Positions 1 through 64,000 of a stretch of 64,000 nucleotides of DNA are shown piece by piece (position 1 is the stretch's first letter; every line of letters begins with the position of its first letter). The DNA is from a virus, in the IMG/VR virus record IMGVR_UViG_3300035698_029289, positions 1 to 64,000 of that record, one strand, 5' to 3'. The position numbers were made by a program, and so were the translations under genes. The notes beneath the pieces were generated by a model. That model had not been told where the DNA came from. It did not search any database and saw only the letters and a list, made by a program, of their open reading frames with translations.

Positions 1-122
1 CGGTATAATGTAGCTTGTTCCCAAACTTTGTCTTTGCTCTTTCTTCTTTTGTTTATCTCCAATGCGTTTTTTCTCGCTATCTTGATAACATTCTTTAATG
101 CTTCATAAGTTTCTTTGTCCAT
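1..122 (-). CDS. small early protein, truncated by window edge
   Basis: ATG at 122 preceded by AAAGGTGGTGA RBS; reads MDKETYEALKNVIKIARK and stays open to the edge. Confidence 0.6.
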   Translation of the reverse strand, partial: MDKETYEALKNVIKIARKNALEINKRRKSKDKVWEQATLY

Positions 123-138
123 ATTTTTCACCACCTTT

Positions 139-330
139 CTATTTAGCTTCTTTAGAATTTTGTTCGTCAAAGGTTGTTTCTTCGTAGTGAAGGGAATACC
201 ATTCTTTACCAGACACACCACAATCTTCACACCGAAACGGATAATAAAGCTGGTTTCCGTCATTCACACAGGTTTCCCAGTCTATGTTTTCGCTTCCGCA
301 TTTTGGACATTTACCTGCTTCTTGCTTCAT
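139..330 (-). CDS. small Zn-ribbon protein
   Basis: CPKC...CEDC; RBS AAAGGCGGTGA. Confidence 0.75.
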   Translation of the reverse strand: MKQEAGKCPKCGSENIDWETCVNDGNQLYYPFRCEDCGVSGKEWYSLHYEETTFDEQNSKEAK

Positions 331-364
331 ATATTTTCACCGCCTTTCTTCGTTATTCAAATAA

Positions 365-535
365 TCAAAATTCAATAACAGGGTGATTTTTGTCTAAAAC
401 ATCTGTTCTTTTAGTAATGTTCAATCTCTTGGCCGGATAATACTCATCAATCAAGGTATTAAGGATTGAAACATCAGTATTTAGCTGTTCCTTGCTCAAC
501 TGATTAAGTTTAATTAGCAATTTTTTGTATGTCAT
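365..535 (-). CDS. hypothetical early protein (56 aa, below track cutoff)
   Basis: MTYKKLLIKLNQLSKEQLNTDV...HPVIEF; RBS AAAGGCAGTGA. Confidence 0.7.
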   Translation of the reverse strand: MTYKKLLIKLNQLSKEQLNTDVSILNTLIDEYYPAKRLNITKRTDVLDKNHPVIEF

Positions 536-551
536 ATTTTCTCACTGCCTT

Positions 552-740
552 TCAGCCCTCTTTAGAGATAGATAGTCTATTATTAACATTGATTTCATAG
601 CCTCTTTTCCCCAATTCATCACAAACAAGATTAAGCCATTGAAGGTCTTTAACCGAATAACACTCAGTAACATAAATGCTATCGTTAAGAGAGTGAGCCA
701 TTTCAATCAACTGCTTGTCGTTCATTTTTTTAACTTTCAT
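552..740 (-). CDS. hypothetical early protein
   Basis: ORF track; ATGA overlap with upstream gene. Confidence 0.7.
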   Translation of the reverse strand: MKVKKMNDKQLIEMAHSLNDSIYVTECYSVKDLQWLNLVCDELGKRGYEINVNNRLSISKEG

Positions 741-1015
741 TTATCCTCTAAAATGTATTCACTAATCATCTCTAAAGTTTCCCAATAACCGCCATCGCAA
801 TACGCATCTCCCATTTTACTCGCCAAGTGCTTCATATCGTTGTCATCAAACTTAGCTATTTTCTTCGGGGTTAAAAAAGCCATCAAATCAATCCGGCAGA
901 CACTTGAAACCTCAAATGGTTTGTTAAGGCAGTCGAGGCAAATGCCGGTAGCCTTTACAGCCTTTGGTGTATGCTCGCCATACTCGAATTTCTTTTGACA
1001 ATTTTTACAAATCAT
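737..1015 (-). CDS. Zn-finger hypothetical protein
   Basis: CKNC...CLDC; RBS GCAGGTGA. Confidence 0.7.
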   Translation of the reverse strand: MICKNCQKKFEYGEHTPKAVKATGICLDCLNKPFEVSSVCRIDLMAFLTPKKIAKFDDNDMKHLASKMGDAYCDGGYWETLEMISEYILEDK

Positions 1016-1185
1016 ATTTTCTCACCTGCTTCAAGATCAAGCGTTTTCTCTATTAGTTCGGTTAGCTTTTCTTTACAAACCGGACACAAGAGAAAAGAAT
1101 AATCAATGTCTTTCTCAAAGTCTTTCGGGTTCTCCCAAGAAAACAAGTTATCGGTTTTCTTTCCGCAAAAATAACATTCATTCAT
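1012..1185 (-). CDS. small Zn-finger protein
   Basis: CYFC...CPVC; RBS AGGGCGGTA before ATG 1185. Confidence 0.65.
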   Translation of the reverse strand: MNECYFCGKKTDNLFSWENPKDFEKDIDYSFLLCPVCKEKLTELIEKTLDLEAGEKI

Positions 1186-1493
1186 ATTTTTACCGCCCTT
1201 CAAACACTCTCATAAACTTCCTTGTCGCATTTCTCAACCGCAATAAGATAATTAGCATAGTTCTCTTTACAAAAAGCTACTGCTTCTTTATCGTTTGTTA
1301 GCAAAACTTTAATTTTCATATAGTGTAGATAGAATTACGAACATCTAAAATCTTTATTTCCTCTTGCTTTTCCAATTCCCGGCATTTGATTAACATTTTC
1401 TCAAACAATTTTTCATTTGAGTATTGTAAAATTGTTGTTTTGTAAGTTTTAGGATTAACTATAAAAATCTCTTTTGAAAAATCTTCTGTCATA

Positions 1494-1961
1494 TTATTTT
1501 ACCTCTCTGGTTAGGCGATCAAATGCTTTTAGCAAGCCATCGAAAGATGAGTAGTGGTTAGAGCCACCAGTCCAGTCTTTATCGTGTTTAGCAGTTCTAA
1601 CAAGAATGTTGTTATACCAGCTATCAGGAAAAAACCTAACATCACTTATGCTAAAATAAGCAATTTTACCAGTCTTTTTATTCTTGACAAACCCAGAGAC
1701 CCCAAAATGCCCCCTTGACCAGTTAAGCAATTCATAATCAGCGCCAATCATTTTTTTTAGGGTTTGTTTATAGTCTTTGGCAAATTGAGCAAACTCTGGT
1801 GTTAATCCGCTTGAGCTTTCAAAAGGATAGCCGAGCCATTGATCCATCCCTTTTTCTTTTCCGGCGCGTTTCTTTAGTTCTTTTAATGCTCCCAATGCTT
1901 GTTTGGTTGCTTCCAGGCTGGCTTCTTGTTCTGCTATTCTTTTATCGTATAAGGTTTTCAT
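1494..1961 (-). CDS. conserved phage hypothetical protein
   Basis: 155 aa ORF with SRGHFGVSGF...LVRTAKHDKDWTGGSN motif. Confidence 0.75.
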   Translation of the reverse strand: MKTLYDKRIAEQEASLEATKQALGALKELKKRAGKEKGMDQWLGYPFESSSGLTPEFAQFAKDYKQTLKKMIGADYELLNWSRGHFGVSGFVKNKKTGKIAYFSISDVRFFPDSWYNNILVRTAKHDKDWTGGSNHYSSFDGLLKAFDRLTREVK

Positions 1962-2073
1962 TTTTTCCCCTCGGCTTTCGCCACTTTGTTCAAGTATTTG
2001 AGATATTGCTTCTTCGTCATTATCTTCTCAGCGATTTCCAACTTGATGTTGGCGTTCAATTCATTGCTCATAA

Positions 2074-2313
2074 TTATTTTGTCCTCGATAGTAAAACTCT
2101 AACTCCGTCCATATACCAAACATACCAAACCGAGCCTTCAGTGTTCATTCTCTCTTTAATGGTATCCCAGTTGTTGCCATAGCATTTTTTAATCAAGTTC
2201 CTGGCGCTTACCTTGCCATTGATTGCTTGTTCATATAGCGAGTTCATCAAGTCGCAGGAGTCTATTTCCTGCTGGCTTTCAAACTGCCAAACATCACCGA
2301 TTTGTTTTCTCAT
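2074..2313 (-). CDS. hypothetical protein
   Basis: ORF track; part of overlapping leftward array. Confidence 0.65.
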   Translation of the reverse strand: MRKQIGDVWQFESQQEIDSCDLMNSLYEQAINGKVSARNLIKKCYGNNWDTIKERMNTEGSVWYVWYMDGVRVLLSRTK

Positions 2314-2480
2314 ACTATCATTATCCCCTTTAGCCCGGCCAATGCTCTTTCTTCAAGCCGGTCAAACTCTGGTTTGTCAAACTTATTCATCAACTCAAGG
2401 GTCCGGGCGTTTCTTTCGCTTTCAATGGCGCGGGCTTTGATTTCTTTTAATGAAGTGTAATTCAGGTTATCTCTTTCCAT
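2310..2480 (-). CDS. hypothetical protein (56 aa)
   Basis: MERDNLNYTSLKEIKARAIES...; overlaps both neighbours. Confidence 0.55.
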   Translation of the reverse strand: MERDNLNYTSLKEIKARAIESERNARTLELMNKFDKPEFDRLEERALAGLKGIMIV

Positions 2481-2703
2481 ATTTCCTCTCTATATACTCC
2501 TCAGCAGTTTCACAGCATAAAGCTAGGAATGATGGGTGAATACCAAGATTGCTTTCAGTCTTTTTGATTATATTTCCGAAGGTCTTGCCTTTTATCCTCT
2601 TGAAGTCTTGCCAAAAGAAAACCAATTTCTTATCTGCTTCTTTGTTTGATCTATCGAAGTTCGAGGCGCTTATTGTTTTGTGTAGCTTCTTCCACTTATT
2701 CAT
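2467..2703 (-). CDS. hypothetical protein
   Basis: Likely start ATG 2703 (MNKWKK), downstream of a leftward TTGACA promoter at 2765. Confidence 0.6.
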   Translation of the reverse strand: MNKWKKLHKTISASNFDRSNKEADKKLVFFWQDFKRIKGKTFGNIIKKTESNLGIHPSFLALCCETAEEYIERKYGKR

Positions 2704-2964
2704 ATCTTTTAACTCTAACTTTAGGCTTCTATGATAACAGTAACATACAGAAATTAGTTTGTCAAGTGCCAATTTAGGCAGGGAATAGGGACTTGACTCT
2801 ATATCAGCAACCCTTTTTGTTTTTATACTGGGACTATCTTTAACCATAATAATAGGATAGGGGAGGGGTAGTTTTTTTGGAGTTATCCCTCTCCATTTTC
2901 CCCTTTTATAGGCACAAAAATCCAATTTCAGAGTCCTATAACTATTTCCTAACAACATTTCCGG

Positions 2965-3282
2965 TTATTCTTCTTTCAATTCTTCCCACGCCTCGTAAAG
3001 CAACCGATTATTTACCAAATACTGCCCAGACATTATGGCTTTGATAAAATCAGGCTTGCCCTCTTGGTTTTTAGCAAATCCAAATTCCTCGATGGCGTCC
3101 TCGATGTCGCTATAATTATCCTTCGCCCACTCAAGTAGGGCAGAGGTATAAACATCAACATTACTATCAGCCAGCTCGATGATGGTATCTTGAATGTTAT
3201 TTTCGATGGCTTCTTCAAGTTCTTTTTTACCGCCAAAGCAGTCAATTAACTGCTCTTTTGCGTCTTTTATATTTTCAATCAT
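2965..3282 (-). CDS. acidic hypothetical protein
   Basis: RBS AAAGGAGGTGA before ATG 3282; Asp/Glu-rich. Confidence 0.75.
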   Translation of the reverse strand: MIENIKDAKEQLIDCFGGKKELEEAIENNIQDTIIELADSNVDVYTSALLEWAKDNYSDIEDAIEEFGFAKNQEGKPDFIKAIMSGQYLVNNRLLYEAWEELKEE

Positions 3283-3403
3283 ATTTTTCACCTCCTTTTT
3301 CTGCTCAAAAACTACCCTATAATAAAAATCAGGTTTTGTTGATTATAGGCTTAAAATGGCATCTTCTCCCATCGGTGGGTAGTGAATTGCTTTAGGCCCA
3401 TAG

Positions 3404-3598
3404 TTAAACCTTTGTTAGCTTGTAAATCTTGATGGTTTTTTCTATTTCTTTAATTTCTTTGGCATCTTCCTCGGTGTTGTCTATCCATTCAAGAATTGCC
3501 TTGTTGACTGCTGGCAGGGAGTCAAAAACCTGTTCGGGATATACTCCGGTAGTGATGACGCTTTCATTGTAGCCTTGAAAAGTCGCTATATATTTCAT
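3404..3598 (-). CDS. hypothetical protein
   Basis: RBS AAGGGGGTGA. Confidence 0.7.
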   Translation of the reverse strand: MKYIATFQGYNESVITTGVYPEQVFDSLPAVNKAILEWIDNTEEDAKEIKEIEKTIKIYKLTKV

Positions 3599-3671
3599 AA
3601 ATTCTCACCCCCTTCTTTAAGACCTCATCTGGGGGGGCTTCCAGGCTTTCAGAAACCCCGCCAGTCAAGCC

Positions 3672-3920
3672 TTAAGCCTCTCTCAGTCCCTCCCAAACTT
3701 CAACCCAATTTACTTGCCTCAGGCTCATATTGATTAAATCAGTAAATAAACCTTTCTCAAGTAAACCTTGTTCATCCGCCCAGTTTTCAACCATTTCTTT
3801 TAACATTTCTGGGGTTTTACAGGCTTTTGCCATCTCACAGCTTCCCTCGTCATTTGTTAGCCAAAGGTTGGCGTTCCAGGTTTCCCAGTTCGTCCAGCCG
3901 TTGTATTTTTTATCGGTCAT
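3672..3920 (-). CDS. conserved phage early protein (YNGWTNWETW family)
   Basis: N-terminal YNGWTNxETW motif; RBS GGGGAGGTGA. Confidence 0.8.
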   Translation of the reverse strand: MTDKKYNGWTNWETWNANLWLTNDEGSCEMAKACKTPEMLKEMVENWADEQGLLEKGLFTDLINMSLRQVNWVEVWEGLREA

Positions 3921-4013
3921 ATTTTCTCACCTCCCCTCAGTAAGCTACTAAAATCCAAATGTAGATGGATAGTAAAATCATCAATAACCGGAGAAAGTCA
4001 AAAGCGTCTTTTT

Positions 4014-4217
4014 TCATAGGCCTGATCCTCTATAATTCATCACTAAAAACCTAAGCCACTTTTCGCCCTTCTTTTTTCTTTGGGTGATGATAACTTCGCC
4101 TTGCTTGTTGTTTTCGAGAAGAAGCCGCCGGGCGGCGTTTAATGCTCCGCGCTGACTGGTTCGGAGTAATGAGCCAGTCGGGTCATTGTCATTTCTCAAT
4201 CTGAGCTGGTAGGACAT
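4014..4217 (-). CDS. hypothetical protein, first gene of leftward unit
   Basis: ATG 4217 lies 10 nt after the -10 box. Confidence 0.55.
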   Translation of the reverse strand: MSYQLRLRNDNDPTGSLLRTSQRGALNAARRLLLENNKQGEVIITQRKKKGEKWLRFLVMNYRGSGL

Positions 4218-4227
4218 AGCACCCTTA

Positions 4228-4256
4228 ATCTTACTAGAGTTAGAAACCCTTGTCAA
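4228..4256 (-). promoter_or_regulatory. sigma70 promoter of leftward early genes
   Basis: TTGACA(4256-4251)-17 nt-TAAGAT(4233-4228). Confidence 0.7.
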
Positions 4257-4642
4257 TAGTCAATTTATTTATTATTATAGGCGTTTATACCTGGGGACTA
4301 GGCCTATAAGTCGAGTTTTTACTATTGGATTGGGCGTGGTTTTTTACTATGGGTTGGCGCGCTTAGGGGTTTTTGCGCTATCAATTCCCCTTCCTTTCTT
4401 TCTTTTATAGATGATTTATTCCTTTATGTTCTTATATTACATCTCCCCTCTTACATTCTCCCCTTTCCTTCCTTTTTTTTGATGAGGTTTTATTTTAGGG
4501 GGGTGGGGGTGGGGGCTTGTGGTTGTTCTCCCTGAGAAAGCGATGGGGGTTTTTATGAAATGGGTAAGGGATTAATGAATTTTTGAGGGTGCAAGCGTAT
4601 TCCCACCCCCCTCCCAAAAATTCCCACCAAAATTAGCCACCC

Positions 4643-4730
4643 CCAGGCACAAGCGCTTAATACTATGTCTTCAAGAAATAAAATTTCCCAATAAATTTTC
4701 AAGTTTCCAGGCATAAAACCTTCATACTAT
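4643..4730 (+). repeat. 24-nt imperfect direct repeat in non-coding region
   Basis: CCAGGCACAAGCGCTTAATACTAT (4643-4666) vs CCAGGCATAAAACCTTCATACTAT (4707-4730), 19/24 identical. Confidence 0.6.
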
Positions 4731-4848
4731 TGATTTCCCGCGAACTCTCTGCTATAATTCCTCATATGTGGTTGTACTGGCTCATTCTTTTTGTGTTCTC
4801 TCTGATTCCAGGCCCTAAGAGGTATTAAATGGCTAAAGTAATTACATT

Positions 4849-5043
4849 ATGGCTTATGCAATAGATCCTAGCCAGAAAGAGATTGATAAACTGAACTTCG
4901 ATTTAGCTGTTGCTGGTAGTATTGTTAGGCTATGGAAACTTTATTGTTCTGATAAAAATGTTCGAGAAAATACTAACCTAGTATCAGGATCTCCAGTATT
5001 TAATGCTAATGGTTTCATTTTATGGTTAAAGGAAAAGAAATGA
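4849..5043 (+). CDS. hypothetical protein
   Basis: ORF track. Confidence 0.5.
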   Translation: MAYAIDPSQKEIDKLNFDLAVAGSIVRLWKLYCSDKNVRENTNLVSGSPVFNANGFILWLKEKK

Positions 5044-5199
5044 AAAGTAAAGAACCATCTATGCCAATGACAAAAAAACAAAAGAAGTTTTATGAAAAAA
5101 TGGGATGGTCAACTGAATGGGTAACGAAAAGAATGGCAATTAAAAGAATGGCTGATTTGTTTGAGCAGAAGAGAAAGAATAGGAAGGGAGTGGAATAGA

Positions 5200-5439
5200 A
5201 TGAAAACTAAATTTGGCTACAATGCTAATAATAAAAAAAGCGACTGGGTTTTAATCCAGTTTGAAAAGCTAAGCAAAGAGCAAATGAAGCATTTGCACGA
5301 AGCAGAACAAGAATTATCAGCAGCAGGGATTAGTTTTGACACAGGCTATGATTTTGAAACAAAAACCAGAGATTGGGAATTTGACTGGTCGCTTAAAGGA
5401 GCAAGGGTAAGCGTTAAAAAGAATAGGAGGAAGGTATGA
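5200..5439 (+). CDS. hypothetical protein
   Basis: ATG 5200 with GGAG upstream; AGISFDTG...RDWEFDWSLKG motif. Confidence 0.7.
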   Translation: MKTKFGYNANNKKSDWVLIQFEKLSKEQMKHLHEAEQELSAAGISFDTGYDFETKTRDWEFDWSLKGARVSVKKNRRKV

Positions 5440-5783
5440 AAATCGCCTTTGATTTCAATGGTGTTTTGGACATTTATCCCAACATCTTCTTTCCATTGAT
5501 TCATCTTCTCCGTATTTCTGGTCATCAAGTGATTTTATGCACCGGCAATGCTAGTAAAGCATTTCCCCAAGAGTTTAAAGATCAGTTTGATTTCTGTATA
5601 TTTTGCGATGGGCCCGAAGAAGAGAAGAGGTTAACTGGGCGGGTGGCCAAGAATCATGTTGAAAAGATGAAGTATTGGAAAGCTGCGGCGCTCAAGAAGC
5701 ATAAAGTCGATTTACTGTTTGATGATTTCGCCGATGTGATAAAAGGAACTCCCTGTGTTAGAATAGGGCCGGAAACCATATGA
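5436..5783 (+). CDS. HAD-superfamily hydrolase-like protein
   Basis: IAFDFNGVL motif I, ILCTG motif II, K and LFDD motif IV. Confidence 0.7.
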   Translation: MKIAFDFNGVLDIYPNIFFPLIHLLRISGHQVILCTGNASKAFPQEFKDQFDFCIFCDGPEEEKRLTGRVAKNHVEKMKYWKAAALKKHKVDLLFDDFADVIKGTPCVRIGPETI

Positions 5784-6067
5784 ATTGGAACAAAATCTCT
5801 CCGAAAAGAAAAAATGAAAGCTATCTTATTTATGTTGAACATGAAGGTAGTGATTTTAAGGTTATTGGTGATTGGGATCCATGGATGTTTAAGGAACTCA
5901 AAAAAAAGAAATGGTTTCTTGTTCGCTCAGGAGATGTGATGGAAAAAGTCTATCCCGCCTTTGCCACTCTTGTCAAAGGTGTTGATAACTGGGACTTCGT
6001 TTTCGAGAGGCTAAAAGAGGCAAATACCAAAAAAACTCTCACTGAGTATTTGTTCCAAAAAATTTGA
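5780..6067 (+). CDS. hypothetical protein
   Basis: ATGA overlap with upstream gene. Confidence 0.6.
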   Translation: MNWNKISPKRKNESYLIYVEHEGSDFKVIGDWDPWMFKELKKKKWFLVRSGDVMEKVYPAFATLVKGVDNWDFVFERLKEANTKKTLTEYLFQKI

Positions 6068-6101
6068 CTTTCCAAACATAAGTGCTTTATACTTTCTTTA
6101 C

Positions 6102-7130
6102 ATGAGGGTTTTAGTTACTGGTAGCGCTGGATTCATGGGAGGCCATTTGGTTGATTCCCTGGTGGCAACGGGAAAACATCAGGTTTATGGAGTTGATGAT
6201 CTCTCGGGAGGATACAAAAGAAATATCAATCCCCAATCGCACTTCAAGAAGCTTGACCTTCGCAATCGGAAGAAAACAGCAAAGTACATTGCCAAAATCA
6301 AGCCGGAGCTTCTTTTTTACTTAGCGGCTGATGCTTCAGAGGGAAGAAGTCAATTTACCCCGATTTCGGCTACTGAGAGAAATTATTTGGCATATTTGTA
6401 TACCTTGATTCCCTGTATCAGAAACGGAATCAAAAAGGTGGTCTTAACAAGCAGCATGAGCGTTTACGGCGCACAGAAGCCACCGTTTTCCGAGGACATG
6501 CCGAAGAAGCCGGAAGACATCTACGGCATCGCCAAAACCGCCATGGAGGAGGCAACCAAGGTTTTGGCCAAAGTCCATCAATTCAAATATGTGATTGTCC
6601 GGCCCCACAATGTCTACGGCCCGAGACAGAACTGTTCTGATCCCTACAGGAACGTGATTGGCATTTTCATCAACCGCCTTTTGTACAATAAGAATTTTTA
6701 CATTTACGGAGACGGCGAGCAGAAAAGAGCCTTCACTTATATCGATGACTTCACTCCCTATTTCATGAGAATCGGATTTTTGGACAGTTGCGACGGAGAA
6801 ATCATCAATATCGGTCCCACCAAGAAATATACCATCAATCAGTTGGCCGAGACTGTCCTGAGATGCTTTTTCCCGGATAGAAAGATTCCCGAGAACTTCA
6901 GGCCTCAATATTTGCCTCCCAGACCCCAAGAGGTCAAAGAAGCCTATTGCACCAAAGAAAAGGCGAAAAGACTCTTGGATTATCAACCGAAGGTTTCTTT
7001 AAAAGAGGGAGTCCAAAGGATGGTGGCTTGGGCAAGGAAAATCGGTCCCCAGAAATTCAAATATTTAAAGAGCGGCCTGGAGCTTGAAAGCAAAGATGTG
7101 CCACTGACTTGGAGTAAAAAATTAATTTAA
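6102..7130 (+). CDS. NAD-dependent epimerase/dehydratase (UDP-sugar epimerase-like extended SDR)
   Basis: TGSAGFMG Rossmann motif, YGIAK catalytic motif, RPHNVYGP, IYGDGEQKRAFTYIDD. Confidence 0.93.
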   Translation: MRVLVTGSAGFMGGHLVDSLVATGKHQVYGVDDLSGGYKRNINPQSHFKKLDLRNRKKTAKYIAKIKPELLFYLAADASEGRSQFTPISATERNYLAYLYTLIPCIRNGIKKVVLTSSMSVYGAQKPPFSEDMPKKPEDIYGIAKTAMEEATKVLAKVHQFKYVIVRPHNVYGPRQNCSDPYRNVIGIFINRLLYNKNFYIYGDGEQKRAFTYIDDFTPYFMRIGFLDSCDGEIINIGPTKKYTINQLAETVLRCFFPDRKIPENFRPQYLPPRPQEVKEAYCTKEKAKRLLDYQPKVSLKEGVQRMVAWARKIGPQKFKYLKSGLELESKDVPLTWSKKLI

Positions 7131-7133
7131 TTG

Positions 7134-7210
7134 GGTATCCGAGCGGATTCGAACCGCCACCATTCCGGGTTCACAGCCCAGTGCTCTAAACCAATTGAGC
7201 TACGGACACC
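7134..7210 (-). tRNA. tRNA-His(GTG)
   Basis: Cloverleaf; anticodon arm CTGGG-CTGTGAA-CCCGG; G-1:C73; no encoded CCA. Confidence 0.93.
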
Positions 7211-7219
7211 ATATTGTTG

Positions 7220-7292
7220 TGGAAAGTTCTGGAGTTGAACCAGAATCCCCTGATTTTCAGTCAAGTGCCGTGACCACCTTGGCTAACTTTCC
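7220..7292 (-). tRNA. tRNA-Phe(GAA)
   Basis: CTTGA-CTGAAAA-TCAGG; T-loop TTCAACT. Confidence 0.92.
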
Positions 7293-7300
7293 TTATTTTG

Positions 7301-7371
7301 TACCGTTACGGAGAATCGAACTCCGGTTATTGGGATGAAAACCCAACGTCCTGCCACTAGACTATAACGGC
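7301..7371 (-). tRNA. tRNA-Glu(TTC)
   Basis: TTGGG-TTTTCAT-CCCAA; T-loop TTCGATT. Confidence 0.9.
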
Positions 7372-7375
7372 TTTG

Positions 7376-7450
7376 CGAGGTCGATGGGATTTGAACCCAC
7401 GGTCTACGGCTTGACAAGCCGGCGCTTTGTCCGGACTAAGCTACGACCTC
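7376..7450 (-). tRNA. tRNA-Asp(GTC)
   Basis: CCGGC-TTGTCAA-GCCGT; G73. Confidence 0.92.
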
Positions 7451-7455
7451 TAGTG

Positions 7456-7529
7456 TGGACCCGAGGAGATTCGAACTCCTAACCTACTCTGTGCAAAAGA
7501 GTCGCTCTAGCCGTTAGAGCTACGAGCCC
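7456..7529 (-). tRNA. tRNA-Ala(TGC)
   Basis: ACTCT-TTTGCAC-AGAGT; G3:U70 present. Confidence 0.93.
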
Positions 7530-7533
7530 TTGT

Positions 7534-7618
7534 TGGCGGAAGATAGAGGAATTGAACCTCTCTGTCCCGAAGGACACGGTTTTCAAGACCGAGGCGACCC
7601 AGTACGCTTTAATCTTCC
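7534..7618 (-). tRNA. tRNA-Ser(TGA)
   Basis: CGGT-CTTGAAA-ACCG; long variable arm TGTCC-TTCG-GGACA; G73 and CCA. Confidence 0.88.
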
Positions 7619-7623
7619 TTGTG

Positions 7624-7711
7624 CGGAAGAGGCGAGATTTGAACTCGCGTATGGAAAAACCAATTCTCCCTTAGCGGGGGAGCACGGTCAACCGGCGCCG
7701 TTTTCGCTTCC
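7624..7711 (-). tRNA. tRNA-Ser(GCT), C33 variant
   Basis: CTCCC-CCGCTAA-GGGAG; long variable arm; G73. Confidence 0.82.
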
Positions 7712-7786
7712 TAATTTTCTTCTTCTTCTTTTAAGCTTCCTTGCCCTTCTTTTGGCCAGGTTCTTTTTTTTCTTCGATTTTGCCAT
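7688..7786 (-). CDS. putative 32-aa Lys/Arg-rich peptide
   Basis: MAKSKKKKNLAKRRARKLKRRRRKLGSENGAG; fills the Pro-Ser tRNA spacer and its 3' end overlaps tRNA-Ser. Confidence 0.45.
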   Translation of the reverse strand: MAKSKKKKNLAKRRARKLKRRRRKLGSENGAG

Positions 7787-7789
7787 TTG

Positions 7790-7861
7790 TCAGGGATGGG
7801 AATTCCGAGATCCCGGCCTCGCGGGCCCAGGCCGCGCGCTCTGCCTCTGAGCTAATCCCTG
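7790..7861 (-). tRNA. tRNA-Pro(TGG), C33 and atypical T-arm
   Basis: Acceptor CAGGGAT/ATCCCTG-A; CGCGG-CCTGGGC-CCGCG; T-arm GGGAT-CTCGGAA-TTCCC. Confidence 0.8.
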
Positions 7862-7864
7862 ATA

Positions 7865-8065
7865 TTACTTTGATTTTACCTCATATTCTCCTACATAGTC
7901 AATGTAATCTTCATCCGCGGAAAAGGTGACTCCTTTTACCGGGGCATCTTCGTCTTTTCCGTGACCCGGAATATAGAGATCGACATAATCATACATCCTG
8001 GTAAAACACCACATTCCGACCCACATTAAGATTCCGCTGATAATTCTTTCTATTTTATCTTTCAT
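7865..8065 (-). CDS. small protein with N-terminal hydrophobic helix
   Basis: Fills the Tyr-Pro tRNA spacer exactly. Confidence 0.65.
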   Translation of the reverse strand: MKDKIERIISGILMWVGMWCFTRMYDYVDLYIPGHGKDEDAPVKGVTFSADEDYIDYVGEYEVKSK

Positions 8066-8067
8066 AG

Positions 8068-8152
8068 TGCCGCCTAGAGGTATCGAACCTCTCTAATCTT
8101 CTCAGATTTCGGCTTTACAGGCCGAGTCGCATCCTTAACGATTTACGACGGC
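8068..8152 (-). tRNA. tRNA-Tyr(GTA)
   Basis: TCGGC-CTGTAAA-GCCGA; long variable arm; A73. Confidence 0.88.
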
Positions 8153-8602
8153 TTACCACCAAAGAGCGTGATACCATTTCACAAATAACTTCATTCCTTT
8201 CTCTCTCTGCTTTTCCAGTTTTTTCCATTGTTTGATAGTTGGTGTGTCATCTTGCTTTTTTGCCGCTTCAAACCCTTTTATCATTTGATTTAGTATTTCA
8301 TCCCATTTTTTGTATGCCTTTTTCCATTGTTTTTCTGTCAAATCTGGTTCTCCAAGTGAAGCAGGGCAGCTTCTTTGGTATTTCTTCATACTTCTTAGTG
8401 CATCGGGGATCCAACTGGATAGATAGTAGTCCAAACCCCAAGCGTCGCAGTCAGACCAACCTCTTTTGCCTCGTTGGATAAACCATTTGATCTCCGTCAG
8501 TATCTCTCCTGGTTTTTCTAATACTCTTTCGATTGGCCACCAAATGTTTGCCTCCAACCACTCAAGCTTTGTTTTTGGTTTCCATTCCTCTAATTTTTTC
8601 AT
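8153..8602 (-). CDS. conserved phage hypothetical protein
   Basis: True start ATG 8602 (MKKLEEW); QRGKRGWSDCDAWGLDYYL...WDEILNQMIKGF...GMKLFVKWYHALW. Confidence 0.8.
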   Translation of the reverse strand: MKKLEEWKPKTKLEWLEANIWWPIERVLEKPGEILTEIKWFIQRGKRGWSDCDAWGLDYYLSSWIPDALRSMKKYQRSCPASLGEPDLTEKQWKKAYKKWDEILNQMIKGFEAAKKQDDTPTIKQWKKLEKQREKGMKLFVKWYHALWW

Positions 8603-8678
8603 GGTCCGAGTTAGGAGATTCGAACTCCTACTATCTGCTTGGAAAGCAGAGATGCTAGCCATTAAACATTAAACTCGG
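8602..8678 (-). tRNA. tRNA-Gly(TCC), atypical C1:G72 and A73
   Basis: TCTGC-TTTCCAA-GCAGA; CCA encoded. Confidence 0.88.
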
Positions 8679-8679
8679 T

Positions 8680-8754
8680 TGGTTGCGAAGCTAGGTTTCG
8701 AACCTAGATTACGAAGGCCAGAACCTCGCGTACTACCAGTTATACTACCTCGCA
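8680..8754 (-). tRNA. tRNA-Gln(CTG)
   Basis: CGAGG-TTCTGGC-CTTCG; U1:A72; CCA. Confidence 0.9.
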
Positions 8755-9251
8755 TTATATTTTTTGTTTCTACCAGAAAAGGTTGGTGTTTGGCTATTGC
8801 AGTTTGGGCAAAGCAACCTAAGGTTTTCTAGTCTATTATCGTTTTTAATTCCGTTGATATGGTCTAAAACTAACACTAAAGGTTTCCCTCGCCATTCGGG
8901 TTTAAGCCTACAGTCGGAATTTGCACACTTGTTTTCAAGCAACCCCGCCCTAAAAAGCCTAATTTTGAGACGCCATCGATTACTATAGGTAGAGTTTCTA
9001 ACAAGTATTTCCTCGAGTGGGCGTCCACTGTTAGGGAATTTTCTTCCTTTGTTGCTATTTAGGCCTGTTGGAATGTGCGAATAATCAACTTTGTCTGATT
9101 TAAGCCTTGTTTTTAATGTTCTAATATTCCCACCGATATTATTGAGTTTAAAATGTTGTAGTATAGCAGAAAAAGTTTTGCTTTTAACAACAAGTTTTTC
9201 CAATTCACTTTTTGGAATTTTCCATATTGGACTTCGTTTTCTCCTATTCAT
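8745..9251 (-). CDS. HNH endonuclease
   Basis: LVLDHINGIKNDNRLENLRLLCPNCNSQT; own promoter TTGACA(9286)-17-TACCAT(9263). Confidence 0.92.
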   Translation of the reverse strand: MNRRKRSPIWKIPKSELEKLVVKSKTFSAILQHFKLNNIGGNIRTLKTRLKSDKVDYSHIPTGLNSNKGRKFPNSGRPLEEILVRNSTYSNRWRLKIRLFRAGLLENKCANSDCRLKPEWRGKPLVLVLDHINGIKNDNRLENLRLLCPNCNSQTPTFSGRNKKYNAR

Positions 9252-9307
9252 ACTAAAATGGTAACATATCTTAATAGACTTGTCAAGAACCTACCATTTT
9301 AGTTCTA

Positions 9308-9383
9308 TGGTTGCCAGACTAGGATTTGAACCTAGAATTTGCAACTTCAAGGGCTGCCGTGTTACCGATTACACTACCTGGCA
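9308..9383 (-). tRNA. tRNA-Gln(TTG), C33 variant
   Basis: GCAGC-CCTTGAA-GTTGC; U1:A72; CCA. Confidence 0.87.
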
Positions 9384-9384
9384 T

Positions 9385-9461
9385 TGGCGGCACGAGACAG
9401 GAATCGAACCTGTATTCTCTCGTTTTGGAGACGAGTGCTTTCCCAGTTAAGCTACCCGGCC
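9385..9461 (-). tRNA. tRNA-Trp(CCA)
   Basis: CTCGT-CTCCAAA-ACGAG; G73 and CCA; one bulged base in acceptor stem. Confidence 0.9.
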
Positions 9462-9468
9462 TTATTTG

Positions 9469-9598
9469 TGGGGATAACAGAGTTGTAGCTGCCAGTGTGC
9501 CTCACTATCACTCCCTTGATGTACAATCCAAAATACTTACAACGAAGTGTAAGATTTAACACTCGCACTTCCGGTCTGTTTTAAAGACGCTATCCCCA
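9469..9598 (-). ncRNA. putative structured RNA B
   Basis: 10-bp closing stem TGGGGATAGC/GTTATCCCCA plus internal hairpins, inside tRNA operon. Confidence 0.5.
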
Positions 9599-9609
9599 TT
9601 AAGCGGTCA

Positions 9610-9711
9610 ATTGACTGCTTAGTGAGACGAGCAATGGATTTTATGCTAGAAATGGGCCAAGAGACCAAAATCCCTCTGCTCCACCAACCTCCGCCTCACT
9701 AAATTGTCAAT
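9610..9711 (-). ncRNA. putative rod-shaped RNA A
   Basis: TTGAC..TTAGTGAGGCG / CGTCTCACTAA..GTCAA, then GAGCA..GGATTTT / AAAATCC..TGCTC. Confidence 0.5.
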
Positions 9712-9713
9712 GT

Positions 9714-9787
9714 TGGCTCCAAGGCTGGGAATCGAACCCAGAACCAGTGATTAACAGTCACGCGTGATACCGTTTCACCACCCTGGA
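9714..9787 (-). tRNA. tRNA-Asn(GTT)
   Basis: GTGA-CTGTTAA-TCAC; U1:A72; G73 and CCA. Confidence 0.93.
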
Positions 9788-9805
9788 ATATTTCCTACTA
9801 ATCAA

Positions 9806-9834
9806 AGAATAGACAACTTTTAGTGTCTTGTCAA
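9806..9834 (-). promoter_or_regulatory. sigma70 promoter of tRNA operon
   Basis: TTGACA(9834-9829)-17 nt-TATTCT(9811-9806). Confidence 0.7.
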
Positions 9835-10799
9835 GTGTTCTTTTTTTTGGTTAAAGCAAGATGAATAACTTTATTCTTAAATATCGTTGCTTCTCCCAAA
9901 TAGTCGCCCATTTCTAGTCCTACGGTTTTGCCATTTTTGTCTTTGAAAAGATTTTTCTGACCGAAATCCAAACCGAGAACTTTTCGGGCGGTTGCCCGTG
10001 CCTTGCTTGATTTGTATTCAAAGACAGAATCTTTGTCTTCAAGATATTTGGCCAAGGTTTCATTTTCTTTGTTCAGGACTGCTTTAGAAATTGCTGTCCA
10101 AGAATCGGCCAAATCAAAACATTCAATGGCTTCCACTCCATCGACGGAAATCAAAACCAAACCAGTTTGCCAGTCGAGTTTCGGCACTGCCTTAATAATC
10201 TTCTCAATGGACTTAGAAAATGTTTTCATGCTTTGAGCTAGGTCATCTGCCTTTATGTCTCCGATGGTATCTTCAAGATTTTCTTTTACAAATGATGAGG
10301 CCATCATGGTATGACTATAATTCATCGCAGCGTTCCAAACATTGGCTTGAGCATTGCCAAGCCCACCTCCACCACTTGTTTTATATAATGTTCGTTCAAC
10401 AGAAGAAGGAGTAATTCCTCCAACATCCATCGCGGCTCCAGAAAAGATTCCTTTGCTCTGGTGGACACAAACCACCTTGATTTCGGCAGTTTCTTCAGGC
10501 ATTACTATCCTACTAAGCACCGCCGCTCTTTCTTGCGTTTGTCCTTTGAATATCTCTCCAGCCCTGACGAAAAGAGGCTTCTTGTCATTGTTGGTGACAA
10601 AAACCTGATTAATGCTCCCCGAGTCTTTGATTTTGACTTTTTTGGCTTCAGAAAGAGTTATGTAGTTTCTTTTTGCCTTTGATTTATTGAGAATCGGCAA
10701 TATCGCAAAGAGCGAGTCTTTGTTATATCGCCAAGGCTTGCCGAACTCAAAACCTTTCTTTTCCCCTTTGATTGCTTCTAAAAATTGATTAATTTTCAT
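9831..10799 (-). CDS. ARPP-1/DUF6569-like protein
   Basis: GSINQVFVTNNDKKPLFVRAGEIFKGQTQER...IKVVCVHQ...QANVWN pattern and terminal VIHL. Confidence 0.7.
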   Translation of the reverse strand: MKINQFLEAIKGEKKGFEFGKPWRYNKDSLFAILPILNKSKAKRNYITLSEAKKVKIKDSGSINQVFVTNNDKKPLFVRAGEIFKGQTQERAAVLSRIVMPEETAEIKVVCVHQSKGIFSGAAMDVGGITPSSVERTLYKTSGGGGLGNAQANVWNAAMNYSHTMMASSFVKENLEDTIGDIKADDLAQSMKTFSKSIEKIIKAVPKLDWQTGLVLISVDGVEAIECFDLADSWTAISKAVLNKENETLAKYLEDKDSVFEYKSSKARATARKVLGLDFGQKNLFKDKNGKTVGLEMGDYLGEATIFKNKVIHLALTKKKNT

Positions 10800-11146
10800 T
10801 TATTTTCACCCCCCCTCTTTTCTAAAAACTTCTCCAAATACTTAATACGGTCTTTTTCTAATACCATTTGTTGAAGGTGATAAGCCCATGGTTCTGCCTC
10901 TGATTCTATTACACCACCAATGGGATTGACTTGTTTAACTGTTTTTGTTTTTCCCCAAAAAGCCTTAGCAAAGGAAGGGGAGAAATAAAATCTTTCGCCC
11001 AAAGACATCCCATCGCTTAGTATCCATTTTCCAGTATGTGCATCCCAATCAACTGATATTGGAAAACTTTTATCCAAATCAATATCCCACCCATTCTTAA
11101 CGGCTTTCTCTATTGCTAGTTTTAGTATCTGTTCGTTAGTCATCAT
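10796..11146 (-). CDS. conserved phage hypothetical protein
   Basis: ILKLAIEKAVKNGW...FAKAFWG...WAYHLQQMVL. Confidence 0.75.
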   Translation of the reverse strand: MMTNEQILKLAIEKAVKNGWDIDLDKSFPISVDWDAHTGKWILSDGMSLGERFYFSPSFAKAFWGKTKTVKQVNPIGGVIESEAEPWAYHLQQMVLEKDRIKYLEKFLEKRGGENK

Positions 11147-11343
11147 TCACACCCACAAGTTCTTTTATAAACATTATGCAAGGGACACATTTCAAGATTA
11201 GTTGAGGGAGAAGAAAATTTCTCCATTTTGGCAGTTGTAGTGAGGAAGCCAATGGTTTGACCATGACAAGTGACTTCAACTGGGGCATTGTCAAATATTT
11301 TCCGGGAACTTTTTTGAAGTTCTCTCATAGATATGCGTTTCAT
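11143..11343 (-). CDS. Phd/YefM-like DNA-binding protein with C-terminal Cys/His cluster
   Basis: ISMRELQKSSRKIFDNAPVEVTCHGQTIGFL resembles the Phd fold; CPLH...CGC. Confidence 0.55.
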   Translation of the reverse strand: MKRISMRELQKSSRKIFDNAPVEVTCHGQTIGFLTTTAKMEKFSSPSTNLEMCPLHNVYKRTCGCE

Positions 11344-11352
11344 ATTTTACAT

Positions 11353-11435
11353 ATATTATCACTTATATTTTCTCTTGTCAACCCCCAATCTAACTATAAA
11401 ACAATTTTGACAAATTGAGTTTTTTGTTTTATATT
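11353..11435. promoter_or_regulatory. divergent sigma70 promoter pair
   Basis: Leftward TTGACA(11381)-17-TAATAT; rightward TTGACA(11408) then TATATT about 11430. Confidence 0.6.
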
Positions 11436-11442
11436 ATTAATT

Positions 11443-11949
11443 ATGGAAGAGCTGAAGGACTACCTCATTGAAAGCTTCAATGCTGGTGACACGGCTTCTG
11501 ATTGTGCAAGGCAACTAAATTTCTCCCGTCAATATATTCACCAATTGATTCGTTTTTTTGAAATTGACTATCGTAAATACCTTAGGAGGTGGAGGAAGGC
11601 TCGCCACAAGCCAAAGAAAAGGAATTGTGAGTTATGCAATCGGCGATTCATTGTCAATAAAAACGGGGCTACGGTTAAATTTTGTTCGAAAGAATGCAAA
11701 AAGGAGTTTGATAGGGCTTATAGAAGAGTACAAATGAAAGTCTATCTGAAAGTTTATCGTCAAACCGAAAAATTCAAGAAATATCGAAAAAAAGTCCAAA
11801 AGAGGAAATATGAGCGACGAAACTGGGCAATTACCAGAATATGTCCCGTTTGCTTACAGGAATTTCATCCACGACTTGTTAATTTGAAAATGAAGTATTG
11901 TTCGCATGATTGTTATTATTCTCGGGGAAAAGTTGACAACTCAAGTTGA
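11443..11949 (+). CDS. HTH plus Zn-finger putative regulator
   Basis: TASDCARQLNFSRQYIHQL HTH; two CxxC...(F/Y)CSxxC fingers. Confidence 0.7.
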   Translation: MEELKDYLIESFNAGDTASDCARQLNFSRQYIHQLIRFFEIDYRKYLRRWRKARHKPKKRNCELCNRRFIVNKNGATVKFCSKECKKEFDRAYRRVQMKVYLKVYRQTEKFKKYRKKVQKRKYERRNWAITRICPVCLQEFHPRLVNLKMKYCSHDCYYSRGKVDNSS

Positions 11950-11973
11950 TGTGATATATTATAGGAATTAACC

Positions 11974-12342
11974 ATGAAATTCTCGCTTCCAGAATTCCTC
12001 AAACGACACAAACACGATTGGGAGTTGGTTGCCAAAACTGTTTCTGAACCCAAAAATATTTCCACTAATAACTTAACCACAAGTTTTTCTCAAGATTTCT
12101 TGGATAAATTGATTTTCGGAATGACTACGTATGTTTGGGAGTGTGTGGAGTGTGGTGCAACAAGGAAACAAGAGTGTCTGGGGACTGAAAATACTTCCCT
12201 GGACGAAATTCTTGATAGGGTGGATAGTTACGGTAGCCAGCAGGTTGCTAGGGGGAACAAGCAGTATGTGGTTGTCCACCGCTCACCTCAACCACACCCC
12301 ATTAATCCGATGCCACAAAGGCTTCCAATTAGAAAACAATGA
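11974..12342 (+). CDS. Zn-ribbon hypothetical protein
   Basis: HKHDW...CVECG; upstream TTGACA(11933)-17-TATATT. Confidence 0.65.
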   Translation: MKFSLPEFLKRHKHDWELVAKTVSEPKNISTNNLTTSFSQDFLDKLIFGMTTYVWECVECGATRKQECLGTENTSLDEILDRVDSYGSQQVARGNKQYVVVHRSPQPHPINPMPQRLPIRKQ

Positions 12343-12351
12343 TAGCAAAAC

Positions 12352-12852
12352 ATGCCCACAAAGAAGATTAAAAAAGACCTTCGGAATATATCTTCACTCA
12401 AGCTATGGAGCAAAAACCCTCGTTATATCAAAAAAGAAGATTTCAAGCGCCTCAAAAAATCCATCAAAAAATTCGGGCAATTTAAGCCCATTATTATTAC
12501 CAGTGAGGGTGTTATCGTTGGTGGAAACATGAGATTGCGGGCGATGAGGGAATTGGGTATCAAGAAGATTTGGGTTTCAGAAATAGATGTTCAGACAACA
12601 AGCGAGATTTTGAAAATTTCTCTTTTGGACAATGAGGGTTTCGGCAAATATGACGAAGAAGCCCTGGCGGAACTTCTTTCGCAAGAGACCATTGACATTC
12701 CGCTAGAAGATTATAAGATAAATGTTGGGAAAAACATCAACCTGCAAAAAGTGCTCGACAAGTTTGCTCCGTCGGGGGAAGACATTTTGGATGACATAGA
12801 AGAACCGGAAATGATTACTTGCCCGAAGTGTGGGCATAAATTTGAACCATGA
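12352..12852 (+). CDS. ParB-like nuclease domain protein
   Basis: KNPRYI...LKKSIKKFG..KPIII....IVGGNMRLRA; C-terminal CPKCGHKF. Confidence 0.88.
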   Translation: MPTKKIKKDLRNISSLKLWSKNPRYIKKEDFKRLKKSIKKFGQFKPIIITSEGVIVGGNMRLRAMRELGIKKIWVSEIDVQTTSEILKISLLDNEGFGKYDEEALAELLSQETIDIPLEDYKINVGKNINLQKVLDKFAPSGEDILDDIEEPEMITCPKCGHKFEP

Positions 12853-13006
12853 AACAACACAAAGTGAAATTTAGAAAATGTCGTTTTTGTAAAAAGAAGG
12901 TTGAAAATGGACCAGGACTTCATATTGTTCTTGATTTTAAGAAAAAAAGTACGGAATTTTATCATTTAGGTTGTGCTATAAAGAATAATTTAATGTGGGG
13001 AAAAGA

Positions 13007-13390
13007 ATGAAACAACACATAACTAAAACCCAGCTAAATGAATTGAGTGAGAAGGGGAAGGAGAGGCTGAGGAAGTGGTGGATTAAAAGACATCTTAAGA
13101 ATGTAGATGAGTTAAGGATTACAATTTTTGGTAAGGGTGATAAAAAAGAAGCTCAAGATAATCATGATAAAAAAATGGCACAGAGAGAATATCAAGAGCA
13201 TGGTAGGTTTCTCTCCGTCGGAATGATGATAGAGTTTTTGGATGAGAAATATAAAAAGAATCCTTGGCCTGATTTCTGGGATGATAGAAAGGAAAACAGA
13301 AGAATTGATGAAATTGATGTAATAATTTCTTGGAAAGATGAACTCTGTGATGCCCTGTTTTTGGCTGTGAAAGAAGTATTAGAAAAATGA
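13007..13390 (+). CDS. conserved phage hypothetical protein
   Basis: MKQHIT..QLNELS...LSVGMMIEFL...ELCDALF.AVKEVL. Confidence 0.7.
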   Translation: MKQHITKTQLNELSEKGKERLRKWWIKRHLKNVDELRITIFGKGDKKEAQDNHDKKMAQREYQEHGRFLSVGMMIEFLDEKYKKNPWPDFWDDRKENRRIDEIDVIISWKDELCDALFLAVKEVLEK

Positions 13391-13905
13391 AGAAAAAGAA
13401 AGCAAGAACTAAGCCCTATGTTCGACCATACACAAGAACGGCAGTTTTACTTCCCAAAACTCAAAGATATAACTGGCTCGTCATGAAAAAGACTTTCCTT
13501 GCCGATCCAACAATTTCTCTCACCGACCTTGCGAAGAAATACAAAGTTTCTCAAAAGACTCTTCTCAATAAAGCTCGAAGAGAAAGATGGATGGCTTTGC
13601 GTGAAGAAATTCAGAAAAGAGCAGAGGAAAGAATGATTAGGGCAACAGAGGAAAAGCTCTCTGAGGTTAAAATGAGACATTCTCAAATCGGTAAAATGCT
13701 TCAACATGAAGGAGTAAAGGCTATTCGTAAAGGGAAAGGGCCTAAAACTCCAAAACAAGCCCTAAAATTCACAACGGAAGGGGTGAGAATTGAAAGGGAG
13801 GCTGAGGGTGTGGAGAAAAGAGGACCGGCTATCGTCAACATTGTTCAACAACAAAAAGCGGTTGTAGACAAATACAGATTTGAAGAAGGTGAGGTGGTGG
13901 AGTGA
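13387..13905 (+). CDS. putative terminase small subunit
   Basis: HTH (SLTDLAKKYKVSQKTL...ERW) plus helical oligomerisation region, upstream of large terminase. Confidence 0.65.
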   Translation: MKKKKARTKPYVRPYTRTAVLLPKTQRYNWLVMKKTFLADPTISLTDLAKKYKVSQKTLLNKARRERWMALREEIQKRAEERMIRATEEKLSEVKMRHSQIGKMLQHEGVKAIRKGKGPKTPKQALKFTTEGVRIEREAEGVEKRGPAIVNIVQQQKAVVDKYRFEEGEVVE

Positions 13906-14645
13906 AAGAAACTAGGGATAGAAAAATAGTAAGGAAACTCATTGATGACTATGGAGAGGAGTTTGTTGAGAAAGTGTGGCCCAAATTGCCGGGAAGCGAG
14001 TATGGCAACTTGGAAAGCATGGTTCTTTATTGTTTTTTGCGTCACTATAAGCCGAAGTATGTTTTGGAAGTAGGAACAGAGGTTCATGGTCGGACGACAC
14101 ACATTGTTCATAAAGCTCTTTTGGCTAATGGCGAATTTCAAAAACACATCATGTCCGACTTGGAGGGGAAAGTAGAAAAGGCTTTCGGGAATTTATGTCG
14201 AGATTTGCCGGTTAACCAGGAAAAGGTTAAGCTCTTGTCGGGGGTGATTCAACAGACTTTCAGAAAAATTGATCTTTCTATGGTCGATTTCTTGCTTATT
14301 GATGCCGATCACCAGCGAGATTTTGCAACTTTTTACCTAGATGAACTTATTCCGCCGTTGGAAGACGGAACTTATGTTCATATCCATGATGTTAATTTGT
14401 CCGGGAATTGGAGTTGGAGGCCTGCTCCAGACAGTGAAGTCGAAGAATTTCTTGAGCGCAGGTCAAAGGGGCGATTTCCTTTGAAAAAACTTTTCTGGTT
14501 GGAAGACTGGTGCATTAATCTAAAATATGTAGACAACAGAAATAAGATTAATGAACGCTTTCCTTTTATTGGGTCGTTTTCGGAATCGGAAACTGGGCTT
14601 CCTTATTCAAGTTCTGCATCCTATTGGGAGAAACTGGGAAAATGA
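13902..14645 (+). CDS. class I SAM-dependent methyltransferase (Methyltransf_24-like)
   Basis: VLEVGT, DFLLIDADH, VHIHD motifs. Confidence 0.85.
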   Translation: MKETRDRKIVRKLIDDYGEEFVEKVWPKLPGSEYGNLESMVLYCFLRHYKPKYVLEVGTEVHGRTTHIVHKALLANGEFQKHIMSDLEGKVEKAFGNLCRDLPVNQEKVKLLSGVIQQTFRKIDLSMVDFLLIDADHQRDFATFYLDELIPPLEDGTYVHIHDVNLSGNWSWRPAPDSEVEEFLERRSKGRFPLKKLFWLEDWCINLKYVDNRNKINERFPFIGSFSESETGLPYSSSASYWEKLGK

Positions 14646-14938
14646 GTAAAATATCCAAGGGAAATTATTATGAAAATAAAGCACGCGATACTTTGAGAAA
14701 GTGGGGGTATAAAGTTGAGAAGCCAGTGAGGACAAAATTCAGTCGCAAAGATTTTTTCGATTTATTCGATCTTTTTGCCATCCGCGAACTTGATGCCAAG
14801 TTAATCCAAGTGAAACTCAATAGGTGGCCATCAGGAGAACTCGTCCGTAAATTGAGGGCTTTTAAACATCCGAGAGGCATTAAGATTGAGGCGTGGCGAT
14901 ACAAAAAGCACAAAGGTTTTAGCATAAGGGAATATTGA
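14642..14938 (+). CDS. PD-(D/E)xK nuclease, Holliday junction resolvase-like
   Basis: KGNYYE..ARD.L..WGY, DFFDLFDLFA, LIQVK. Confidence 0.8.
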   Translation: MSKISKGNYYENKARDTLRKWGYKVEKPVRTKFSRKDFFDLFDLFAIRELDAKLIQVKLNRWPSGELVRKLRAFKHPRGIKIEAWRYKKHKGFSIREY

Positions 14939-15814
14939 ATGGTAATTAATCGCAAGAAATTCATTGAGGAACAATTTTTGATTCTCAGCAAAGAGAATAA
15001 GGTGGTTCCATTTCATTTTTGGCCCGTTCAAGAAAAGTATTATAATATGTTGGTTGGTGATTATGGGCCGGAATTAAAAGGAACAAGGGAGATCATTTTG
15101 AAGGCAAGGCAGCAGGGATTTTCAGCTTTGGTTCTAGCACTTTTCACAGTCGATTTTATTACTAACCCGAACAGTGTTTCAATTTGTATTTCCCATAGGA
15201 AGGATGCCACTCAAATGTTGTTCAAGCGCGTGAAGTTTTTTCTTGAGAGCTATTGTAATAAACACAAGTGGGATATTAAGAGATATTTAGCGACTGATAG
15301 CAAAAACGAGATAGAGAATAGGACAAATAATGCCTATTTTTATATTGGTACAGCTGGATCGAAGGTTGGTGGCAGAGGAGGAACTGTGCAAAATATACAT
15401 TTTTCCGAGGGTGCGTATTATTTGGACACCGACAGAATCACGGCCAGAGAAATGATTGAAGGAACGAGTCAACAGGTTGCTCAGGGAACTGGAATAATTT
15501 TTATTGAATCCACAGCCAATGGTTATGGGAACTATTATCAGCATGTTTGGGAAAAGGCAAAGAGGGGAGAAAGCACTTATAGGCCAAGATTCTTTAGTTG
15601 GGAGGAGTTTTATGACAAAGAATGGGTTGAAAAGAAAAGGGGCGACTTTGAATCGGAAGCAATGTGGAAGCAAGAATATCCTCTGACAGCTCGAGAGGCA
15701 TTCATTTCCTCTGGAACTCCATTTTTCGATCATGCTGTATTAGAAAAATTATTGGAAAAACAGGTTGAACCAATAAAAATGGGAAGGCTTGCCCAGGATG
15801 GGCAGTGGATTTAA
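14939..15814 (+). CDS. terL: terminase large subunit, ATPase domain
   Basis: LKARQQGFS Walker A, IHFSE Walker B, ESTANG coupling motif, WKQEYP. Confidence 0.92.
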   Translation: MVINRKKFIEEQFLILSKENKVVPFHFWPVQEKYYNMLVGDYGPELKGTREIILKARQQGFSALVLALFTVDFITNPNSVSICISHRKDATQMLFKRVKFFLESYCNKHKWDIKRYLATDSKNEIENRTNNAYFYIGTAGSKVGGRGGTVQNIHFSEGAYYLDTDRITAREMIEGTSQQVAQGTGIIFIESTANGYGNYYQHVWEKAKRGESTYRPRFFSWEEFYDKEWVEKKRGDFESEAMWKQEYPLTAREAFISSGTPFFDHAVLEKLLEKQVEPIKMGRLAQDGQWI

Positions 15815-16452
15815 TGGCAAAATTACCACTGAAAGATCCATTTCGACTCTACCGCCAATTGGAGGATGGTGAACAATTTTGTATCTTTGGCGATCCAGCA
15901 GAGGGAAGAGATTTTTGTGCAGCAGCAGTGGTCAGTAAAAGACATGGAGATTTTCCCTTAATTTATAATAATCGCACAGAAAGCTCTCAATTTGGCTATG
16001 ATATTCATAAAATAGCGAAATATATCCACCGCAAAACTGATTTGTGGCCAATGGTTGCTATTGAAAGAAATGTCGGTGCGGCGACAATCTTTGTTTTGCA
16101 GGAATTGAATTATCCCCGTATGTTCAGAATGCCTGTTTTTGATAGTGCGACTCACAAGGAAACTACCAAAATCGGTTGGCTTACAACAAGGGCGACTCGT
16201 AGCAAAATGTTGAATGATTTTGCCATGGCATTGAGGCAGGGCCAAGCTATGGTTTACGACCAGGAAGCCATCGAGCAAATGTTGGCTTTTGTTTACAAGT
16301 TAGGGCGGGGGCAAATCGAGGCGGGGAAGAAAGATGACTTGGTGATTGCTCACAGTGGAGCATGGCAGCTTTATTTGCTTGTTCCGACCCTCAGTGACGC
16401 AGATGAAGATATAGACTGGGAAGAAGAAAGAAGGAAGTGGAGGTTCAAATAA
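15814..16452 (+). CDS. terminase large subunit, RNase H-like nuclease domain (separate ORF)
   Basis: IFGDPAEGRD, AIERN, GWLTTRATR, KDDLVIA. Confidence 0.9.
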   Translation: MAKLPLKDPFRLYRQLEDGEQFCIFGDPAEGRDFCAAAVVSKRHGDFPLIYNNRTESSQFGYDIHKIAKYIHRKTDLWPMVAIERNVGAATIFVLQELNYPRMFRMPVFDSATHKETTKIGWLTTRATRSKMLNDFAMALRQGQAMVYDQEAIEQMLAFVYKLGRGQIEAGKKDDLVIAHSGAWQLYLLVPTLSDADEDIDWEEERRKWRFK

Positions 16453-16742
16453 TGTCAAAGAAATTTATTGATTACCATAAACAGAAAAGTCACAATGAAA
16501 GAATGATTTCCGAGCTTTTGCGGAAAGTGCGACCAGACATTTGGGTTTTAATGGATTTGATAGACAAGACGGATATGAACCCAATAATAGTATTTAAGTT
16601 TCTGAGGCAAGTCAACAATGTCATTCTGGGGTCGGGGTGGGGGCAAGTGACGCTAGTAATTAACAATAGGGTGGCAAAATATATTCGCGGTGAGGACACA
16701 GATAAAATCGAAGCAGAGATTGTTTTGCCACGACCAAAATAG
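16452..16742 (+). CDS. small protein with DUF2292/YezD-like C-terminal motif
   Basis: SGWGQVTLVINNRVAKYI resembles G(Y/F)GxVxIxIxxG; ends 8 nt before the leader-1 promoter. Confidence 0.55.
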   Translation: MSKKFIDYHKQKSHNERMISELLRKVRPDIWVLMDLIDKTDMNPIIVFKFLRQVNNVILGSGWGQVTLVINNRVAKYIRGEDTDKIEAEIVLPRPK

Positions 16743-16749
16743 TCAACTA

Positions 16750-16860
16750 TTGACAAGACAAAATTTTTGTTGTAGTGTTTAATTAACAGTTACTTGAAGC
16801 GAAAAAGCGCTAGAGGACTGCAATATACCCGAGTGGGCGTGATTGCAGTCCTTTTTATTT
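16750..16860 (+). promoter_or_regulatory. late leader 1: promoter, conserved hairpin, overlapping terminator
   Basis: TTGACA-17-TAGTGT; CAGTTACTT-GA-AGCG-AAAAAG-CGCT-A-GAGGACTG; terminator AGGACTGCAAT/ATTGCAGTCCT-TTTTATTT. Confidence 0.8.
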
Positions 16861-16872
16861 GAATTATTAACT

Positions 16873-18942
16873 ATGGCCCAAAAGAAGAAAGAAAGAAAAC
16901 CAAAAGGTGTTATCGCCTTTTCAGAGTTAAAGAATCACTACGATTTAGCCAATGATGAGACTGACAAAAGACGGACGGGTCGAGGAAAAATCGGAACGAT
17001 TTCTTTTGACGAAGCAGACGAGTTGTTCCGTTCTTGGCTCGATGAAGATAGTTGGCCATATGATGCTCTCCTTTTTGATCCTCGCGTTTTCACTTTTATT
17101 TTTGAAAAGACTTCAAGGTTAATCTCCAACAAACTCAGAGGAAGATTGATTCCCCGAGAAGGTGGAGATATGTTGGCGGCTCATATCAATAACGAGTTAT
17201 TGAGTTTTCAATGGGATCAGGCGACTCATAGCGGCTCAATGATTTCAAAATGGGCTTTAATGGATTTGAATGCGAGGAAGTATGGCGCTGCTTTTGCTTT
17301 GTGTAAATGGCGCTATGAGCTTGCTCCTGATGAGAAAGTTTTGTTTGACGGACCGGGAATGCAAATTTTGAATAATAGAGATTGTCTCCCCGATCCGGCG
17401 GCGACAGACATTGAGTCTTGTAACTGGTTCCAAGCTAGGCAATATGTTACTTTTCAAGACCTTGAAAGGGTTAATGATAGAGCGCGAACGAAGCCTGTTT
17501 ACAAAAATCTTGATAAATTAAGAACAGTAATTAGCCAGAAAGCAGAGAAGAGCGGTGGAGATTCCCGAGACATTAACTGGACATCTCGAAATCGACAAAT
17601 TTCTGGACTTACCACAGATCCGGTTGGAAAAGACGCTGCCTTCAAGACAGTAGAGATTGTGACAGAATACCGGAAAGGTCGCTGGATCACCTTTTCGCCC
17701 CGACATGGAGTCATCCTTCGAGATATTGCCAATCCATATCACAATAATGAGATTCCGATTGTAATGCTTCGCTATTATCCGATCGATGACGACTTGTATG
17801 GCATGAGCGAAATTGAGCCAGTTAAAGGATTGCAAAAGGCAATCAATGCCATCCTCTCTCAATATGTGGATGAAATCAACCAAAAGCTTTATACGCCTAT
17901 TGCTGTCGGTCCTGGTGTTCGGCAGCACACATTGCGATGGGGAAAGGGTGCGAGGTGGATTATGAACAATCCAATGACAGACTTTCGATTGGTTGAATCT
18001 CGGTCGAATGCGGCACAATTCTTCAACAATACCTATTCTGTATTAGTGGCCGCTTTAATGAATTCTATCGGAGAAACTTCTTTGGGAGTTTCCAATATTA
18101 GCAGGTTTCAAGCAGAAAAGACTGCGACTGAGGTGAAACAGCTTGTTTCTCAAAGAAATGCACGGGATAATTTCAATCAGACATTTTTGGGAGAGGCGCT
18201 TAAAAGACAAATGATTCTGTGGCATACCATGAATCAAGTAATGATATTCAGCGATCCAGAAAAGAAATCCTATGTTATTCGGATTATTGGAAGAGACGCA
18301 ATCCGATACTTTGAAGAAAGCGGGATTGGGGCTTATGGCTTGACCGAAGAGGGAGCAAAATTGCTTCAAGAAAACACAGAAAGGACGATGGCAGAAGGAG
18401 GCGAAGAAACAGGAATTCCAGAGGACTTCATGATTCCAATGTCGCCAGTGTCAATGGGAGAAGAAGAGGAGGCTATCCCCAAGTTTTCTCTTGACATGAG
18501 CAAGCAACTTGGTACTTTAGTTATAGAGCCAGAGGATTTAAAAGGAAATTATGATTTCATTGCCGATGTGGAATCGATGGCTTTATCGGCAGGAGAACAG
18601 CAAATGCAAGGAAGAAAAGCTGCTTTCAATATGCTTCTTTCTAATCCGCTGGTAGTAGAATTTTTGGCAAAGGAAAAAGTGAGACCGAAGTTTAAAGATT
18701 TGTTTGTTGCATGGCTTGAGGATGTTGGAATGAAAGATGCTGAGAAGTTCTTTGAAAATATTCCGCCTGAGGAAATGCTTGGTCCACCGGGAATGGGACA
18801 ACCAGGAATGGGTCAGCCCGGAATGGCTCCGCAGGGAATGGGACAGCCACCAATGACAATGGGTAGTCCTATGCCAGGAGGTCCAGGCGGCGTGGCTCCA
18901 TTAGCTCCTTCTCCGAGAGCGAGAGGAGGTGGAACAGTTTAA
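16873..18942 (+). CDS. portal protein (P22-like)
   Basis: About 690 aa after terminase; NPY..NEIP...YGMSEIEPV..LQ..IN, KTATEV; PGMGQ-repeat tail. Confidence 0.9.
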   Translation: MAQKKKERKPKGVIAFSELKNHYDLANDETDKRRTGRGKIGTISFDEADELFRSWLDEDSWPYDALLFDPRVFTFIFEKTSRLISNKLRGRLIPREGGDMLAAHINNELLSFQWDQATHSGSMISKWALMDLNARKYGAAFALCKWRYELAPDEKVLFDGPGMQILNNRDCLPDPAATDIESCNWFQARQYVTFQDLERVNDRARTKPVYKNLDKLRTVISQKAEKSGGDSRDINWTSRNRQISGLTTDPVGKDAAFKTVEIVTEYRKGRWITFSPRHGVILRDIANPYHNNEIPIVMLRYYPIDDDLYGMSEIEPVKGLQKAINAILSQYVDEINQKLYTPIAVGPGVRQHTLRWGKGARWIMNNPMTDFRLVESRSNAAQFFNNTYSVLVAALMNSIGETSLGVSNISRFQAEKTATEVKQLVSQRNARDNFNQTFLGEALKRQMILWHTMNQVMIFSDPEKKSYVIRIIGRDAIRYFEESGIGAYGLTEEGAKLLQENTERTMAEGGEETGIPEDFMIPMSPVSMGEEEEAIPKFSLDMSKQLGTLVIEPEDLKGNYDFIADVESMALSAGEQQMQGRKAAFNMLLSNPLVVEFLAKEKVRPKFKDLFVAWLEDVGMKDAEKFFENIPPEEMLGPPGMGQPGMGQPGMAPQGMGQPPMTMGSPMPGGPGGVAPLAPSPRARGGGTV

Positions 18943-19277
18943 TGACAGATAAATCGCAACCAGATATTGAAAAGGGAAGAAAATTGAACAGAAAAGAAAT
19001 AGGGGAATTGAGGGAAGGGCAGGGTGTTTATGAAATGACTCAAACACCTGGGTGGCAAACCGTAAAAGGATGGTTGGAAGACAGAGCGTTTCATAGTTGG
19101 GTAGACCCACGTGAAACCAAGTCAAAAAAGGAGTGGGAATGGCAAGAACTAAATGCCTTCCACTCAGCGGATGTGTCAAGCCAGTTGTTAATAGATATTC
19201 AAAGGGCTGTTGAAAGGTCGGAGTATCTTGACAAAGTGAAAAAGGGTGAAATAAAAGAAAGGCGAATGAGAATTTAA
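18942..19277 (+). CDS. portal-adjacent head assembly protein
   Basis: TAATG coupling; MTQTPGWQTVKGWL motif. Confidence 0.7.
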   Translation: MTDKSQPDIEKGRKLNRKEIGELREGQGVYEMTQTPGWQTVKGWLEDRAFHSWVDPRETKSKKEWEWQELNAFHSADVSSQLLIDIQRAVERSEYLDKVKKGEIKERRMRI

Positions 19278-19366
19278 TGAAAGGAGGTGTAAGAATAATG
19301 GAATTTGGAAGTTTTTTAAAAGGCAAAAAGAAAAAGAAAAAAAAGAAAAAGAAGGAGGCGAAATAA

Positions 19367-19570
19367 ATGCCATATCGCAGGAGCGGAACTAAAGTCTTAC
19401 ACAAAAAAGGAGGCAAGTGGAAAGTAAAACAAACTTGCCGCTCTGAAGCTGCTGCCAAAAGAGCCATGAGCTTATTGAGAGGCTTGGAATCTGGTAGCAT
19501 TAAGCCAAGCCAAGTTGGGAAAGGAAAGTTTGCCAAAAAAAGGAAAACTAGCCGGAAGAGAAAGAAATAA
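19367..19570 (+). CDS. small basic protein
   Basis: GGAGG RBS; Lys/Arg-rich. Confidence 0.7.
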   Translation: MPYRRSGTKVLHKKGGKWKVKQTCRSEAAAKRAMSLLRGLESGSIKPSQVGKGKFAKKRKTSRKRKK

Positions 19571-19836
19571 TGCCTAAAAAATTGCCTGATTTGCCGGGTT
19601 CGGATGAAAGCACTTTAAAAACTAACAGAATGGATTCTTTCTACGAGAAGAAGCCAAGTGATATTTGGAAAGGATATGTGGAGAACATAAAATTGAAAGG
19701 GCGAAAGAAATGTTCTCATAAATTTAGACATATTCAAAGAGGAATAGAATGCGAAAAATGTCACATCGGTTTTGTAGGAGAAGGATTGAGGATTAAAAAC
19801 GGGCACATTTTCTTCGGTAATCAAAGATTTCTTTGA
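19570..19836 (+). CDS. Zn-binding hypothetical protein
   Basis: CSH...CEKC; TAATG coupling. Confidence 0.65.
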   Translation: MPKKLPDLPGSDESTLKTNRMDSFYEKKPSDIWKGYVENIKLKGRKKCSHKFRHIQRGIECEKCHIGFVGEGLRIKNGHIFFGNQRFL

Positions 19837-19954
19837 TTGTCGAAATTAGTGTACCTTTAAAAATAAATTAGAGGGAATATTTTATCATTCACCTAAGCGG
19901 TAATGCTTGCCGCCTATAACCATTATTAAATAGAGCATAAGAAAGGAGGTGAAA

Positions 19955-20923
19955 ATGACAATAAATACAGGGCTTAAAAGACCCCCTGAGAAGGTAGAAC
20001 CTCAGGCTGGAGCAAAGCCTACTCCAGAGAAAAAAGAACCTGTTCCTCAGGTTAAGGAGGTTGAAACCGAAACCCAACCAAAACCAGGAACAGAGGGGGA
20101 GTTGCCAGGAGGCGCTTCGGAGAGGACCCGAGAGCAATTTGACAAGCTCAAAAGTAGCAATCAAAGACTGCTCGAGGCAAACAAACTTCTCCAAGGAGAA
20201 ATAGCTAGAAGGGTTCAAAGTGAACAAACTTTTGCCCCGATTCAGCAAATTCCAGGAGTGCCACAAGCGCCGACACAGGCGCCATTGCAAACTCCAACTC
20301 AACCAGCTCAAGTTCCTGCGCCCGATGTTGAGCAATTCGTCGCTGTAGATCCTATTACTGGGGAGCGGTATCTTAATGAACCTAAACTCGGTCAGGCAAT
20401 CGCCGACGCAAATGCTCGAGCAAAGAGGGCAGAAAAGTCAGTTCAGAACTATATTTTGCAACAGAGATCGATTGAGGAAGAGCAACAGACGCGAGAAGCG
20501 TTTACTGCTCACCCCGAGCTTAATCCGAAGTCAAAAAAGTTCGAGAAAGGACTGCATACAAGAACACGAGCGCTTCTCTTGGATTCGATGATGAATCCAA
20601 GTGACTATGACAATCATTCTTTGAGTTTCAAAGAAGCAGGAGATTTAGCAAAGAAGCAATCAGCAAAAGATGCTAAAGAACTGACAAAGAAAGTCGATGA
20701 AGAAAGTCAAAAAGCACTTGAAGCCAAAGAGCAAGCTAGTCTAGCGGTAGAGGGGAAACCGGGAACACCGTCCCCCTCACAAGAACCATCTGAGGAGCTT
20801 GCTAACTTAGCGAAGAAAACCCGTGAGGGAGATATTTGGGCATTAGCTCGAAGATTGCAAAATACTCCACACACTGGAACACCAACTTCTTCGACAGAAG
20901 AAGGAACCGAAGAGAAGAAATAG
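19955..20923 (+). CDS. capsid scaffolding protein
   Basis: Pro/Glu-rich coiled coil directly upstream of capsid; RBS AAAGGAGGTGA. Confidence 0.8.
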   Translation: MTINTGLKRPPEKVEPQAGAKPTPEKKEPVPQVKEVETETQPKPGTEGELPGGASERTREQFDKLKSSNQRLLEANKLLQGEIARRVQSEQTFAPIQQIPGVPQAPTQAPLQTPTQPAQVPAPDVEQFVAVDPITGERYLNEPKLGQAIADANARAKRAEKSVQNYILQQRSIEEEQQTREAFTAHPELNPKSKKFEKGLHTRTRALLLDSMMNPSDYDNHSLSFKEAGDLAKKQSAKDAKELTKKVDEESQKALEAKEQASLAVEGKPGTPSPSQEPSEELANLAKKTREGDIWALARRLQNTPHTGTPTSSTEEGTEEKK

Positions 20924-21000
20924 TGCGAGAGAGTTGTGCCTCCCGTGCTATGACCGGGAGGTCAATTATCCTGCACAAGAAAGGAGTGTGAAAAAATTAT

Positions 21001-21909
21001 ATGGCGTGGGGATTAATTACATATCAAGATGCCGCGCGTAGAGAAGATCTATTGGATGTTATCGGAGATGTATCTCCTGATGAGACTCCACTTTTGACTC
21101 TTTTCGGCACAAGCACGGCAAAAGGAACTCTGCACGAATGGCTGGCATACTCAGTCTCAAGACCAACTTCGGTATCTGCCGATGTTGAAGGAGCTGATAC
21201 CACATTCGGAGATTTGACTCAACCCAACAGAGTAGTCAATGTTACCCAAATTATTAAAGAACCGGTTCAAGTTTCTCGAACCGAGCGACGGGTTAATGTG
21301 GCTGCAATGGGAGATCCGTATGCTTTCCAAAAAGCAGAAGCACTTCGTCGTCTAAAAATGAATATGGAGTATGCTTTACTGAATGCTGCGAAAGCCTCTG
21401 GATCGTCTGGTTTGGCTCGTCAAATGAATGGAATCGATGCTTTCATCACAACTACTGTTACTGCTCGAAACTCAGGAACTTCGTTTTCTGAAACTGAGCT
21501 AGAAGCTATGGTTTCTGATGCCTGGACAACAGTCGATCCCGACAAGGTATTTGACATGCTTCTTTGTACTTTCAAAATCAAGCAGAAAATTGCCGGGTTC
21601 TCTGGAAACTCTACTAGATATATTGATGCAACTGAACGAAGACTTGTTAAAGACGTGTTGGTTTATGATTCCGCTGGTGGATCTCACAGAATCTTTGCAC
21701 ACAAAGATGTGAGGAACTCAGCAGGTTCAACAACTATCTTGGGCCTACGAGAAGATTTGTACAAGACTGCGTATCTCGACAAACCAATGTTTGAAGAACT
21801 TGCTAAAACAGGTGATGCGGACAAGGGTCACTGGGTAACAGAATTTACGCTTGAGTCTATAGCAGAGAAGGCTAGTTTGAAGCGAACAGGGTATAATCAA
21901 AACGGGTAG
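21001..21909 (+). CDS. major capsid protein (SU10/DUF5309-like)
   Basis: REDLLDVI..VSP.ETP, HEW, NVTQII...VQVS.T, RQMNGI, LAKTGDADK....TEFTLE. Confidence 0.92.
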   Translation: MAWGLITYQDAARREDLLDVIGDVSPDETPLLTLFGTSTAKGTLHEWLAYSVSRPTSVSADVEGADTTFGDLTQPNRVVNVTQIIKEPVQVSRTERRVNVAAMGDPYAFQKAEALRRLKMNMEYALLNAAKASGSSGLARQMNGIDAFITTTVTARNSGTSFSETELEAMVSDAWTTVDPDKVFDMLLCTFKIKQKIAGFSGNSTRYIDATERRLVKDVLVYDSAGGSHRIFAHKDVRNSAGSTTILGLREDLYKTAYLDKPMFEELAKTGDADKGHWVTEFTLESIAEKASLKRTGYNQNG

Positions 21910-21961
21910 TAATACCCGAATGGTTGATATTTTATCCTGGTTTTGGTAGTATGAGAATACT

Positions 21962-22381
21962 ATGAAAACCAAAAGTTGCACTTTTAAAGCTTGTAATAGA
22001 AAACATTATGCCAAAGGTTATTGCCGAAAGCATTACCGACAGCGTATTGGTGAATCTGCCACTAGATGGCAAGTAATTAAATCTGATCCTGTTCTTTATG
22101 AACATTGGAGAGAACTCCAAAGAAAATGGAGCAGAAACCATAAAAGGGATCATCGGAAACATTCTGATAAAATCTACTTTGGTGGTAACAGAGAAATTGC
22201 GATTCAGCGAGACAATGAAAAGTGTGTTCGATGTGGAATGACACGGGAGGAACATCTTGCCAAATGGAAGAAAGACCTTCATGTTAATCACAAAGACCAC
22301 ACTAAAAGGAATGATTTGGATAATCTTGAAACATTATGTCTTCCTTGTCATGCTTCTAAAAGTCACTATAGTAAGAGATAA
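21962..22381 (+). CDS. HNH endonuclease
   Basis: RDNEKCVRCG...LHVNHKD...NDLDNLETLCLPCH; own promoter TTGATA(21924)-17-TAGTAT. Confidence 0.9.
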   Translation: MKTKSCTFKACNRKHYAKGYCRKHYRQRIGESATRWQVIKSDPVLYEHWRELQRKWSRNHKRDHRKHSDKIYFGGNREIAIQRDNEKCVRCGMTREEHLAKWKKDLHVNHKDHTKRNDLDNLETLCLPCHASKSHYSKR

Positions 22382-22529
22382 AATTACCTTGGTTTAAGTT
22401 ACAACCAGAACGGTTAAGGTGTAACATAGGCTTAGAGGGAGACAAAAAACATGCGGACATTTACCGCATTACCCTTGAATAAAATAAATGCGCACTCTAT
22501 GAACTGCCAAAGTTTGCATAGAGTACAAA

Positions 22530-22919
22530 ATGCCAAAGACAATAGTTTATGACAAATTATCGGGAAAACTGCGAAGATGGATGGATGTCCAAGACGCAGA
22601 ACATATAGTGCAACTTAGAAAAAAGAAGGGCAAGTGGACCGTCATTAAAGATTTAATTAAAATATGGATGGAAAGAAGCCCTGAGGAATTCAAAGGGTTT
22701 AAAGTTCATTTGAAAGACATTAAAGAAACGAGGCTTGACAAGAAATTCGGTCAAACACATAGCAAGAAACAAGAGAGAAGGTTAATATTGGTATTTCCGA
22801 TGGCCTTACAGTCTCTTATCAGAACGATATATTCATCAAGTGAATTACCATTTAACCGAGCCTTTTTTCATGAGTTCGGTAAAAGATTCCGGATTTTTCA
22901 GATTCCGGAAAAACTATAG
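22530..22919 (+). CDS. hypothetical protein
   Basis: ORF track; post-capsid position. Confidence 0.7.
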   Translation: MPKTIVYDKLSGKLRRWMDVQDAEHIVQLRKKKGKWTVIKDLIKIWMERSPEEFKGFKVHLKDIKETRLDKKFGQTHSKKQERRLILVFPMALQSLIRTIYSSSELPFNRAFFHEFGKRFRIFQIPEKL

Positions 22920-22936
22920 GAGGGAGGTGAATAAAC

Positions 22937-23290
22937 ATGGCATTAGGCAAAACAATAGGCGATAGAGAATTTTCTAAGTTTGTGGAAGATGAGACTGGCA
23001 AAATAGCAGTGAGAACCCATAATCAGTTTGGAACCGCTGCTCTTGTCTCTTTGACAACATCAGTAGTGAAATCATCGGCTGGGTTTCTCCACGCAGTCAA
23101 TATTGGAGGAGTTAGTGGGCCAACCATCAGCCTTTGGGATAATACTGTTCCGAGTGGAACGTTAATTCATAGATTTCATGCAGATGCTCCTGTTGCCACT
23201 TATCTGTTTGATGTGAAATTTACAACTGGTTTGTCCATTAAGGCAGTTGGAGGTGGGATTAACCCCCAGGTTCAAATTAGTTATAAATAA
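22937..23290 (+). CDS. putative virion beta-sandwich protein
   Basis: VKSSAGFLH.VNI...ISLWDNT...FDVKFTTGL; RBS GGGAGGTGA. Confidence 0.65.
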   Translation: MALGKTIGDREFSKFVEDETGKIAVRTHNQFGTAALVSLTTSVVKSSAGFLHAVNIGGVSGPTISLWDNTVPSGTLIHRFHADAPVATYLFDVKFTTGLSIKAVGGGINPQVQISYK

Positions 23291-23316
23291 AACATCCGAG
23301 TATTTTTTGTGATATA

Positions 23317-25860
23317 ATGAAAAAACTTGGGGTTACGAAATTGATGACTAAACAAAATAGCGGGCCCAAAATCGCCCTCAACATGATCTTGTCGGAGAAC
23401 GAACCCATAGACATGGTTAAAAGGGCAATTGATAGCGTTCGACGCTATGTTGATGGAATTTACATAACCGTCACTTATAAAAAGAAAAAGCCTAAAAAAA
23501 CTCCTCTTTTGAAACTCCTTCGTGATTACAAAGTTAAAGTGAGTTTATTCAAGTGGGTTTATGATTTTTCCGAAGCAAGAAATTTCGCCATGGTTCAAGT
23601 TCCTCGGGACTATTTTTATCTTTTTTGGATTGACGCTGATGACGTTGTTCAGGAAGCAGAACATCTTCCTCGGATTGTTCGGGAATCATATTTGATGGAT
23701 GCTTCTGCGGTTTTTTTCGACTATTGGTATAAAGTTGATTTGGATGAGCAAGGGAAGGTGAGAGAAGTGGTTATTGAGCATAAAAGAGAAAGGCTTATCA
23801 AGACTGATGGAACATACAAATGGATCGGCAAGCTTCACGAGACACTTATTCCTCAAAAAAAAGAGAATGTTAAACAGGTTTTCAGGAAGGAATGTATTAT
23901 CGTTCACCTTAATACCGAAGAGCGAGAAAATAAAAATCTTGAGCGCAATATCAAAATTCTCGAAGAGGCTGCTCGGGAAGAAAAACATAAAGATCCCCGG
24001 ACGCTTCTTTATCTTGCAAAAGCCTATTTTGACAAAGGGAAATTAAGGGATGTTAAAAATCGTAAATTATGGTTTGATATGACTAGGGCACTTTTGTATG
24101 AATATATTGAGGGAACAGGCAAGCCAGGGCAAGAAGGTTATCAGGAAGGTTCTGGATGGAATCAAGAAAGGGCAGTCGCTTGGGGTTATCTTTCTGATAT
24201 GCACCGCCTTGAAGGACGATTGAATGCTGCCATTAAAACGATTAACAATGCTATCGTTGAGGACCCAACTTTCCCTAAATATTATTTGGATTTAGCAATG
24301 ACTTGGACTTTAAAACAGAAATGGGAGAAGGCTGAACATTGGTTGAGAGTAGCACTTCATACCCCAATGCCTAAAACTACTCAAATCCTTAATCCCCGAG
24401 ATATGAAAGCGCAGGCGTTAGAGATTGATTACAACATTGCCAGGGCGAAACAAGATTTGAATAGAAGCGTTAAGGCTGCGGAAAAACTGGTAGAAATCTT
24501 GCCCAATGTTAAGGGGATAAGAGAGCGTCTTGAGGAAGCAAAAGTTCTTAAAGCAACCAATCAAGCGGCCCAGTCTGTTATCTATTTGGCAAAGTATCTT
24601 GAGGCATCAAAAGAACCCCAAAAAATTATTCCTCTTATTCAGGCTATCCCTGCGACAATACAAGGAGAAGAAATTATATCTCAAATGAGACATCGATACT
24701 TGCCATCTCGGATTTGGGATAAAGATGAAATTGCCATTTTGTGTGGACCTGGATTTGAGAAGTGGTCTCCGAAGAACATTAAACAAGGCTTGGGTGGATC
24801 TGAATCGGCAGTTATTTACCTTAGTCGAGAACTGAAAAAGCTGGGTTACAAGATTACCGTTTTTGGAGATCCTCAGGGTGATGCGGGAGACTATGGCGGA
24901 GTTCAATTCCGACCATGGCATGAGATTAATATTAAAGATTCTTTTAACATTTTGGTTTTGTGGCGAGCCCTTGGTTTTGCGGACAACAATTTCTCGGCGA
25001 ATCAAACTTATTTATGGATGCACGATGTCCCCAATAATGCTGATTTCATAAAAGAAAGGTTGGCAAAGATTGATAAAATTATTCCTCTGTCTCAGTATCA
25101 TAAATCTCTATTTAGAATGCAGGAAGACGGAGATTTTGTAGAAATTCCCGATGAAAAGTTCTGGGTTTCTACCAATGGTATTGTTCCTGTGAAAATTAAC
25201 AAAAAGTGGAAGCGTGATCTTTATAGGTGTATTTGGACTTCTAGCTATGATCGAGGACTGGTTTATCTTTTAAATATTTGGTCTGATGTGAAAAAGGCAG
25301 TACCAAAGGCGAATCTTCACATTTATTATGGGTGGAATTTATATGACCGCCTTCATGCAGAGAATCCTGCCAGAATAGAGTGGAAAGCAAAAGTTTCCAA
25401 AATGATGCAACAACCAGGAATCGTTCATCATGGAAGGGTTGGACACAAAGAGTTGAATAGGGCTTATGCAGGATCAGCCATTTTTTCATACCCGACTGAT
25501 TTCCAGGAAATAAATTGTATAAGTGCTATGTCTGCACAGGCCTATGGAGCGATTCCAGTTTGCACAAACTATGCAGCTCTGAAAGAAACTGTTCAACATG
25601 GAATTAAGGTGGACGTAGATATTACTACGAAAACAGACCAAAAAGCATACACAAAGGAATTAATTTCTCTTTTGAAGAACACAAAAAAACAGGAAGAAAT
25701 AAGAAAGCCGATGATGGAATGGGCACAAAAATTCTTCCTATGGAAGAATACGGCCGCAAGTTGGAATCGTCAATTCCGGAAGAAAACTAAGTCCATAAAA
25801 GGAAAAAAACTTTTAAGAAAAGGGGGTGAAAACAATGCAGGACACAACAAAAAGGCCTAA
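23317..25860 (+). CDS. GT2-TPR-GT4 multidomain glycosyltransferase
   Basis: DFSEARN, WIDADD, HE (GT-A); TPR helices; GGSE, TSSYDRGL, EINCISAMSAQA (GT-B); start may be ATG 23344. Confidence 0.9.
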   Translation: MKKLGVTKLMTKQNSGPKIALNMILSENEPIDMVKRAIDSVRRYVDGIYITVTYKKKKPKKTPLLKLLRDYKVKVSLFKWVYDFSEARNFAMVQVPRDYFYLFWIDADDVVQEAEHLPRIVRESYLMDASAVFFDYWYKVDLDEQGKVREVVIEHKRERLIKTDGTYKWIGKLHETLIPQKKENVKQVFRKECIIVHLNTEERENKNLERNIKILEEAAREEKHKDPRTLLYLAKAYFDKGKLRDVKNRKLWFDMTRALLYEYIEGTGKPGQEGYQEGSGWNQERAVAWGYLSDMHRLEGRLNAAIKTINNAIVEDPTFPKYYLDLAMTWTLKQKWEKAEHWLRVALHTPMPKTTQILNPRDMKAQALEIDYNIARAKQDLNRSVKAAEKLVEILPNVKGIRERLEEAKVLKATNQAAQSVIYLAKYLEASKEPQKIIPLIQAIPATIQGEEIISQMRHRYLPSRIWDKDEIAILCGPGFEKWSPKNIKQGLGGSESAVIYLSRELKKLGYKITVFGDPQGDAGDYGGVQFRPWHEINIKDSFNILVLWRALGFADNNFSANQTYLWMHDVPNNADFIKERLAKIDKIIPLSQYHKSLFRMQEDGDFVEIPDEKFWVSTNGIVPVKINKKWKRDLYRCIWTSSYDRGLVYLLNIWSDVKKAVPKANLHIYYGWNLYDRLHAENPARIEWKAKVSKMMQQPGIVHHGRVGHKELNRAYAGSAIFSYPTDFQEINCISAMSAQAYGAIPVCTNYAALKETVQHGIKVDVDITTKTDQKAYTKELISLLKNTKKQEEIRKPMMEWAQKFFLWKNTAASWNRQFRKKTKSIKGKKLLRKGGENNAGHNKKA

Positions 25861-26038
25861 GGGCAAATGTGCTTATTGTGGAAAGGAAATTACCATTGAT
25901 TCTGTTCGGAATGCTAAGGTTATTTATTGTTGTCGTGCTTGTGCTTCCATGGCCCGTTACCAAAAGCGATATGTCGGTCCTAGAAGCGGAAGAGGCGATA
26001 TGCCTACATGGGATAGGAGAAAATTCAAGAGGTCTTAA
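25835..26038 (+). CDS. small Zn-finger protein
   Basis: CAYCG...YCCRAC; RBS GGGGGTGA. Confidence 0.65.
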   Translation: MQDTTKRPKGKCAYCGKEITIDSVRNAKVIYCCRACASMARYQKRYVGPRSGRGDMPTWDRRKFKRS

Positions 26039-26862
26039 TGAAAAAAGTAAAATTGGCTTTCATTTGCGACATGCCGAAAGAACATTTTCTCCACTGGAAT
26101 GATGGTCTTGCTGCTGCTCTTCGCTATTTAGTCAAAAAATACGACTGGGAGGTAAAGATTTACAACTTGCCGTCAATGGAAGCTCCAGAAGTCTCCGAAG
26201 ACTCAGATTTTCACCTTTTTTGGGGAGCACTTGATCAGAAACAGCATCATCATCGTTTTTTCAAGAAACAGGGATTGTGTTTCGGTGGTGGTCCCACTTA
26301 TCACCAGAACGCCAACAATTTTGACATTATATTTGCTGAAAGCAGGGTTGATTTGGAGGAACTCAAGAAATCGGGGGTGAAAACAATGCAGGCTTTTGGG
26401 ACTAATACTAAACTCTTTCGGCCAATTCCTGAACAACCTAAGATTTGGGATTTTATTTATGCCGCAGCCTTTGCCAAGTGGAAACAACACGATGTATTTG
26501 TTCAACAGATTAAAGACAAGAAAGCATTGGCCGTAGGATACATGCAACCAGGAGGATGGGAAAAAGTATGTTATGAAATTTGCTTGAAGAATGGAGTGAT
26601 GGTAATGCCATGGGTTCCTTATAGTGTCATGCCGTGGCTTTACAACGCCTCTAGGGCGTGTTTAATAACCGCTGACACTACTGGAGGATGTCAGAGACAA
26701 GTTCTTGAAGCAAAGGCCTGTGGTATCCCTGTTTCAATAGTTTCCAGTTCGCCAAAACTTGAAGAACTTGCTGATTTAACAAGAAAGGAAATTCTGAGGG
26801 ATTGGAGCGAAAAGGCTTATGGGGAAAAGTTGAAAAAGGGGATAGAAGAGGTTTTAAAATGA
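26038..26862 (+). CDS. GT-B glycosyltransferase (GT4-like)
   Basis: NTKLFRP, WKQH, GGCQRQVLEAKACGIP. Confidence 0.8.
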   Translation: MKKVKLAFICDMPKEHFLHWNDGLAAALRYLVKKYDWEVKIYNLPSMEAPEVSEDSDFHLFWGALDQKQHHHRFFKKQGLCFGGGPTYHQNANNFDIIFAESRVDLEELKKSGVKTMQAFGTNTKLFRPIPEQPKIWDFIYAAAFAKWKQHDVFVQQIKDKKALAVGYMQPGGWEKVCYEICLKNGVMVMPWVPYSVMPWLYNASRACLITADTTGGCQRQVLEAKACGIPVSIVSSSPKLEELADLTRKEILRDWSEKAYGEKLKKGIEEVLK

Positions 26863-27701
26863 AGAAACCAAAGATGATTTTCAATTACGATTATGATTTG
26901 CCTCCTTTTCCGGAGCGCAGAGAGAATAGCGTTCCCTTTTTGCTTCAACAAGCATGTGGAGAATATTTTGATGTATATGAAAGAGGCGAAATCCCACGAG
27001 AAGAAGCAGATGTGATTTTTAACACCTTGCCTCTCCCGCACAACGGGTTTTTAGAAGGGAAAGTGACGATGTATTGGGACACCGTTCCATTAGAGAAAAT
27101 TTGGAAAGAATATTTTGACCGTTCACAGGCAATTTTCTATGTCGTTCCTTCTTATCAGTCATTTTACCCAAGGGACAAGTCCCATCTCCTTTTACCAGCC
27201 ATTAATGAAAATTATCGCTATTTTCCATCCGACTTTGCTTATGATGTTGGTTTCCTCGGGAGTGAAGTAGAGGCATGGAGGATTAATCTGCTTGACGAGT
27301 TAGAAAAACACTTTAAGCTATTGAGGGGAGCGACTGAGATTGGTGTCCCTTCAGCGAAACTTTTATCCAAATGTAGGTTGGTTTTGTCTGTACAGGACTA
27401 CCATGAGAAAAAGGTTGGCATCGAGTATCGGTTGTTTACTTTCGGCAATGTTCGCCCCATTCTTGTTCACTTTAACCTAGACTACAAACACGTCGGTGAA
27501 CCATATGTTCATTATATTCCCTATAGCAATAAAGATGATATTATAGGGCAAATTGATTATTACTTGAAGCGTAAGAAAAAAAGAGAAACGGTTGGAGAGA
27601 ATTTGAAGAAGCGATTGGCTCAACATCATACTTATGAGAAGCGAGCGAAAAAAGTTTATGATGTTTTTTGTAAAATAACAAAGGGGCAATGGAAAAAGTA
27701 A
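26859..27701 (+). CDS. CgeB-like glycosyltransferase
   Basis: YDVGFLGS, RLF, HHTYEKRA. Confidence 0.75.
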   Translation: MKKPKMIFNYDYDLPPFPERRENSVPFLLQQACGEYFDVYERGEIPREEADVIFNTLPLPHNGFLEGKVTMYWDTVPLEKIWKEYFDRSQAIFYVVPSYQSFYPRDKSHLLLPAINENYRYFPSDFAYDVGFLGSEVEAWRINLLDELEKHFKLLRGATEIGVPSAKLLSKCRLVLSVQDYHEKKVGIEYRLFTFGNVRPILVHFNLDYKHVGEPYVHYIPYSNKDDIIGQIDYYLKRKKKRETVGENLKKRLAQHHTYEKRAKKVYDVFCKITKGQWKK

Positions 27702-28201
27702 AAACACGAATAAAGCCCATAAAAGTTTTGGTTGTTGGTTCTTCTGGCAGGAGAGGCAGAAAAGTAATGAAATTTCTCAAAGACAGAGGGTTTCTTGTTT
27801 TCGGTGCTGACAGAATTGCTCAAGAAGAGGACATAAAAGGAACAACAAGGTTTTTCAAGTTGAATCTACGACATCGGGATAGCATTTGGTTGATGTTTAA
27901 TGTTGTTAAGCCGCATGCATTGGTTTATTGTGCCATCGCTAGGGGGAATAGGGGAAACTATGGGACTTTTTTTAGCGTTTTATCCATGGCAATTAAATTT
28001 GGGATAAAAAAGGTGATGGTAATTGTTACGAAACCCCCAATTCACAAAAAACCTAAAGACTTGTTGGAAATAGAAGAGCTTGCTATTGTCTCGGCGACTC
28101 AGCTATTGGCGAAGAAACATGATTTTAAACATGATGTTGTTACTCAAGGGGATAATTTATTGAAAAAAATCAAGAGATTTTTGAAAGAAAGGAGTTTGTG
28201 A
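27689..28201 (+). CDS. degenerate NAD-dependent epimerase-like Rossmann protein
   Basis: VLVVGSSGRRG, KPHALVYCA; no YxxxK seen. Confidence 0.55.
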   Translation: MEKVKTRIKPIKVLVVGSSGRRGRKVMKFLKDRGFLVFGADRIAQEEDIKGTTRFFKLNLRHRDSIWLMFNVVKPHALVYCAIARGNRGNYGTFFSVLSMAIKFGIKKVMVIVTKPPIHKKPKDLLEIEELAIVSATQLLAKKHDFKHDVVTQGDNLLKKIKRFLKERSL

Positions 28202-28205
28202 AAGA

Positions 28206-28838
28206 ATGAAACGTATTTCTGTTGTGCTTCTAGCTTGCATTTTTAGCGAGAAATTACTCCGTTTAACCGAGGATTGCCTGCTTTCGCTAGAAAACCAATA
28301 TGATGAGCTTATTTTTGTCGATAATGCCAGTCATATGTTAAAAGAAAAATGGCGGAATATGGCGGATGTTTACATCAGAAATAATAAGAACCTTGGTTTT
28401 TCATTAGCCTACAATCAAGGATTCAAATTGACAACAGGAGACTATATTTGTGTTGTGACGAATGACACAAGGATTGAAAAGGGCAAGTTAAAAGATTTAA
28501 CATCCTTGGCAGATAAGGGTTATGTTTTCCCAACATTTACCAACAAGGATAAACCCGATTGGGATGGAGCATTTTACATGTTTTCAAGAAAGACAATGGA
28601 AAAGAATGGAATTTACGACCCGATTATGCGAAATTATTTCAGCGATTTGGATTTATTCTATCGGGCAAAGAAAAAAGGATTGGCTTTGACAAAAACCGAT
28701 AAGGTTGTAGTTTTCCACCATGAAGAGCAAACCTATAGGCCATTGGGGACAAGGGACTTTGTTTACGATGAAGACCACCGGAAGTTTGTTAAAAAACACA
28801 AAATTGATCCTTTGGTAGATTATTATAATTTTATATAA
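28206..28838 (+). CDS. GT2 glycosyltransferase
   Basis: FVDNAS, NLGFSLAYNQG, TND, YFSDLD. Confidence 0.88.
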   Translation: MKRISVVLLACIFSEKLLRLTEDCLLSLENQYDELIFVDNASHMLKEKWRNMADVYIRNNKNLGFSLAYNQGFKLTTGDYICVVTNDTRIEKGKLKDLTSLADKGYVFPTFTNKDKPDWDGAFYMFSRKTMEKNGIYDPIMRNYFSDLDLFYRAKKKGLALTKTDKVVVFHHEEQTYRPLGTRDFVYDEDHRKFVKKHKIDPLVDYYNFI

Positions 28839-29533
28839 TGATGAACAAGACTAAGAAAAAGATTACCGCTGTAGTCTTACATTACTATTCACAAAGAACA
28901 AAGAATGTTGAAAAAATTATTAATGCTTTGCAGTTAGGAATATTAGCTCCAGACAAAATAATTCTCTTCAATAACAACAAAGACGTTCAATATCCGAAAA
29001 CCAAGGGAGTAAGCGTCATTAATAGTGACACCAATTATGGAGGTCGGGGGCGTTACCCCATTGCTTTACTTGAACCCAGTGATTATTATTTTTTCATCGA
29101 TGACGATATGTCTCCCAGTAAAAATACCTTGAAGAACTTTATGAAATATGCAGAAGAAGGTTGTTGCCTTGGCTACATAGGAAAAGTTATTACTGAAAAC
29201 GAAGATTATATGAGTGCTAAAGCGTTTTTTGGTGATGAAATGTCGAAAGTTACGGACGTAGATCTTTTAGTAGGCAATGGTAGTATTTTTGTGTCTTTCA
29301 CTGCTCTTTTTAAAATGTTTGAAACGGAAAAAGGGTTATTAAAAGAAGGTTTTATTTTCGGTAGAGAAGAAGACATTATTTTAAGCATGAGCAATGATCC
29401 GAAAGTGATTCCCGCAAAATACGATGAAGACCTTATCAAGTTGCCAGAGGAGGGTGTTGGGTATTGGAGAGACCCTAGCCATATTAATTTGAGAGACGAG
29501 ATGGTAAGGAGGCTTTATAGGAGGGCTAAATGA
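28838..29533 (+). CDS. GT-A glycosyltransferase
   Basis: LFNN, FFIDDD, EEDIILS. Confidence 0.75.
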   Translation: MMNKTKKKITAVVLHYYSQRTKNVEKIINALQLGILAPDKIILFNNNKDVQYPKTKGVSVINSDTNYGGRGRYPIALLEPSDYYFFIDDDMSPSKNTLKNFMKYAEEGCCLGYIGKVITENEDYMSAKAFFGDEMSKVTDVDLLVGNGSIFVSFTALFKMFETEKGLLKEGFIFGREEDIILSMSNDPKVIPAKYDEDLIKLPEEGVGYWRDPSHINLRDEMVRRLYRRAK

Positions 29534-29913
29534 TTATTGGCTATGCCTATCTTGTGGGAGATGTCCTTCATTTTGGGCACATTCAACATTTGAAAAATTG
29601 TAAAGCATTATGTGACAAATTGATTGTAGGCGTGTTGACTGATGGGGCCTGCATGGAAAAGAAACAAAAGCCAATAATTCTTTTTAAGGAAAGAATGGAA
29701 TTAGTAACTGAATTAAAGAGCGTTGACTCGGTTGTTACACAAGAAAAATATTCGCCTATAGAAAACCTTCAAGCAATTCAACCGGACATTTTTTTTGAGA
29801 GCACAAGCCATAAGCCTCCAGTAGAGAATCCTTGGGGAAGAACTATCGTTATGCCTTATTTTCCTGAACAATCAAGTAGTAAAATAAAGGAGAAAATTCG
29901 TGGCAAGTCGTAA
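29530..29913 (+). CDS. cytidylyltransferase (TagD/RfaE-like)
   Basis: DVLHFGH, LIVGVLTD, ER, SSSKIK. Confidence 0.88.
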   Translation: MIIGYAYLVGDVLHFGHIQHLKNCKALCDKLIVGVLTDGACMEKKQKPIILFKERMELVTELKSVDSVVTQEKYSPIENLQAIQPDIFFESTSHKPPVENPWGRTIVMPYFPEQSSSKIKEKIRGKS

Positions 29914-30274
29914 ATCATCAGCTTTGAAAAGTTTGATTTGGCGAATAATAGGCGTGCTCATTCTTGGAGCTGTTACATATTTTTTCACTAGGAAGTGGGT
30001 TGTTACTGGGTTGATTGCTTTTTGGCACAATTTTTCTTTTATTTGGATATTTTATGCTCATGAAAGATTTTGGCTTTGGTTTAAAAAGCCCAATCATCCG
30101 ATTAAAGCAATTACTTATGAAATCATTTTAGGCATGGGAATAGGAGGCTTAATTGTCTATCTTTTTACTGGTCAATGGTCAAAAGTAACCAGAATTACTG
30201 GAACCTACACAGCAATAAAGCTTATAATGTATTATATTAATGAGAAAGTTTGGAGTAAAATAGAAAAGAGGTAA
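29900..30274 (+). CDS. DUF2061-like membrane protein (duplicated motif)
   Basis: S.LKS..WR...FYAHERFW and YYINEKVW. Confidence 0.7.
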   Translation: MASRKSSALKSLIWRIIGVLILGAVTYFFTRKWVVTGLIAFWHNFSFIWIFYAHERFWLWFKKPNHPIKAITYEIILGMGIGGLIVYLFTGQWSKVTRITGTYTAIKLIMYYINEKVWSKIEKR

Positions 30275-30277
30275 AAA

Positions 30278-30781
30278 ATGGCTAGAAAAATGCCGTTCGA
30301 AAATAAAGAAAAAGCAGATAAGTTTTTAGAAATCTGGGATGATATTTGTAATGAATTAGGTATTCGACGTTCATTAATTTATGGGACTGCTTTGGGGTTT
30401 TATCGTGAAGGTGGTTATATCAAAGGTGACAGCGATATTGACGTTAGGGTTTTTTGCAAAAGAGATAAATGGGATAAAATGGTAGCGAAATTACACGAAA
30501 AGGGTGTTACTCAAACTCTTCCACATGGGTTTGGTTTCTATAAAGATGCTGTTCTCATGTGTATTGAAAGATGTGAAAGAGTTGGCGTAGTAACTTATCA
30601 GGACGGTTGGGAGATTACATGCTTGCCTTATTATGAATTTGAGACTATTGAATATAATGGCAGGAAATATAATATTCCACATCCGATTGAAAAATATCTT
30701 GAGCAAAGATATGGAGCAGACTGGAGGACACCTAAACCAGGAGCAAAGGCTCAACCTGGTGTTGGTATTCGCATAAAATAA
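30278..30781 (+). CDS. LicD/fukutin-family phosphotransferase
   Basis: GTALGFYREG..I.GDSDID; YLEQRYGADWRTP. Confidence 0.88.
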   Translation: MARKMPFENKEKADKFLEIWDDICNELGIRRSLIYGTALGFYREGGYIKGDSDIDVRVFCKRDKWDKMVAKLHEKGVTQTLPHGFGFYKDAVLMCIERCERVGVVTYQDGWEITCLPYYEFETIEYNGRKYNIPHPIEKYLEQRYGADWRTPKPGAKAQPGVGIRIK

Positions 30782-30790
30782 AGGAGATAT

Positions 30791-31738
30791 ATGAAAAAAG
30801 TTTTAGTCAGTGGAAGTGGCGGTTTTATAGGCCACCATCTATGTAGATTTTTAAAGAAAAGGGGATATTGGGTTCGTGGTGCAGATTTAGTTCACTCTCC
30901 ATTCCTTAAAGTTGATGAAATTGATGAGTTTTTGATACTAGACTTGCGTATTGGCGAAAATTGCCTCAAAGCAACAGAGGGAATCGATGAAGTTTATGCT
31001 TTAGCTGCTATGAATGGGAGTATTGAGTACACTTCAAAGGTAAAAGCAGAAATTGTTCACGATAATGTCCTCATTAACACCAATACGGCTCAGGCATGTG
31101 TAGATAATGGAGTAAAACGGCTATTTTTCTCTTCTTCAGCCTGTGTTTACCCAATTAATAAGCAAGATACAGATGAAGTGATCGCTTTAAGGGAAGAAGA
31201 CGCCTATCCGGCCATGCCTGACAGCGAATATGGGTGGGAAAAGCTATTTTCTGAGAGAATGTACAAGTCCTTTGAAGAAGATTGCGGATTAGAGGTAAGA
31301 ATTGCGAGATTTTTCAACATTTATGGCCCAGAAGGGCATTATGATGAGTTATTGGCCAAGGCCCCAACAGCAATTTCAAGAAAAGTAGCCTTAACAAAGG
31401 ATGGAAAAGTAAAGATTTGGGGAGATGGGGAGCAAAAGCGTTCATTTACCTACATTGATGACTGTCTGGAGGCAATATACAAGCTAACGCAGTCAAATAT
31501 CAATACCCCAACGAATATCGGGACCACAGACCTTCTCACGATAAACGAATTGGCCTATTTGATAGGAAAAATCGCTGGTAAAAAGATTAAACTCGTTCAT
31601 CAATTAGATAAAGCACAGGGAGTAAGAACAAGACAATCCGATCAATCAAAAATAGAGAGATTACTTGGATGGAAGAGGAAAGTTAAGCTAAAAGAGGGTC
31701 TTAAAAATACTTATGACTGGGTGAAAGGGGAACTATGA
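30791..31738 (+). CDS. NAD-dependent epimerase (GDP-mannose 3,5-epimerase-like)
   Basis: SGSGGFIG, SSSACVYP, DAYPAMPDSEYGWEKLFSER, IWGDGEQKRSF. Confidence 0.88.
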   Translation: MKKVLVSGSGGFIGHHLCRFLKKRGYWVRGADLVHSPFLKVDEIDEFLILDLRIGENCLKATEGIDEVYALAAMNGSIEYTSKVKAEIVHDNVLINTNTAQACVDNGVKRLFFSSSACVYPINKQDTDEVIALREEDAYPAMPDSEYGWEKLFSERMYKSFEEDCGLEVRIARFFNIYGPEGHYDELLAKAPTAISRKVALTKDGKVKIWGDGEQKRSFTYIDDCLEAIYKLTQSNINTPTNIGTTDLLTINELAYLIGKIAGKKIKLVHQLDKAQGVRTRQSDQSKIERLLGWKRKVKLKEGLKNTYDWVKGEL

Positions 31739-32583
31739 ACAATAATGTCCAAGCACTAATCTTTTCGTATAATCGTCCAATGCAATTGGATCTTTTGTTG
31801 AGCAGTATTAAAAGGAATATTACTGGCTTTGATAAAATTTTCGTTACCTTCAATTATTCCAATGACAAATTTCTTAAAGGCTATGAGATGTTGATGAAAA
31901 AGGGGTTGGCAGATGAATGGCACTGTGATAAAGACTTTGCCTACACTCCTGGCTTTAAGGACTATCTCGTGGGGTTAATGGGTACTAAATATCAACACAC
32001 TTGTATCTTCTCTGATGACGATATTGTTTTTGGAAAGGCTTCCATGGATGATGTTGTTTCCCTCATAACGAATGATGTTATTTCTTTCCCCTTGAGATCT
32101 GGCCTTAATGCCAATTACAGTTTTTATGGTGGAACCACTATAATCGAAAATCCATGGGGAGAATATGAGGATTTGGGAAAGTTCATTAAATGGGATTGGA
32201 CAACATATAATCCAAAGCGTTGCAATGGTTATCCTATAGCATTTGGAGATGGTGGTGTTTACAGGACTCAAGTAATAAGAAATTTACTGAAAAGGGTTGA
32301 GGGACAATCACCTAATGAGATAGAAAGACATTTGAATGAAAAAGAATCGAGGAAGGTCATCACTCAACACAATCTGGCTGCATACAAACATAGCGTATTA
32401 GTAAGCACACCGGTTAATTTGGTGCAAACATTTTCTCCTTTGTTTCATGGTGAAAAATTCAGTTACCCTGTTGGAGAATTAAATGACGCATATTTAAAAG
32501 GATATATTATTGATTATGATAAAATAGATTTTAGTAATATTAAAGGAACTCATCAAGAGTTAAAATTACCATTAAGGAGGTAA
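31735..32583 (+). CDS. putative GT-A glycosyltransferase
   Basis: FSYNRPMQLDLLL.S, FSDDD. Confidence 0.7.
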   Translation: MNNNVQALIFSYNRPMQLDLLLSSIKRNITGFDKIFVTFNYSNDKFLKGYEMLMKKGLADEWHCDKDFAYTPGFKDYLVGLMGTKYQHTCIFSDDDIVFGKASMDDVVSLITNDVISFPLRSGLNANYSFYGGTTIIENPWGEYEDLGKFIKWDWTTYNPKRCNGYPIAFGDGGVYRTQVIRNLLKRVEGQSPNEIERHLNEKESRKVITQHNLAAYKHSVLVSTPVNLVQTFSPLFHGEKFSYPVGELNDAYLKGYIIDYDKIDFSNIKGTHQELKLPLRR

Positions 32584-32586
32584 AAT

Positions 32587-33177
32587 ATGGCTTGTCCATC
32601 AATAAGAGCATTTGATTTTTTACTTAAAAAGAAAAAGGATTTAGTTGGTGTAGAAGTAGGAGTATTAGCAGGAAGTCATGCTCTTAAAATGTTACAATTT
32701 CTTGATATAAAAACTCTTTATTTAGTTGATCCTTATTTTAAATATAAGTCTAAATATAAGTCTGGAGAATTTGAATGGGATAATAGAAAATGGGAAGCAA
32801 TTGCAAAAGAAAAGCTACAAAAATATAAAGATAAAATAAAATGGATTAAAACTACATCAGTTAAAGCAGTTGTTGAGTTTAAAGATGAAAGTTTAGATTT
32901 TGCTTACATAGATGCCAATCATGAATATAAATTTACATTAGAAGATACTGAATTATGGACACCAAAAGTAAAACAGGGTGGAATCGTAGGTGGACACGAT
33001 CATGTACCTAATCATCCTGGAGTAGCAAAAGCTGTAAAAGAATATTGTGATAAAAATAAAATTGAATATAAAACTAAATATTTTATAAATAAAAAAGTTA
33101 ATATTGATTGGGCATTTAAAAAAGGTGGCAAGTTAGGAGTTTGGGAAATTCCTAAAAGTAATATACCTGAACCATGA
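32587..33177 (+). CDS. Methyltransf_24-like SAM methyltransferase
   Basis: GVEVGV, LVDPY, LDFAYIDANH, GGHD; unusually AT-rich. Confidence 0.88.
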   Translation: MACPSIRAFDFLLKKKKDLVGVEVGVLAGSHALKMLQFLDIKTLYLVDPYFKYKSKYKSGEFEWDNRKWEAIAKEKLQKYKDKIKWIKTTSVKAVVEFKDESLDFAYIDANHEYKFTLEDTELWTPKVKQGGIVGGHDHVPNHPGVAKAVKEYCDKNKIEYKTKYFINKKVNIDWAFKKGGKLGVWEIPKSNIPEP

Positions 33178-34031
33178 ACAAACTCTGCATAGCAATTAGA
33201 AGCCTTAACCGACCAGAATATTTAAAACAATGTTTGGAGTCTTTGGAAGCTAATACCTATTTAAGCGGTGTAGATTTCCATTTCTTTCAAGATGGAGCAG
33301 TTAACCAATTTTCTGGCATTAGGCATGCCACTGATGAAGACATTAAAGCTTCATTAAAAGTCTTTCTGGATTCTAAATTACCTAATAAAACAATCTTTAT
33401 TAGTTCGTCTAATGTTGGTCCAATTATCAGGAATAAACTCCAATTAGGACATGTGTTCCCGCGATACGAATATGGAGTGTTTATTGATAATGACCTCATT
33501 TTCAACAAGTATTACATCAAGACATTAAAGGTTTTGTTCGAACAGTTCAAAAATAGCGATGCTGGCTCGATTCAAACATCTTTTAGGCATCATGAAAATA
33601 GTCTTCAATCTTTTGAAGAGGCTGAAAGGCTTCAGGATAAAGTAGCTTATGGATTTTCTCATAGGTGGGAGATTGGTTTATGGAGGGAGAGCTGGGAAAA
33701 AATCAAACCCCAAATGGCACCATATTTCGAAATGACTGAGAAATGTGATTTCAAAGAGCTTTTATACAATCATGATATTTATGAAGATATTCGGGTCAAA
33801 CTACGGGAGATTTATGGGCAGTCAGGGAATGTCACAACAGAAGATTACGCTTTGGAAAGATCGGTAGAAAAAGCAGGATATAAGGGGTTGCACACTTTAA
33901 CATTACGGCACAAAACAATTGGAGAAAAAGGAATGTATAGTTTTAGGTCAACTCGATTTAAGGATGGAAATTATGCTGGAATCGAATTGTACAATGTCGG
34001 CAATGTGGAGGAATATGAGGTTCATAAATAA
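33174..34031 (+). CDS. GT-A glycosyltransferase
   Basis: NRPEYL...LESL, FQDG, FIDND. Confidence 0.75.
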   Translation: MNKLCIAIRSLNRPEYLKQCLESLEANTYLSGVDFHFFQDGAVNQFSGIRHATDEDIKASLKVFLDSKLPNKTIFISSSNVGPIIRNKLQLGHVFPRYEYGVFIDNDLIFNKYYIKTLKVLFEQFKNSDAGSIQTSFRHHENSLQSFEEAERLQDKVAYGFSHRWEIGLWRESWEKIKPQMAPYFEMTEKCDFKELLYNHDIYEDIRVKLREIYGQSGNVTTEDYALERSVEKAGYKGLHTLTLRHKTIGEKGMYSFRSTRFKDGNYAGIELYNVGNVEEYEVHK

Positions 34032-34728
34032 ATTGTACGATAAACACAAGGGGCAAGCAATATGGATTTGTGGAAGCGGGCCAACTCTTGATGATTACCC
34101 TGATAACTTTCTTGATGACAAGATAGGGATTACCCTTCACCTAGCGACGCTCAAATACCCCCAGGCGAGCTATCGTTACTTCAATGAGTATGATAGGCTA
34201 GAATATCTTATTAAACAGGATCCTACGGTCTTAGAGAGGAAAAACATTTTTGGTTGGCCGTTTTATAGGAGAACGGAAGAAGAGTCGGCCAGATTAACAG
34301 AGAAAGCTACCAAGGCATATTATTTAAAACTGACTCCTTACCCGCCTAATGGCATGGCAAAAGACATTTTTACTGAAGTTGGAGTAAGCGCCATGAAGAA
34401 GCAAGTAAAGGATGCCAAGAGAGCCAGAGTAATTAAATTCGGAGGATATGGTACTTGTGCTCATGGCTGCTTGTATACAGCGATAATGATGGGTGGCAAC
34501 CCGATTTTTATGATTGGGTGTGGGTTTAAATCAATAGGCGACAAGGAACACTTTAATGAAGCCAACATTATTGACAAGAAAATGAGACCCAAAATAGCAT
34601 TATTTTCCGACCAGAGCAGAACAAAAAGAATGTTTACAGGAACGAAGGCAATAATTGAAGGCTGCAAGGAGCAAGGGATTAAAATTCACTGGTGCAAAAA
34701 TTATGAACAAACTTGTCGTTTCCATTAG
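34015..34728 (+). CDS. DUF115/Maf-like glycosyltransferase domain protein
   Basis: HKGQAIWICGSGPTL, MGGNPIFMIG. Confidence 0.65.
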   Translation: MRFINKLYDKHKGQAIWICGSGPTLDDYPDNFLDDKIGITLHLATLKYPQASYRYFNEYDRLEYLIKQDPTVLERKNIFGWPFYRRTEEESARLTEKATKAYYLKLTPYPPNGMAKDIFTEVGVSAMKKQVKDAKRARVIKFGGYGTCAHGCLYTAIMMGGNPIFMIGCGFKSIGDKEHFNEANIIDKKMRPKIALFSDQSRTKRMFTGTKAIIEGCKEQGIKIHWCKNYEQTCRFH

Positions 34729-34740
34729 GGGCAAAACTTT

Positions 34741-35292
34741 ATGATGTTGGAAATGTCGAAAAATACCAAATCACCAATTAAGCTGTTTATTGGCTGCGGT
34801 CCATTGCCAATACACCAGTACCACTGTCAATTCATCGACGATAGTTGGACTTTGATTGACTTGTATGTGAATGATCCTAAAATCGTTAAAATGGACGCTA
34901 GGTGCTTGGATTATGATGATAATTCCGTGGAGAAAATATATTCCTCCCACCTTTTGGAACACTTTGCCAAAAAAGAAGTTGTGCCTATTCTTACAGAGTG
35001 GTGGCGCGTATTGAAAGATGGTGGTAAACTAAGACTAAATGTTCCGAATCTCGAATGGGCAGCAAAGTGCTTATTGGGAAAAGTCAAAAGTGATTATTTT
35101 ATTACTACAGAAATGATTTTGGATATTTTTTATGGGAATCAAGCCCATAAAGGTGAGTTCCATAAAACTGGGTTCACCAAGGAGTTGCTTGAAAAATATT
35201 TAAAGGGAGTAGGTTTTAAAAACATCAAGGTTTGGACTGAATATGAAGCTCATAACATGAATTGTTTATTAGTTACCGCGAGGAAACCATGA
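34741..35292 (+). CDS. SAM methyltransferase (Methyltransf_11-like)
   Basis: IGCG, IYSSHLLEH, EWWRVLKDGG...VPN. Confidence 0.88.
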   Translation: MMLEMSKNTKSPIKLFIGCGPLPIHQYHCQFIDDSWTLIDLYVNDPKIVKMDARCLDYDDNSVEKIYSSHLLEHFAKKEVVPILTEWWRVLKDGGKLRLNVPNLEWAAKCLLGKVKSDYFITTEMILDIFYGNQAHKGEFHKTGFTKELLEKYLKGVGFKNIKVWTEYEAHNMNCLLVTARKP

Positions 35293-36149
35293 AAGTAGGT
35301 ATTTTTTCAGAAGACGATAGTCACACGCGTGGCTTTTATAGCAAAATTGATGGGCTGATAAAGGCCTCCAAAAAACTCGGCCTTGATTACTCAAGGTGTG
35401 GAAATGGAGAAAAGTATGATGTAGTAATCAACTGGGAACCATTTGGCTCAGTAAGAAAGGGAAGCCGGCTCACAATTGTTTGGGTATGGGATACCTATAG
35501 ACATAGCATGAGAGCTCAATTAGGGAATGTTGGTGGTGACAAAACAGAAGCCTTTGATGTTCTGTTCCGGGCCCATGCTACTTTTTATCACGGCGAAGAC
35601 ATAAATCCACGTTTAAGACCAACTTATTGGATGCCGCCTGCTGTTGATTCGGAGGTTTTCAAGAGAAATCCTGAAATAAAACAGAAATATGATATTTCTT
35701 GGGTGGGGCAACAGAGATACATGCCCGAATTCGAAATACTAAAAAAACATTTTAAATTTTTTCGATGTTTTGGGTCAAAGCCTTATCTTGAGTATGTAGA
35801 AGCTCTTTGCCAGGGAAAACTTATTCTAAATGCCCCCATTGCTCATGAAACCAACAAGCGAGTAATGGAAGTAATGGCTATCGGCCCAGCTTTAATGTCA
35901 TGGGGGCCGGATTATAGTTTGCTAGCAACTCCAGATAAGCATTTTGTATGTTATAATTCGATTAGAGAAAACATTGAAAGCATTGATAAATTTGAGAAGA
36001 GGCTAGTTGAAAAGGTAAGTACTTATCTTGGCAGTCAAGAGGAACTTGATAGAATAGCGAAAGCGGGCCGGCAACTTGTCAAAGAACAGTTTACATTTGA
36101 GTGCCAAGTAAAAAGAATAGAAATAATTATTAAAAGACACTTAAAGTAA
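35289..36149 (+). CDS. CgeB-like glycosyltransferase
   Basis: KYDISWVG, NKRVME, RIAKAGRQLV. Confidence 0.75.
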   Translation: MKVGIFSEDDSHTRGFYSKIDGLIKASKKLGLDYSRCGNGEKYDVVINWEPFGSVRKGSRLTIVWVWDTYRHSMRAQLGNVGGDKTEAFDVLFRAHATFYHGEDINPRLRPTYWMPPAVDSEVFKRNPEIKQKYDISWVGQQRYMPEFEILKKHFKFFRCFGSKPYLEYVEALCQGKLILNAPIAHETNKRVMEVMAIGPALMSWGPDYSLLATPDKHFVCYNSIRENIESIDKFEKRLVEKVSTYLGSQEELDRIAKAGRQLVKEQFTFECQVKRIEIIIKRHLK

Positions 36150-36157
36150 GAAGGGGG

Positions 36158-36355
36158 GTGAAAAAATCTATGGTAGCAAAGTTTCAGGACTTAGCCAACC
36201 TATCTGTCGGATTAGCAACAGCAGTAAATAGCCATTTAATGTCAGTCGAGGAAGCCAGGATTATTTTGAAGCGCCACCTCGTTGACAAAGGACTAAAAAT
36301 ATTGCCTACTCGCAAAAGTAGTCCCGTCAAGGCAAAAGAGGAAAAGGATAAATAA
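36158..36355 (+). CDS. hypothetical protein
   Basis: RBS GGGGGGTGA; start likely ATG 36170. Confidence 0.55.
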   Translation: MKKSMVAKFQDLANLSVGLATAVNSHLMSVEEARIILKRHLVDKGLKILPTRKSSPVKAKEEKDK

Positions 36356-36427
36356 TAAAGTACAAATTATTTGCCTATAAACGAATTGTCGTTTAAATCA
36401 TGGGCAGAAAGGAGTGTGAAAAAATAA

Positions 36428-36916
36428 ATGCCATTAGTGAGAATTTTGAAAGATTATGGTCCAACTGAAGGTTGGAGCGTTGGCGACATCGTTGACATTA
36501 CCAATCCGTGGACTTTGATTGATGAGGGAAAGGTTGTTTTAGTAGATGAAAAGGGTAACCCTATGGAGAGGCCTGGTCTTTTGCATTGTCCGATTTGTTC
36601 ATACAATGCTACTACTGCTCTTGATCTAGCTCAACACATTATTGATTTCCACCCTCGCAAGTCGAAGCAACCGCAAGCAATTAGGAAGGGTCTTGTCGAA
36701 AGAAAAGGGAAAATTGAAGCCAAGCCTGGTCTTCCGCCCAAGGAAGCACTGGCAAAAGTAGAAAAAGAAGGAATAGAAGAACAGATAAGTGATGAAGAAG
36801 CCACTGTACAAAAAGAGAAGGTTCGTCGACAAAGGCTTTTGAATTTGGAAAAGGCTCGAGCAGCAAAAAGAGTCATAAAAGCCAGGAAAGAAAAAAAGGA
36901 AGGAAAGAGTGCTTAA
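36428..36916 (+). CDS. hypothetical protein with small beta domain and C2H2 finger
   Basis: VRILKD...GDIVDI...LIDEG; CPIC...H...H. Confidence 0.7.
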   Translation: MPLVRILKDYGPTEGWSVGDIVDITNPWTLIDEGKVVLVDEKGNPMERPGLLHCPICSYNATTALDLAQHIIDFHPRKSKQPQAIRKGLVERKGKIEAKPGLPPKEALAKVEKEGIEEQISDEEATVQKEKVRRQRLLNLEKARAAKRVIKARKEKKEGKSA

Positions 36917-37658
36917 AATCAGCGTAATTAGCCCTAGCGTACGCAAGGCAGGATTAAAGGTTGTTGCTCGATCTTTGGAACGGCAATCATTCCCTCAAGA
37001 AGATTGGGAATGGATTATAGTATCGCCTTTTGATCCTGAAATTTTTTCTATGGATAAAAATTGGTATTGGATTGAAGACCCGCCAAAAAACAAAGGAGAT
37101 TATTGGAACTTAAATAAAGCCTATAACGCTGCTCTTCGAAAAGCAGAAGGACAATTAATTATCAGTTGGCAAGATTGGCTTTGGGCAAAAGAAGATGCAC
37201 TTGAGAAATTTTGGTTTTGGTTCAAGGAAAAAGGAGATAAGTGGGCAGTGACGGGAAGTGGTCATCAATACCAGCGGTTGGATGAGTTCGGCAAGCCGAT
37301 AATTCAAATTTGGACCGATCCGAGAAGGTCTAATGCGACAAAGAATGGTGGGGCCTATGAATGTTCCCCCATAGAATGGGAAATTAACTTTGCTTCAGCA
37401 CCCAGAAAGGCTTTTTATGACATCGGTGGTTTTGACGAGGGCCTTGATAAAATGGCTGGAATGGATAATGTTTCTATTTGTGAAAGAATGGATGAGTTGG
37501 GATACAGGTTTTGGATTGACCACGGGCTAGAATGCCGAGGGATAAAACATGGAAGGCTTCCCGAATGGGATAAAATGCACGCTATGCACGGATTTTATGA
37601 ACAAAGGAAAAAAGAATTGAAATTACAAGGGAAATGGCCTGTTTTGGGTTATTTGTAA
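36909..37658 (+). CDS. GT2 glycosyltransferase
   Basis: KISVISP, AYNAAL, WQD, IGGFDE. Confidence 0.85.
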   Translation: MLKISVISPSVRKAGLKVVARSLERQSFPQEDWEWIIVSPFDPEIFSMDKNWYWIEDPPKNKGDYWNLNKAYNAALRKAEGQLIISWQDWLWAKEDALEKFWFWFKEKGDKWAVTGSGHQYQRLDEFGKPIIQIWTDPRRSNATKNGGAYECSPIEWEINFASAPRKAFYDIGGFDEGLDKMAGMDNVSICERMDELGYRFWIDHGLECRGIKHGRLPEWDKMHAMHGFYEQRKKELKLQGKWPVLGYL

Positions 37659-37659
37659 C

Positions 37660-37760
37660 TTGACAGGATCCCTTTAATTTAGTTAGAATGATTTAATACC
37701 TCCGAAGCAGCAAATTGCTAGGGGGGAACAAGAGACAAATTTTATTTGTCTTTTTTTGTT
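37660..37760 (+). promoter_or_regulatory. late leader 2
   Basis: TTGACA-18-TAGAAT; CCTCC-GA-AGCA-GCAAAT-TGCT-A-GGGGG; terminator AGACAAAT/ATTTGTCT-TTTTTT. Confidence 0.8.
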
Positions 37761-37763
37761 GCC

Positions 37764-38316
37764 ATGAATGATGAGATAGTTACCACACCATTGCCAGAAG
37801 GGAAAGAAAAATTGGGGAAAGATCGGCCCGAGACGGAACAGGAAGTTAGAGTAACAAAACAACTAGAGCAATTTCAAACAGAAAAGAAAGAAAAAATTGC
37901 TAAGCCAATCTATAAAAAAGAGCCTCCCGTAAAAGCAGAGGTCGAAGAAAAAGTCAAGGAAGCAGTTGAAGAGGAGGTCAAAGAAAAAGAGCCAGTTGTT
38001 TCTCCGGAAGACTATTACTTGACTGATCCTCTTTTTTATAAAGTGGCGAATTATTTCGGGCTAGCACAAAGAGATTGGAGCATTGCCAAAGACAAATTGT
38101 CTGTGATTGTTGACTGGGCTGTTCTTAGAACTCAATCACGGAAAGCCGCTGATGTTTTAACAGCGATTCGTGCATTAGAGGATGAGATTACCTCGCCTGG
38201 TCTGGGAGAAAGAAGATATGCCAATGTTCACAAATTTGTTCGCTTATTGGGTCAAAAAGAATCTTTAGAAAAAGAGTTAAAAGTTTATAAAAAACATGAA
38301 GTAAAGGAGGTGGTAA

Positions 38317-38324
<8 letters not shown>
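37764..38324 (+). CDS. hypothetical protein
   Basis: ATG 37764 follows leader 2. Confidence 0.7.
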
Positions 38325-40639
<2,315 letters not shown>

Positions 40640-40674
40640 GTTGACATAACATAAAGTTATGCTATACTTAAAGC

Positions 40675-41175
40675 ATGGCAAAAGTGAGACTGAATAAATA
40701 TATAGATTGTGGAGATTACTACGAAGTTATCCTCACAAATAAGGATAGAAAAGAAATTGCTAGGGCGAAAGTTGATAAAGGGGATGTGGAGAAGGTGAAA
40801 ATATGCCGATGGGGGTTAAATAGCACTACGGGAACTACGCAAGGGTGGGTAAATAAAAGGATGACTGCTATGCACATAGTTATTTTGGGAAAGAAGGATG
40901 GCTATGTAACAGACCATATAAATCATGATGTGTTGGACAATCGGAGAAGTAACATACGGCACGCAACGAAAAGTCAGAATGCAATGAATCAGCGGGATGT
41001 CGCTGGTGTTTATTTTGTCAAGCGGGTTACAGTAAAGACAAAAAAGTGGGCTGCGCAAATTTACAAAGATGGCAAGCACATTACTCTTGGATACTTTTTA
41101 ACAAGGGAAGAAGCCACGAAAGCTAGAAGGGAAGCAGAAAAAAAGTATTATGAAGAATTTGCTTATAGGGATTAA
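40675..41175 (+). CDS. HNH-AP2 homing endonuclease
   Basis: DHINHDVLDNRRSNIR; GVYF...KWAAQI...LGYF...EEA..ARREAE; promoter TTGACA(40641)-16-TATACT. Confidence 0.92.
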   Translation: MAKVRLNKYIDCGDYYEVILTNKDRKEIARAKVDKGDVEKVKICRWGLNSTTGTTQGWVNKRMTAMHIVILGKKDGYVTDHINHDVLDNRRSNIRHATKSQNAMNQRDVAGVYFVKRVTVKTKKWAAQIYKDGKHITLGYFLTREEATKARREAEKKYYEEFAYRD

Positions 41176-41195
41176 TTTTATTACTCATACTTAAA

Positions 41196-41972
41196 ATGGC
41201 TCAAAAATATTGGTCAAAACTAGAAGATGATGGCGACATAACTACTCCTGAGGTTGGTCCTGCTGGGACGAAGGATGGCTCTCCTACATATGTAGCCTGT
41301 AAATTTAATAATGGGATTTATGTTGATGTTGATGCGGAGGGCTATCATTTCCCTAACAATCCGACAGTTATTACAGGAGCTACTAAAGGGACAGTCGAAT
41401 TTTGGATAAAACCAGACTTTGACCTTGTAAATGGAATCCCTGCTACTGCAAGGCATCATATGTTTGTTGAGTATAACCCCGCTGGAAGTGCTTGGTTGCT
41501 TTTTTATATTCATGGTGGTGAGGGAATTAGAATTTATAGAGCGGATGATTCTAATGTAGCAGTAGACGCAGTAGATTCAACAACAGACTGGACAGCGGGA
41601 GATTTAGTTCACCTTGCTTTTGTCTGGGATGCAGCTGCAGGCTTTGATAGCACTAAGACCCTAGCTGTTTATGTTAATGGCGTTCAAACTGCTTCTAGCA
41701 CAACTGCCCTAGGAACATTTACTGATGATACTTCTGATATTCATGTAGGGTGGTGGCCAACGGTAGCAGACAAGGAAATGGACAGTGCTTTGGACAACCT
41801 CAAGATTCATGATGTTGCCAAGACTGATTTTTCGGATAAGGATACTGAGGATACTTCACCAGTAGTAGGCCCTCCCGGCATCAAAACAATCAACGACCTT
41901 GCTATAGCCAGTATTAAAACTGTAAATGATGTGGCGATTGGTTCAGTAAAAACAATTCAGGATGCTTCGTGA
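41196..41972 (+). CDS. LamG/ConA-like domain virion protein
   Basis: GTVEFWIKP, HLAFVWD, VYVNG, LDNLKI; terminal IKTIND repeats. Confidence 0.8.
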   Translation: MAQKYWSKLEDDGDITTPEVGPAGTKDGSPTYVACKFNNGIYVDVDAEGYHFPNNPTVITGATKGTVEFWIKPDFDLVNGIPATARHHMFVEYNPAGSAWLLFYIHGGEGIRIYRADDSNVAVDAVDSTTDWTAGDLVHLAFVWDAAAGFDSTKTLAVYVNGVQTASSTTALGTFTDDTSDIHVGWWPTVADKEMDSALDNLKIHDVAKTDFSDKDTEDTSPVVGPPGIKTINDLAIASIKTVNDVAIGSVKTIQDAS

Positions 41973-41992
41973 TATAATGATTTTTAGAGTTT

Positions 41993-43063
41993 ATGCGACA
42001 AACATGGGAACAGGCTCAAAAGTGGGAAAAGGATTGGCAAGGTAACTGCGTCAATAGAGTTGCTGGCGAATTAAACCATGTTCAAAACATTGCTCCCAAA
42101 ATGGGCCTGAAACTTTCCTCAAACTACAGCGTTGATTTGAAAGGCATCCGTGTATTAGACATCGGTGGGGGCTCGGTTTCAATACTCCTCCAATGTACCA
42201 ATGTGAAAGGCAAGGTGGTTGACCCGCTTAAATATCCGGATTGGGTTTATGCTCGCTATGATTGTGCTGGAATAGAATGGGAGATTAAAAAGGGCGAGGA
42301 TATTGATGAAATTGGTTACGATGAAGTGTGGATTTATAATTGCCTTCAACACACAGAGAATCCCAAAAAGATAGTTGAGAACGCTAAGAAGGCTGGCAAG
42401 CTAATTAGAATGTATGAGTGGGTAGATATTCCAGTTAGCGATGGACATATTCATACTTTGAGGGAAAACGAGTTGAATGAATGGCTAGGGGGTGAAGGGA
42501 GAGTGGAATTAAACGACAAGGGTTTTAAGCGCTATTTTGGAATATTTCCAACCAATGTTAATACTAAAGAATACTGGAATGACATTCATCGAAGAGATGG
42601 CAAAGATACTTGGCGGGTAAAAGATGAGTTGAACGATTATGTTTTAAGCAAAGTAAAGGGGTCTGTTTTAGAACTAGGCTGTGGGGTTGGAGTATTTGCC
42701 CGCAAGGTTAAGGATAAATACTTGGGCTTGGATATTTCTCCTGTTGCAGTCAGGATAATGAAAGAGCAAGGTTTTAATGCCGAGGTAAGGAATATTCCAC
42801 CAATCAACACAGGCAAATTTGATACAATAGTTGGCCTGGAGTTTCTGGAACATATAGACGATAGGTTGAAAGTAATCAAAGAAGCTAGTAAACTTTGTCA
42901 ACAAGCAATTTTCTCAGTACCCGATGACTGTATGCCACCAGAGGAAATAGCAGAGCATAGGGTAATGTTTAATAAAGAATCGTTTAAAAAGTTCTTGGAA
43001 AAGGCTTTTGAGAATGTAGAAATTGTCTCAATAGATAAGTATTTAGTGGGAGTTTGCAAATGA
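41993..43063 (+). CDS. tandem two-domain SAM methyltransferase
   Basis: VLDIGGG...NCLQH and VLELGCGVG...LEFLEH. Confidence 0.88.
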   Translation: MRQTWEQAQKWEKDWQGNCVNRVAGELNHVQNIAPKMGLKLSSNYSVDLKGIRVLDIGGGSVSILLQCTNVKGKVVDPLKYPDWVYARYDCAGIEWEIKKGEDIDEIGYDEVWIYNCLQHTENPKKIVENAKKAGKLIRMYEWVDIPVSDGHIHTLRENELNEWLGGEGRVELNDKGFKRYFGIFPTNVNTKEYWNDIHRRDGKDTWRVKDELNDYVLSKVKGSVLELGCGVGVFARKVKDKYLGLDISPVAVRIMKEQGFNAEVRNIPPINTGKFDTIVGLEFLEHIDDRLKVIKEASKLCQQAIFSVPDDCMPPEEIAEHRVMFNKESFKKFLEKAFENVEIVSIDKYLVGVCK

Positions 43064-43707
43064 GTAACTATAATAAAGAATCCAATGTTCTTTTCATACA
43101 CAATTCAAGGGTTGTAGGAACGGCTATGGAAGTTCGGAAAGAGATTGGTGGTGGTGGGCATCATAACATTTATTATTTTAAGCAACGGCTAACAGATAAA
43201 GAATTTGAAGAAGCGTTTAAGTTTGCTTTTGTTAGAAACCCCTTTGATCGTGTTGTTGCAGCATTTCTCCGTAACGAAATCAGGTGTAAAGGCTTCAATC
43301 TTAAAAATACAAAGAAAGCACTCGCCGATTGGTTTAGAGATGAGCCAAAGAATGATCACCTTTCTTATTCTGAAAAGGGCTTGCGTGCCACATTGAATGT
43401 TAAGGTGGGAGTATCACAGATTGGGCTAATGTCTTTTGCTCCACAGTGGTATTACCTCTGTGATGAAGATGGAAATATTCCACTAGATTTCATTGGTCGC
43501 TTTGAGAATAAGGAATCAGATTGGAAGAAAGTATGTAAAACTTTAAACATTGAATATAAGAAACTTTCACTTATGATGTTTGACCGTCATTATGACCAGT
43601 CTTTGTATCGTGATTATTACACACCAGAGTCGGAAGCTCTTGTTAGGGAAGTGTATAAGCGTGATTTTGAGCTATTTGATTATTCGGAGGACTTATGGGC
43701 AAAATAG
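43060..43707 (+). CDS. carbohydrate sulfotransferase (Sulfotransfer_2-like)
   Basis: FIH, FKFAFVRNPFDR, LDFIGRFE, Y..DFELFDY. Confidence 0.85.
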   Translation: MSNYNKESNVLFIHNSRVVGTAMEVRKEIGGGGHHNIYYFKQRLTDKEFEEAFKFAFVRNPFDRVVAAFLRNEIRCKGFNLKNTKKALADWFRDEPKNDHLSYSEKGLRATLNVKVGVSQIGLMSFAPQWYYLCDEDGNIPLDFIGRFENKESDWKKVCKTLNIEYKKLSLMMFDRHYDQSLYRDYYTPESEALVREVYKRDFELFDYSEDLWAK

Positions 43708-45533
43708 CAATCTGTATCGCCAGCTATAATTCTGCCAGGTTTCTTCCGGCGTTGTTCGATAGTTTGAAAAAGCAAACCTTCAAGGATTTCAAGGTTTATA
43801 TTGTTTATGATGGTTCTACTGATAACACACTGGAGATAATCAAAAAGTATCAAAAAGAACTTTCGATTGTGGTTGCCGATTATAAACCAACAGCGAGGGT
43901 GGGGTTAAACAAAAACCGAGTAGTGGCTATGGCTCTGCGGGACAAACCAAATTATATCCAAATGATAGATGCTGATGATAAGGTTCTGCCTCGGTTTTTA
44001 GAGGTCGGAGTAGAGAGAATAAAAAAAGGCGATGTTGATTGGGTGATTACTTGGGGAAGGTTATTTGGAGGCAGGAAGGGTTATATCCACAGCGAAATCC
44101 CTACTTTAGATGAGTTAATGAAGGATAATAACAAACTTCATAGTTGGGGAATGTTCAAGAGTGAGATTTTAGAGAATCGCAATTTCTCTAAAAAACTCAC
44201 TAGCGGAGTAGATTGGAAACTTTGGATTGATTTGACAGATGATGGCTGTAAGGGAACTATTATTAAAAAGGAACTATATTTGAAAAGGTGGCATGATAAG
44301 AGCATAACCGTTGTTGAAGGGAAGAAGGAGAAGAAACATTTTAGATTTCACCTTTTGGGCTTGGTTCATCTTCCGTGTACTAGAAAGTATATGAGCTGTG
44401 CTTTTACTCAGAAGAATTATAAGTTGGCTCAGATGCTTCTCTCCTTGGGACACGAAGTTATCTATTATGGCGCGGAAGGATCAAATGTTCCTTGCACTAA
44501 ATTTGTTCAAACTCATACTTTGAGAGATATTCGGCAGGACTATGGTGATGGCGACAATCGTTTTGAGATAGGCTACGATTGGACTAATTGCGATTTTCGG
44601 CACGACTTCAATACCAAAAGGAAACCAGCGACTTTGAAGTTTTACGCCAAATGTATTGAGGAGATAAATAAGGCTAAGAAAGATGATGATTTCCTTTTAT
44701 GTACCCAGGGGCCATATTTCAAGCCGATCGCCAATGCTGTTAATCTTTTCTTGACTTGTGAGCCAGGAATAGGCTATAGGGGTTCTTATATGAAGTTCAG
44801 AGCTTTTGAAAGTTCTTACATTCAGAGTTTTACTTATGGATCAGAGCATCCCAGACAATGTATTAATGGCAGTTATTATGACCGAGTGATTCCTAATTAC
44901 TTTGATCCAAAAGATTTTGAGTATTCTGACAAAAAAGACGATTACTATTTCTTCATTGGCCGGATGATCAAGAGAAAAGGGATAATGACTGCTTATTTAG
45001 TTTGTGAGTATTTAAAAAAGAAGCTTATCATTGCCGGGCAAGGTGCTCATGTTGATAAGCGAGGTTATCTTATTCCCAATAAAAATCCCGATTTTGAGTT
45101 GCCACCAGGACATTGGGAGTATGTGGGCTTTGTTGATGTTCCTAAGAGGAAAAAGCTAATGGCTCATGCCATTGCTACTTTCACTCCCACCGAGTATCTT
45201 GAATGTTTTGCCGGTACTCATGTTGAGTCAATGCTTTCAGGCACGCCTCCAATCACCACTAATTTCGCTGTTTTCCCTGGGACTTTGCCTGATTATTTCG
45301 CTAATGGAATAGTGGGTTTTCGGTGTAATACACTAAACGATTTTGTTGAGGCTGCTAAAAAGGCCCAAAAGATGACTAAAAAAGACTATCGGAAAATAAG
45401 GAAATATGGGGAGAGATTTTTGATGGACAATGTTAAATGGGAGTTTGAAAAGTGGTTTCGCGACCTCATGATGGTTTACGAATCGGCGATTGATTCAACT
45501 AAGAAGGGGTGGCATAGAATATATGGTATTTAA
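43695..45533 (+). CDS. GT2-GT4 fusion glycosyltransferase
   Basis: YNSARFL, DGSTD, IDADD; FIGRMIKRKG, YLECFAGTHVESMLSGTP. Confidence 0.9.
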   Translation: MGKIAICIASYNSARFLPALFDSLKKQTFKDFKVYIVYDGSTDNTLEIIKKYQKELSIVVADYKPTARVGLNKNRVVAMALRDKPNYIQMIDADDKVLPRFLEVGVERIKKGDVDWVITWGRLFGGRKGYIHSEIPTLDELMKDNNKLHSWGMFKSEILENRNFSKKLTSGVDWKLWIDLTDDGCKGTIIKKELYLKRWHDKSITVVEGKKEKKHFRFHLLGLVHLPCTRKYMSCAFTQKNYKLAQMLLSLGHEVIYYGAEGSNVPCTKFVQTHTLRDIRQDYGDGDNRFEIGYDWTNCDFRHDFNTKRKPATLKFYAKCIEEINKAKKDDDFLLCTQGPYFKPIANAVNLFLTCEPGIGYRGSYMKFRAFESSYIQSFTYGSEHPRQCINGSYYDRVIPNYFDPKDFEYSDKKDDYYFFIGRMIKRKGIMTAYLVCEYLKKKLIIAGQGAHVDKRGYLIPNKNPDFELPPGHWEYVGFVDVPKRKKLMAHAIATFTPTEYLECFAGTHVESMLSGTPPITTNFAVFPGTLPDYFANGIVGFRCNTLNDFVEAAKKAQKMTKKDYRKIRKYGERFLMDNVKWEFEKWFRDLMMVYESAIDSTKKGWHRIYGI

Positions 45534-45571
45534 AATTAGTAATTAGTTTTTTAGAAAGGAGGTGAAGAAGC

Positions 45572-45772
45572 ATGGATGGTGGATATGGTGGCATTATTGT
45601 TCTTGCCGATAAAATTAGAGACTTGGAGAGAGGCCGGTCGAGGTTAAATCGCAAAATTGATGCCTTGGCTGAAGCACTAGGGAAAACAATGGAATTGGTA
45701 CCCGAAAGATATGAGGTGCAAGATATTGAGAAAACAGAGGAGGAAGTAGCAGAAACCCCAGCAGAATATTAA
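45572..45772 (+). CDS. small coiled-coil protein
   Basis: RBS AAAGGAGGTGA. Confidence 0.65.
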   Translation: MDGGYGGIIVLADKIRDLERGRSRLNRKIDALAEALGKTMELVPERYEVQDIEKTEEEVAETPAEY

Positions 45773-45777
45773 TTCCC

Positions 45778-45876
45778 TTGACAAAGGATAATTATCCTTA
45801 GTATAGTTAAATTACATATTCTCCGAAGCAGCAAATTGCTAGGAGAAGGCAAGCTTTATTGGCTTGCCTTTTTTGT
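45778..45876 (+). promoter_or_regulatory. late leader 3
   Basis: TTGACA-18-TATAGT; TTCTCC-GA-AGCA-GCAAAT-TGCT-A-GGAGAA; terminator AAGGCAAGC/GCTTGCCTT-TTTT. Confidence 0.82.
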
Positions 45877-45910
45877 TGATTTATCAATACCGCGAAGGAG
45901 GTGAAAATTT

Positions 45911-46228
45911 ATGGGAGATTTAGTAAACCTATGGGGAGAATCAGGTCGAAGTATCATCAATGATGACACATCGCCAACCCTTACTCTTAAAAATATAGAG
46001 TCTACTGCTACCACTGGTGGCAGTGCTCTTCAAGTTGAGGCTTTGGGTACTGGTCCTACTCTTAATGTTATAGTTTCAGGAACTTCTGGAACAACTCTTA
46101 AATTGAACAACCTTGCAAAAGGTTATGTCTCAACTAACTCATTATCTACTATTTCCTATGCCATGAGGGTAGACATTGGTGGAGTGATTTTTTACATGCC
46201 AGTTTATCTCGGTGTAGAAATAGCATAA
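45911..46228 (+). CDS. short fibre-like virion protein
   Basis: Ser/Thr-rich; C-terminus paralogous to next gene. Confidence 0.7.
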   Translation: MGDLVNLWGESGRSIINDDTSPTLTLKNIESTATTGGSALQVEALGTGPTLNVIVSGTSGTTLKLNNLAKGYVSTNSLSTISYAMRVDIGGVIFYMPVYLGVEIA

Positions 46229-46292
46229 AGAGAGTAAAAAAGTTTAAAAGTTTTATTTCCGGATCACTCATAATTAAGGAGGTGATAAGTAT

Positions 46293-46895
46293 ATGCAGTT
46301 TTTACGTAACGAAAGTCAGGAAGCAAGAGCGGCTTATGAAAACCTCTTGAAGTCATCGGAGGGTGGTTATGTTAATGCCACTGGTGACACAATGACAGGT
46401 AATCTTATAGTGCCTACAGTGACAATTACTAGCTTGGTTTCTGGAGCACGATTTCAAGGAAAAGACATTATCCTTTCCAGCCTTGCTTCAATAAGAAGGG
46501 TGGAATCAGTTCTTTATCGAGGAATAAATCAAGTTCTAACCAGCATTGCTTCTATTGCAAGGGTGGAATCCCCTTATTATGAAGGAATCAAGTTGAATAT
46601 TACAAGCTTGATTTCTGCGGCAAGGGTTAAAACCCTAAGAGCAGACACCATTCATCTTAACGTATCAAGCTTAGCTTCTATAGCTAGGGTTGGTGGAAAA
46701 GTTGAAGTTTGGTCTGATCTTGCTGGCCCAGCGATTGATTTCAATGTCTCTGGACCGTCTGGAACAGTTTTCAAGATAGGCAATATCGAACAAGGTTATG
46801 TCTCAACTAACTCAACAGCGACTATTTCCTTTGCTATGAGGGTTGATATTGGCGGAACAATTTATTATATGCCAGTTTATTTGGGCAAAGCCTAA
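46293..46895 (+). CDS. fibre-like virion protein
   Basis: YVNATGDTMTGNL motif; SLAS/SIAR repeats. Confidence 0.75.
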   Translation: MQFLRNESQEARAAYENLLKSSEGGYVNATGDTMTGNLIVPTVTITSLVSGARFQGKDIILSSLASIRRVESVLYRGINQVLTSIASIARVESPYYEGIKLNITSLISAARVKTLRADTIHLNVSSLASIARVGGKVEVWSDLAGPAIDFNVSGPSGTVFKIGNIEQGYVSTNSTATISFAMRVDIGGTIYYMPVYLGKA

Positions 46896-46912
46896 TAAGG
46901 AAGTTTGATAAA

Positions 46913-47530
46913 ATGGCCTTGTGTAAATGCGGTTGCGGTCGTGAAACAAAAATTGTTTGTGGTAAACCAAATCGGTTTATTCATGGGCATAGTGGGAATT
47001 TTTATAAAAATGGGCACGAGTTTCAAGGAGACATAGCAAGGTCAAACTATTTCAAAAAAGGTTACACTCCTTGGAACAAAGATAAAAAAGGGGTTTTTTC
47101 TGTGGAAGCACGTAAAAAACAATCAGAAGCCGCCAAAAATCAAAAAAATAGAAATATTGAGGGATTGAAATTAGGCTGGGGATATTGGAGGGATAAACAT
47201 AACCCACATATGGTTGGAGAAAAGAATCCTAATTACAAAGGAGGCATTAGTAAAATTAAAAAGAATAGTCGTCGATTAGACATGGAAACGCTTGAGTATA
47301 AACAATGGCGAAGAGCGGTTTTTAAGAGAGATTATTGGACATGTTTGTCTTGTGGTGAGTCTAAGGGTGGAAATTTTATAGCTCACCATATTAAAAAATA
47401 TGATGACTATCCTTCTTTAAAATATAATGTTGATAATGGATTTACACTTTGTGGAAAATGTCACCTATTTACATATGGGTATGAAGAAGATTATGAAAAA
47501 TATTTTTTGGAGATATTAAAATGGCAATAA
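46913..47530 (+). CDS. HNH endonuclease (NUMOD-type N-terminus)
   Basis: CKCGCG, PWNK, WRRAVFKRDYWTC..C, AHHI, NGFTLCGKCH. Confidence 0.9.
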   Translation: MALCKCGCGRETKIVCGKPNRFIHGHSGNFYKNGHEFQGDIARSNYFKKGYTPWNKDKKGVFSVEARKKQSEAAKNQKNRNIEGLKLGWGYWRDKHNPHMVGEKNPNYKGGISKIKKNSRRLDMETLEYKQWRRAVFKRDYWTCLSCGESKGGNFIAHHIKKYDDYPSLKYNVDNGFTLCGKCHLFTYGYEEDYEKYFLEILKWQ

Positions 47531-48213
47531 CAGTAGACGAGGTACAAAGTCGCATAGCAAGTTTAGTTGATCAGTCAATAACTACTCCTACTCAAACAGG
47601 GAGTGAATATGCGCTAAGATTGAAATATCTGAATCGGGCTATCTCCGAATGGGGACAAGCCTTTGATTGGGAAGCGTTGCGGAAAGATTATTGGCCTGGG
47701 GTAACGGGAGTTTCTCAGGCCTCCATTTCTTTGCCTGACGATTTTCATAAAGTGGCGGGTTTCCCCCTATATTATTCGGGTGGAGTATCCGGAGGTGAAG
47801 AGCGGGAGGTTATTAATGCAGAAGCAACAAAGCTGTATTCTAGCACCGACAAATACTGCTATGTGCTGGGGGACAGGGCAAATGGTCACACCCTAGTCTG
47901 GAGCCCCGGGACGCTAGCTTCTGGCGCCTCTCTGAAGATTCCTTACTATTCTTATGTAACCTCCGTTGCTTCGCCGGCGAATGAAATTATCGTGTCCGAC
48001 CCAGGGTTTGTGGTTAATCGAGTAATTGCCTATATTTTCGAAAGCCGGTCGGATGAGAGGTTTCAGGAAACAGAAGTGAAAGCCCGGGAAAGTTTAATTG
48101 AGATGATTAATTCGGAACAAGTACGGAAATTCTCTTCGTATGGGGCAGGAACGAGCAAAAATGTACAAGGAGATCTCCGGCTCTACCACGGTTTTAGGGT
48201 GGGCCGGGATTAG
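47521..48213 (+). CDS. head-tail adaptor / tail tubular A-like protein
   Basis: LNRAI..W, SLPDDF; sits before nozzle gene. Confidence 0.65.
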   Translation: MAITVDEVQSRIASLVDQSITTPTQTGSEYALRLKYLNRAISEWGQAFDWEALRKDYWPGVTGVSQASISLPDDFHKVAGFPLYYSGGVSGGEEREVINAEATKLYSSTDKYCYVLGDRANGHTLVWSPGTLASGASLKIPYYSYVTSVASPANEIIVSDPGFVVNRVIAYIFESRSDERFQETEVKARESLIEMINSEQVRKFSSYGAGTSKNVQGDLRLYHGFRVGRD

Positions 48214-48216
48214 GCT

Positions 48217-48999
48217 ATGAGGGATAAGAAGGGAAAGTTCCAAAAAGGCCATGCCCCATGGAATAAGGGAAAGACTGGAGTTTATTCGGAAGAACGACTA
48301 GAGGAATTAAGCCATTGTGCCAAAACTGGAGTGACGGGAATGTTGGGGAAAAAGCATAGCGAAGGAACAAAAGAAAAAATGAGCATAGTTAAAAGAGGAA
48401 AAGTGTTTTCCGAAAAACATAAGAAAAACTTAAGCAAGGCACATAGGAAAAGAGGAACAATTCCTCCTAGGTGGTGGGAAGATCCCATTCTTGCCACTAA
48501 AACCATGGGGAAGCTAAAGAAGAAAAAAGTGGTTATTCGGTGTGGAGTTTGTGGAAAAAAGTTTAAAGTTATTCCTTCTAGGGCTAAAACGGCTAATTTC
48601 TGTTCAAAGCAATGTCATAATAAATCAATGATTGGTCGTCTTCTTACTAAAGAGTGGAAAGAAAAAATGATTAAAAATACCCTAATGGCGATGTTAAAAC
48701 GTCCCACCTCTCTTGAAAAACAAATGATTGCCCTAATCAAAAAACACAATCTTCCCTATAAATATGTTGGTGATGGGGGCTTTTTAATAGGCTATAAAAA
48801 TCCCGATTTCGTAAACATTAATGGAGAAAAGAAATTGATTGAAATTGGCAATGAATTTCATCACAAACCGCCATACACGAAGAATCGGAGGAAACACTTC
48901 GCCAAATACGGTTGGGAAAGCTATATTTTTATAGGAGATGAATTGGATGAGGGAAAAATACTAAAAATCCTAGGGAGTAAATTATGTTACAACGATTAA
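48217..48999 (+). CDS. NUMOD3 plus Vsr/DUF559-like endonuclease
   Basis: GKKHSEGTKEKMS; PTSLEK...YKYVGDG...PDF...LIEI...FHH. Confidence 0.8.
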   Translation: MRDKKGKFQKGHAPWNKGKTGVYSEERLEELSHCAKTGVTGMLGKKHSEGTKEKMSIVKRGKVFSEKHKKNLSKAHRKRGTIPPRWWEDPILATKTMGKLKKKKVVIRCGVCGKKFKVIPSRAKTANFCSKQCHNKSMIGRLLTKEWKEKMIKNTLMAMLKRPTSLEKQMIALIKKHNLPYKYVGDGGFLIGYKNPDFVNINGEKKLIEIGNEFHHKPPYTKNRRKHFAKYGWESYIFIGDELDEGKILKILGSKLCYND

Positions 49000-50918
49000 A
49001 ACAACCAAAATTTAAAGCACCACGTCAAGCCGTAGCTGATTGGGACAATTTTCGCGGAGGATTAAATTCTTTACTTCGTCCCACAGAACTTGCAAAGAAC
49101 GAATTGGCTCAAATGGAGAATTTAATGCTTATCGGTCGTGGAGTTCCCACTAAGCGATGGGGAACACAAAATTATTTCCTTGCAGGAGTGACTGGTTACG
49201 GCAGAGGTTTGTTTCACGCCAAATCGGCTGTGGGAACAAGTGAGGTTTTAGGCATTACTGACTGGGGGCTTTTGGTCAAAAGAAGCGGAGCAAGTTATAC
49301 GGTTTTGACTGGTGCTTCCTGGGGATCGGGATATAACCTTGAAGCCACGCAGCTTAATAATAGGGTATATTTGGTCAACGGACAGAGAGAGTTGGTAAGA
49401 TATGACTTTTCCACCCTGACAGGGTTTCCCACATTGTCGGTTCCAGCTGGTGTGGCGGCAACTAACCTTTCGGGGGCAACCGGTGACACTACTTATTCAT
49501 GGAGAATTGCCGCAACTTCTCAAGTGGGAGAAACGCTTGGATCAGCGGCCGTTGCCATGGCGAGCCTGCCCCAAGAACTTTCTGATACGAGCATTAGAGT
49601 TCAATGGACGCCAGTTTCGGCAGCCTCAGGGGACCTTACCGGTTATAATATTTATCGGGGTTCACCCGGTGATGAAACATGGTTGGCTTTTGTGGACGAT
49701 GATACTAGCTCTTATGATGATGCGGGCTTAGATGTATCGCAACTGCGGGTGCCTCAAACCAAAGATACAACCGGAGGACCGATTGCCAAATGGATTATCC
49801 GGTACGAAGACAGATTGATTCTTGCTGGGATTTCTGGTGAACCCACTAAAATCATGATTTCGGGAAGAGTTCCGAACCAAGACAAATTCACTTGGCCTTA
49901 TGGAGGAGGATATGTTTTGGTCGATCCCGACACAGGAGATGAGATAACTGGTCTTGCCGTTCACCAGGGAAAGATTATTGTTTTCAAGGAAAATTCTGTT
50001 TGGCAAGTAACTCTTAGTACAATAACAGTTGGCAATTTCACGATTCTTGAGCCTTCTTATGAATTGATTACTGCTTCTCAGGGTTGCACCAGCCACCGAT
50101 CGATTGTGCCGGTTGAAAACGATTTGCTTTTCTGCAACAGGCAGGGTGTATATATCTTGGGATTCGAACCCAATATTTTGGCAGCTGTTTTGAGAACCAA
50201 TGAGTTGTCAGTGAAAATCCGGCCATTTTTTGAAGCGATTACTCCGACAGACTTTGATGATGCTAGTGCGAATTACTTTGACCACAAGTATGTTTTGTCT
50301 TTTCCTGGTGCCAAAAAATGTATTGTCTTTGATAGGGAAAGAGCCGCTTGGGTCGGACCATGGACCACGGGGTTTGGAACAAACAAGTTTATTAAATATG
50401 TTGATTCGGGCAATGTTGAAAGATTGCTGGGAATAGATGCAGAAGACAATTATGTCAGTGAATTTTCAAAGACGTTGAATAGCGACAAGGGAACTGCCTT
50501 CAGGACTCTTTTGAAAACACGGAAAGAAGATTTTGGAGACTGGACGATTTTCAAGACCATCAATGAATCATTTTTATCTTTCAGGAATGTTTTGGGGAGT
50601 GTTAATATCAATATTTTCTTGGAGGGAAGAGCGGGAGAGATAATCACCGCCAAAACATTTTCCATTGTCAGCCAAAAGGGTGTTTCCGGCTGGGGAACCG
50701 ATCAATGGGGATTGACTCAATGGGGGTTATCAAAGAATGACGCAGAACTGTCTTCAGAAGAATTAATTAGGCAGGCGTTGCTTTATAAAACCGCACGGAC
50801 TTTCCAGGTGGAATTGATTTCGTCTGCCACAAGAGACAACTATGAATTACTAGGCATTAAGACTTTCTCTACCTTGCAAGGGCGTGGCTCAAGCCCATCT
50901 GATTGGAGAGCCTCTTAA
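48984..50918 (+). CDS. tail nozzle / packaged-DNA stabilisation protein (gp10-like)
   Basis: NFRGGLN N-terminus, Fn3-like GYNIYRG, propeller EITGLA...IVFKE...GCTSHRSI. Confidence 0.8.
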   Translation: MLQRLKQPKFKAPRQAVADWDNFRGGLNSLLRPTELAKNELAQMENLMLIGRGVPTKRWGTQNYFLAGVTGYGRGLFHAKSAVGTSEVLGITDWGLLVKRSGASYTVLTGASWGSGYNLEATQLNNRVYLVNGQRELVRYDFSTLTGFPTLSVPAGVAATNLSGATGDTTYSWRIAATSQVGETLGSAAVAMASLPQELSDTSIRVQWTPVSAASGDLTGYNIYRGSPGDETWLAFVDDDTSSYDDAGLDVSQLRVPQTKDTTGGPIAKWIIRYEDRLILAGISGEPTKIMISGRVPNQDKFTWPYGGGYVLVDPDTGDEITGLAVHQGKIIVFKENSVWQVTLSTITVGNFTILEPSYELITASQGCTSHRSIVPVENDLLFCNRQGVYILGFEPNILAAVLRTNELSVKIRPFFEAITPTDFDDASANYFDHKYVLSFPGAKKCIVFDRERAAWVGPWTTGFGTNKFIKYVDSGNVERLLGIDAEDNYVSEFSKTLNSDKGTAFRTLLKTRKEDFGDWTIFKTINESFLSFRNVLGSVNINIFLEGRAGEIITAKTFSIVSQKGVSGWGTDQWGLTQWGLSKNDAELSSEELIRQALLYKTARTFQVELISSATRDNYELLGIKTFSTLQGRGSSPSDWRAS

Positions 50919-50922
50919 TCCC

Positions 50923-51020
50923 TTGACAAGGAAGCGAATTGTTGTTTTAATTAATTATAGAGTCTGTTAAGCGGGAAACGCTCGCAGACGACAATAGGGT
51001 CTAACCGACCCTTTTTTATT
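50923..51020 (+). promoter_or_regulatory. late leader 4
   Basis: TTGACA-17-TTTAAT with TG; GTCTGT-TA-AGCG-GGAAA-CGCT-C-GCAGAC; terminator AGGGTC/GACCCT-TTTTT. Confidence 0.75.
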
Positions 51021-51046
51021 GGAATAAATTAAAAGAAAGGAAGAAA

Positions 51047-51727
51047 ATGTCCTGGCCTAAAGGAAAACCAACATGGAATAAAGGGAAAATTGAATGGAAA
51101 AAGTGTAAAGTGTGTGGGAAGAAAATTAGAAAGTGGCGAGTTTATTGTTCGAAAGAATGTGTATCAATTGGAAGAAGTGGAGAAAATAGATGTGGATTTA
51201 AAAAAGGACATATTCCTTGGAACAAAGATATGAAAAGGAGTGAAGAATTTAAAAAGGCATGCCGAGAGAGAGCACTTAGATTAAAACAAAAACCACCCAA
51301 ATATAATAAAAGAGGAAAAAATCATTGGAATTGGAAAGGTGGTTTACCAGTTTGTGTTGAGTGTGGGAAAATAATCTCTAGGTATAGGACTCGATGTCTC
51401 AAGTGTCATCTTGGAACAAAAAGAATGACTACTTTAGAAAAGAAAGTTCAGAATGTGATTAATAAATATAAATTGCCATATAAATTTGTTGGAAATGGAG
51501 AATTTTTTATTGAAAGGAAAAATCCTGATTTCATTAATATAAATGGAGAGAAAAAAGCTATTGAAGTTTATTGGAAGCGACACAAAGATAAATTTAAAAA
51601 GGGAGGATTTGTGGGTTGGAAAAAAGAAAGAGAAACAGTTTTTTCTAAGTATGGTTGGACAATTATTTTTTTAGATGAAAATAACATGATAGAAGAAAAA
51701 ATATTAGAAGCCTTAAGAAAGGGGTGA
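51047..51727 (+). CDS. Zn-finger plus Vsr/DUF559-like endonuclease
   Basis: PWNK repeats; TTLEK...LPYKFVGNG...NPDFININGEKKAIEV; C-terminus paralogous to 48217 gene. Confidence 0.8.
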   Translation: MSWPKGKPTWNKGKIEWKKCKVCGKKIRKWRVYCSKECVSIGRSGENRCGFKKGHIPWNKDMKRSEEFKKACRERALRLKQKPPKYNKRGKNHWNWKGGLPVCVECGKIISRYRTRCLKCHLGTKRMTTLEKKVQNVINKYKLPYKFVGNGEFFIERKNPDFININGEKKAIEVYWKRHKDKFKKGGFVGWKKERETVFSKYGWTIIFLDENNMIEEKILEALRKG

Positions 51728-51732
51728 GTTGA

Positions 51733-52554
51733 ATTTCAGCAAAACTCTGGGAATCGGCAGGCGTAAACGCTTTTCAGACAACCCTTAATGGATCAATAGC
51801 AAGTGACACTACAACCATTACTCTGTCTTCAGTAACAAACTTGGTTGCCCCAAGTATTCTTGTTATTGACCGGCAAGATGGTGTTGGAAATGATACTCCA
51901 ACGAAAAGAGAATACATTTCTTTTACTGGAATTAGCGGGAATGATCTTACAGGAGTCACTCGTGGGGTAGCCAGTTCTACTGCTCAGGCCCACTCTTCCG
52001 GTGCTTTAGTTGAAGCGATCCCTTCTGCAACTCACTGGACGGATTTAGTAGATTTCTTACAGGTAGAACACTCTTCTGCTGGGAAGCATGTTCTCTCCAC
52101 GGTGACTATTGCTTATGCTGAGGTGGCAAGATTGGTTGTGACTTCTTTAGCCTCACTTGCTGTTGTAAATGTAAAAGGACAATTTGTGTGGACAAGTGCA
52201 GGAGCTCTAGTAACTTCTTTGGCAACTGCTCCTGGGGATAGTCATTTACCTTTTTTGAGAGCAAGGAAGAATTTGACTTTAAATGGTGTTTGGGCAGGTT
52301 TAAATTCTGCTCCTTCAACAGCAGCATTTCAGGCTAATATCAGTTATCGTTCAGAACCAACAGGGGCTCATACGACCCTTTTGTCAACCGCATTAACGAT
52401 TGACGTGGGCGAATATGAGTCGAGAACTGCGGCGACTCCAGTAGTTTTAGGATTGACAAGTTTAGCATCAGGGACTCTTTTGAGCCCGAGCATTGATGCT
52501 CCGGGTGATGGAGGAGACCTCACTTTGACTATAGCTGCGACAGAGCGACCATAA
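51733..52554 (+). CDS. tail/virion protein, probable ATT start
   Basis: Frame open from ATT 51733 (ISAKLWESAG...TTLNGSI) with GGGGTGA RBS; EYISFTG...LTGVTRG...AHSSGA motif. Confidence 0.75.
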   Translation: MSAKLWESAGVNAFQTTLNGSIASDTTTITLSSVTNLVAPSILVIDRQDGVGNDTPTKREYISFTGISGNDLTGVTRGVASSTAQAHSSGALVEAIPSATHWTDLVDFLQVEHSSAGKHVLSTVTIAYAEVARLVVTSLASLAVVNVKGQFVWTSAGALVTSLATAPGDSHLPFLRARKNLTLNGVWAGLNSAPSTAAFQANISYRSEPTGAHTTLLSTALTIDVGEYESRTAATPVVLGLTSLASGTLLSPSIDAPGDGGDLTLTIAATERP

Positions 52555-53132
52555 TGGCAAACATACTTATTAATTCTGATTTTGAGAATGGAAGTGGAGA
52601 CCGAACCACAGAAGGGTGGCTTGGCAATAGTTCTGCTTATGGTACTTATCTTATGGCTGCTTATGGAACTTTATCCTTTCAGGCTACCGCTTATCATGGT
52701 TCTCAGGCTATTAAACTTGATGTTGGACAAAGCTCTTGGCTTGAAGTAAGTAATGTTGATACAAATGATACTAATGCAATCAAGGCCTATTGTCCTGCGA
52801 TTACAGGAAACACAAAATATAAACTTACTGGATGGCAGAAAAGCGATGGCTTCAGCGTTGGTGTTCAAGGATTATGTGTTTATATTAGGGAATTTGATTC
52901 GGATGGAGCTGTTATTGTTAATTTGGCTACGGATGGTATGTTAGGCACTCAAGACTGGACAGAAGTAACACACACTTGGACAACTCACGCTGATGCCGCC
53001 TACATAGGAATTACCTATATAAGGGCACACGGAGATGGAGGAGCTACTGGCGATTTATATGCCGATTACTTTAGTTTGGAAGAAGTAGGAGAAGAAGAAA
53101 AAAACAACATTTATGGATATTTTAATTGCTAG
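52554..53132 (+). CDS. CBM4/9-like carbohydrate-binding virion protein
   Basis: NILINSDFE, YKLTGW.K, GTQDWTE, YADYFSL. Confidence 0.7.
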   Translation: MANILINSDFENGSGDRTTEGWLGNSSAYGTYLMAAYGTLSFQATAYHGSQAIKLDVGQSSWLEVSNVDTNDTNAIKAYCPAITGNTKYKLTGWQKSDGFSVGVQGLCVYIREFDSDGAVIVNLATDGMLGTQDWTEVTHTWTTHADAAYIGITYIRAHGDGGATGDLYADYFSLEEVGEEEKNNIYGYFNC

Positions 53133-53134
53133 AC

Positions 53135-53791
53135 ATGAGAAATAAAAACATTATACATAAATGTAAAAACTGTGGAAAGAAATTTTTCCATCGGTCGAAA
53201 GGAGCTAATAAATATTGTTCTCATAAATGTTATGTCGAACATTATTGGACAAAGGAAAGACGAGAAGCTCAAGCAATAAAAAGTAGAAAAAGAATATTAA
53301 GTAAAAATCCTATGGAAAATAAAGAAAATAGAAAAAAAGTAAGTTTGTCTAAACTAGGAAAAAAAAGAAAGCCATTTAGTAAAAAATGCAAAGAAAATAT
53401 GAGCAATGCTCATAAGGGAGAAAAGAGTTGGTTTTGGGGAAAAAAGGGAAGTCAGCATCCTGGTTGGAGAGGTGGTTTATCATCATTGAATCAATTAATT
53501 AGAAGCAATGGTTTAATGGACTCTTGGAGAAGAAAAATATTCGAAAGAGACAATTTTACTTGTCAGGAGTGTAAAGGAAATGGGCGGTTAGTAGCACATC
53601 ATATTGTTACTTTCATAACTCTCTTGCGAAAAAACCATATAACAACAGTAAAAGAGGCAGAAAAATGTGATGAACTATGGAATCTTGATAATGGTATAAC
53701 TCTATGTAAAAAGTGTCATGACCCTACGATTAAAAGAGAGAAATTATATGAAGAAAGATACAAGGAAATTATTGAAAGTTTCAATGTTTAA
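53135..53791 (+). CDS. HNH endonuclease
   Basis: WRRKIFERDNFTCQEC, AHHI, NGITLCKKCH. Confidence 0.9.
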   Translation: MRNKNIIHKCKNCGKKFFHRSKGANKYCSHKCYVEHYWTKERREAQAIKSRKRILSKNPMENKENRKKVSLSKLGKKRKPFSKKCKENMSNAHKGEKSWFWGKKGSQHPGWRGGLSSLNQLIRSNGLMDSWRRKIFERDNFTCQECKGNGRLVAHHIVTFITLLRKNHITTVKEAEKCDELWNLDNGITLCKKCHDPTIKREKLYEERYKEIIESFNV

Positions 53792-53796
53792 CTAAT

Positions 53797-53967
53797 ATGC
53801 CAGGACCAGGAAGTCGCATTTCTACTTGGAAAATTTGCCCAGAATGTGGAGAGGAATTTTTATCTTACACAAGGAAGATTTGTGAGGATTGTTATCAAAG
53901 ATTGAGATATCAAAGAAAGAAGAAAAAGTTACTTCAAAAGAAAAAAGAATTGTTGAACATAAAATGA
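53797..53967 (+). CDS. small Zn-finger protein (56 aa)
   Basis: CPECG...CEDC then basic tail. Confidence 0.6.
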   Translation: MPGPGSRISTWKICPECGEEFLSYTRKICEDCYQRLRYQRKKKKLLQKKKELLNIK

Positions 53968-54119
53968 AAGAAAAGGATTTTGTTATCAGGAAATATTGGG
54001 GTTCTTTTGGCATCAGAAGAAGTGCTAAACCAACTGTTGAATCAGCTGAACTAACTCGTGATGAAAAGAACGCCGAATGGGTGCGAAAAAAAAATAAAGA
54101 GGCGGAAAGCTGGCTTTAA
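53964..54119 (+). CDS. hypothetical protein
   Basis: ATGA overlap. Confidence 0.45.
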   Translation: MKEKDFVIRKYWGSFGIRRSAKPTVESAELTRDEKNAEWVRKKNKEAESWL

Positions 54120-54178
54120 TCAGTTTACTGGATTTTACAAAGGGCGTTGGTGGGTTAAGGGTAGACCGATGAAAAGAA

Positions 54179-54472
54179 ATGAAAGAAAGGTTGTGGAAGG
54201 CAATATCAGAAATAGACGGAGAAATCTTTTCTCTGGGAATGAAAGATGCCGAAATAATCCGCTTACCTGAAAGTGAATGGATTGAAGGAGGAGAACATGG
54301 TATTTTTGCGACAAGACATAAGTCAGATGCCGAAAAAGTTATTTACTCTGCCGAACATAGAAAGGTTTTGTCAATACCATTAAACATGAAAGTGATACCT
54401 ATTATTGGTGAGATAAAGGATGATAGAGGGAAGACAGTAGTTTGTGAAAGGATTTTAATAGAAGGTGAATAA
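54179..54472 (+). CDS. hypothetical protein
   Basis: ORF track. Confidence 0.6.
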   Translation: MKERLWKAISEIDGEIFSLGMKDAEIIRLPESEWIEGGEHGIFATRHKSDAEKVIYSAEHRKVLSIPLNMKVIPIIGEIKDDRGKTVVCERILIEGE

Positions 54473-56432
54473 AGAAATAGGATTACACTATTTAGGGGGT
54501 GACTTTAAGACAAGAACCCAAATCAGACGGAAACTTCTCTCTGAGGAGTTGACTGCTCCGCTCCAATTAACAAAACCTGCTTTAGTTAGAACCTTCGCTG
54601 AATGGCAGCCGATTATAAACAGACGGCAAAAAGAATACCAGGAACTCCTTGGAATACCAGAAACAATCCACATTGAAATCGCTACTGAAAAACCAATCCT
54701 GCTTGTCCCCATAGGGGATGTTCATGCCGAGCATCCTGAAACCAATCTTGAACAATTTGGTAAAGACATAGATTTAGCAAAATCAGTTAATGCGTATTTT
54801 ATCACTTTAGGAGATTTAACCAATAGTATCTTCTGGAAAGCAGAACCTTCCTTAATGACTGCCCAAGAGTCAACAATGTATATCAGGTCGGCCTTGAAAT
54901 ATATGGCGGAAGATGGACACCTTTTGGCTTCATGGCTTGGCGACCATGATTGTCTTGATGAGAAAACGGAAGTATATACAAAACGAGGTTGGTTAAAATG
55001 GAATGAGCTTAATGAAAAGGATAATCTTTTGACTATAAACCCCGATGGTGGGTTGTTAGAATGGCATAAATACGAAAAGAAAATTGTTGAAGATTTTGAT
55101 GGAGAGCTAATTCATATCAAGGGTAAAAATATTGACTTGTTGGGAACAGAAAACCATCGGGTGTTTTATCAAAAGCGAAGAACTGATAAATATGATTTTA
55201 TCCCCTTGGAACAGTTTGCTAGTTTAAAGTGGGCAGACCATTATGGAATTCCTAATGCTTCAACTTTTAATTTTAGTGATTATCCGATATCAGATGAACT
55301 AATTCGATTGGTGGCGTGGTTGATTACTGATGGGTGGATTCAAACAAGAAAAGGCTATGGTTATCAACGGGTATGTTATACACAAAAGGAAGAGGATGCT
55401 CATTTAATTACTGATATTTTGGATGGACTTGGTTTTAAGTATTCTGCTAAAAGAAGGATTAGAACAAGAGATAAAATTGATGGCATGAAAATTAAATCCT
55501 TAAAGCCATCTATTGATATAGGAGTTTGTTCCAAAGATTCTAAGAAAATTTTAGATTTGATTAAAGATAAAAAATCCATGCCGTCATGGGTTTATAAATT
55601 GAGTGATAGGCAGTTTGACGCTTTTCTGGATTCTTTGATTGATGGTGATGGAACTCGGCTTCCGAGAATGAAGAATTGTGCTTGTTTCTATCAAAAGAGC
55701 AAGAAATTGATTGATGAATTACAGGCTTTGTGTGCGATGCACAATATTAAAACCAACATTTACGAGTATAAAAACCGAATGGGGAATAAGCAATATCGGC
55801 TCAATATAAATTTTAGGAAAGACACTCGATTGGTTTCTCCAAAAGCGGTTAGAGAAAATTACAAGGGGAAGATTTGGGATGTTTCAATACCACCTAACAG
55901 AAACTTCTTTGTTAGAAGAAATGGCAAAGCGTATTTTACTGGTAATTCTTGGGCTTTTGACAAACACGGAAGCCATACACTTTACGCTGATTTTTGGGAG
56001 AAGTTTAACGCCCATTTACTAGACGGAGTATCTTATGTTGATATTGGACTTAATAACGGAGATACAGTCCAGAAATACGGGATAGTTGGCTCTCATCGCC
56101 ACCCTGGCCACAGTATCTACAATTCCAGCCATCAATGTTTAAGACAATGGAGAGATGAGGGAGTAGGGTCTCTTATTAGTATTTCTGCTCACAAACACAC
56201 TAAGGCCCATAATCAACAAACCCATAAACTTTATGGTGGAAAAGAGGTTGTGTTTCATTCTGTTGCCATAGGAACATATAAAGAATCAGACCGATATAGC
56301 AGAAAACACGGTTGGCCACGCAAGGGAGAAAAGACAGCTGGAGCGTTTGGAATAGTGCTTTATCCAGGCAAGGAAAAAATTCACATTTTCTGGGAATTAG
56401 AAGATGCGGTAGACGCACTAAGCAAGGCTTGA
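54465..56432 (+). CDS. calcineurin-like metallophosphoesterase with intein
   Basis: GDVH, GDL, GDHD, SH, AHKH motifs. Confidence 0.85.
   Translation: MNKEIGLHYLGGDFKTRTQIRRKLLSEELTAPLQLTKPALVRTFAEWQPIINRRQKEYQELLGIPETIHIEIATEKPILLVPIGDVHAEHPETNLEQFGKDIDLAKSVNAYFITLGDLTNSIFWKAEPSLMTAQESTMYIRSALKYMAEDGHLLASWLGDHDCLDEKTEVYTKRGWLKWNELNEKDNLLTINPDGGLLEWHKYEKKIVEDFDGELIHIKGKNIDLLGTENHRVFYQKRRTDKYDFIPLEQFASLKWADHYGIPNASTFNFSDYPISDELIRLVAWLITDGWIQTRKGYGYQRVCYTQKEEDAHLITDILDGLGFKYSAKRRIRTRDKIDGMKIKSLKPSIDIGVCSKDSKKILDLIKDKKSMPSWVYKLSDRQFDAFLDSLIDGDGTRLPRMKNCACFYQKSKKLIDELQALCAMHNIKTNIYEYKNRMGNKQYRLNINFRKDTRLVSPKAVRENYKGKIWDVSIPPNRNFFVRRNGKAYFTGNSWAFDKHGSHTLYADFWEKFNAHLLDGVSYVDIGLNNGDTVQKYGIVGSHRHPGHSIYNSSHQCLRQWRDEGVGSLISISAHKHTKAHNQQTHKLYGGKEVVFHSVAIGTYKESDRYSRKHGWPRKGEKTAGAFGIVLYPGKEKIHIFWELEDAVDALSKA
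54951..55946 (+). mobile_element. intein with LAGLIDADG endonuclease (332 aa)
   Basis: HD|CLDEKTEVYTKRGW, TENH block B, LITDGW and LIDGDG, FFVRRNGKAYFTGN|S. Confidence 0.93.
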
Positions 56433-56507
56433 AAATAAGATGTCCAGTATTTTCTTTTCTTATTGGAGAAATGGTATAATAATGAAAATGAGGACAGAAT
56501 AAATATT

Positions 56508-57026
56508 ATGCCAAAAGGAGTTTATTTTCGTACTGAAGCAACTAGAAAGAAAATAAGTGAAGCCCGTATGGGTAAAAAGCTTTCTGAAAAAACTAAACGG
56601 AAATTGAGTGAAATTCATAAACGGATTGGCACTAGGCCACTTTCTCGTAAAGGCATCATTTTGAGTGAAGAGCTTAAAAAGAAACTAAGTAAAATTCATA
56701 AAAAAATCGGAACTATGCCGCCACACCCTAAAGGAAAAGACCATCCTAACTGGAAAGGTGGCTTCTCGCTTTATCCTATTGATTGGACAGAAACCCTAAA
56801 AGAATCTATCAGACAAAGAGATAACTGTGTTTGTCAGTTATGCGGAATACATCAAGGCGAATTAAAAGGATTTCATAAGAAACTAGATGTTCACCATATT
56901 GATTATAATAAAGATAATCTAAATCCAGACAACTTGATTTCACTTTGTAAAAGTTGTCACTTGAAAACTAATTATAATCGGGAATATTGGCTTGAATATT
57001 TTCAACAAAAGGAAGTGAAAATATAA
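56508..57026 (+). CDS. NUMOD3 plus HNH endonuclease
   Basis: SEKTKRKLSE repeats; IRQRDNCVCQLC, VHHIDYNKDN..NLISLCKSCH. Confidence 0.92.
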   Translation: MPKGVYFRTEATRKKISEARMGKKLSEKTKRKLSEIHKRIGTRPLSRKGIILSEELKKKLSKIHKKIGTMPPHPKGKDHPNWKGGFSLYPIDWTETLKESIRQRDNCVCQLCGIHQGELKGFHKKLDVHHIDYNKDNLNPDNLISLCKSCHLKTNYNREYWLEYFQQKEVKI

Positions 57027-57090
57027 ATGATAAACTGGCGTGATGGAATATTGAACAGGCGATAGATTTTATGGCAATCTGATTATTCCC

Positions 57091-57187
57091 TTGACAAAGG
57101 TGGAGGCATGGTTTAATAATGTATTATATGTTCATAAGGCGGTTTAATCGCTAGTGAACAAGAAGAGCCGATAATTGGCTCTTTTTT
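57091..57187 (+). promoter_or_regulatory. late leader 5
   Basis: CCCTTGACAA, AT-rich -10 region; GTTCAT-AA-GGCGG-TTTAA-TCGCT-A-GTGAAC; terminator AGAGCCGA/TTGGCTCT-TTTTT. Confidence 0.75.
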
Positions 57188-57199
57188 AATGGAGAGAAT

Positions 57200-57481
57200 A
57201 TGGCAACAAAAAATAACTTGTTAGAAAAAATTTGGGTTATTATTCGCGAAGATTCAAAAAAGTTAAACAAAATCGGTATTCATGTCGCCGTTCTTAATAA
57301 GGAAATGGGTGGAGTTCAAAAAGATATTAGTGCGATTAGGCTTTGGCAAAGAAGTCTTACGAAGAGGTTCGTCGGTCGTGCTGAATTTGATCCCGTAAAG
57401 AAGATTGTATTTGGGGCTGTAAAAATAATATTAGTGGTAGTCTTTGGAGCGATTATAGGACTTGTAATTATCTCGAGATAA
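57200..57481 (+). CDS. coiled-coil plus C-terminal TM protein (possible holin-like)
   Basis: EFDPVKKIVFGAVKIILVVVFGAIIGLVI. Confidence 0.6.
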   Translation: MATKNNLLEKIWVIIREDSKKLNKIGIHVAVLNKEMGGVQKDISAIRLWQRSLTKRFVGRAEFDPVKKIVFGAVKIILVVVFGAIIGLVIISR

Positions 57482-57544
57482 CTTTGCGAGCAAATTTAAA
57501 GAAAAAAAGGTAAAGGAGAAGGAAAATAACTAGCACCTTAATCA

Positions 57545-57673
57545 TTAAGAGCGCCAGGGGTGATTGAGAATTACTAATAAAACGCCGAGGCCAAAAAATA
57601 AATCAAGGCCATAGAACCAATAGGAAAGGCAGAACATTATGATAGAAAGAAACCAAGCGATTTTTTTAATCAT
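57545..57673 (-). CDS. 42-aa antisense membrane protein
   Basis: MIKKIAWFLSIIMFCLSYWFYGLDLFFGLGVLLVILNHPWRS; TGTTATAAT extended -10 just upstream. Confidence 0.55.
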   Translation of the reverse strand: MIKKIAWFLSIIMFCLSYWFYGLDLFFGLGVLLVILNHPWRS

Positions 57674-57723
57674 TATTAAAGATATTATAACACAAAATTT
57701 TAAAAGAAGGGAGGTGAACAATA

Positions 57724-59022
57724 ATGGGATGGTTAAGTAATATGTGGGGAAAAGTTCAGGATGTTTGGGGAGGAGGGCTTCCGGCACGGCCACAAGAACA
57801 GAGGCCAATTCTTCCTTTAGGAGTAGGTCCTGCGGGAATTACGCCACCATGGGGAGCTAGGCCAGTTCAGGCTGCTGCTCCAACTACACCTCAAACTCAA
57901 TGGAGGACTCCTGAGCAAGAAGCTCAATTAAGGGCTTTTGATATTGCTCAGCGCAGTGGTGGAGTACCATCTGGTGGAAGTTATCCAGGAGCAGCTCCAG
58001 GGCCAGCAACAGCAGGGCCAGCAGCAGCAGGGCCAACAGGTCCTTCTGCAGAAGAGATAGCAAGACAAAGAGAATTGGAAGAGATTGAAGGCATATTCGG
58101 ACAAACTAAAGACTATCTTGGAACTCTCGAAGCACGATATCGGGAAGAACTTCCGGCATCTGAGCAGAGAGTAGCAACTTCTTATGAAGCAGCATTAGTT
58201 CCCATTGAGGAAAGAGCTGCTACTCAAGCAGGTCTTATTTCAGGTCAGGAGGAAACGGTTTCGAAAGAAGAGGCTTCTGCCTTGGCTCAAGCTCGCCAGC
58301 GCTATGGTGAACTTCAACAGGGAATTATTTCTCGGTTTGGAGCTGGAACCTCAGCAGGACCAGCAGCAAGCGAGATTTTGGCAAGGGAGACACAGAGAAC
58401 GTTTGCGGGTGTTCAAGAAGCAGCTCAAACAGCCATGACTGATCTTACTTCAGAGTCACGACGGCTTTCAGATTTTGTCGGCAGACAAAAGGAAGTCCTG
58501 GCAAAACAAAAAGCCGATAGCATCAAAGAAATTAGACTCAAGTTCAATGCTGGATTGGCTCAAATTCAAGCGATGAAAGGTCAATCAGAGATAGAAAAAG
58601 CAAAGGCTCGCCTTGGAACAATGCAAGCATATCAACAGCAGGCATTTCAAATTGCACAGGCAGACAAAGCCTTTGAAAGACAACTGGAGTTATTCGAAAC
58701 AACCAAACAGGATCAACTATCACAGCAATTCATAACGAAGACTGGAATTGCACCTGAGGCAGCTTTAACATATCAAAGACTTCTAGCGGGTGGCAAAGGA
58801 TATACACCGGCCGCAGCAGCAGAAGTAATGGAATTTCCAACCACTGGATTCGGAGGAGGAGTAAGTCCTTTCGCTACGGGATGGCAACATGACCCTGCTT
58901 CTAATATTTGGTATAACGAACAAACGGGAGAAAGGCTTCCTTACGGACAATCTCCGGGAGGAGCAGGGCAAGGTATGGGTGCGGGAAGTATGTACGACTT
59001 GAATATACCAGGTCAAGGATAA
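57724..59022 (+). CDS. internal virion / ejection protein
   Basis: Gln/Ala/Gly-rich coiled coil; RBS GGGAGGTGA; post-nozzle position. Confidence 0.7.
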   Translation: MGWLSNMWGKVQDVWGGGLPARPQEQRPILPLGVGPAGITPPWGARPVQAAAPTTPQTQWRTPEQEAQLRAFDIAQRSGGVPSGGSYPGAAPGPATAGPAAAGPTGPSAEEIARQRELEEIEGIFGQTKDYLGTLEARYREELPASEQRVATSYEAALVPIEERAATQAGLISGQEETVSKEEASALAQARQRYGELQQGIISRFGAGTSAGPAASEILARETQRTFAGVQEAAQTAMTDLTSESRRLSDFVGRQKEVLAKQKADSIKEIRLKFNAGLAQIQAMKGQSEIEKAKARLGTMQAYQQQAFQIAQADKAFERQLELFETTKQDQLSQQFITKTGIAPEAALTYQRLLAGGKGYTPAAAAEVMEFPTTGFGGGVSPFATGWQHDPASNIWYNEQTGERLPYGQSPGGAGQGMGAGSMYDLNIPGQG

Positions 59023-59031
59023 GGAGTAACT

Positions 59032-62000
59032 ATGCCGAATAACGCTTTACAGGAAGCAACCAGTTTCTTTAGGCGTGGCGTGGCTACAATAAAGTCTCTT
59101 CCGAAAAAGATTAAGAAAGCAGTCGTGCCAAGCCTGGAAAAGTTAGAACGTGACTATCAAAAAGAAGTCGCAAAGGCTTTTAGTGGTTACAAAAAGCTCA
59201 AAGTAAGTTACCCCGGACAAATCGCTCAAAGAGCCTATCAGTTGGCAAGGGCTAGACCAGCAGAGCGTCTTCAAGTCTTCAAAGGAGTCCCAGAAGCCGC
59301 TTGGAAAGGAATAATAAAGCCTTTGGTGAAACCGCTCGGAGAAATTCCTGTTATGCCAGCTGGAGGGTTTTTTCAACCGCCTCCAACTGAAATTAAAACT
59401 ACTGGCCCAAAACCTTGGCAATTTAAAGTTACAACCAAGCCAAGAGAAGAACCACCAATTAAATTAAAAGAATTCTTCGAGCCAAAAGAATATATCGGCG
59501 GCAAAGTAGGAAGGGCAATATCAGGAACAATTTACGACATTATCGGTTCTTTAACGCCAGAACACTACATTAGAGCGATTCCCAAATTTGGCTATAAAAT
59601 TTCTCCAAAAGGTGCATTTAAAGGGGCTTTGTCTATGCTTGGCATTTCTCAAATCTTGAAGAAATTGAACACAGGCAAAGACTTAACTAAAGAAGAGGCG
59701 GCTGTAGTTGGAATAATGGGGGCAGTCATTGGAGCGGTGGAACCCCGCCCACTTAGTTCAGCTTCTACCACGGAATTAGGAGCGGCTCGGAAAAGATTGG
59801 CTAAAAATTATGGTTTTGAGTTAAAAGATTTTAGTAATTCGGAGATATTAAAAAGGAAAGCGACAAAGGTTTGGTTAGATATTCATCCAGACAGACATCC
59901 AGAGAATCCTGCTGCTTATGAAAAACCAATGGCTCAATTCAACCGAGATTTTGAAATCGTTAGTTCTGCTAAACCTCCCTCTCTCAAGCTACCGAATATT
60001 TTAGAGTGGCTCAAAACCCTGTGGAGTAAACCAAAAGCAGGAGAAAAGGCTTTAATAAAGGTTAAGCAACCACCTGTTGGAATGCCTCCTGTTCCAGTCG
60101 GAGCAGGTCCCCTTGTTCCTGTGGGTCCACCACCTCCACCAAGTGCCATAGTTCCGCCCAAACTGCCAATTGGAGAGGGCAGGATTTCTCCAGCCGAACA
60201 GCAACGAATAACCCAAATGAAAATTAGCGAAGCCGAGACTAAGGCAATAGAAGAAATGAAGCCGAAGCTAAGAGTCCGGGGAGCATTGGAGGGATTGCCA
60301 CTTGAGGCGGCAATTCCGACACCGCTGGAAGAAGCGATAAGGGCAAAAGAACCTAGAATCAAAATAGAACCAGAACCTTTGGTAAAAGTTAGGCCACCAG
60401 TAGAGAAAGCCCCAGCAATTCCCACAGAACTAGAACCATTTAAATTTCAAGATGTCAACCAAGAGAAAATTATACACATGGAGTGGGATAAAGGAAATCC
60501 ATATCGTCACGATCTTGAAGGTGCTGGAGATATTTTCAGAGAATTAACAAAAAGAAGGTCTGACTTTGGTTATATTACAGAAAAGGTAAATAGAATTGAT
60601 AGGCTACTAACCGGCATTGAAACTGGGAAATTACATCCAGATGATAGCTTGGAGGCAGCATTGAAGCAAAATGCTGATAGATTAAAACAACTTGAAAGTC
60701 TTTGGAATAAACAACCAATTACAAACGAGGCACAAGGCGTAGCAAGAGACTTAAATATTGCGTTGATTAAGGGAGATTATAAAACCGCAAGAACACTACT
60801 TGAACAAATAAAATCTCCAGATTTCTACGCCCAAGTTACTAAAGAAGTAAAACCACCAGTAGAGAAAGTGCCAGGCGTATCAATAGATGTAGCTGAACTC
60901 GATAGGGCTGTAGCGAAGCTACCGAAAGAACCCGTTGATAATATTATTGCAAAGATTAAGGAAAAACTTGCAGTAGAGACTAATTCTCTTGAGGTTTCTG
61001 CTCTTCGACAAGAATTAAAGGTGTTTATAGAAGGGAAAAAGATGGGTGCTACCGAATTTCCTAATATGGAATTATCAGCTGAACTTAACAAGTTAACTCG
61101 GGATGGTGTTCCAGTAGCAGAGGCACTAGAAAGGGTTTTATCAAAACCATCAACAGAAGAAGCATTAGGGGTAGCAAAAGAAGCCAGAATTTTGGCTGAA
61201 GCAAGAAAAGAAGTTAAAGAAGAGTTTGGAGCGGGCTATGAATTGAAAACTGGGGGAGAACTACAAAACATTCTAAAAAGAATGGTTCCTACAAAAGAAG
61301 GAGAATGGTCATTGCCTCGAATTATAGATGGAGAACCGGTAAAGTGGGATGAAATCGGCAGAGACTTAGGTTTCCCCGGCAAGAAGTTTAAGGAAATAGA
61401 ACTGACAGAGGGAGAAAATGTTGTTGTTGATGCTGATCTCTACAATATGTTTGTTCAACTCAAGGGCGGTCAACCGGGTGCCAGACCGACAAGAATAAAA
61501 GTGAGGAAGCCAAGAATTTCAAAAGCCAGAATCAAGAAGTGGCATGAGAAATTGCCTTCAGAAGCTTTCAAGGTAGTTCAAAACTACTTGGGTGAAGTTA
61601 CGGGGGTAGTCGTTGAGCCTAGCAAGAAGGTTAGAGCTAAAATTATTTCACGGGAGCTACAACCAAAGATAAAAGAAGAAAGAGAGTTTTTGAAAAGCCT
61701 CGGGAAAGCCCCTTCTTTGCCAAAGCAAGTTGACAAGATTGCGAGAATGATAAGAAAGGCGACAGATGATGCTCTCAAAAAGAAGATTGCCACTAGAACC
61801 ACAGAAGCGGGCAATGAGGTTCCAATAATAAGAGGCGGTCAAACTATAGGTCGAGAGTTAGTTGATGATGCGAGCAAACTAAAAGACATTCGTTCAATAG
61901 AAAAAATTGGTGTTGATTATGAGCGGAATTTCGAGAAAGTGTTTGGGGATAGAATAGGATTGGTAAAGAGAGAAATCCTTAATCCTTATCTTGATGCTAA

Positions 62001-64000
62001 AACTGAGAGGTCGGACTTTGAAGCAATGAAAAGAGAAGAGTTAACGGAAAAAATTGTTGAGAAATATGGTATCCGCAAGGGGTCGAAAGAATCGGCGGCA
62101 GTCCAGGCATATGGAGAAAAAGAGATGAGCCTGGAAGATTTGCAGAAAGGGTTCCCCGAAAAATGGGAAGGCATTGTTAAGGCGGATGAATGGTTTAGAA
62201 AAGAATATGACGCACTTCTTCTAAAAGTCAACAAGATTAGGGTGCAAATAGGGAAAAAACCAATCGAGGCACGAGAGGATTATTATCGTCACTTTTGGGA
62301 ACTATCTGGCTTTGAGGGGTTTGTCAATGTTTTCAGACAAAGCTATGAAGTCGATCCTCTCTTGGTCGGTGTTTCCGAGTATACCCAACCCATTAGCCGC
62401 TGGTTGTCTTTCGCCCAGCGACGATTCGGAATCGGCGGTTATAAAATGGATGCCATCGGCGGCTATCTTAATTATCTCAAGCCGGCAAGTTATGCCATTT
62501 ATATCGATCCTCATATCGGGAAATTTAGGGCATTGAAAGATGCATTAGCGGAACAGACAAAAGACACCAAACACTTGAACAACTTTATTTGGTTTTTGAA
62601 TCAATATGCCAATGGGTTGGCAGGTAAAACTAATGCCCTTGATCGCCCTATCAACGATATCTTGGGGCGGAAGTTGAGCATTTTGGTTAGAGGTTTAAAT
62701 CGACGAATTAAAAACAATATCATCTTGGGGAACCTTAGTCCACAATTGGCTCAAGTTCTTAACCTTCCTCAGTCATTGGCGACTGCTGGAGTGAAAAATA
62801 ATATGGCAGCAAGTTGGGAGGCGATCACAAATGGCATTGTTAGGGAAAAAGGGAAAGACTTTGTTTTTGAAAACTCGGGGTTCATACGCGAAAGAAGTCG
62901 GGCATATAAGAAATTCGATCCCACTTTATTTGAGAAACCGAGTCAACTTGCTGGATGGATTGGCAGGACACTAGAAGAACTTACCACACGAATTACTTGG
63001 GGAGCCCAATTTAGAAGTGCTATTGAAAGGGGGCTGGACAAAGAAGAGGCAATCCGTTTTGCGGAAAGAGAAACAAAGAGAGTAATGGCTGGACGGTTAG
63101 TCGGAGATTTGCCGATTGCCTATCAATCCCAATATCTTGGCAATATGGCTTTAGCTTTTCAACTTGAGGTTGGCAATGCAATTCTTTATTACAAGGATAT
63201 TGTTTCAGAGCAAATTCCTTTTACTAAAGGTTGGAAAAAAGTTCTTGGAACTCTTGTCAAATTAATGGTTTGGTCATGGGCATTTAATGCAGTATTTAAG
63301 AGGATGCGTGGGAATAAGCCACTTTTAGACCCAATAGATGCTGTTACTGATGCTCTTTTCGAAGAAGACATGACTGCTCTTGAAAGAGGAGGAAGGCTGG
63401 TTGGTGAATTCCTTGCAAATGTTCCGGGCGGACACTACCTTGCTCGACTTTATCCCGAGGAAGGAATTATGATACCGACAGCAATAGAAGAAGAACCGAT
63501 TCGTTTGCCGACCAGAAGAGCATTGTTCGGAAGAGAATTTGCGGGAAGATGGGGGGTTCCACCCGTTATTTCCGGCCTGACTAGGCCCGAATTGATTATC
63601 CCTCAGGTGGGAGGAGCTCAAATCAAAAAAACATGGGACGCTTGGCAGGCAGTCAAGCGCGGAGCTTCCGTCACTGCTACTGGTAGGGAAAGATTTCCCA
63701 TTGAAGGCCTTGCTGATAAAATCCAAGCCCTTCTTTTCGGACAATATTCAATCCCAGAAGCGCAAGAATATTTTGATGAACTGGAGAAAATTGATAGGCT
63801 CAAAAGACAAGAAATTAGCGAACGTATGGATGAGGCTGCTACTGCCATGGCTTTTATCAGAGATTACCAACGAGTGGCAACTCCGGAAGAACGATTAAAG
63901 ATTTTCAATGATTATAAAAGCAAGGGATTGCTTAATGAAAGAGTTGAAGCAAGAATCAAGCGATATGTAAAGGAACAAAGGAAGGAAATCGGAGTAACCG
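59032..64000 (+). CDS. giant ejection / polyvalent protein (>1650 aa, truncated by window)
   Basis: ATG 59032 after AAGGAG; frame appears open to the end and is absent from the track because it has no stop; J-domain at about 59785-59961. Confidence 0.85.
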   Translation, partial: MPNNALQEATSFFRRGVATIKSLPKKIKKAVVPSLEKLERDYQKEVAKAFSGYKKLKVSYPGQIAQRAYQLARARPAERLQVFKGVPEAAWKGIIKPLVKPLGEIPVMPAGGFFQPPPTEIKTTGPKPWQFKVTTKPREEPPIKLKEFFEPKEYIGGKVGRAISGTIYDIIGSLTPEHYIRAIPKFGYKISPKGAFKGALSMLGISQILKKLNTGKDLTKEEAAVVGIMGAVIGAVEPRPLSSASTTELGAARKRLAKNYGFELKDFSNSEILKRKATKVWLDIHPDRHPENPAAYEKPMAQFNRDFEIVSSAKPPSLKLPNILEWLKTLWSKPKAGEKALIKVKQPPVGMPPVPVGAGPLVPVGPPPPPSAIVPPKLPIGEGRISPAEQQRITQMKISEAETKAIEEMKPKLRVRGALEGLPLEAAIPTPLEEAIRAKEPRIKIEPEPLVKVRPPVEKAPAIPTELEPFKFQDVNQEKIIHMEWDKGNPYRHDLEGAGDIFRELTKRRSDFGYITEKVNRIDRLLTGIETGKLHPDDSLEAALKQNADRLKQLESLWNKQPITNEAQGVARDLNIALIKGDYKTARTLLEQIKSPDFYAQVTKEVKPPVEKVPGVSIDVAELDRAVAKLPKEPVDNIIAKIKEKLAVETNSLEVSALRQELKVFIEGKKMGATEFPNMELSAELNKLTRDGVPVAEALERVLSKPSTEEALGVAKEARILAEARKEVKEEFGAGYELKTGGELQNILKRMVPTKEGEWSLPRIIDGEPVKWDEIGRDLGFPGKKFKEIELTEGENVVVDADLYNMFVQLKGGQPGARPTRIKVRKPRISKARIKKWHEKLPSEAFKVVQNYLGEVTGVVVEPSKKVRAKIISRELQPKIKEEREFLKSLGKAPSLPKQVDKIARMIRKATDDALKKKIATRTTEAGNEVPIIRGGQTIGRELVDDASKLKDIRSIEKIGVDYERNFEKVFGDRIGLVKREILNPYLDAKTERSDFEAMKREELTEKIVEKYGIRKGSKESAAVQAYGEKEMSLEDLQKGFPEKWEGIVKADEWFRKEYDALLLKVNKIRVQIGKKPIEAREDYYRHFWELSGFEGFVNVFRQSYEVDPLLVGVSEYTQPISRWLSFAQRRFGIGGYKMDAIGGYLNYLKPASYAIYIDPHIGKFRALKDALAEQTKDTKHLNNFIWFLNQYANGLAGKTNALDRPINDILGRKLSILVRGLNRRIKNNIILGNLSPQLAQVLNLPQSLATAGVKNNMAASWEAITNGIVREKGKDFVFENSGFIRERSRAYKKFDPTLFEKPSQLAGWIGRTLEELTTRITWGAQFRSAIERGLDKEEAIRFAERETKRVMAGRLVGDLPIAYQSQYLGNMALAFQLEVGNAILYYKDIVSEQIPFTKGWKKVLGTLVKLMVWSWAFNAVFKRMRGNKPLLDPIDAVTDALFEEDMTALERGGRLVGEFLANVPGGHYLARLYPEEGIMIPTAIEEEPIRLPTRRALFGREFAGRWGVPPVISGLTRPELIIPQVGGAQIKKTWDAWQAVKRGASVTATGRERFPIEGLADKIQALLFGQYSIPEAQEYFDELEKIDRLKRQEISERMDEAATAMAFIRDYQRVATPEERLKIFNDYKSKGLLNERVEARIKRYVKEQRKEIGVT

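Follow-up and report, generated by a model that had tools for sequence, protein, structure and literature searches.

The giant protein encoded at the end of the analysed DNA, a viral stretch of 64,000 nucleotides (the window), carries near its N-terminus a genuine, divergent homologue of the J domain, a reading to which the sequence, profile and predicted-fold evidence gives a probability of about 0.9. The domain is part of a portable N-terminal leader, which is composed of a short peptide, a glycine-rich hydrophobic hairpin, the J domain, a Trp/Lys-rich helix and a Pro-rich linker. The leader heads giant phage-type polyvalent proteins of about 1,800–2,300 residues. It is a new architectural variant of a known domain and suggests that the handling of the giant protein by these phages draws on the host DnaK.

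The protein (P0003) has 1,897 residues and is encoded by a single open frame on the plus strand, as are all the features described below. The frame is preceded by a GGAG Shine-Dalgarno sequence placed 6 nt before the ATG, occupies positions 59032–64000 and leaves the window to end at position 64725 of the full record (G000:64725).

Identity of the J segment

The J domain spans residues 245–314 (59764–59973). The preliminary description had read a J domain with helix II, HPD and helix III at 59785–59961, with the HPD at 59884–59892. These positions encode the 59 residues quoted there, identical letter for letter, and the tripeptide is found in its place as H285, P286 and D287, the counterparts of H33-P34-D35 in E. 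coli DnaJ. At the family level, the reading is borne out by sequence, profile and fold. The recognition of PF00226 by HMMER, also proposed, holds for relatives and not for the segment alone: the isolated segment scores 16.1 bits for Pfam DnaJ (E 0.012), below the cut-off of 27.8, whereas three relatives reach it. Pfam DnaJ is detected in four of the 27 family sequences, three of them at the gathering score and at the homologous position (P0136, P0148 and P0145, with 36.3, 35.5 and 27.8 bits). The segment is homologous to these three proteins with E-values from 2.8e-11 to 1.2e-4 in a search against 1.84 billion proteins. Its 15 best sequence matches in the PDB are all J domains (best E 0.0015), and so are the 13 PDB matches of the family profile (best E 1.6e-4). 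The hhalign comparison with bona fide J domains, for which E. coli DnaJ and seven phage J proteins served as the reference set, gives 94.4% probability and an E-value of 9.3e-8.

The predicted helices cover residues 246–260 (helix I), 264–268 (a short helix), 270–284 (helix II) and 294–313 (helix III), with the HPD between helices II and III. The J fold anticipated for an AlphaFold prediction is obtained when the model is built with the alignment (pLDDT 91–96). In this model the segment forms a compact helical fold with an antiparallel hairpin of helices II and III. Its best structural matches are J domains, with those of the polyomavirus T antigens at the top of the wide structural search. 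Foldseek gave no significant match, and the best PDB match of the model predicted from the single sequence was a J domain with an E-value of 2.5.

A chance resemblance, in which an HPD tripeptide lies inside a helical region lacking the J fold, would agree with the weak single-sequence Pfam score and with the Foldseek result. This explanation is highly improbable, since it is already contradicted by the family-level evidence, namely the transitive homology to relatives that reach the Pfam cut-off, the hhalign probability of 94%, the PDB matches confined to J domains and the J domains that lead the wide structural search.

The N-terminal leader and its family

The leader opens with a peptide of 56 residues (residues 1–56, 59032–59199), matched by P0149 at 52% identity. 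Its start motif is invariant in alignment A3, and the peptide, which is common to other giant proteins, is possibly a packaging or targeting signal. A helical hairpin follows at residues 192–235 (59605–59736), whose second helix is the hydrophobic segment (residues 223–236, 59698–59739) with a nearly invariant GxxxGxxxP motif (G230, G234 and P238). The hydrophobic segment noticed earlier ahead of the J domain is a conserved, glycine-rich helix. It contains about 14 apolar residues, and its maximum in a 19-residue Kyte-Doolittle scan is 1.38 in P0003 and 0.86–1.53 in the relatives, the usual threshold for a membrane helix being 1.6. The sequence thus predicts no confident transmembrane helix. 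The structural matches of the hairpin are weak, and those that could be classified are hairpins of membrane proteins.

Past the J domain lies an amphipathic segment rich in Trp and Lys (residues 316–335, 59977–60036), in which W326 and W331 are nearly invariant. AlphaFold places a low-confidence helix there (model residues 137–147), and the segment may represent a helix IV or an interface-binding helix. The Pro-rich linker (residues ~340–480, 60049–60471) is probably extended and its sequence is unconserved. The J segment is the best-conserved part of the module, with a mean pairwise identity of 42.5%, and identity drops to 17% just after it, past residue 336. Farther along the chain, a conserved core (residues 952–1570, 61885–63741) is common to at least 276 large phage or prophage proteins, and the J module is absent from the best 120 of them.

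The exhaustive HMMER search of 1.84 billion proteins recovered 26 relatives of the N-terminal module, with 630–2,274 residues, which share the helical hairpin and the J segment. All of them are metagenomic. The module found no match by tblastn in cultured or GenBank phage records, and a search for related loci with alignment A3 in 185,579 prokaryote genomes detected no prophage copy. Searches of viral contigs for related loci with P0003 and with P0136 found none, and a word-based homologue search with residues 150–420 of P0003 returned only the protein itself.

The HPD is kept in 23 of the 27 family sequences and its proline in all 27. The loss of the tripeptide in four relatives implies that Hsp70 stimulation is dispensable in some lineages. 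In DnaJ, residues Y25, K26 and F47 contact the nucleotide-binding domain of DnaK (PMC13012618). Equivalents of Y25, K26, F47 and Y54 are kept in 23, 19, 21 and 24 of the 27 sequences, respectively, the family consensus having an aromatic residue at the first position, R or K at the second and F or Y at the third. P0003 carries A277, T278 and M300 at the Y25, K26 and F47 positions, which are an auxiliary and not a strictly defining mark of J domains. These substitutions lower the confidence in the activity of this copy, not in its homology. The P0003 copy is the most divergent of the family, and its loop past the HPD is longer.

The module is always located near the N-terminus and is the sole part common to giant proteins whose bodies are unrelated and swapped. 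The core of the G000 type and the body of the L002 type are unrelated by hhalign (probability 0.4%). The whole of P0003 matches no family in Pfam (E ≤ 0.001), PHROGs or NCBIfam. A PHROG comparison at E ≤ 0.01 likewise assigned no family to the giant protein (P0002), a sensitivity compatible with distant kinship. For the core, there was no match in Pfam, NCBIfam, PHROG or the PDB, where its profile drew only low-complexity noise, and six of its relatives had no match in Pfam.

Proteins related through the module or through the core carry LPD38, GH19 lysozyme-like, Dam methylase and 2H/Acb1-like domains, as well as ART-PolyVal, PBECR3, LPD3, Zeta toxin and RadC domains. One core relative is named in UniRef as 'Large polyvalent protein associated domain-containing'. 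In the catalogue of Iyer et al. 2017 (PMC5512222), the LPD38, lysozyme and 2H domains are given as specific to phage-type polyvalent proteins, whose packaging and injection the authors predict. P0003 is best read as a phage-type polyvalent protein in the slot of an ejection protein.

Genomic setting of the giant gene

An adaptor-like gene (47521–48213) precedes the giant gene at a distance. It scores 23.2 bits for Pfam SU10_adaptor, below the cut-off, and is 49–53% identical to the syntenic genes of two related loci (L002 and L003). It is followed by a nozzle- or tail-hub-like gene (48984–50918) whose PHROG matches are virion structural, internal virion and tail proteins. This gene matches an annotated 'phage stabilization protein' by tblastn (E 1e-34) and shares 61% identity with the syntenic genes of both loci. 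Directly upstream of the giant gene is a gene for a 432-residue protein (57724–59022) with no family match. The protein is 31–35% identical to those encoded before the giant gene in L002 and L003, has no match in the complete 56-kb phage G001 and is a candidate companion internal protein.

The order of adaptor, nozzle, intervening genes, 432-residue gene and giant gene is conserved in G000, L002 and L003. In G001, about 5 kb separate the nozzle homologue from the giant gene across the record ends. An endolysin is encoded two genes downstream of the giant gene. By gene order, then, the giant gene is in a podovirus-like slot for internal (ejection) proteins, past the adaptor and the nozzle and before lysis.

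The preliminary description had named P0003 a giant ejection protein. The conserved slot agrees with the name. Neither PHROG nor the comparison of the core profile with the PDB revealed sequence or profile similarity to characterised ejection proteins, at a sensitivity that could miss distant kinship. The label is supported indirectly, by position. An identity as a tape-measure protein was rejected, as the neighbours are adaptor- and nozzle-like, tube and sheath families are missing from the scanned open reading frames, and the core, in which invariant polar residues, glycines and prolines abound, is not a coiled coil.

Possible role of the J domain and related systems

The J domain of P0003 probably engages the host DnaK. 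The 74 kb of this phage (~78% complete) contain no Hsp70 gene, so the partner would be the DnaK of the host. A role in refolding or pulling the protein after entry is proposed tentatively, with somewhat less than an even chance. The giant protein would be packaged in the virion and would pass through the narrow channel of the tail in a largely unfolded state. Then the small J domain, close to the N-terminus, would refold at the cytoplasmic face of the membrane and, via its HPD, trigger ATP hydrolysis by DnaK. Subsequently, DnaK would clamp the adjacent extended linker and the following chain, and would refold, perhaps ratchet in, the approximately 1,500 residues behind the J domain once ejection has occurred. 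The action of the J domain would be in cis, as in organellar import motors, whose J proteins are tethered to the membrane. Partial unfolding, followed by refolding on exit, is known for the ejection proteins of podoviruses (PMC8954989).

A generic role in cis is favoured by a module that is the only shared part of these proteins, stays near the N-terminus and has the J region as its best-conserved portion. Counted against the post-entry role are the residues A277, T278 and M300, the Pfam score below the cut-off, the four HPD losses, the weak hydrophobic segment and the lack of homology to ejection proteins.

The cis action could instead take place in the producer cell. The J domain, which emerges first from the ribosome, would recruit DnaK to the nascent chain of about 1,900 residues, and the chain would be kept soluble or competent for packaging until its incorporation into the procapsid, with no role of the J domain after ejection. 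The N-terminal position of the domain ahead of very long multi-domain bodies, whatever their content, is in line with such a role, and the adjacent extended Pro-rich linker fits it as well as it fits refolding after entry. This alternative is nonetheless rather unlikely: it leaves unexplained why the J domain is so strictly accompanied by the hydrophobic glycine-zipper hairpin and the Trp/Lys-rich helix, and a J domain is missing from most giant phage proteins, among them at least 120 relatives of the P0003 core. In an action in trans, the delivered or early-made protein would hijack DnaK to remodel or inactivate host targets. Parallels for such a takeover exist, since sigma-32 is stabilised by Rki of phage RB43 and the complexes bound by the downstream domains of polyomavirus T antigens are dismantled by these proteins. 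Rki has been proven to be a J protein of phage origin, with host DnaK and sigma-32 as its targets (PMC3486835). The T-antigen J domains, which match best in structure, also stand at the N-terminus of a viral protein with several domains, and the relatives of P0003 carry domains of anti-defence type (2H/Acb1-like and Dam methylase). We regard this takeover as unlikely.

A further explanation is that the domain is degenerate: Hsp70 stimulation would be lost and only the fold kept, to serve in structure or docking within the virion or ejectosome. Tim16/Pam16 is such a degenerate, J-like relative of Tim14. The three non-canonical DnaK-contact positions of P0003, its Pfam score below the cut-off and the relatives lacking the HPD are in keeping with degeneration. 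On the other hand, P0003 retains the HPD, as do most family members, the proline is invariant, and the aromatic-basic pair in helix II is preserved in the consensus, together with the equivalents of F47 and Y54. The retention of the HPD and of the contact residues is a pattern that is hard to explain without selection for Hsp70 contact, and degeneration is quite improbable.

The probable engagement of host DnaK by the J domain, with its tentative function after entry, can be extended to an 'import motor' of some short-tailed phages. Lodged at the inner membrane face, the J domain would act as the adaptor through which DnaK and ATP pull the unfolded giant protein out of the tail channel and refold it; the first DNA might be attached and pulled along. 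This extension is rather doubtful. If true, it would be the bacterial-virus counterpart of the translocation driven by Tim14/mtHsp70 or Sec63/BiP, and the first case of a host chaperone as the energy source for phage protein ejection.

The exit of very large proteins through a channel of few nanometres and the recovery of their function in the host are an open problem. The unfolding and refolding of ejection proteins are covered in reviews, in which neither a source of energy nor a helper in folding is named (PMC8954989). With a conserved J domain heading such proteins, a concrete and testable hypothesis is at hand, namely that this work falls to the host DnaK. In addition, the repertoire of polyvalent proteins gains a domain that recruits chaperones. 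The fixed leader module with interchangeable effector bodies can aid the recognition of delivered phage proteins in metagenomes. If the dependence on DnaK holds, the chaperone status of the host would be a determinant of susceptibility to these phages.

The segment shares with E. coli DnaJ (residues 1–70, PF00226) helix II, the HPD loop and helix III, and the family consensus shares with DnaJ/Hsp40 an aromatic-basic pair resembling Y25/K26, along with the equivalents of F47 and Y54. Unlike DnaJ/Hsp40, P0003 lacks the G/F region, the zinc finger and the C-terminal client-binding domain, and has a longer helix I, an extra short helix and a longer loop past the HPD. Its J domain is embedded at residues 245–314 of a phage protein of 1,897 residues.

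Rki (ORF 057w) of the T4-like phage RB43 is the first functional J protein found to be encoded by a phage, and was assayed by J-domain swap complementation (PMC3486835). Like Rki and the small DnaJ/CbpA-like genes of mostly jumbo phages, P0003 has a phage J domain expected to use the host DnaK. Those proteins are stand-alone, whereas the J domain of P0003 is a module of a giant protein of the virion block. A tblastn search that used the E. coli J domain as query detected small stand-alone phage J proteins in 72 of 50,697 phage records. Two 'human fecal' phage records with J-domain matches were set aside, as they encode stand-alone proteins of 212 and 220 residues and not giant ones.

The large, middle and small T antigens of polyomaviruses also bear an N-terminal J domain, and the kinship of P0003 with them is limited to the J fold. 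They belong to eukaryotic viruses, have Hsc70 as partner and act in trans on Rb-family complexes. With Tim14/Pam18 (with Tim16), Sec63 and DjlA there is no homology outside the J domain, and the resemblance would be an analogy in mechanism only; in contrast to these proteins, P0003 has a hydrophobic segment that is too short and weak for a confident membrane helix.

P0003 resembles the polyvalent proteins in its very large size, its multi-domain build and the place of its gene among those for the virion, with bodies shuffled between relatives. It differs from them in that P0003 itself has no catalogue domain recognised by Pfam. DnaJ, the J domain, Hsp70 and DnaK are absent from the main text of the catalogue (Iyer et al. 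2017, PMC5512222).

A literature search found no known ejection protein reported with a J domain, and the lone mention of a chaperone in an ejection review is a reference title on a periplasmic chaperone (PMC8954989). Like gp14/gp15/gp16 of T7 and gp7/gp20/gp16 of P22, the giant protein is encoded past the tail hub and is the largest of its block. It also has, as podovirus ejection proteins do, helices of moderate hydrophobicity, which could lie buried until ejection and insert thereafter. T7 gp16 contains a cell-wall hydrolase domain, as do relatives of P0003.

The J domain of the giant protein

The record under study, G000, is a linear IMG/VR virus record of 73,979 bp, about 78% complete; the window covers its bases 1-64000. 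The giant ORF, designated P0003 (1,897 aa), begins at an ATG at position 59032 of the window (+) and runs as a single open frame past the window end to G000:64725. Ahead of this ATG stand the stop codon that ends the upstream gene and, at 6 nt, a GGAG. The 59 residues quoted in the preliminary description as a DnaJ-type J domain are the exact translation of window 59785-59961 (+), and the HPD motif lies where it was stated, at residues 285-287 (59884-59892). The hydrophobic segment noted before the J-like stretch corresponds to residues 223-236 (59698-59739).

The HMMER comparison with PF00226, which had been proposed as a check, falls short for the isolated segment (16.1 bits, E 0.012, profile positions 12-42 only, gathering score 27.8 bits), but three relatives reach the cut-off at the homologous position, namely P0136 (36.3 bits), P0148 (35.5 bits) and P0145 (27.8 bits). 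A six-frame search of G000 yields no DnaJ signal other than the weak match of this segment. The relatives were collected by searching 1.84 billion representative proteins exhaustively with HMMER, residues 1-345 being the query; the 26 proteins retrieved are 630-2,274 aa long (E 7e-25 to 1e-4). Their matches cover residues about 136-344, which contain the hydrophobic region and the J-like segment, and are always near the N-terminus. A Pfam scan of all 27 family proteins detects DnaJ in four of them. The mean pairwise identity within the family is 42.5% in the J region, 30-33% in the flanks and 17% directly after. The HPD is present in 23 of the 27 aligned sequences and its proline in all 27; P0125, P0127, P0137 and P0143 lack the motif (variants NPE, SPD, APR and FPE) and keep the rest of the J-like module.

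When the segment is searched against PDB sequences, the 15 best matches are all J domains (best E 0.0015), with alignments extending from helix II through the HPD to the end of helix III. The family profile likewise matches J domains in 13/13 cases (best E 1.6e-4), SV40 large and small T antigens among them. Profile-profile comparison of the family with bona fide J domains (E. coli DnaJ and seven phage J proteins) yields a probability of 94.4% (E 9.3e-8); the 49 aligned columns begin at helix II and end at helix III.

Folded as a single sequence, with no alignment, the segment shows the expected helices and has no useful Foldseek match. The fold obtained with the family alignment places residues 245-314 at pLDDT 91-96, in helices 246-260, 264-268, 270-284 and 294-313, with the HPD in the loop joining the last two. 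Foldseek returned no significant match for this model; in a wide structural search, polyomavirus T-antigen J domains rank first, and at least 14 of the 50 matches listed are J domains, including Tim14, P58IPK, auxilin, DNAJC12, DNAJB8, ERdj5 and JAC1. The relatives' Pfam scores, the PDB matches, the profile-profile comparison and the predicted structure all support the J-domain claim, and the segment is very probably a genuine J-domain homologue.

Architecture and conservation of the module

In the model, two helices (residues 192-213 and 220-235) form a hairpin ahead of the J domain, and the second of them is the hydrophobic segment. The family alignment shows almost no variation at G230, G234 and P238, which define a GxxxGxxxP motif. 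The segment has about 14 apolar residues, and a 19-residue Kyte-Doolittle scan, in which the usual transmembrane threshold is 1.6, peaks at 1.38 in P0003 and at 0.86-1.53 in the relatives; a transmembrane helix is not confidently predicted. Downstream of the J domain, a Trp/Lys-rich stretch with nearly invariant W326 and W331 is followed by a proline-rich linker reaching about residue 480. Residues 1-56 are common to further giant proteins.

Residues Y25, K26, H33, D35 and F47 of DnaJ contact the nucleotide-binding domain/linker of DnaK (PMC13012618). In the alignment with E. coli DnaJ, the Y25 equivalent is aromatic in 23/27 family sequences, that of K26 is R or K in 19/27, that of F47 is F or Y in 21/27 and that of Y54 is Y or F in 24/27. 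As judged from the alignment, the family consensus keeps the residues with which DnaJ contacts the DnaK nucleotide-binding domain and linker. P0003 is the most divergent member, with A277, T278 and M300 at the Y25, K26 and F47 positions and about five additional residues following the HPD, which accounts for its poor Pfam score. Its helix II is nonetheless basic (K274, R275, K276 and K279). Consequently, the homology of the P0003 J domain is considered secure, but the predicted activity of this copy is less certain than that of the family overall.

Rki of RB43 was the first phage J protein shown to be functional (PMC3486835). Of 50,697 phage records searched by tblastn with the E. coli J domain, 72 yielded J-domain genes, mostly small, stand-alone and in jumbo phages; two unannotated ones that were inspected encode 212 and 220 aa. 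These genes are concentrated in the Lak Prevotella phages, PA5oct-like phages, Atu_ph07 and Cellulophaga phi17:2, and the annotated ones are labelled DnaJ/CbpA-like. The P0003 module had no tblastn match in the 50,697-record collection, and a search of 185,579 prokaryote genomes revealed no copy in a prophage. The module occurs in about 27 clusters at 50% identity, and all the relatives found are metagenomic and unnamed. A full-text literature search found no paper linking J domains with ejection or internal virion proteins. Phage J proteins as such are already known, and what is new in P0003 is the architecture in which the J domain occurs; the function that its module would imply is of real interest.

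Gene neighbourhood and the polyvalent proteins

The late block (+) includes a terminase-like gene (14939-15814), the portal gene (16843-18942) and the major head gene (21001-21909). A long glycosyltransferase region separates the head genes from an SU10-adaptor-like gene (47521-48213; Pfam score below the cut-off). Next, a 644-aa nozzle-like gene (48984-50918, +) has PHROG matches among virion structural, internal virion and tail proteins; by tblastn, its product matches a gene carrying the annotation 'phage stabilization protein'. Small genes broken up by HNH endonuclease genes extend from there to a 432-aa gene with no assigned function, followed by the giant gene. On the 3' side are a 243-aa gene and then, beyond the window and two genes downstream of the giant gene, an endolysin/amidase-type gene (G000:65454-66494, L011:1454-2494) at the late-block end; replication genes on the opposite strand (HNH, AAA ATPase and SSB) follow.

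Four HNH/NUMOD3-type homing-endonuclease genes lie amid the tail/internal-protein genes (46913-47530, 48217-48999, 53126-53791 and 56463-57026) and lengthen the nozzle-to-giant-gene distance relative to the related records L002 and L003. In a 655-aa phosphoesterase-like ORF (54465-56432, +), residues 57-164 match a DNA-repair-exonuclease/phosphoesterase PHROG and residues 160-335 a second, different one; its alignment to the 321-aa L002 homologue covers only about 166 aa, which fits the presence of an inserted element, for instance an intein. Window 7133-9787 (-) contains 12 clustered tRNA genes: His, Phe, Glu, Asp, Ala, Ser, Tyr, Gly, two Gln, Trp and Asn.

The synteny evidence comprises four records. 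The gene order of G000 is kept in L002 and L003 (IMG/VR), with identities of 49-53% for the adaptor, 61% for the 643-aa protein, about 53% for the 237-aa homologue and 31-35% for the 420-428-aa protein. The giant gene comes next (L002:9865-16065 and L003:9470-15799, against window 59032-64000), encoding 2,066-2,109 aa that resemble P0003 in the N-terminal module only (about 180 aa at about 34% identity). The G000 and L002-type bodies are unrelated (hhalign probability 0.4%), a pattern suggestive of a fixed leader with exchangeable cargo behind it. The closest relative, P0123, is encoded by G001, a complete 56-kb phage with terminal repeats, whose nozzle homologue lies about 5 kb upstream of the giant gene, read across the record ends. 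In all four records the DnaJ-like signal is confined to the giant ORF.

P0003 as a whole matches no recognised Pfam, NCBIfam or PHROG family. The module-sharing proteins carry other domains, namely LPD38 (P0124, 149 bits), a GH19 lysozyme-like domain (P0126), Dam methylase (P0134), a 2H/Acb1-like phosphoesterase (P0130) and GNAT. LPD38, lysozyme and 2H are listed as phage-type polyvalent protein-specific by Iyer et al. 2017, who predicted that such proteins are packaged in the head and injected alongside the DNA; DnaJ, J domain, Hsp70 and DnaK are unmentioned in the main text of that work (PMC5512222).

The body of P0003 contains a strongly conserved core (window 61885-63741, +, aa 952-1570), in which polar, Gly and Pro residues are invariant at dozens of positions, for example in the DYYRHF motif at 1083-1088. 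At least 276 large phage/prophage proteins of 1,043-3,320 aa are related to residues 1000-1560, among them proteins from Bacillus, Paenibacillus, Peptococcaceae and Omnitrophica records. Some carry the polyvalent-protein Pfam domains ART-PolyVal, PBECR3 and LPD3, others Zeta toxin, DNA methylase or RadC, and the UniRef name of one is 'Large polyvalent protein associated domain-containing'. The core has no Pfam, NCBIfam or PHROG match and no PDB relative by sequence profile, and is therefore a widespread uncharacterised domain of polyvalent proteins. The J module is absent from the best 120 of these core relatives. In the C-terminal region (window 63775 to G000:64725, aa 1582-1897), a domain at aa 1582-1716 is common to P0134, P0136 and P0148, and some core relatives (e.g., P0069 and P0114) match the start of the C-terminal region (aa about 1563-1707). 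The very basic tail that follows, with repeated K-x-K-x-P-like motifs, is also C-terminal in the L002-type giant proteins.

P22- and T7-like phages encode ejection proteins in a slot matching that of the giant gene. The name giant ejection protein, used in the preliminary description, is therefore a reasonable label, favoured by gene slot and the polyvalent-protein prediction, but the PHROG and PDB profile searches revealed no homology to a characterised ejection protein.

Proposed role of the module

In P0003 and its relatives, a J domain goes together with a hydrophobic, glycine-rich hairpin and a Trp-rich helix at the N-terminus of giants with interchangeable bodies, and the gene sits in a slot for virion genes. 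The 74 kb of G000 yielded no Hsp70 gene. Since one module is kept in front of changing cargo, it probably serves the handling of giant proteins in general and not an attack on a particular host target.

The reading tentatively preferred, with a probability of roughly 0.4, is that the giant protein is packaged and would leave the virion largely unfolded. The small J domain would refold at the cytoplasmic face after exit and trigger the host DnaK, which would clamp the adjoining extended linker and the following chain, refold the remainder of the protein and perhaps ratchet it in. The fixed N-terminal position would also suit a J domain acting in cis during synthesis or packaging in the producer cell; this is less probable than the preferred reading. 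A trans-acting hijack of DnaK, by analogy with Rki or the T antigens, is unlikely. The HPD-less copies may be Tim16-like degenerate J domains, and the substitutions in P0003 could point the same way; as P0003 itself has the HPD, a degenerate, structural domain is distinctly unlikely here. Chance resemblance would fit the low score of the isolated segment and is, beside the PDB and profile-profile matches, very improbable.

The refolding and ratcheting by host DnaK that is preferred here would be similar to the way in which Tim14/Pam18 or Sec63 work, proteins that are related to P0003 through the J domain only.
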